Virus record (IMG/VR): IMGVR_UViG_3300044455_000006
Coordinates: 1-24,859 of that record
Length of the DNA: 24,859 bases
Direction: 5' to 3' (one strand)
DNA from: a virus
Taxonomy: Duplodnaviria > Caudoviricetes
Below are positions 1 to 24,859 of the stretch, one piece after another. The notes beneath the pieces are model-generated. The model ran no database searches, had not been told where the DNA came from, and worked only from the letters and a program-made list of their open reading frames with translations. How positions within the stretch are numbered: position 1 is the stretch's first letter; each line of letters begins with the position of its first letter. The translations under genes and the position numbers were made by a program.

Positions 1-1105
1 AGTCTTGGATAACAGCAGTGATGTTGTTAGCGGGAGCAATGGTGTCCTTGATGAATGTAACCGGGGAGACAAAGTTGACGAATCCCAATGCCTGGCTTCT
101 CTGTAGTACAGGATTCTGAGCGGATGAGGTTACGGAGTCCTGTAGCACACTGCCGATATAGACGTTTAATGTGTACGTCAGAGACTCTTCGGTGATAGCG
201 TCCATATCAGAGAAATGAAATTCGTAGTCACCAAGGACTTCGCCCGAAGTCGTACTATCCTGTAGTTCACCACCGCGGACCGCTTCAGCCGGATATACAT
301 CTGGAAACGATGAATTTCGAATAACTTCCCATCGTCCGAAGTTCGTCAACCCCGTCAACGTTATCTCATAACCTGCGGTATCATCCATCGGAGAGATAGG
401 AGTTACAGCGAGGGTGGTAGATAGAACTTGTAGTCTGACGAAGACAGTGGAACCGGAAGATGCCGAGGCGTTGGTATATGTGAATACTGGAGGACTAGCT
501 CCTGTACCAGCGGTACAGTTAGCGTCGACAACAATAACTCGACCGTCGTCGCCGTCAGCGAACGGTGCATCAAGTCGAAGGTTCGTTGAACCTAATGTCG
601 CACCGGACTCCGCGAGGAGATTGGCTGTCGGGGTGCCAGTATTAGAATCGGTTCCGGTGTAGCCTAGTAGCCAGTTACCTGTGACGACACCAGTCGCTAA
701 CGACCCCGTAGCAGAGTAGTTAGCTCCGCTCGTAGCATCGAACCCAGTCGTAACCGTAGACATCCGCCATAGCTCAGAAGCACCTTTGGTGTACGCAGTG
801 GTGACGCCGATACCCTGAGATACCGTACCAGTGAAGGTAACGGTGGTGTCGGAGTAAGTACCTAGTTTCTTGTATACGATGACTCTAACTGAGCCGACGT
901 CAGAACCGGAGGCTACGCTGCCGTTTACAACCTCAGCGACTTTGACCCAGTTGTTCGTGATAGAAAGAACGGTGATGTTGTATGGTTTGATATAGACAGT
1001 TAAAGTGGAGATGTCCGTAGCGGCCACCCCTGCGGGGGCCGCTACGAGCATCGATGATGTTATTGATGATGCCGCCGTACCGACTGCTCGGAATCCGATA
1101 GTCAT
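1..1105 (-). CDS. Minor tail protein, distal-tail (Dit)-like position, with N-terminal beta-rich domain; runs off the left edge
   Basis: Not in ORF track. Hand translation from ATG 1105 (SD AGAGGTG): MTIGFRAVGTAASSITSSMLVAAPAGVAATD...AVRGG...GDYEF...VIQD, open to the window edge; directly follows the tape measure gene. Confidence 0.8.
   Translation of the reverse strand, partial: MTIGFRAVGTAASSITSSMLVAAPAGVAATDISTLTVYIKPYNITVLSITNNWVKVAEVVNGSVASGSDVGSVRVIVYKKLGTYSDTTVTFTGTVSQGIGVTTAYTKGASELWRMSTVTTGFDATSGANYSATGSLATGVVTGNWLLGYTGTDSNTGTPTANLLAESGATLGSTNLRLDAPFADGDDGRVIVVDANCTAGTGASPPVFTYTNASASSGSTVFVRLQVLSTTLAVTPISPMDDTAGYEITLTGLTNFGRWEVIRNSSFPDVYPAEAVRGGELQDSTTSGEVLGDYEFHFSDMDAITEESLTYTLNVYIGSVLQDSVTSSAQNPVLQRSQALGFVNFVSPVTFIKDTIAPANNITAVIQD
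1016..1046. other. GC-rich intragenic inverted repeat
   Basis: CGTAGCGGCC-A-CCC-CTGC-GGG-GGCCGCTACG: 10 bp plus 3 bp stem. Confidence 0.5.
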
Positions 1106-1108
1106 CCG

Positions 1109-4100
1109 TTAAACACCTCTTCCTCTACGGAATCCTTGAGCGATTGCGTGGTTGTTGCCGTCGACTGTTGCGGCGACTCTATCTAGAATTAGTTCGTTAC
1201 CGAGATAGACGGAGACATAATGTTCTCCTTCGCCCATATTTCCCTTCAACACATCCCACTGACCAGCCGTAAACACTGGCTCAGGTTGTGAGGTACCGTT
1301 GTAGAGACCAGGCTCTAGCCATCCGCCGTTGTCGTAGCCCCTCGGAGTCGCCCCTACAGCCTGTTGGACATTGAAGATAGAACCATAACGTGCTTGGATG
1401 TATCTCAGTCCTGCTAGGATGTTGTCAAGAGGAGCACGGATGTTGTCGTATCCAGGATATTTGTATGCATTGAAGGTTGGTCCGATAGTCTGCATCAAAC
1501 CAATTGATGGTGTACCCCTAGCAGCGTTGCTGTCAGAGAGGTTGGTAGCGAGAGGGTTACCGCCGGACTCACGTCCGATTAGCGTCAGCAACGGACCTAA
1601 CCACGACTGAGGTAGACCTAGCATACTAAGTGCCTGGCTAGCTGTAGCTCTCCACTGTTGAGCGCCAGCCAACCCACTCCCACTGAAGTTACCAGCGTCC
1701 ATCGCTGCCTGAGCAGTGATGGCTTCGTTGACTTTATCTTTGATGTAGTCACGGATTTTGAAGATAGATGCTTTAGCCATCTCTCCATAAACTCCACCGG
1801 GTAGTAGCTTGACGAGGTTGTTAACAGCAGGATTCATCATGTTATCCATGACCCAACCGAGACCCTTAGCTAACCATTCGTTGAAGAATCCGGAGATACC
1901 ACCACCTCTGCCACCGAAGATCGCGTAGTCTCGACTAGTAGTTCTGTGAATCAATTCGATAACACCGGCGGTACGCTCCCAGAATGACGCGAACGCATCC
2001 TGGTTATAGCCACCGAAGTCAACAGCACGACCCTCGGAGTGGTGGTCTAATCCACCACCGGAGCCTCGTGAGCCCGGTCTGTAGGTAGATGAGACGTTGA
2101 ACGGTAAACCCGATTCCGCAGCCTTTCTTACGATGCCCGGCCAGTTCATCGGAGGCCCACCCATGGCAACGTGGACGTGATTCCTGTGTGCTTCTAGTAG
2201 GGCGTTGTTGCCCCCACCTACACGACCACCAGTAGCGAAGCTTGGGAACCTGCCCGTTCGGTTCATGAAGTTGAGGTTTCTGTATCCAAGTTCATTGGAG
2301 GATTTAGCATTGATGATGTATTCGTTGCGACTAGCTAACACAGGAACGGAGTCGGATGTCTCTGTCCCAGGACCTAAGACCTTTCCACCAGTAGCGAAAC
2401 TCTCTCGCCTACCGGAACCGTTTACGACACCACCGCCAGATAGCCTAGGGATATCGGGAATCCTGAAACTGATGCCCAACTTCTCTAGGACAGCGTTGAT
2501 AGCGTTCTTGCCCATGTTGAGGATGTCAATGACGGAGTTGATACCGGCTTTAACGGCACCAACGATTCCAGTCCATACATCCCCTAGGACTTTGTGCATC
2601 CCAGTCCAGATCTCATCCCACTTACGCCGAATGGCCTCTAGAGTGATTTCCATAATCGTTTTAATCATCGTGAATGTCGATGAAACAATTCCCCACATCT
2701 GTTGCCAGATAGTAGCTAGAATCCCGTGGACAGAAGTCCAGATGGTATTCCATACGCCTCGGATGGAATCGAGGGTCCCAGAGATGAAGCTAGCCATCGA
2801 ACCGAAGACGCTACGAACGACGTCGCTCATCATCCGCCATATAGTCGAGAAGATGTTGAAGATCATAGTCCATACCGAATTCCACACAGAAGCTACGACG
2901 TTCAATAGACTCCCGATGAAATTGGCTATACCGCCGAAGGTTGTCGTAACGACCACCGACATCAAACCCCAGATAGTTGCGAGTATGGTGAAGATGGTAG
3001 TCCAGGAACTATTCCATACGGTTACTAGTACCGCTAGAGATCCGGCTAGGAACCCGAAGACAGAATTCCAAACTCCTGAGAAGAAGTTAGCGATACTGGT
3101 CCAAACTGCGACAAAGAAATCTCTAACTGCACCCCAACTGGTACTCCATATGTTCTTCCAAATTCCCATCTCTTCGACGAGAGTCGTTCGGATGGACGCC
3201 CAACCACCAACTGAACTGTTCTTGATATCAGTCCAGAGGTTGATGAACTTCTGACCGATGTTGAGGCGTAGCTTCTCGGTCTCAGCGGAGAAGTCGTCCC
3301 ACTGATTCGCCCAGAAACTTTTACCCTGACCAGTACCTTTTGCGTCAGCATTCATGTCTGGCATAATCTGTCTACCAGCTAAGCCAGCAAGGATAACTCG
3401 GATATCTTCTAGATCACTCTTCGTATTCCTGATGAGGTGGAAGGTTTGTTCGAAGTGACTTCCCTCGCCGAATGCGACCTGGAATTCATCACTGATCTCT
3501 TTAATGATTGTCCAAATATCACTGAAGATGCTCTTGATAGCTTGGAGCTTCGTCTCCATCGGGCCTACGCCGTCAGGATCGGTATTCCAATCCATCCATG
3601 TCTTCGACAGGAAGACGAGAATGTCTGCGATAGTTGTCAGCGTTGCTGCCATCAAATCGAATAGGTGTTTGAGTCCTAAGACTGCTCCATCCATCGCCTG
3701 TTGGTCAGCTAAGAACTTGTCAAAGACTGCTCCGAAGGCTACGCCTAGAGTTGTGAGACCAGCAGATAGAGTAGCCATAATTCTCGTCATAAAGGGAGAA
3801 TTCATCATTCTCTCCATCGGGCCTAAGAAGCCGTTGACGAAGCCAATCATACCCTCAGCTAGTGGGCCAACGAATCGTGAAGCACCCACCAACATCGCAT
3901 TCAGCAGCGGTCCCCAGCCCTTTAACGCAACGGTGACCTTATCTAGTGCAGCGGATGTTACTTTAGCGAAAGCCTCAGCACCACGACCATCAAAGATTTC
4001 AGTCGTGAACATCTCCTTCAATCTACTAGCTGCGGCAGTTACTCGTTGGTCCTTAGCGACCAGCGCGATACCGAGAGCTACAGCGGCCGTACCGAAGCCA

Positions 4101-4744
4101 GCAAACAGAGCTCCAGAGACCATCGCGCCGAGCGCGGGGAGTACGGCGGCTACGCCTGCGATCAATGACGCACCGATGGCTAAACCAATTGGTCCACCGC
4201 GACCGCTGAATAGCGCCTCCATCCGACCAGGAAGGAGGGAGAGGCCCGCATCGACACCTCTCATTATCTCTACGCCCCAGTGCCGACCATGATGGTCGAC
4301 ATCTACATCAGTCTTAAGTAACCTCTTCTTGATTTGTTCATCAATTTTGAAGCTATCTGATACGACCCTCTTGAATTGGTCGTCGGCAGACTTAGCGAAA
4401 GCTCTACCAGCGCGGTCACCTTCGGCGGCGTAAGCTGCTGACATCCTTCTATCCGCTGCGGTTGAGGATGCAATCTCGTCTTGTAGGCGTCTGATGCTTC
4501 GAGTAGAGTCCTCCGCAGCCTTGACCCGTTGCTTCTCAAGTGATTGGAAAGCAGACATCTGTTTGTTGATGTGGACATCGAACTGTCGGTCTGCATCTCT
4601 GAAGGCTTTCTGGATGTTTTCGTTATAGTTCTTACCGAAAGCTAGACTAGCTCTCTTCCCCATAGCCTCCGACACCTTAACGAAATTGTCTTGATCGAGA
4701 CGAGTCTCGACATCGATATAACCTTCACCAACTTTAACCGCCAT
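1109..4744 (-). CDS. Tape measure protein with C-terminal zinc-peptidase-like and lytic transglycosylase (SLT) domains
   Basis: 1211 aa; N-terminal VGEGYIDV; Trp/Phe-periodic helical repeats; FATGG motifs; HxxGxAxD and HxNHVH; SLT motifs RESGGNP..GLMQ..AGLRYIQARYG; follows the tail chaperones. Confidence 0.95.
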   Translation of the reverse strand: MAVKVGEGYIDVETRLDQDNFVKVSEAMGKRASLAFGKNYNENIQKAFRDADRQFDVHINKQMSAFQSLEKQRVKAAEDSTRSIRRLQDEIASSTAADRRMSAAYAAEGDRAGRAFAKSADDQFKRVVSDSFKIDEQIKKRLLKTDVDVDHHGRHWGVEIMRGVDAGLSLLPGRMEALFSGRGGPIGLAIGASLIAGVAAVLPALGAMVSGALFAGFGTAAVALGIALVAKDQRVTAAASRLKEMFTTEIFDGRGAEAFAKVTSAALDKVTVALKGWGPLLNAMLVGASRFVGPLAEGMIGFVNGFLGPMERMMNSPFMTRIMATLSAGLTTLGVAFGAVFDKFLADQQAMDGAVLGLKHLFDLMAATLTTIADILVFLSKTWMDWNTDPDGVGPMETKLQAIKSIFSDIWTIIKEISDEFQVAFGEGSHFEQTFHLIRNTKSDLEDIRVILAGLAGRQIMPDMNADAKGTGQGKSFWANQWDDFSAETEKLRLNIGQKFINLWTDIKNSSVGGWASIRTTLVEEMGIWKNIWSTSWGAVRDFFVAVWTSIANFFSGVWNSVFGFLAGSLAVLVTVWNSSWTTIFTILATIWGLMSVVVTTTFGGIANFIGSLLNVVASVWNSVWTMIFNIFSTIWRMMSDVVRSVFGSMASFISGTLDSIRGVWNTIWTSVHGILATIWQQMWGIVSSTFTMIKTIMEITLEAIRRKWDEIWTGMHKVLGDVWTGIVGAVKAGINSVIDILNMGKNAINAVLEKLGISFRIPDIPRLSGGGVVNGSGRRESFATGGKVLGPGTETSDSVPVLASRNEYIINAKSSNELGYRNLNFMNRTGRFPSFATGGRVGGGNNALLEAHRNHVHVAMGGPPMNWPGIVRKAAESGLPFNVSSTYRPGSRGSGGGLDHHSEGRAVDFGGYNQDAFASFWERTAGVIELIHRTTSRDYAIFGGRGGGISGFFNEWLAKGLGWVMDNMMNPAVNNLVKLLPGGVYGEMAKASIFKIRDYIKDKVNEAITAQAAMDAGNFSGSGLAGAQQWRATASQALSMLGLPQSWLGPLLTLIGRESGGNPLATNLSDSNAARGTPSIGLMQTIGPTFNAYKYPGYDNIRAPLDNILAGLRYIQARYGSIFNVQQAVGATPRGYDNGGWLEPGLYNGTSQPEPVFTAGQWDVLKGNMGEGEHYVSVYLGNELILDRVAATVDGNNHAIAQGFRRGRGV

Positions 4745-4751
4745 CTATCTC

Positions 4752-5273
4752 CTACACCCCCTCGGTGTTTTTCGGTTGCCGTTCTGGACAACTACATCTG
4801 ATCTCACCGCCACCGTCGTTGATCCTCGAAGAGATACAACTATTCGTATGTTCGATAACCTTTTTAGATGCAGTAAGCATTCCCTTCAACTCCGCTACAC
4901 TAGTGAAGACCTTCCTAGGTTTATCCTCTTCGGGTTTGTCGTATCGTGGACGTTCGATAGGCTTCGGACCTTTAGCCCAGAGTTTCTTGTAATCCTTGCC
5001 GATCTGAGCAGCGGCGACGAAGTAGGTTTGGTAGTTGAGGAAGTTAATCCCATCCACCAGTGTCATCAGAAGATGTTGATCCGTCGATAGCGGATCGTTT
5101 CGCATCTTCCTAGCTATTCTACTATCTTCTGGGAGATTGATGATTAAGTTAATTACACGACGACAGCTAACTTCACCTCTCAAAAAAGAGTAGAGGTCGA
5201 AGTTGTAGTATTGAATTAAATCAGCTTCTAGCTGACTTAGAAGTATGGGATCTTGAAAGATCCCATACAGCAA
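4752..5273 (-). CDS. Tail assembly chaperone C-terminal extension (lambda gpT-like), probably made by -1 frameshift
   Basis: Lies in the -1 frame directly after GGGAAAA; LEADL..YY..DL motif; TTG start without a clear SD. Confidence 0.85.
   Translation of the reverse strand: MLYGIFQDPILLSQLEADLIQYYNFDLYSFLRGEVSCRRVINLIINLPEDSRIARKMRNDPLSTDQHLLMTLVDGINFLNYQTYFVAAAQIGKDYKKLWAKGPKPIERPRYDKPEEDKPRKVFTSVAELKGMLTASKKVIEHTNSCISSRINDGGGEIRCSCPERQPKNTEGV
5243..5268 (-). promoter_or_regulatory. Putative frameshift-stimulating hairpin
   Basis: Perfect 11-bp stem GTATGGGATCT-TTCA-AGATCCCATAC starting 10 nt 3' of the slippery site. Confidence 0.65.
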
Positions 5274-5275
5274 CG

Positions 5276-5647
5276 TTATTTTCCCGAATCCAAGTCCAAA
5301 GCTTCAAACAACTTACCGATGAAATCATCGAGATCGCTAAGGGTTTTCGTTTTCTTCCGTAGCACCTTATACTGCTCTGCGCCCAATAGGGCTTTGACGA
5401 AGCCAAGGATCTGATTAGACTCTTGAGCTTCGACGGCTTCTAGTGGCCAAAGCTTAGGTGCAGGGATGGTATATTTTTCGTCATCGTAGTCGAAGACGAC
5501 ATCAGCATCGACAGCTTCTGTTTCTAGAACTTGTTTCGTGGTCATTTCGTTTCCTTCGAGTTGGTTACAGCAACAACGTTCATTAAAAAATATACAAGGC
5601 ATCCAGTCACAGATGCCATCTCCACATGCTCCACACATCACTGTCAT
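5276..5647 (-). CDS. Tail assembly chaperone (lambda gpG-like); alternative start at 5545
   Basis: Between major tail and tape measure genes; WP..A.EA..ALLG.EQY motif; ATG 5647 has SD AGGAGGT, ATG 5545 has SD GAAGGA. Confidence 0.88.
   Translation of the reverse strand: MTVMCGACGDGICDWMPCIFFNERCCCNQLEGNEMTTKQVLETEAVDADVVFDYDDEKYTIPAPKLWPLEAVEAQESNQILGFVKALLGAEQYKVLRKKTKTLSDLDDFIGKLFEALDLDSGK
5279..5285 (-). promoter_or_regulatory. -1 programmed ribosomal frameshift slippery site G GGA AAA
   Basis: X XXY YYZ heptamer just before the TAA of the chaperone gene; the -1 frame reads into 4752..5273. Confidence 0.9.
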
Positions 5648-5672
5648 TACTACCTCCTAAATGAAGTAGTAT

Positions 5673-5703
5673 AACGAGCGTAGGGTTGAACCCTACGCTC
5701 GTT
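5673..5703 (-). terminator. Stem-loop terminator/attenuator after the major tail gene (no U tract)
   Basis: AACGAGCGTAGGGTT-G-AACCCTACGCTCGTT, perfect 15-bp inverted repeat 6 nt after the stop codon. Confidence 0.75.
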
Positions 5704-5709
5704 GTATAA

Positions 5710-6270
5710 CTATGATGCAGGTATGAGATCTGGGTTGTCGGAGTAGATGTATGCAAGCGTTCCCGAAGAGTCGAGAGCGCGGAAGGTTACGCCAGTAATC
5801 TGGGCGTTATTACGAACAAGCTGTAAAGCTTCACGGTCAGCTAACACAGCCGTTGGAATCACTAGACGAACGTCGTCACCAAGGTCATCAGTCCATTCGA
5901 TAATAAGAGCCTTCTCCTGCGAACCAGGACTAGAAGGAATAACCATCTTCGCTTGGCCGAAGTTATTCGTCCACGTACCAACGAAGAAGTAGAGACCCCA
6001 AGTGGTTATGTTAACCTGACCCATATTGAATTGGATCTCGAAGGTCACGGTATCAAGAGTAGTCTTAACTGGAACGGCTGACTGCCACATCATAATATCA
6101 GTTAGTTCGACATTAGGTGTAAGCGAAGCGCCATCCTCATCGAGATAACCAAGCTCCTTGAATGCGGCATTCAGTGCCATCGTCGCATTAGTAGGGAGCA
6201 CAGTCCCTAATGGCGCAACATAAGCATGGCCTGACGGGGCAAGGCGAACCTCAGTTGAATCTAGAGCCAT
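5710..6270 (-). CDS. Major tail (tube) protein
   Basis: 186 aa; G.AYVAP.GT..P and LGYLDEDG..L motifs; strong SD GGGAGGTG; followed by a hairpin and the chaperone pair. Confidence 0.92.
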   Translation of the reverse strand: MALDSTEVRLAPSGHAYVAPLGTVLPTNATMALNAAFKELGYLDEDGASLTPNVELTDIMMWQSAVPVKTTLDTVTFEIQFNMGQVNITTWGLYFFVGTWTNNFGQAKMVIPSSPGSQEKALIIEWTDDLGDDVRLVIPTAVLADREALQLVRNNAQITGVTFRALDSSGTLAYIYSDNPDLIPAS

Positions 6271-6320
6271 TTATTTCACCTCCCTTTTCTAAGAGAATGG
6301 GACCGACAGGCGTCTAGTCT

Positions 6321-6773
6321 TTAAGAAGACTGGACTGACAGAGGCGGCCCTGACGGAACTATCGTTAGTCGCACTGCGGCGACATAGCGGCTAGTTTCTT
6401 GCAACTTATCTGGAACGCGAGTAGCCCCCTGCTCCAGTTTGCAGTCAGAGATAAAGAGGCCAAAACCCCTGTAGTCACCCATTGACCGCATAAGACTTGC
6501 TAAGCAAATCTCACAAATATCTTTAGCGACAGAACGTCGCTCGGCGTAGACCATCAAATCAATTCGTACTCTTTGAATCTTTGGCCACGTCATACTGGCC
6601 CCCTCTTGGACGACTTCAATCCATCTATCATCGGGTTCATAGCCGACGAGATTTGTAGTGATAGTCAGAGGAGGATTAGGAGGGAAATGAGGTAGTTCTG
6701 GTGTGTCGTTCTGTAGGATATCTACAACAGCAGCTTCGGCATCTCCGAAGATAATCATTTCTGGTTGACCCAT
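6321..6773 (-). CDS. Tail terminator protein
   Basis: 150 aa; FGDAEAAV, RIDLMVYA, RVPD..SRY motifs; immediately upstream of the major tail gene. Confidence 0.75.
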   Translation of the reverse strand: MGQPEMIIFGDAEAAVVDILQNDTPELPHFPPNPPLTITTNLVGYEPDDRWIEVVQEGASMTWPKIQRVRIDLMVYAERRSVAKDICEICLASLMRSMGDYRGFGLFISDCKLEQGATRVPDKLQETSRYVAAVRLTIVPSGPPLSVQSS

Positions 6774-7132
6774 TACACACCACCCCCGACAACTTCTAAT
6801 CCATGAGTCAGGGGTTTATATCTCAGAACGAATGTATGTCCACCAGCTTGTGCACCGTATTCAACCCACACCGCAGCGGGGTCATCGTTGTATGCCTGAT
6901 AGAGCAACCCACGAGCACGTTGTAGTTTACGTACTCCGAATGAATTGATATACTTCGGTGGTGTGGTTTCGGATGTTCGCCATTCGTTATCTGGCCGTTG
7001 CTGTCGAATGAAGTCTGTGGCCGCTGCCGCTATGATGGCGTCGGCTCGACTCCTGACATACGCATCAGCCCTAGGATCAGTTTTAAGAATGGCGTCTAGG
7101 GCACCGGGGTAGACCTTCATAGAGAACGCCAT
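6773..7132 (-). CDS. Neck/tail completion protein (HK97 gp10-like)
   Basis: 119 aa; A.WVEYG motif; synteny. Confidence 0.7.
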   Translation of the reverse strand: MAFSMKVYPGALDAILKTDPRADAYVRSRADAIIAAAATDFIRQQRPDNEWRTSETTPPKYINSFGVRKLQRARGLLYQAYNDDPAAVWVEYGAQAGGHTFVLRYKPLTHGLEVVGGGV

Positions 7133-7486
7133 CTATCCCTCCCTAACCCTAGCAATCACCTGAACATATCTTTCTAAGCCACTGAATCGACGCCACGTAC
7201 CGTGATGGCCGAAGACGTCGTAGATGTTGTCTTCGAAGACGATTCGATCCGTTACTTCAAATCTCGTACCAGGGGGAGCGAAGATGCGGATTGCAGTCCT
7301 AGCAAACTCTCTGTCGCGATTCTCTTCGAGGTTAAGCTTCTCGGCCAACGGGAAGGGTTGGACGTTACAGTTTCCTACAACAGTCTCGACGGCGTTATCC
7401 CAGTCACGGTATTTACTGCCGTCTCTAGGATCGGTTAAGAGAGCGGCACGCTGGACGGTGATGGTGTCATTACCTAGGGGTCGCAT
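7133..7486 (-). CDS. Head-to-tail stopper/adaptor
   Basis: DW.NA..T..CNVQP, DRI.F..YDV.G and C-terminal REG; ATG 7486 preferred (SD GGGGTG) over GTG 7495. Confidence 0.78.
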   Translation of the reverse strand: MRPLGNDTITVQRAALLTDPRDGSKYRDWDNAVETVVGNCNVQPFPLAEKLNLEENRDREFARTAIRIFAPPGTRFEVTDRIVFEDNIYDVFGHHGTWRRFSGLERYVQVIARVREG

Positions 7487-7498
7487 ACCCACCACCCC

Positions 7499-8092
7499 TT
7501 AAAGTGTCGGGAGTATATTAGAGACGTTACTATCTCGGTAACCGAGACGCCATGAACTATAAACTGAACTATATCGATCTAGAACATCTTTCGAGAGAGA
7601 TACGACCGTCACCGAACCTTCATCGGTTGGTTTACTGTAAGCTTCAGTGACATCGCCAACAGTGAAGCTTGTTAGTGTTCCCGTCGCTCCGAGACCCAAG
7701 ACGTCACTGATAGCTTGTGTAGCTACATGCTTGATATCATCGGGTACGGCGGAATAGCCATGAGTGTAAGTAACATCTACAACCTCATTGGGATCCAGTC
7801 TGGACAGTGTAGTCAAACCATCCCAAACCCATGATGTCTCAGCGTTTGACCGTACGTTCTTTACGGAAGATACGGTAGATACTGGACCACCCCCTAGATC
7901 GATCATGCCGTAGTAATCGGCTTGATAGCGAACGACATCCCCCGTCTTCGTCTCAAAAGAGACGTCAACGTAGTCATTGATATAGGCACTGACAGAGTTT
8001 ATATACCACTGCCATTGTGCTGCTTCTGCTCCCGATTCGGGGCCTCTACCAATAACAACAACTATGTCTTCTAGGTCTAATAGGGCAACCAC
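7499..8092 (-). CDS. Head-to-tail connector/adaptor
   Basis: 197 aa; VTYTHGY..VPDDIK and LDRY motifs; synteny. Confidence 0.82.
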   Translation of the reverse strand: MVALLDLEDIVVVIGRGPESGAEAAQWQWYINSVSAYINDYVDVSFETKTGDVVRYQADYYGMIDLGGGPVSTVSSVKNVRSNAETSWVWDGLTTLSRLDPNEVVDVTYTHGYSAVPDDIKHVATQAISDVLGLGATGTLTSFTVGDVTEAYSKPTDEGSVTVVSLSKDVLDRYSSVYSSWRLGYRDSNVSNILPTL

Positions 8093-8109
8093 ACATACTC
8101 ACCCCCTCG

Positions 8110-9087
8110 TTACTTGATTTGTTCAATGAATTCGATGAAGTCTCTGATCTCGCGCTGGCTCATCTCGTATAGCTTGTTCGCATTAATCGTCGCTTCCCAC
8201 GAAGCTAGACGGTAATTCTCTAGGAGATCTTCTAGAGCAAGAACCCAATCGACAGTCTTACCAAAAGGAATCTGTCGGTAGCCTATGGCGTGTTCCATCA
8301 GACCAGGGGCAGTAGAGGTAAGCGAAGGAATCCCTGAGCACGCAGCCTCAATCGGAACACGACCCCAACTCTCAATCTCGCTAGGGGCGAGTATGATCTT
8401 CGACTTCCTATAGACATCGAGAATGTTGTTAGTGTGTTCTATGATCGTGACATTGGGGAGGTCGCGAACTACTTGGTTGCCGTAGGCACCCTTGACTCCT
8501 AGGAACTTCTCACCGGGAAACGCCACCGCGAGTTGATAGAAAGTGTCGTAGCCTTTGTTGTAAAAGGGCTCGTCGCCATCGGAGAGATTGACGAGAGTGA
8601 TATATTCTCGACTACTATCGACTTCATATCTTCTCGGATCTACCGGAGGGTGGAGGGTAACCGCAGGTTTCACTGTCGACATCTTCGATTCGATAGATTC
8701 ACGAACGTGATTCGAGTTATAGACGAGATAGTCGTTGTAGCGGAGTGCGAGATTCGTCGAGTACTCGGTGTTGTTATGAACCAACTGAACTGTAGGTTTT
8801 CCCAGCTTCAGACCGATATACCACGCTCTCTGAGCACATTCAAACTGAGTTAGGATTAAGTCGAAGTTAGGGAAGTAGAGTTCAGGGTCACGTTTCGATG
8901 CGAACGCCTGCACCATCACACCATCTAAGACGTAGCTACCACTGCCGTCCTTAAATGGACGTGAAGCAAGAGCGGTGGCTTTATGTCCAGCTCGCTTGAC
9001 AATACCGAGGATGTCGTGTAGGGTGGTCTCGGCGCCTGCGTTATGGCCACTGCCCATATAAGTGTGAGCGTAAGCTAGAATGTGCAT
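8110..9087 (-). CDS. Glycosyltransferase family 4 (GT-B fold)
   Basis: GAE N-terminal motif, NKG, ESWGRVPIEAACSGIP (E-x7-E). Confidence 0.9.
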   Translation of the reverse strand: MHILAYAHTYMGSGHNAGAETTLHDILGIVKRAGHKATALASRPFKDGSGSYVLDGVMVQAFASKRDPELYFPNFDLILTQFECAQRAWYIGLKLGKPTVQLVHNNTEYSTNLALRYNDYLVYNSNHVRESIESKMSTVKPAVTLHPPVDPRRYEVDSSREYITLVNLSDGDEPFYNKGYDTFYQLAVAFPGEKFLGVKGAYGNQVVRDLPNVTIIEHTNNILDVYRKSKIILAPSEIESWGRVPIEAACSGIPSLTSTAPGLMEHAIGYRQIPFGKTVDWVLALEDLLENYRLASWEATINANKLYEMSQREIRDFIEFIEQIK

Positions 9088-9109
9088 CTTCTATCCTAGG
9101 GGGTTGTAA

Positions 9110-9295
9110 GTGATAACATGGATGAAGTATAAGTATAGATGCTTGAAGCCAATGGGACGCTTCAAGAGCGCCAGCGCAAATTCCAACAAGAAAGAAAAGA
9201 AGATCGGAAGTCACAAGGGAGTCGCAACTGAGCGACTACAGGAGAGAGTGTTGGTTATCAGCGGCACTGGAAAGAGAAAGTGGACTTGGCGCTAG
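9110..9295 (+). CDS. Small basic hypothetical protein
   Basis: 61 aa Lys/Arg-rich ORF whose TAG abuts the endonuclease ATG; no recognisable motif. Confidence 0.3.
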   Translation: MITWMKYKYRCLKPMGRFKSASANSNKKEKKIGSHKGVATERLQERVLVISGTGKRKWTWR

Positions 9296-9898
9296 ATGTA
9301 TGAGGATGAAGAAGTCTGGAAAGAGATCCCTGAGTGGGAGGGATATGAAGTCAGCACGTGGGGAAGGGTTCGAAGTTATTGGTTGGTCGGTAAGAGATTC
9401 CGACCTCGCCAAAAGACCACCGATCCCCTTATATTAGATCCCAATCATAAGGGTCACTTTCTGCTGGGAGGCAAAGATAATCATAGGCGTAGAGCACCTG
9501 CTGGTCTCATAAGGGAATCATTTGGTCTCTTTCGATGCCCCTACTGCTATATTTTGCTGCCAATAGAACAAAGTGGCAAAAATAATAAAGGGCATCGAGA
9601 ATGGCAATGTCTAAAATGTAGAACTGCGCGTGGTACTCAATGGCGCTATGGCATGACCAATAAACAAAAACAAGAAATGCTTTGGGCACAAGGAGGCGAA
9701 TGTATTGGAGGATGCAACAGAAAACCAACCGTCGTCCACCATGACCATAACTGCTGTGATAATACACCTACGTGTGGTGGTTGCAATCTTGCAATAACTT
9801 GCCAACCATGTAATCTAGTCCTGAACAAAAATATAAATAGCGAAATCCTATTCAATCTAGCAGAAGCACAAGCCAGATTTGAGAAGAGTACCCTTTGA
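9296..9898 (+). CDS. Free-standing endonuclease: NUMOD4 plus recombination endonuclease VII-like domain
   Basis: EVWKEIP..EGYEVSTWGRVRS (NUMOD4); CxxC pairs; RYGMT..AQGGEC..HHDH.CC..C..C..C..CN (EndoVII-like); antisense and AT-rich. Confidence 0.88.
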   Translation: MYEDEEVWKEIPEWEGYEVSTWGRVRSYWLVGKRFRPRQKTTDPLILDPNHKGHFLLGGKDNHRRRAPAGLIRESFGLFRCPYCYILLPIEQSGKNNKGHREWQCLKCRTARGTQWRYGMTNKQKQEMLWAQGGECIGGCNRKPTVVHHDHNCCDNTPTCGGCNLAITCQPCNLVLNKNINSEILFNLAEAQARFEKSTL

Positions 9899-9915
9899 GT
9901 GGGCACTCTTCTCAA
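9879..9915 (-). terminator. Stem-loop terminator after the major capsid gene
   Basis: TTGAGAAGAGTGCCC-ACTCAAA-GGGTACTCTTCTCAA; 15-bp stem with a G-U pair on the minus strand (A-C mismatch on plus). Confidence 0.75.
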
Positions 9916-9921
9916 GATCAA

Positions 9922-10914
9922 CTAGCTAGCACCTACAGGTCGCAAAATGCCAAAGGGGAATGTTCCACCAAGAGCTTTCACAGGGGTAGGAACTGCGTAA
10001 CCGACACGCATCACGGCACGGAGAATCTTACCGTCTTGCTGCATCGCGTTGTAAACGACGACGCCTGAGTCATCACTGATAACACCAGAATCGAATACCT
10101 GGAAGCTCATGTCCTGACGGACACCAACAACTAGATTATCCCATTCGCCAGCGATAGCGAATGCTTCAGTGTCATCCCATGCGCCATTACCAACCTCGTA
10201 ATAAGGTTCGTTGTAGAGCGCACTAGTGGAGTTAGGACCATCAGGACCGTTGAGAGTGCTGTTGTATACAGGCTGACCCGTAGTGTCACGGACCTTGGTT
10301 AGACGCCAGCGGAAGCCCTTACGAGCCGCCCAGCCGGTTGTGTCATAACCATCTTTCGCTAGGTCTTCAGCGACAGCCGCTAGGTCCAAGCCGACATCGT
10401 TATAAGAACCTGAAAGAGTAGTACCGAGGGTAACGAAGTTACCAGCGGAAACTGCACCACCAACTAACCCACCAACGGGACCGGAGAAGCCCGCAGGGGG
10501 GGTACCGTCACCGAAAAATACAGCCTGGTCGATTTTCTTAGCGAAAGCTCGACTGACCTCTTTACGGATCTCGCCCCAACCAATAGTTGAGTCGTCTAGC
10601 CACGCATCCGGTACAACAACCAACACAGCAAGCTCGTCTGCGGTTAGGTAGACGTTATCCCACGTGAGGTTCGTGGTCTGCTTACGCTTGATGTCCTTAG
10701 CGGCCTGTGATACACCATCGATCCAGAATGCGTCCGCAAAGGTTTTAAGAACCGGGATACGGTGCTGACGGGCCGGCATCCGCTTGATCTGACCGAGGCG
10801 TAGAACCGCTGAACCTTCGTAGGTATCAGCTAGGATCTCATTAGCAACAGTCTCGGGAATTTCGCGAGCGACCTGCGACGTACCTGAACGTGTAACTACA
10901 TCATTATATGCCAT
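9922..10914 (-). CDS. Major capsid protein (HK97 fold)
   Basis: 330 aa; IPETVANEI..SAVLRL, AFAKKIDQAVFFG, GVRQDM, NAMQQD..LRAVMRVGYAV; follows scaffold; strong SD. Confidence 0.95.
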   Translation of the reverse strand: MAYNDVVTRSGTSQVAREIPETVANEILADTYEGSAVLRLGQIKRMPARQHRIPVLKTFADAFWIDGVSQAAKDIKRKQTTNLTWDNVYLTADELAVLVVVPDAWLDDSTIGWGEIRKEVSRAFAKKIDQAVFFGDGTPPAGFSGPVGGLVGGAVSAGNFVTLGTTLSGSYNDVGLDLAAVAEDLAKDGYDTTGWAARKGFRWRLTKVRDTTGQPVYNSTLNGPDGPNSTSALYNEPYYEVGNGAWDDTEAFAIAGEWDNLVVGVRQDMSFQVFDSGVISDDSGVVVYNAMQQDGKILRAVMRVGYAVPTPVKALGGTFPFGILRPVGAS

Positions 10915-10971
10915 TTCGTTTCACCACCTTTCATTTAAGAGTTGTAGAGTTAATCGTGGTAAATGGAGGGC

Positions 10972-11583
10972 CTACTTTCGACCACGGGGTGCTGGGCCTC
11001 TGCCCATCAGTTCTTCAAAGAAGTCTGTGCCAGCGGTCTTAGGCTGAGGTCCGACAGGGGTGCCGCGACTCTTGCCTCCGAAAAGGGTGGTATCGGTAGG
11101 TGTCTCGTAGGTTCGCTTTTCCTTCTTGGTATTCGCGAGGCGTGACGCCTTATCCCAAATTTCATCTACGGTTTTACCATCAATGAGATCGATGAGGTCA
11201 TCATCGACATCATATTCAAGTGCAGCAGCCTTGATGATGTGTTGTCTTGCAACTTCATCTGCATGTGCGGCCCGCGCATCAGCTTCGGATACTTTCTTGA
11301 GGTTATCCCGCTTCCAACTCTTGAGACCTTCAACTTCCTTCTCTAGTTCTTTCTTCGCACGGCGGTGGTTACCGTTCTCGTGACGGAGTCTCGTCACCAT
11401 GCCTTTGAGGATATCGGTGTCTTTGATAGCGTCTAGAGACGCATTGATAGAGTCGTTGGTGTTACCAGCGACCTCTTCGAGTTCGTCTTCTGTTTCAGTG
11501 GTTGCACTAGTATCAGTGTCAGTGGACGTATCGAGGACTTTTTCCTCTACAGTCTCCGTTGACTCCCGGTCTTCGTCAGACAT
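10972..11583 (-). CDS. Capsid scaffolding protein
   Basis: 203 aa; acidic N-terminus, LRHENGNHR coiled coil, G.T.DEI..A..L motif; between portal and capsid. Confidence 0.88.
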   Translation of the reverse strand: MSDEDRESTETVEEKVLDTSTDTDTSATTETEDELEEVAGNTNDSINASLDAIKDTDILKGMVTRLRHENGNHRRAKKELEKEVEGLKSWKRDNLKKVSEADARAAHADEVARQHIIKAAALEYDVDDDLIDLIDGKTVDEIWDKASRLANTKKEKRTYETPTDTTLFGGKSRGTPVGPQPKTAGTDFFEELMGRGPAPRGRK

Positions 11584-11614
11584 CTTGTACTTCCTTTCAT
11601 CCGCCAGGGATTAG

Positions 11615-13183
11615 TTATTTACTGCTAGTCTTTGAACTAGCAGGGGTCTTTGTTGAGGCACCAGAGCCGGCAGAAACTGCCTTCACTCTCTGTTGCTCTA
11701 CGGCTTGTTCGTGTGCTCTCTGAGCGAGTTCATCTTCACGAGCCTCTGTTTCGGCTTGCAACCTATCTCGTTCTTCGACAGCGAATGCAATCTGATCCGG
11801 TGAATAACCGCAGTCTTCCATTGCTATCTCTAGCGGAATACCAGCGGCGACTAATTTGTTAAGCGCATCGGCTTTCTCGGTTAGCTTTCTCTTTTCGGCA
11901 TCAGCCCAAAGAGTGAACGCATCAGCGTCTCTAGCACGATTGTCTTTCTTATATTTGAACGCCAACTTCAACACTCGTTCGTAGAACCAACCCATCGCCT
12001 CTTGACGGTTATTAACCTTCGACACCAGACCAGTTTGGTCTTGAGTCAGGGTGTCACCAGAGACATTAACCATCCTGTTCATCAAGTACGACGCAGGGGT
12101 TTGAGTCATTGCAGCGAGATCGCCTACGTCATCACGAATAGCTTTCAACAGCTTCTCGATATCGGCGGTGTCGAAGTCACCGAAGTGAGCATCAGGGTTA
12201 GCAGTAACCCACAGAACATCTGCACCAGGATCGAACGGTGGACGCTTCTTACCTTTAGCTCCCGGTGGAGTGATACCAGTCGCCCATCTCTGGCGGTACG
12301 CCTGACTCTTAGAAATGATTAGTCGATCGAGTACGGTATGGTTGATACGGTCCTGGACATCCAATACACCTTCATGCTCGGCTCTACCGAGATCACCGAA
12401 TGCTGGCTGCCAGTTGCCTTCAATAAGCGGAACTTCACCTAACGGATTTGGTGATACATCCACCAACTCGAAGTTGCTGGCCGCAGGCGTCATAGTAAAC
12501 TGCTTCGTCAACACAGCATCTTGTTCGAAGGAGTTCTCTAGATATTTACGACTAGTGAATGTATAGATCTCATCGGGCAAATAAAGGACAGCAATCACCG
12601 CTTCAATGGTGTCGTCTTGCCACATCTTCAATCCAGCCATCGACCTCGTAATCCGGTATGGGTCTCTCTCGACCGCACACATCCTCGGATCTTCGATACA
12701 GATAACAGGTTCGCCATCAGGATCTTTAGGGTCGGTGTCAGTGATGAGCGCGTAGCACAACCCGAATGTCGCAGCGGTGTTGATATTGATTTGACTCTGG
12801 TAGTCCATGTCGTTGTAGTCCCAGATTCGTTTAGCGTCTTTGTCCGCTTGACCAGCTTCACCAAATCGAAAACCTTTAACTCTCATGCGCTGAGTTGTAG
12901 CTTTGATAACTAGCTCGCAGTAGTTCGTTCTGGCTTTCGTTTGAAGGTCCTTTAACGCTTTGACGTAACGGTAGTCGGCGTTAGGTAATGGGTGATCCCC
13001 GAGCGCATATCGTTCGAGGATGTCGTAACGTTCATATCTATCTAGAAGTTTCTGAATTAATCTCTGTAGCCACCACCAAGGGTCTCCCGGCTCATAGTAA
13101 TTTCGAGTTCTCTTAGAATTCGGGGTGCCGAAAAACGGATTATCAGGAGATAGTCTTAGAGGTGCCGAATAAGGCTGAGTCAA
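11615..13183 (-). CDS. Portal protein (SPP1 gp6-like)
   Basis: 522 aa; RY..G.H, N.C.LV, QDRIN, QRWATG, NVSGD motifs; TTG start with SD AAGGAGGT. Confidence 0.95.
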   Translation of the reverse strand: MTQPYSAPLRLSPDNPFFGTPNSKRTRNYYEPGDPWWWLQRLIQKLLDRYERYDILERYALGDHPLPNADYRYVKALKDLQTKARTNYCELVIKATTQRMRVKGFRFGEAGQADKDAKRIWDYNDMDYQSQININTAATFGLCYALITDTDPKDPDGEPVICIEDPRMCAVERDPYRITRSMAGLKMWQDDTIEAVIAVLYLPDEIYTFTSRKYLENSFEQDAVLTKQFTMTPAASNFELVDVSPNPLGEVPLIEGNWQPAFGDLGRAEHEGVLDVQDRINHTVLDRLIISKSQAYRQRWATGITPPGAKGKKRPPFDPGADVLWVTANPDAHFGDFDTADIEKLLKAIRDDVGDLAAMTQTPASYLMNRMVNVSGDTLTQDQTGLVSKVNNRQEAMGWFYERVLKLAFKYKKDNRARDADAFTLWADAEKRKLTEKADALNKLVAAGIPLEIAMEDCGYSPDQIAFAVEERDRLQAETEAREDELAQRAHEQAVEQQRVKAVSAGSGASTKTPASSKTSSK

Positions 13184-13199
13184 TTCCTACCTCCTTTGC

Positions 13200-14738
13200 T
13201 TAAAATGTATACAGAGCATCGTCAACCTTCGGTTTCAGTGCGCCCTCTTCGATAGCTACAGTCGCGGCTTCGAAAGCAAGGACGGCGGCTTGAGCGCCAA
13301 AGATGTATCTAGTCGTATACTTAGTCTCTTGTCGAAGGACGTAGCCTTGCGGCACTTCTTCGGTATGACTTCCAAGGACATGTCTTGATATATCTTCATG
13401 TAGATAAAGGACTCGTCGACTGTCAACAGCAGATTCAAATTGCTCTACTGCTCTAGCCATCTTTGTTTTGTTAGCGATCCAAAACTCTTCAACAACGGTG
13501 TCGTGGTCGACGTACCACCTACCTATGATGTCTTGGTATTGTGCGGGGTCGGCAAACAACTTAGCGACGTTGTATTTGCTGAGAGTCTTTCGAACGGTGT
13601 CGTCGACTTCCTTAAACGGAACTTCCCAACCTTTCTTAGTACCGGGATTTTCCCACCAGCCCAACCTGAATAGAGCGCCATCTTCAAGACGGCAAGCAAC
13701 CAACGCAGCACCACGGATCGTGTTACCTTTGAACCCGAGGGCGATAACATCACTCTTACGAAGCTTCCGCTTCTCAGCTAGCTTCGCTTCCCTGCAATTC
13801 TTCCAAACCTCGGGAGTTAACCACGTCGTATGACCTTCGATGTGTTGATTGAAGTAGAAGCGTCGGGCGACGTGCTCTCTTGTCATCAATACCTTTTTGT
13901 AAATGTTTTCGAGATCGACCCAACTGGCGTCGCCGTATACATACCTCAACGCTTCCATCGACTTCTCTTGGTCTTTGACATCCTCGACAAAAACCCCTCG
14001 GGTGTCGAAGAGGTAGCCTGAATCGGGACCTTCGCCACTTAGACCTTTGTAGTAGTCGTTGAAGTGTTGTTCGGCTACAGATGCCTCACCAGGAGCGTGA
14101 GCGTTAGTTGTTGCAACCCAACGACGATTCATCTTGCCTAGGTTTCTGTCGAGAGCTTCGAACAACTCTGGACCCTTTTCAGCGGGTACCCATAGACCAG
14201 TCTCGTCCATCACGACAAACGTCGCACGGTTACCCTCACGACCCCTCGGAGACGCCGTAACCTTCTCAAGCTTCCTACCACCAGGATAAGTGATCTTAGA
14301 GAGGTTAATGTCCAACATCGGGTAGTGATACATCACTGGGCCGTTGGCTAGCATCTGGATAACGAGATCCATCGTGTTATTTGCTTGGCTATCTGAAATA
14401 GCTGCAATCTGAACCAGTGGCGAGTAGTCGGATCGACCAATCGGTCTACCGTCTTTACTCCAACAGTCAAAGATGGTTGGACCCATTAACTCCGTACAAC
14501 TGATAGCCGCCAGTAGAGGAGACTTACCCCAGCCCTTCGGCCTCTCAAGAATACCGTTTTGGTATATAAATCGTCCATACGCATCTACAGCGTAGAACCA
14601 CAAAATAAAGAGTGCTTGCTCATCTGTGTACTGCCAAAGTTGTCCCGCAGTTTTACCATCAGGTTGAGCAAGCATCTTACTGCCCCAGTCTAGAACTCCC
14701 CAACCAAGAGTTCTCTCAGGAATTCCTTCTGGAAGCAT
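13200..14738 (-). CDS. terL: Terminase large subunit (nuclease motifs degenerate)
   Basis: RTLGW N-terminus, Walker A PKGWGKS, Walker B VVMDE, TTNA coupling motif, RRFYFNQ; directly upstream of portal. Confidence 0.95.
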   Translation of the reverse strand: MLPEGIPERTLGWGVLDWGSKMLAQPDGKTAGQLWQYTDEQALFILWFYAVDAYGRFIYQNGILERPKGWGKSPLLAAISCTELMGPTIFDCWSKDGRPIGRSDYSPLVQIAAISDSQANNTMDLVIQMLANGPVMYHYPMLDINLSKITYPGGRKLEKVTASPRGREGNRATFVVMDETGLWVPAEKGPELFEALDRNLGKMNRRWVATTNAHAPGEASVAEQHFNDYYKGLSGEGPDSGYLFDTRGVFVEDVKDQEKSMEALRYVYGDASWVDLENIYKKVLMTREHVARRFYFNQHIEGHTTWLTPEVWKNCREAKLAEKRKLRKSDVIALGFKGNTIRGAALVACRLEDGALFRLGWWENPGTKKGWEVPFKEVDDTVRKTLSKYNVAKLFADPAQYQDIIGRWYVDHDTVVEEFWIANKTKMARAVEQFESAVDSRRVLYLHEDISRHVLGSHTEEVPQGYVLRQETKYTTRYIFGAQAAVLAFEAATVAIEEGALKPKVDDALYTF

Positions 14739-14759
14739 CTCACCCTCCCGGGGTTTGAA

Positions 14760-15893
14760 TTAGGGGCCATCACGGATGATAAAAGCATCAGAGCTATTCT
14801 GAATACTCAACCCCTCACGGTTTCTAATGATGAATGGAGGACTCTCAAGTGGTTCAGGGACGAAGTTAGAAGCGTCTCCTGCAACAACCCCAACAATCGC
14901 TAACCCACTACCAGTTTTGATAAAGGCGACCGGGCCGTTAGCGGTCAAAATCACCGCTGCGTTACCGGCGTTACCAACAACAGCTTTCGTAACTGTTGGA
15001 ATATTTGAGACAGCGGTAACTTGGGTGTTGGCGGCGTTAGCGCGTAGGCTGATACTAGGTTGATTAGCTATAGCCGCGAGCGCAGCGACACCTGAACCCG
15101 TAGCTACAGTCGCTTTAGCCGCGTTCGCAACGACAGTTACCGTAGCGAAGCCAGCATTAGCGTTGGTCATATTCGCGGTACTGATCGTTGGATCGAAAGC
15201 TACACCGTTTATAGGTGCGGTAGCGGGGGTTGTCGAAACTCTTCCGGTTACACCATTAGCGGTGGCGGTTACCGCTGCGTTACCGGCGGTAGCTGAGATT
15301 GCTTTAGCCGGTGGATTCGAAGTAGTTGTAACTGGGGCTGTTGTTGGTCCTGGACTAGATTTGCTAGTAGTACCATGAGCTGTCGCGGTGACGGCAGCAT
15401 TACCGCTATTCAACCGGACGCTTACACCGGGTTGGTTAGCGATGGCAGACAACGCAGCGTTGCCCGCAGGAGCAAACACCTGAGAAGCCGTAGATATAGT
15501 AGCGTCATTAGCGACAGCGCCTGCGGCGGCATTCGCCGCATTAACTAATACAGTCTTAGTGGGTTGATTAGAAGCAGTCGTAACCGCCGAGTTACCCGCA
15601 CCCAATTGGGTGGTAAGGGATGGGTTGTTAGCTGTGGCTGTTGTCGCAGCATTCCCCGCACCGGGTTTAACCGTTATCGTAGGATTATTAGCGGTAACGG
15701 TAACGACAGCGTTTCCTGTCCCTCTAACATCCGTCTTACCCGAAGTCTGATTCGAAACGACCGTTGCCTCGGCGACACCGGCGTTGGCGTTAGTGAATCC
15801 AGCGTCACCGCCACTAGGAGGCGTAATAATTCTCGCTCTTACCGGCGAAGCAGTAGGTTGACTAGAGGTGGGGTGACGAACGAGTTGGCTCAT
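14760..15893 (-). CDS. Ala/Thr/Asn-rich repeat protein, putative fibre or decoration protein
   Basis: 377 aa, about 15 repeats of ~20 aa (AGNAAVTATANxP). Confidence 0.75.
   Translation of the reverse strand: MSQLVRHPTSSQPTASPVRARIITPPSGGDAGFTNANAGVAEATVVSNQTSGKTDVRGTGNAVVTVTANNPTITVKPGAGNAATTATANNPSLTTQLGAGNSAVTTASNQPTKTVLVNAANAAAGAVANDATISTASQVFAPAGNAALSAIANQPGVSVRLNSGNAAVTATAHGTTSKSSPGPTTAPVTTTSNPPAKAISATAGNAAVTATANGVTGRVSTTPATAPINGVAFDPTISTANMTNANAGFATVTVVANAAKATVATGSGVAALAAIANQPSISLRANAANTQVTAVSNIPTVTKAVVGNAGNAAVILTANGPVAFIKTGSGLAIVGVVAGDASNFVPEPLESPPFIIRNREGLSIQNSSDAFIIRDGP
14860..15791 (-). repeat. Coding tandem repeat, ~60-nt unit, ~15 degenerate copies
   Basis: Protein-level alignment by eye; exact 18-mer ACCGCTGCGTTACCGGCG at 14953 and 15271. 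Confidence 0.8.
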
Positions 15894-15911
15894 ATCTTAC
15901 CCCCAATCAAT

Positions 15912-17090
15912 CTACCACCTTGACATCACAAGATAAGGTCTAGGATTCCCCTCTTTCACTGCAACTTCAGCATAAATCGTATGAATACCTATATCAGGAG
16001 TAGCGTCACCACTAAAACCTATTCGGAACTCTAGGGCATCTAATTCAGCTTGAGTATTGATATCCGCAACAGTAAGCATCTTACAAACCCAAGCGGGAAC
16101 CGTTGTGCTATTATCGAAATTAGCATCGGCCACCGCGAATAAAATCGTCTCCGTACTGCCATTCCAGCTTCTAAATCCTATGGTTGCGCCAGTTGTGGTT
16201 GTCGCCCATCCACAAGCTCGCATCTCTGCCGCAGTTACAACTTCCCCTTGAGCTAGAGCGTAGCTAGTCATAGGAACTTGAACGTAGTCAGAACCAGCGA
16301 GATTTATCTGTACGAAACCATCAGCGGAAGCACCAATAGTCGGCGGAATCTCATCGATATTATTTCGTGCTGTCGTAGCATTCCAAGCGGCGAGAGTACC
16401 GTTAGCGGTGAAGGTGTTGAAGTTTCCAGCAGTGCCACTTAGCGTCACCGTACCCGCAGGATCTGGTGATAGCATCACGACTTTATGTCGTCCTATCGGA
16501 CGGCTGATGGTGTCTGCCGAATCTGTTTCGATATAAAGGTCGTCCATTAACCACGCGGGGTTGTTTGTACTACCAGCAAATTCAATCTGACTGGTAATAG
16601 TCGTGGCACCCGAGCCAGTTGCTTGCCCAACAAATACGTCATCAACCCATAGGTCAACAGTCCTAGTGGCACCCGAGATGTCGAAATAAAGTTCGACCCA
16701 GTGCCACGCTCCCGTAGATATTGCACTACTAGATACTGCACTACCGCCGACGTTCGCCGAGAGAACTCCGGTCGAACTAATAAGTAGTTGAACGACGGTG
16801 GTGTCAACGCGGACTATATTCATAGTACCAGCAGGAAGAGAATCGTAACGTAACCCAAACGCTATTAACCCTCGATTCTGCGAAGCACCTAGGGTGTCAG
16901 GCGTCCATGCGGCCGAGCCACTAAGAGCAAGGGCTAAACAATAAGTACCATTACGAGGCGTAGTCGTTACGGGGACAACATTTGCTGCGCCCGTTCCGAA
17001 CCTCGCATCCATAATCTTATTTCCGATGTTACCGGTGACAATGCCGGCGCCTGTACCAAACTCAAACCCAGTAACAACACGAACCGGCAT
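15912..17090 (-). CDS. Putative structural protein with LamG/concanavalin-like domain
   Basis: 392 aa; TGFE N-terminus, TGAWHWVEL..LWVD..MDDLY pattern typical of LamG-like folds. Confidence 0.7.
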   Translation of the reverse strand: MPVRVVTGFEFGTGAGIVTGNIGNKIMDARFGTGAANVVPVTTTPRNGTYCLALALSGSAAWTPDTLGASQNRGLIAFGLRYDSLPAGTMNIVRVDTTVVQLLISSTGVLSANVGGSAVSSSAISTGAWHWVELYFDISGATRTVDLWVDDVFVGQATGSGATTITSQIEFAGSTNNPAWLMDDLYIETDSADTISRPIGRHKVVMLSPDPAGTVTLSGTAGNFNTFTANGTLAAWNATTARNNIDEIPPTIGASADGFVQINLAGSDYVQVPMTSYALAQGEVVTAAEMRACGWATTTTGATIGFRSWNGSTETILFAVADANFDNSTTVPAWVCKMLTVADINTQAELDALEFRIGFSGDATPDIGIHTIYAEVAVKEGNPRPYLVMSRW

Positions 17091-17125
17091 CGATCACACC
17101 CTCTTTCTCTCCTAGAGTTCTACGG

Positions 17126-17431
17126 TTATGCAATCTCCTCGTATTCTACGGTGATAGTAAGTGTAAATCCTTCATTACCCTGATCTTGGACATAATGCAC
17201 ATGATACCCAGGATCGCCATAGGCGGTCTCGGTAACCTTCAGGCCACTATCTCCCCTTATATCTACACCGACAGAATCACCCTGGAATGAGAAGAAACCC
17301 CCTACTGGTAGATTAGTGAGGTCGTCACCCCCATCGCCATATCGTGCTTCGACACCAATCCAGGTATTAACGCTCCCCGGACCTGGATTAGCAGGAACTA
17401 TCTCTTGAATAGTATATGTCTTGGTTGCCAT
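17126..17431 (-). CDS. Hypothetical protein, possibly structural
   Basis: 101 aa, fills the gap, SD AAGGTGG. Confidence 0.7.
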   Translation of the reverse strand: MATKTYTIQEIVPANPGPGSVNTWIGVEARYGDGGDDLTNLPVGGFFSFQGDSVGVDIRGDSGLKVTETAYGDPGYHVHYVQDQGNEGFTLTITVEYEEIA

Positions 17432-17446
17432 ATAAACCCCACCTTC

Positions 17447-17884
17447 TTATTCTTCCCACTCGATATAGTAATCAACAATCTGACCAGTACCAGTGGGACA
17501 AATAATCCCGACACCAGCCGAGGTCAGAGCGTCTATCTGAAAACCACGGCCGCCGAAGGTCCAAATGACACCTGAGCCGATGGCGGCACCGAGAGATGCC
17601 TGCCTCACCGAGGCTGCGACCGCACCATCAGCGGTATGACCAGCAAAACCCGTTGCAACAGCGGTTTGAACAACATCATCTAAGCAGACTTCCGTCAATC
17701 CAGCACCGACGCCAGTGGCGTTAGTGAACCTACAGAGCGCTATGGCTAATCCAGTTGTAGTTGTATTGAAGACGCCAATCTCTATGATCTTTGGGCGAAT
17801 TGCAGTGGTTGCAAAAACACTCGCAGCGGCGCGGACGGCAGTGGGTGCTACAGTAGAGCGCCCAGCGACAGCAAATCTAGCCAT
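17447..17884 (-). CDS. Putative virion structural protein (beta-rich)
   Basis: 145 aa Ala/Gly/Thr-rich, ends YIEWEE; SD AGGGGG. Confidence 0.72.
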   Translation of the reverse strand: MARFAVAGRSTVAPTAVRAAASVFATTAIRPKIIEIGVFNTTTTGLAIALCRFTNATGVGAGLTEVCLDDVVQTAVATGFAGHTADGAVAASVRQASLGAAIGSGVIWTFGGRGFQIDALTSAGVGIICPTGTGQIVDYYIEWEE

Positions 17885-17895
17885 CTATGCCCCCT

Positions 17896-18402
17896 TTACA
17901 GAGCGAATCGGATGACACCGTTAGTGTGCCAGACGATCGTGAACGTACCACCAGTAACGGAGTTTGCGCCGCCGAAGTAGTTGTAGCAGAAACCTTGGTC
18001 AGCAACTGGCGTAGCGATAGAATCTGCATACACCAAACAGCCGAAGGCATTAAGAATATCCGCAGTCGCACCAGAAGCGGTGTCGTTGGCATCAAGTTTG
18101 ACGAAATCAGCAACAGATCTATCGACAGTCCTGGATGCAAGGTTCACCCCACCAGCAGGCCAGTCAGCACCGCCACCAGAGGTGTCGATGACCTCGTTAC
18201 CCGTAAGAACCCATTGGCCTACGTTGTACGCAGAGTTAGCTGCGGTTACATCGTTATCTGGGGTGATATCGTTGTCATAGAGCGCAGCCTTGACGCTAGT
18301 CGCCTCAACCCAGTCCATACTCGTAGTGCCCTGGTTTTCAACGACACCTTCAACTAGGTCTGCAATGTAAGCCCTAAAGACTCTTGAATCGGTCCAAGCC
18401 AT
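17896..18402 (-). CDS. Putative virion structural protein (fibre/collar module)
   Basis: 168 aa; KAALY, NEV..W.AGG, DA.D, GTFTIVW..NG motifs seen in phage structural cassettes; SD GGGAGGT. Confidence 0.75.
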   Translation of the reverse strand: MAWTDSRVFRAYIADLVEGVVENQGTTSMDWVEATSVKAALYDNDITPDNDVTAANSAYNVGQWVLTGNEVIDTSGGGADWPAGGVNLASRTVDRSVADFVKLDANDTASGATADILNAFGCLVYADSIATPVADQGFCYNYFGGANSVTGGTFTIVWHTNGVIRFAL

Positions 18403-18405
18403 TTT

Positions 18406-18708
18406 CTACCTCCCTTTTATTTCAGCAGTAGGAGCGTAGACAACGCAGTCTTGGCCGTCTTCCCGCTCTATAATTACGTTCATAATCGGACGCCCTTCGG
18501 CATCCGTCTGGACATCTTCTTTACCGATGTAATCTTCTCGTTCGTTGGAAGTGATGTTTACTTTCTGGCCCTCTTCAACCATCGGAACGGTAAGCATCTT
18601 CATCCCCTTACAGAGATGATATTCCTGGTGATTAGGAACAAAAACCCTCAGAGCTGTCGTGGGGCACTTAGGACATACCCAACGAACCATTCGTCTATTA
18701 AGTATCAT
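18406..18708 (-). CDS. Small putative Zn-binding protein
   Basis: CPKC..HLC, REDYIG..GRP.M..DG.DC.VYAP. Confidence 0.72.
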   Translation of the reverse strand: MILNRRMVRWVCPKCPTTALRVFVPNHQEYHLCKGMKMLTVPMVEEGQKVNITSNEREDYIGKEDVQTDAEGRPIMNVIIEREDGQDCVVYAPTAEIKGR

Positions 18709-19036
18709 TAACTAGTGCCCCTCGCATCAAAGTTTTGTTAGTTGGACTTGTAATTTGTAAACGATGTTTTCCTAGACCCTGACCGAATAGAGTCAAATCA
18801 GCGACAGCTATATGGAGAGTTATTTTTCCTGCTAGAGCATCAACGACTAACCGGCCGTTAGCTACGGTTGCGGAGATAGTCACTGCGCCAATCGTGAAAC
18901 TCCAGTCGAGGACGTAACCGGTGAGGTTGACCGCTGCGCCGTTGGAATCTTGGTGGAAGACTACGAAGTCGAGGTCGTCGGTAGTATCAACAAGCAACGC
19001 CTGCCGACTGCCCGTTAGGATTGTCAATGATGTCAT
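18698..19036 (-). CDS. BppU-N/Ig-like structural domain protein
   Basis: D.NG.AVNLTGY..G.ITL.I..D..HRLQI..TLMRG pattern; SD GGAGGT. Confidence 0.6.
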   Translation of the reverse strand: MTSLTILTGSRQALLVDTTDDLDFVVFHQDSNGAAVNLTGYVLDWSFTIGAVTISATVANGRLVVDALAGKITLHIAVADLTLFGQGLGKHRLQITSPTNKTLMRGALVNDT

Positions 19037-19543
19037 CTAGACCTCCTTTGCGGCTTTCTTCAACAGCCGCTCGGCGTAATCGACAGCAGCAGTCGCTTCA
19101 CCTTCAATTCGCTTCTCAGCTTCATCCTCAGTCTGAGGGATGTTGATTTGTAGTTGAAGCTTCGCTCGGTCTTCCCAGGTAGCTCCGAACTTCGCTACAC
19201 GTTGACGTAGCTCAGCTAGTAATCCGACGAGAGTCGTACCGGCAATCGGTCTATTCTTAACTTTGAAGATTTCGTTGTGCGCTATTGCACACTCAATCAT
19301 GTACTGCCAGTCGGTATCGCCCATCAGTTTGGCTTGTGGAGATGTTCTCCAAATCCTCCACCACTCCCTAGTTTGGTCACACCACGTAACCCCAGGGATT
19401 TCAGGTAGGTCTATCCCACGGAGAGTGGGAACTTCGTCAGAGTCGATAATCGTTTTATCGAAGCGTTTTGGAATTCGATTAACTCTTTGGTCTTCATCTT
19501 TCGGCGGAAGTCCCTTGTAAACGATCTTGAACACCTCCTTCAT
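19037..19543 (-). CDS. terS: Terminase small subunit (actinophage type)
   Basis: W..T.EWW..WRTSPQA..DW and ELRQRVAKFGATWEDR motifs. Confidence 0.85.
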   Translation of the reverse strand: MKEVFKIVYKGLPPKDEDQRVNRIPKRFDKTIIDSDEVPTLRGIDLPEIPGVTWCDQTREWWRIWRTSPQAKLMGDTDWQYMIECAIAHNEIFKVKNRPIAGTTLVGLLAELRQRVAKFGATWEDRAKLQLQINIPQTEDEAEKRIEGEATAAVDYAERLLKKAAKEV

Positions 19544-20436
19544 TATCTAAATTTTTGTATGGCACGCTGCACACCGTCTTCTATTGAGATCTTTGGGGTA
19601 TAGATTTCATTCAACCGACTCGGGTCGCCAACTCGATAGAAAACTCCAGTTGGTTTGTCTGTAAGGTATGTGATGTCGCAGTCTGCGTCGCCCGTAAGAA
19701 CTTCATGAGCTAACATCATCAATTCACCCATCTCAGTGCCGATACCAGTGCAGAGGTTTACTGGACGACGTTCGTCGGCGTCATAAACCGCTAAAGCTCC
19801 GTTAACGACATCATCAATATGAATCCAGTCTCGGGTTTGACCTTTCGGCCCCCACACTTCAAACTCTCCACGAACTGCACGACGGAGGATCGACGGGAAG
19901 GGATAGTCAAATGATTGGTCTTCGGCGTATCCACTGAACGGCCTGACGACATGTACCCTCAAGCCATTCTCACCAGCTACTTTTGCTAACCGTTCGCCTG
20001 TGAGTTTCGCCCAACCGTAATTGGCATCAGGCATAATCTCTGGGAACCAAGGGTAAGGGTCAAGATCGATATGTTGCTCTTTTAAAGGCATAAAGTCATG
20101 CCAGGACTGTAGACTCGTTGGGTACGCAGCAGATGAAGAGAAATACAACACTGCTTTCTGGCGAGTGCGGAGAGCCCAGTCAAACATCGAACTATCTAAC
20201 AACGTATTCTCGATGAGAGCAGTGTTGCGACCATCAATCATCACTCGACCACCGACGACATAAGCACAGTGGACTACAAGGTCGAATCTATCGGTCCCTC
20301 GCTGAAAATATTTTATTGCGTCGTTACCATCAACGATATCGATGCTCAGAACTCTAAAGTTCCTATTTTCGAGTTCTTTGATGATGTGGCGTCCAACAAA
20401 CCCCATCCCACCCGTTACTAAGGCTTGTTTAGGCAT
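19543..20436 (-). CDS. NAD-dependent NDP-sugar epimerase/dehydratase (extended SDR)
   Basis: TGGMGFVG, SSSAAY, YGWAK (YxxxK), QTRDWIHIDD. Confidence 0.93.
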   Translation of the reverse strand: MPKQALVTGGMGFVGRHIIKELENRNFRVLSIDIVDGNDAIKYFQRGTDRFDLVVHCAYVVGGRVMIDGRNTALIENTLLDSSMFDWALRTRQKAVLYFSSSAAYPTSLQSWHDFMPLKEQHIDLDPYPWFPEIMPDANYGWAKLTGERLAKVAGENGLRVHVVRPFSGYAEDQSFDYPFPSILRRAVRGEFEVWGPKGQTRDWIHIDDVVNGALAVYDADERRPVNLCTGIGTEMGELMMLAHEVLTGDADCDITYLTDKPTGVFYRVGDPSRLNEIYTPKISIEDGVQRAIQKFR

Positions 20437-21013
20437 AGAAACTCTTCCCTAAGATAATTTGGTTCCAGTCAACACGACGATAATTCAAAATAGAGAAGTG
20501 TTCACCGATAAGCCGAGTAAAACCCTCTTCATCCCATGCCCAAATGTGTTCATGGACATCTTCACAGATATGTTCTCCGGAAGGTTCGTTATCTGGCGAA
20601 CTAGCAACAACATACTTCGAGTTTTTAGCAATCCACTCAACTGCACGATGTGGGTCTGCAAGGTGTTCGAGGACTTCAGTTACGACCGTCAACTCTCCCC
20701 ACTTCGGCTCGAAATCGGGGTCGTTGAAGATATCGGCGAACTGAGCAGTGACGCCACGCTCTTCCCAACCCTCTTGATTAGCGGGACAGAAGTCATAGCC
20801 CCAACTGGGTATGTCCTTTATCAAAGACAACAACCCACCATCACCACAACCGAGGTCAACCACCGACTTCGGACTAACACCGCGAAGCATTTTCGCGGCC
20901 ATAAACAACCGACCACGTTGCCAATCCTGTTCGAGATGGGGAGCGCGCTCACGGTTTTGGTGATATTCGAACGTTGACGGATAATTAGAACGCTGTAAGC
21001 GACGTTCAGTCAT
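20429..21013 (-). CDS. Class I SAM-dependent methyltransferase
   Basis: VVDLGCGDG and EVLEHL motifs; start moved to ATG 21013 (MTERRL), which overlaps the stop of the upstream small ORF. Confidence 0.88.
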   Translation of the reverse strand: MTERRLQRSNYPSTFEYHQNRERAPHLEQDWQRGRLFMAAKMLRGVSPKSVVDLGCGDGGLLSLIKDIPSWGYDFCPANQEGWEERGVTAQFADIFNDPDFEPKWGELTVVTEVLEHLADPHRAVEWIAKNSKYVVASSPDNEPSGEHICEDVHEHIWAWDEEGFTRLIGEHFSILNYRRVDWNQIILGKSFYA

Positions 21014-21113
21014 CTTCATCATCCCAACCCCAACTATCAAGATCACATTCACCCGTACAGCAGCAACATACACAATCTTCGCTGTCTTCTTCTTCGAATT
21101 CTGATTCGGTCAT
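21006..21113 (-). CDS. 35-aa acidic Cys-rich peptide
   Basis: Hand translation MTESEFEEEDSEDCVCCCCTGECDLDSWGWDDEDD; SD AGGA; fills the gap exactly with an ATGACTGA overlap. Confidence 0.6.
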   Translation of the reverse strand: MTESEFEEEDSEDCVCCCCTGECDLDSWGWDDEDD

Positions 21114-21125
21114 TTTCTATTCCTA

Positions 21126-21566
21126 CTAATTCATTAAAGTAATAATAAGTGAAAGAATAATACCGGCCATCGCTACAGTGCCTAAGATAAACTGCCAACT
21201 ACGGTCTGCGCCGGATACCCTACCCTGCTGAGAAGAGACGAAATCAGTAAGAGGTCTCATTGTGATGTCGACTTTGTCAGCCATCGCTTTCAACTCTTGC
21301 TGGGTGACGGCTTGCGCTACGAAATCGGCATGTTGCTTCAACAATCCGTTATGTTGTTCATCTTTGTAAGTCTGGATCTGTCGAGCAAGATCTAGCGCGA
21401 CTTTATCGGCCTCTTCTTTGATTTTTAGAGCCTTCTCTTCAGCATTCTTTACCTCGGTATACCTACGGTCTCGCTCCTCGTGGAATTTAATGTCTGCATC
21501 ACGGATATCTGATAGATATTCTTTCAGAGAGATTCTGGCGTCTACCCGCCTCTGCTTCTCCTTCAT
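21126..21566 (-). CDS. Coiled-coil protein with C-terminal transmembrane helix
   Basis: ATG 21566 overlaps the upstream TGA (ATGA), SD GGGGGTG; hydrophobic C-terminus FILGTVAMAGIILSLIITLMN. Confidence 0.8.
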   Translation of the reverse strand: MKEKQRRVDARISLKEYLSDIRDADIKFHEERDRRYTEVKNAEEKALKIKEEADKVALDLARQIQTYKDEQHNGLLKQHADFVAQAVTQQELKAMADKVDITMRPLTDFVSSQQGRVSGADRSWQFILGTVAMAGIILSLIITLMN

Positions 21567-22135
21567 CGACACCCCCATATTTGGAAACAGTAACCATTGA
21601 CTCGTAGTGGGTCGTCCCAAGGGTTAGCTTCTCTATATTCCAACTTCTGCCACCCTGCGTCCCCTAGCATCATTCCCATAGCTTCTTTATCCCAAGCCCA
21701 ATAGTGTTCTGGATTCCCATCCCACTGAAAAGAGTTAGGCGTTGATAGGACAAGATGACTCGCCTTCTGGCGAATCAACTTCAACACAGACTCGGGATCA
21801 TCAAGATGTTCAATCGTCTCGCATAAGAAGAAGACATCGACATCCGGTATCTCGTAGATAGTCTTCTCGATAGGACCACGAAATTCGTAGCCGGGTGAGT
21901 AGTCACCGAGATACCACTGTAACGTAGGAAACTCTTTAGCCCAGTGGCCGTCGCCGCAACTTAAATCAGCGGCAGTTGATATTCCACCTCGACACAAGAT
22001 GTCTTGAGCAACCGTTCTAGTAACTTGAATCCTACGGACGTGATCCTGCCAATCCGGTTGCATCTCCCAGTGAGAGCTATAGATTCTCTTCAACTCATCA
22101 GCCGGATACTCAGACCGACACCTTTCGCGGTACAC
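21563..22135 (-). CDS. Class I SAM-dependent methyltransferase
   Basis: ADLSCGDG, ETIEHL, LVLSTP, NPEHYWAW; start moved to GTG 22135, 6 nt after GGAGG. Confidence 0.85.
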   Translation of the reverse strand: MYRERCRSEYPADELKRIYSSHWEMQPDWQDHVRRIQVTRTVAQDILCRGGISTAADLSCGDGHWAKEFPTLQWYLGDYSPGYEFRGPIEKTIYEIPDVDVFFLCETIEHLDDPESVLKLIRQKASHLVLSTPNSFQWDGNPEHYWAWDKEAMGMMLGDAGWQKLEYREANPWDDPLRVNGYCFQIWGCR

Positions 22136-22919
22136 GATGTTCCTCCAAAAAGATGTCGTCACGTAGTAGTAGTTCTTCATCGGGGGTAACTTTGTCGGCA
22201 TGATCAGGATAACGAACGGTGTCATCGGCATAGACCCCTTGAGCAACGAATCTCCCTAACGGCTCGATTGAACGAGGAATCCGAAATGGTAGCCGTTGGG
22301 ACATTCTCTCGAAGATGTTGTAACTCCCGATGTGAGCGAGAATTTTACGACGAGCAACAATCCAAACTGAATTCAAAAGAGCTATCTGATCTGTACCGTA
22401 GTAGTTTTCGTCAATTTGATTAGGTAGATGTTGGAGAGAGGCGTAAGCTTCTCTTTTGATTCCCCACATCCCACTCATCAATTCTCTTCCGTGGAAGTTA
22501 TGGTCACGCATCATATGGAAAGTCCAATCACTACCCAACCACTCTTCAACGGCATGTCTCTCCCGAGCCCACGGTCGGGAATCGACATCTCTAAAGATGA
22601 TGAAATCATAATCCCAAGCATCTTTGATTGCACTCATTCTCCACCATGTAGCAGTTTCATCTTCGTTGCCTTCGACGCGAACGAATTGGCAGTTGGGATT
22701 AGCTAGCAACAACTCTTTCTCCAAAGAGTGAGGCACAGTACCACCGAGATAGAAACGTAAACTCCAAGATGGCTGCCACTGCCGATAAAGAATGGCATTC
22801 TTTATAGCCCCGCCGTAGTAGATATCCTTACTTTCACCCTGATAACCTTGGATGTTACCATTTGTCCCCAGGAGCCTCGTACCATCACCAAAGAGGGTAA
22901 AGCTGACTAACCCTTTCAT
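22110..22919 (-). CDS. Putative GT-A-fold glycosyltransferase of a poorly characterised family
   Basis: VSFTLFG, GAIKN, WR, FRDVDSR (DxD), RE..AV.EW, FHMMRDH..H, GMWG, DQ; SD GGGAGGT. Confidence 0.7.
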   Translation of the reverse strand: MKGLVSFTLFGDGTRLLGTNGNIQGYQGESKDIYYGGAIKNAILYRQWQPSWSLRFYLGGTVPHSLEKELLLANPNCQFVRVEGNEDETATWWRMSAIKDAWDYDFIIFRDVDSRPWARERHAVEEWLGSDWTFHMMRDHNFHGRELMSGMWGIKREAYASLQHLPNQIDENYYGTDQIALLNSVWIVARRKILAHIGSYNIFERMSQRLPFRIPRSIEPLGRFVAQGVYADDTVRYPDHADKVTPDEELLLRDDIFLEEHRVPRKVSV

Positions 22920-23124
22920 CTCTACTTACCTCCCGACCGAAAAGATTGATGATGTACTCTTGAGCATCCCGTAAGGTTTCGAAATGAGGAACCATTATAC
23001 AAATACGACACTTCGTTCGAAATTTAATTATCGTCGTTCCATTAGAAAGAGAAAGTGGATGTATCGAGTAACTGACGACATCCCCCACGACGATCTCACC
23101 ACTGATGGTGAGTATGCTATCCAT
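22885..23124 (-). CDS. Hypothetical protein
   Basis: 79 aa, fills the gap, start overlaps the upstream stop. Confidence 0.55.
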   Translation of the reverse strand: MDSILTISGEIVVGDVVSYSIHPLSLSNGTTIIKFRTKCRICIMVPHFETLRDAQEYIINLFGREVSRDERVSQLYPLW

Positions 23125-23851
23125 CCTCAGTCTTCTTAGTCCGAGTACGCTTGACCTTCGGAGCGACTAGAACCTTCAGTTTCTCGACATCTGCTTCGAA
23201 CTCGCCAGAGTCGTTATAACGTCTGTACTCAGCGGAGTCCCAGTTGGCAACTTCAGAGTTGTTGACAGAGGCGTAGCCTTCGTCATGCCTACTCTTGCCA
23301 GCGAGATAATGCATATGCTCGATGATGACATCATCTAAATATCTAAGCCGATCGATCGCTTTACCCCAGTCCTTCCAGACAACATCAACACAAAGATGTT
23401 TGAAACCTAGAGGACACATATACCCGAGAGTGTTGACGACATCAACCGTCATTGCAACTTGGGTGGGAATGGCTTCCCCCTGGAAGAGATCGTTACCGTA
23501 TACGAATCCTGTTCCCATCGCCTTGAGAGCGTCAACGTACTTTCTATCCCATCCGAGTGTTCTAGGTCTATGGTCGTCTCCCATGAATCCAACCGCAAAT
23601 TCGAGGTAATTTTTGTAGCTGTCAAGACCGTGTTGTAATGCGCTAACCATCCCGCGACGAGTTGGCTCGACCACAACCACCTGTCCAATACCATTGAGGA
23701 GGGTGTAGTAGGTTGAGAGTGTTGGGTCATCTTTATCCACCAATATCACTAATTTAGTATCAAGTTCGCAGGTCTCCCGAAAGGACTCGTACATCTGGAC
23801 TGCATTCTTCGGTCGATTCCGGCTTGGAGTTAATATAGTCAATTCTGGCAT
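23117..23851 (-). CDS. Glycosyltransferase family 2-like (GT-A)
   Basis: ILTPSRNRP, VDKDD, GFMGDDH, VYGND, IEHMH motifs. Confidence 0.87.
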   Translation of the reverse strand: MPELTILTPSRNRPKNAVQMYESFRETCELDTKLVILVDKDDPTLSTYYTLLNGIGQVVVVEPTRRGMVSALQHGLDSYKNYLEFAVGFMGDDHRPRTLGWDRKYVDALKAMGTGFVYGNDLFQGEAIPTQVAMTVDVVNTLGYMCPLGFKHLCVDVVWKDWGKAIDRLRYLDDVIIEHMHYLAGKSRHDEGYASVNNSEVANWDSAEYRRYNDSGEFEADVEKLKVLVAPKVKRTRTKKTEDG

Positions 23852-24506
23852 CGATAATCTCTCTCATCTTCTGTGGTTGCTCGTAAGCATTCTGGTATTC
23901 AATTAACAACGCGACATCTTCTGGAAGCCATATTTCCCCTGTTGTAGGCCGAAAGTGTGGTAAACACATCAATATTCCGTGATGTTTAATCGGCATCCCA
24001 ACTAACGTCCGCGCTGCCGCGAGAAATGCTCTGTCATCGCATCCCCAACCAACTAATCTTGGGTCTTGACCACCAGCGGTAGTCCACGCCTCTGGCCTAC
24101 AAACCCAAATGCCACCCTCAGATTTACATTTGTCGATGATGCGACTTTTGATCTGTTCGGTTGTGGCGCCAAGCTGTAACCGGCGCATTCCTTTGTACTC
24201 GACATACCAGACCTCATGGAATGGGAAGTGCATCCTGCCGTCAACAGCAGCAGAAATTGCCGCGCGCAGCGCGGCTTCCTCTGGTACAGAGTCAGCATCA
24301 CAACAAACGACGACATCAGCTTTGTTATCTTTAGCTACGTCGAAGATTAGGTTACGTGTAGCAGAACGATTAAACCGAGAGTGGCCGCTATCAGCAGTGA
24401 ATACGAGGTCGAAATCATACATCGCCTGTAGTAGTTCGGTTGTGACGTTATACGCTTCAAGTCTGTCGTAGGTGTACCTCCATGGAAGACCTAACACCAC
24501 TTTCAT
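23760..24506 (-). CDS. Glycosyltransferase GT2/GT7-like (GT-A)
   Basis: LPWR, FNRSATRN, DAD (DxD), GGQDPRLVGWGCDD; ATG 24506 coupled by ATGA overlap (ORF track start 24518). Confidence 0.87.
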   Translation of the reverse strand: MKVVLGLPWRYTYDRLEAYNVTTELLQAMYDFDLVFTADSGHSRFNRSATRNLIFDVAKDNKADVVVCCDADSVPEEAALRAAISAAVDGRMHFPFHEVWYVEYKGMRRLQLGATTEQIKSRIIDKCKSEGGIWVCRPEAWTTAGGQDPRLVGWGCDDRAFLAAARTLVGMPIKHHGILMCLPHFRPTTGEIWLPEDVALLIEYQNAYEQPQKMREIIDARIDYINSKPESTEECSPDVRVLSGDLRT

Positions 24507-24661
24507 TTGAGATCCCATCTTTTATAAAGACGTATCCACAACCGGCCAGCCGTTCGACAACCCCAGTCGCCGTTGCGGTGCCATTTCTTTTCGTAATATA
24601 CGGGGAGCTTGTCTAACAAACCATCCAACCACTCTAGGAAGCCTACTATTCGATATTTCAT
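24503..24661 (-). CDS. 52-aa Trp-rich small protein
   Basis: Hand translation MKYRIVGFLEWLDGLLDKLPVYYEKKWHRNGDWGCRTAGRLWIRLYKRWDLK; SD AGGAGGTG; ATGA overlap with the downstream glycosyltransferase. Confidence 0.65.
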   Translation of the reverse strand: MKYRIVGFLEWLDGLLDKLPVYYEKKWHRNGDWGCRTAGRLWIRLYKRWDLK

Positions 24662-24663
24662 CG

Positions 24664-24734
24664 CACACCTCCTAAGAATCGAACTCAGACTAACAGGTTT
24701 GGAATCTGTTGTGCTACCATTACACCAGAGGCAT
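24664..24734 (-). tRNA. trnW: tRNA-Trp (CCA), weakly paired, no encoded CCA end
   Basis: ATGCCTC/GAGGTGT acceptor, GTGT-AATGGTA-GCAC D arm, ACAGA-TTCCAAA-CCTGT anticodon arm, CTGAG-TTCGATT-CTTAG T arm, discriminator G. Confidence 0.8.
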
Positions 24735-24738
24735 ATTG

Positions 24739-24812
24739 AGGCGGTGGGTAGATTCGAACTACCGATCCTCAGCTTATGAGACTGATGTCGTAGACCTCTG
24801 GACTACACCGCC
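24739..24812 (-). tRNA. tRNA with CAT anticodon (elongator Met most likely; Ile2 not excluded), no encoded CCA end
   Basis: GGCGGTG/CACCGCC acceptor, TCAGT-CTCATAA-GCTGA anticodon arm, GGTAG-TTCGAAT-CTACC T arm; paired G1-C72 and no GGG/CCC anticodon stem, so not an initiator. Confidence 0.9.
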
Positions 24813-24859
24813 ACGAGGCAGTAATTAACCCATCTGCCACGGGGAATAGGTGTAGGTCG

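Follow-up and report, generated by a model that had tools for sequence, protein, structure and literature searches.

The window, by which we mean the whole stretch of 24,859 bases that was analyzed, is the IMG/VR virus record IMGVR_UViG_3300044455_000006, a fragment of a soil phage rated 43% complete with a GC content of 0.49. Nearly all of its genes lie on the minus strand and make up a siphovirus late module, in which genes for glycosyltransferases, methyltransferases, and an epimerase are followed by the gene for the small terminase subunit (TerS), seven ORFs without known function, and the genes for the large terminase subunit (TerL) and the portal protein; after the portal gene come those for a scaffold, the major capsid protein, a GT4 glycosyltransferase, head-tail connectors, the tail tube, chaperones, and a tape measure protein of 1,211 aa. 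The annotation of the window thus has TerS encoded in the same module as TerL and the portal gene adjoining TerL. Coordinates of the features discussed here are collected in table 1. Logan contigs contain the phage of the window at word depths of 29 and 23 in two runs that possibly stem from the sample it was recovered from, and further samples contain it at low depth; two of these contigs (48.6 kb and 45.8 kb) span window positions 4900–22736 and extend past position 4900.

Table 1. Genes, motifs, and former active-site positions in the window (residue numbers are those of TerL; strands and helix are those of its AF2 model)
Feature	Position	Strand	Remarks
TerL, large terminase, 512 aa	13200..14738	-	ATPase motifs intact; RNase H-like C-terminal domain without canonical catalytic residues
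Walker A PKGWGKS, residues 67-73	14520..14540	-	K68, G71, and K72 invariant in 61 clade members
Walker B VVMDE, residues 175-179	14202..14216	-	E179 invariant and D178 at least 90% conserved in 61 clade members
C-motif TTNA, residues 210-213	14100..14111	-	N212 invariant in 61 clade members
Nuclease-like domain, residues about 328-512	13200..13757	-	Predicted fold kept, catalytic set apparently lost
K337 (AAA), place of first catalytic Asp, end of strand 1	13728-13730	-	Asp in 66/66 canonical relatives
G343 (GGT), place of second Asp, start of strand 2	13710-13712	-	Asp in 66/66 canonical relatives
D397 (GAC) of FADP, sole canonical carboxylate kept, end of strand 4	13548-13550	-	Asp in 66/66 canonical relatives
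Y478-I479-F480, place of K-I/V-D motif, start of last helix	13299..13307	-	Lys in 66/66 and Asp in 66/66 canonical relatives
A492, place of conserved Arg	13263..13265	-	Arg in 64/66 canonical relatives
TerS, small terminase (Terminase_7)	19037..19543	-	PF25673, E 6.6e-22; seven ORFs between TerS and TerL
Portal protein, directly downstream of TerL	11615..13183	-	phrog_104, E 8e-104; SPP1_portal
Free-standing NUMOD4 + endonuclease VII-like (His-Me finger) ORF	9296..9898	+	Inside head module on opposite strand, between capsid and GT4 genes

The minus-strand translation of TerL contains PKGWGKS, VVMDE, TTNA, LGFKGNTIRGAALVACR, FADP, and RYIFGAQAAVLAF. A first-pass annotation, made from the letters of the window alone, had described Walker A, Walker B, and TTNA as intact, and the translation bears this out. 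TerL matches phrog_9, terminase large subunit, in PHROGs (E 6e-55); a Pfam search returned no family at an E value of 0.1 or less, and a sequence search of solved structures with the single protein gave no match. When solved structures were searched with a profile of the clade to which TerL belongs (see below), the only match was TerL of HK97 (PDB 6z6d). The same structure is the best PDB match in a Foldseek search with the AlphaFold (AF2) model of TerL (pLDDT 90.5; E 4.9e-23), in which the isolated nuclease domains of G20c and P74-26 additionally match the C-terminal part (TMt 0.61–0.65). Judged from sequence and model, TerL looks like a functional packaging ATPase, but one in which the RNase H-like domain has apparently lost the canonical metal-binding residues.

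Active-site positions of TerL in the window and in its relatives

The catalytic set that we scored consists of an Asp on strand 1, an Asp six residues on, an Asp or Glu at the end of strand 4, and an Asp at the start of the last helix. The corresponding residues in the window are K337, G343, D397, and F480, leaving one of the four carboxylates. We take these four structural positions to be the sites where RuvC/RNase H-like TerL nucleases hold their metal ligands. K337 and G343 are assigned to the two Asp positions because the alignment of the clade profile to HK97 TerL (6z6d) pairs them with both Asp of GLD....NDLTALV, with G-F-K falling on G-L-D and K-G-A-A on N-D-L-T. The first-pass annotation had named a Lys codon AAA and a Phe codon TTT (the latter, that of F480, at 13299–13301), and both read as it gave them; its estimate that about three acidic positions are replaced while FADP is kept agrees with K337, G343, and F480 standing where 66 of 66 canonical sequences have Asp. 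The actinophage consensus that it had given is also found in the canonical relatives, which read LGFDG..(D)D.TALV.CR, ..DP/DV.., and (R/K)K(I/V)DA, and it is present at 61 of 80 IMG/VR loci, in all 66 canonical sequences of the tree described next, and in the cultured phages P318, Success, Caron, and Liebe.

From a collection of 199 sequences, we removed locus ORFs not exceeding 400 aa, together with rows identical in their last 400 residues, and built a tree of the remaining 186. All 120 non-canonical rows, each representing a protein cluster at 90% identity, group in one clade (support 0.969) that has no canonical row inside it; the sister of this clade is a canonical group of five, and the parent node has a support of 1.0. 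Whether D-to-K and D-to-F replacements mark a clade had been posed as a question in the first-pass annotation, and the monophyly of the 120 rows answers it. That the same replacements characterize a clade of 120 clusters excludes chance or sequencing error, the latter already held to be unlikely. Residue 337 is Lys in 86, Arg in 13, Ser in 10, and Val in 9 of the 120 clade members, and the residues seen at 337, 343, 397, 478, 480, and 492 are K/R/S/V, G, D/N/E/A, Y, anything, and A, respectively. None of the four carboxylates is left in 27 of the 120.

A similar distribution is obtained when relatives are ranked by similarity. In a set made up of the query and its 119 best relatives, the residue at position 337 is Lys in 82, Asp in 11, Ser in 10, Val in 8, Arg in 8, and Ile in 1, and Asp is found at all four positions in 11 sequences, the Asp set being missing in the other 109. 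The nearest IMG/VR relatives lack the Asp set as well: the 80 IMG/VR loci include 18 that are non-canonical, all of them among the closest (44–68% identity), 61 that are canonical, and one that is too short for scoring. In the phage collection, no cultured phage exceeds 39% identity to the TerL of the window, and the canonical uncultured sisters are 44–48% identical. The clade itself consists of actinobacterial phages that are uncultured. A search of 1.84 billion cluster representatives returned 1,598 matches, of which about a dozen among the best 150 are in the clade. The first Asp is also missing in some eight representatives of other lineages (e.g., P0135, P0147, P0154, P0218, P0253, and P0254) and at two loci (L103 and L161), and it is probable that Asp was lost on several occasions in this TerL family. 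Loss of the canonical metal-binding site is supported by these alignments as a property of the whole clade and is biologically meaningful.

Constraint and charge coupling in the C-terminal domain

The C-terminal domain is still under constraint while its old active-site positions vary freely. The ratio of mean pairwise identity in the C-terminal domain to that in the ATPase domain is 0.86 in the clade versus 0.87 in the canonical relatives, whereas the entropy at the former site positions is 0.75–2.8 bits in the clade (2.81 bits at position 480) versus 0 in the canonical relatives. The charges at these positions are coupled. Residue 397 is acidic in 93 of the 104 clade members that have Lys or Arg at 337/343 and in none of the 16 that lack one (counts 93/11/0/16; Fisher 4e-13), and the class lacking both a basic and an acidic residue occurs in seven separate patches of the tree. 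This pattern suggests that D397 is the salt-bridge partner of K337 and that the K337–D397 pair fills the former metal pocket. TerL may be a pure translocase with a salt bridge in the old metal pocket, and its former nuclease domain may have been retained as a structural part of the motor that serves portal docking, DNA grip, or as a platform for partners.

The main alternative is that TerL itself still cuts, by means of a site rebuilt in the same domain from E417, E418, H453, and, where present, D397. Compared with the nearest canonical sisters, the residues that are truly new in the clade are E417, R442, Y478, Q/E483, and A492. Of these, E417 is what makes a rebuilt site worth considering: it is clade-specific and newly fixed in 116 of 120 members, the nearest canonical sisters have an aromatic residue in its place, and it is the neighbor of E418 where strand 5 ends, adjacent to the strand on which D397 lies (strand 4). 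Retention of H453 in 118 of 120, conservation of the C-terminal domain as in active relatives, and a gene-content comparison that is without a clade-specific nuclease acting in trans all speak for it as well. We nonetheless judge a rebuilt site unlikely. Five conserved active-site residues, Lys and Arg among them, were lost together; position 397 is not acidic in 27 of 120 members, and where D397 occurs it tracks its basic partner in the manner of a salt bridge and not of a metal ligand. E418, W420, E461, and E490 also occur in the nearest canonical sisters and so are not compensation, and a Lys in the metal pocket would be expected to repel metal ions.

Replication and genome ends in complete relatives

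Three relatives are rated 100% complete (G001, 59.6 kb; G002, 57.6 kb; and G003, 58.1 kb), and all three carry full head, tail, lysis, and replication modules. G001 and G002 encode a DnaE-type polymerase, a DnaQ-like exonuclease, a DnaB-like helicase, a primase, a PD-(D/E)XK nuclease, and endonuclease VII, and PHROG and Pfam annotation detected no protein-primed PolB, terminal protein, or protelomerase in either genome. A large serine recombinase is encoded directly upstream of TerS in G001 and has a homolog in G003, giving a serine integrase in two of the three complete relatives. In a Plantactinospora contig (L094), the GC content of the host, about 0.71, gives way to that of the phage, about 0.58, just ahead of TerS and some 1 kb upstream of TerL, and it stays low for 36 kb up to the end of the contig; such a junction is what an integrated copy would be expected to show. 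Another clade TerL lies on a scaffold of 58,139 bases (L095) in the assembly of a Micromonospora isolate.

The ends of G002 share an exact overlap of 127 bases, and because 127 is a common assembler word size, G002 is read as a presumably circular assembly. G001 and G003 have the same gene order with different break points and are circular permutations of each other. The last and first bases of G001 map to one point in G003, within one base, and this point falls in a non-coding block that is far better conserved than the surrounding DNA, which is 66–71% identical. Among the loci compared, the motifs of the block occur only in G001 and G003, and the window has no match to them above chance. Based on the ends of this one contig, the block resembles a cos site. 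Inverted terminal repeats were looked for and not seen. These observations suggest that the phages are temperate and pass through circular or concatemeric intermediates, with a fixed end site in the case of G001, and therefore a nuclease cut is still needed. In mechanistic terms, packaging from circles or concatemers that carry a cos-like end site would require a cut that is site specific.

The first-pass annotation had concluded that the phage packages DNA without a cut by terminase, and had put forward unit-length genomes with a terminal protein or special telomeres as one way of doing so. The part of this interpretation that concerns TerL holds, and extends to the whole clade; the part that concerns unit-length packaging without a cut finds no support in the complete relatives, where a search for the protein-primed PolB, terminal protein, and terminal inverted repeats that such genomes might carry came back empty. 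That no cut is needed, with linear unit-length DNA bearing terminal proteins or hairpin ends being packaged whole as in phi29, has a precedent in phi29 gp16 for a vestigial nuclease domain (PMC7672431). The idea nevertheless has to contend with the DnaE-type replicase, primase, and helicase of the relatives, the presence of TerS in the window, the serine integrase of G001 and the putatively integrated relative, and assemblies that are permuted or circular, with the ends of G001 contiguous in G003, so that we regard it as very improbable. Hardly more credible is that the dead site reflects degeneration in decaying or defective elements: three of 20 clade TerL genes are indeed broken in the DNA coding for the P-loop, one of them the apparently integrated Plantactinospora copy, but 120 clusters at 90% identity share invariant ATPase motifs and a C-terminal domain as constrained as the canonical one, the three complete genomes have all their modules, and the phage of the window is found in Logan contigs at the depths given above and again in other samples.

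Candidate nucleases and comparison with known packaging systems

Because the cutting site appears to have been lost in TerL while cutting is still needed, a separate nuclease acting in trans, the other option offered in the first-pass annotation, is the likely solution, and we think it probable that such an enzyme makes the cut. For the fuller statement that TerL is nuclease-dead here as in its whole clade and that the genome ends are cut in trans, the sequences incline us somewhat in favor.

A second terminase was rejected as the cutter, given that none of five relatives, three of them complete, carries another terminase nuclease domain: no Terminase_3C, Terminase_6C, or TerL_nuclease domain was found besides the clade TerL in G001, G002, G003, G004, and G006, and PHROG and Pfam annotation of G001 and G002 likewise shows none. 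We also rejected the genes adjoining TerL. The upstream ORFs of 377 aa and 392 aa are without a family match, their matches in the Atlas are viral hypothetical clusters only, with low recognition, and this cassette adjoins TerL in only 2 of 18 clade sources. No clade-specific nuclease emerged from the gene-content comparison mentioned above, in which G008, 77% complete, was the only long sister of the canonical type.

His-Me finger nucleases, on the other hand, are encoded in all complete relatives, each of which has one to four genes of the endonuclease VII family and one small HNH gene (PF01844); both families are present in the canonical sister G008 too. The HNH proteins of G001, G002, and G003 are orthologous (44–50% identity) and are homologous to gp39 of Streptomyces phage Success (hhalign 99.1%, E 1e-18), whose gene is found about 1.3 kb upstream of TerS in that phage, with eight clustered tRNA genes in between. 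In G001–G003, the HNH gene is located in the early/replication region, 11–16 kb from the cos-like site and not beside TerS or TerL. There is no PF01844 HNH in the 43%-complete window, and a word-index search for more relatives of the HNH returned none. Accessory nucleases of this kind are known from other phages. HK97 gp74 is essential in vivo, binds TerL (PMC13595911), and stimulates cos cleavage (PMC13595911; PMC9410871), and HrdP of Skunavirus is essential for completing packaging (PMC12967558). The small HNH is the leading candidate, and its identification as the specific enzyme that cuts is offered tentatively.

The endonuclease VII-like genes are more scattered. They adjoin TerL in G002, at locus L023, and at the canonical locus L018, and they lie inside the head module in the window and at locus L003; in G001, the only copy of endonuclease VII is in the replication module. 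They look like mobile homing endonucleases. The ORF on the plus strand of the window is likely to be a homing endonuclease and is a weak candidate for the trans-acting nuclease.

These elements can be combined into one scheme, in which an HK97-like machine of TerS, TerL, and HNH would have handed all cutting to the accessory nuclease. The outcome would be a lineage of temperate actinophages with cos genomes, a TerL that translocates without cutting and has a Lys-Asp salt bridge, and ends made by an HNH encoded away from the terminase genes. We regard the scheme in its entirety as possible, with the odds somewhat against all of its parts being right at once.

In the textbook account of tailed-phage packaging, TerL both cuts and pumps DNA, and phi29 is, to our knowledge, the one accepted exception, which avoids cutting by replicating unit-length genomes. 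If true, the reading that a separate nuclease cuts for a nuclease-dead TerL would describe a natural separation of cutting from pumping in a TerS-bearing, integrating, concatemer-making phage lineage. A literature search found no paper that describes a TerS-bearing phage lineage with a nuclease-dead TerL. Such a separation bears on a question raised in print, namely why many cos phages need an HNH protein besides TerL (PMC12967558). It would also serve as a warning that the annotation "terminase large subunit" need not imply a nuclease, and the clade members in the Micromonospora and Plantactinospora assemblies offer systems in which the reading can be tested.

Three sets of known systems lend themselves to comparison. 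The cultured phages P318 (Thermobifida), Success (Streptomyces), Caron (Microbacterium), and Liebe (Arthrobacter) have a TerL of the same family, at 36–39% identity, and share the gene order TerS-TerL-portal-scaffold-capsid; unlike the window, all four have a canonical TerL in which D, D, D, and K-x-D are all kept. The packaging motors of phi29 (gp16) and asccphi28 (gp11) resemble the clade TerL in combining an intact ATPase with a C-terminal RNase H-like fold that is without catalytic residues, and the asccphi28 motor is among the fold matches of TerL (7jq6 and 7jqp), with E values of about 1e-4 versus 5e-23 for HK97 TerL. Systems of the phi29 type, however, are without TerS and have a pRNA and unit-length genomes made by protein-primed replication, whereas the clade combines TerS and integrases with replication of the DnaE type and with assemblies that are circular or permuted. 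The closest likeness is to HK97, whose TerL (gp2, 6z6d) is the best match of the clade TerL by both sequence profile and fold. TerS, TerL, and portal share a module in the window, the complete relatives encode a homolog of the HNH protein, and one relative has a cos-like end. HK97 TerL differs in that it retains the catalytic Asp residues and cuts with the help of gp74, whereas K, G, Y, F, and A stand at these places here, and in G001–G003 the HNH gene lies away from the terminase genes. The TerL of the window descends from and works like the HK97-type TerLs, minus their defining catalytic feature.

Gene order and candidate cos sites

In most relatives the gene for the large terminase subunit (TerL) directly follows that for the small subunit (TerS), without the seven ORFs that separate the two in the window; in one relative locus (L006) part of this cassette is placed upstream of TerS instead. 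We sought a function for the seven ORFs and found none. Comparison of clade loci, in which TerL has an intact ATPase but replacements in the canonical nuclease Asp set, with loci of the canonical sisters, the nearest relatives that keep this set, revealed an extra gene of ~272 aa between portal and scaffold in six of nine canonical sister loci (L020, L021, L033, L035, L048, and L080) and in no clade locus.

A conserved non-coding block ~5.8 kb upstream of TerS spans the contig ends of G001 and is internal in G003, both relatives rated 100% complete; this block is a candidate cos site. In four canonical sister contigs (L033, L035, L048, and L054), TerS is the first gene and the contig start lies 490–570 bases upstream of TerL, as expected of cos ends located beside TerS.

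Locations of features in the window, relative loci (L), and cluster-representative TerL proteins (P)
Feature	Location	Remarks
TerS–TerL intervening cassette	window 14760-19036	ORFs of 112, 100, 168, 145, 101, 392, and 377 aa
NUMOD4 + endonuclease VII ORF	window 9296-9898	(+), opposite strand, inside head module
Flanks of head genes	window 8110-9087 and 19543-24518	
Conserved non-coding block (candidate cos)	L084:19440-19592 + L082:1-150; L088:15880-16000	G001 ends; G003
TerL P-loop breaks	L002:9690-10200; L023:9940-10500; L094:9940-10500 (= L170:6030-7649)	L094, Plantactinospora contig with integrated copy
Distant TerLs without first catalytic Asp	L103:1136-2620; L161:1646-2806	also P0135, P0147, P0154, P0218, P0182, P0234, P0253, P0254
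Tad2-like gene	L082:870-1085	G001, near left end
GGDEF gene	L085:15145-15849	G002

Flanking genes and apparent strain variation

The head genes are flanked by several glycosyltransferases, methyltransferases, and one NAD-dependent epimerase, and a GT4 gene immediately follows the capsid gene of the window. In runs holding the window's phage, Logan contigs fragment at 22700-24859 into short variant pairs (0 vs. 19–26 differences per 245–398 bases), whereas the rest of the window is a single long contig; this stretch looks like a strain-variable glycosyltransferase region. Among complete relatives, G001 encodes a Tad2-like (anti-Thoeris) protein and G002 a GGDEF diguanylate cyclase domain protein. 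The GC content of clade phage DNA is 0.49–0.59, far under the 0.70–0.75 of flanking Plantactinospora DNA (G011 contig 44, L169–L173).

Absence of the first catalytic Asp outside the clade

The first catalytic Asp is also absent from TerLs that belong to this family but are more distantly related (31–38% identity), some of which retain the C-terminal Arg. This pattern suggests that the residue was lost independently in other TerL lineages.

P-loop breaks and homing-endonuclease-like genes

Three of the 20 clade TerL genes are disrupted, each exactly at the DNA coding for Walker A (the P-loop). The breaks represent three distinct events: a 1-base insertion, a 6-base insertion carrying an in-frame TAA, and a palindromic 33-base insertion with a TAG. 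They could be scars of repair after homing-endonuclease attack, or could reflect decay. Genes of the NUMOD4/endonuclease VII type, which look like free-standing homing endonucleases, number one to six per relative at differing positions. Many relatives of ~800–1200 aa match in two stretches, split near residue 70 or 180. In mycobacteriophage TerL, the Walker A coding site is reported to be an intein and homing hot spot (PMC5050341).
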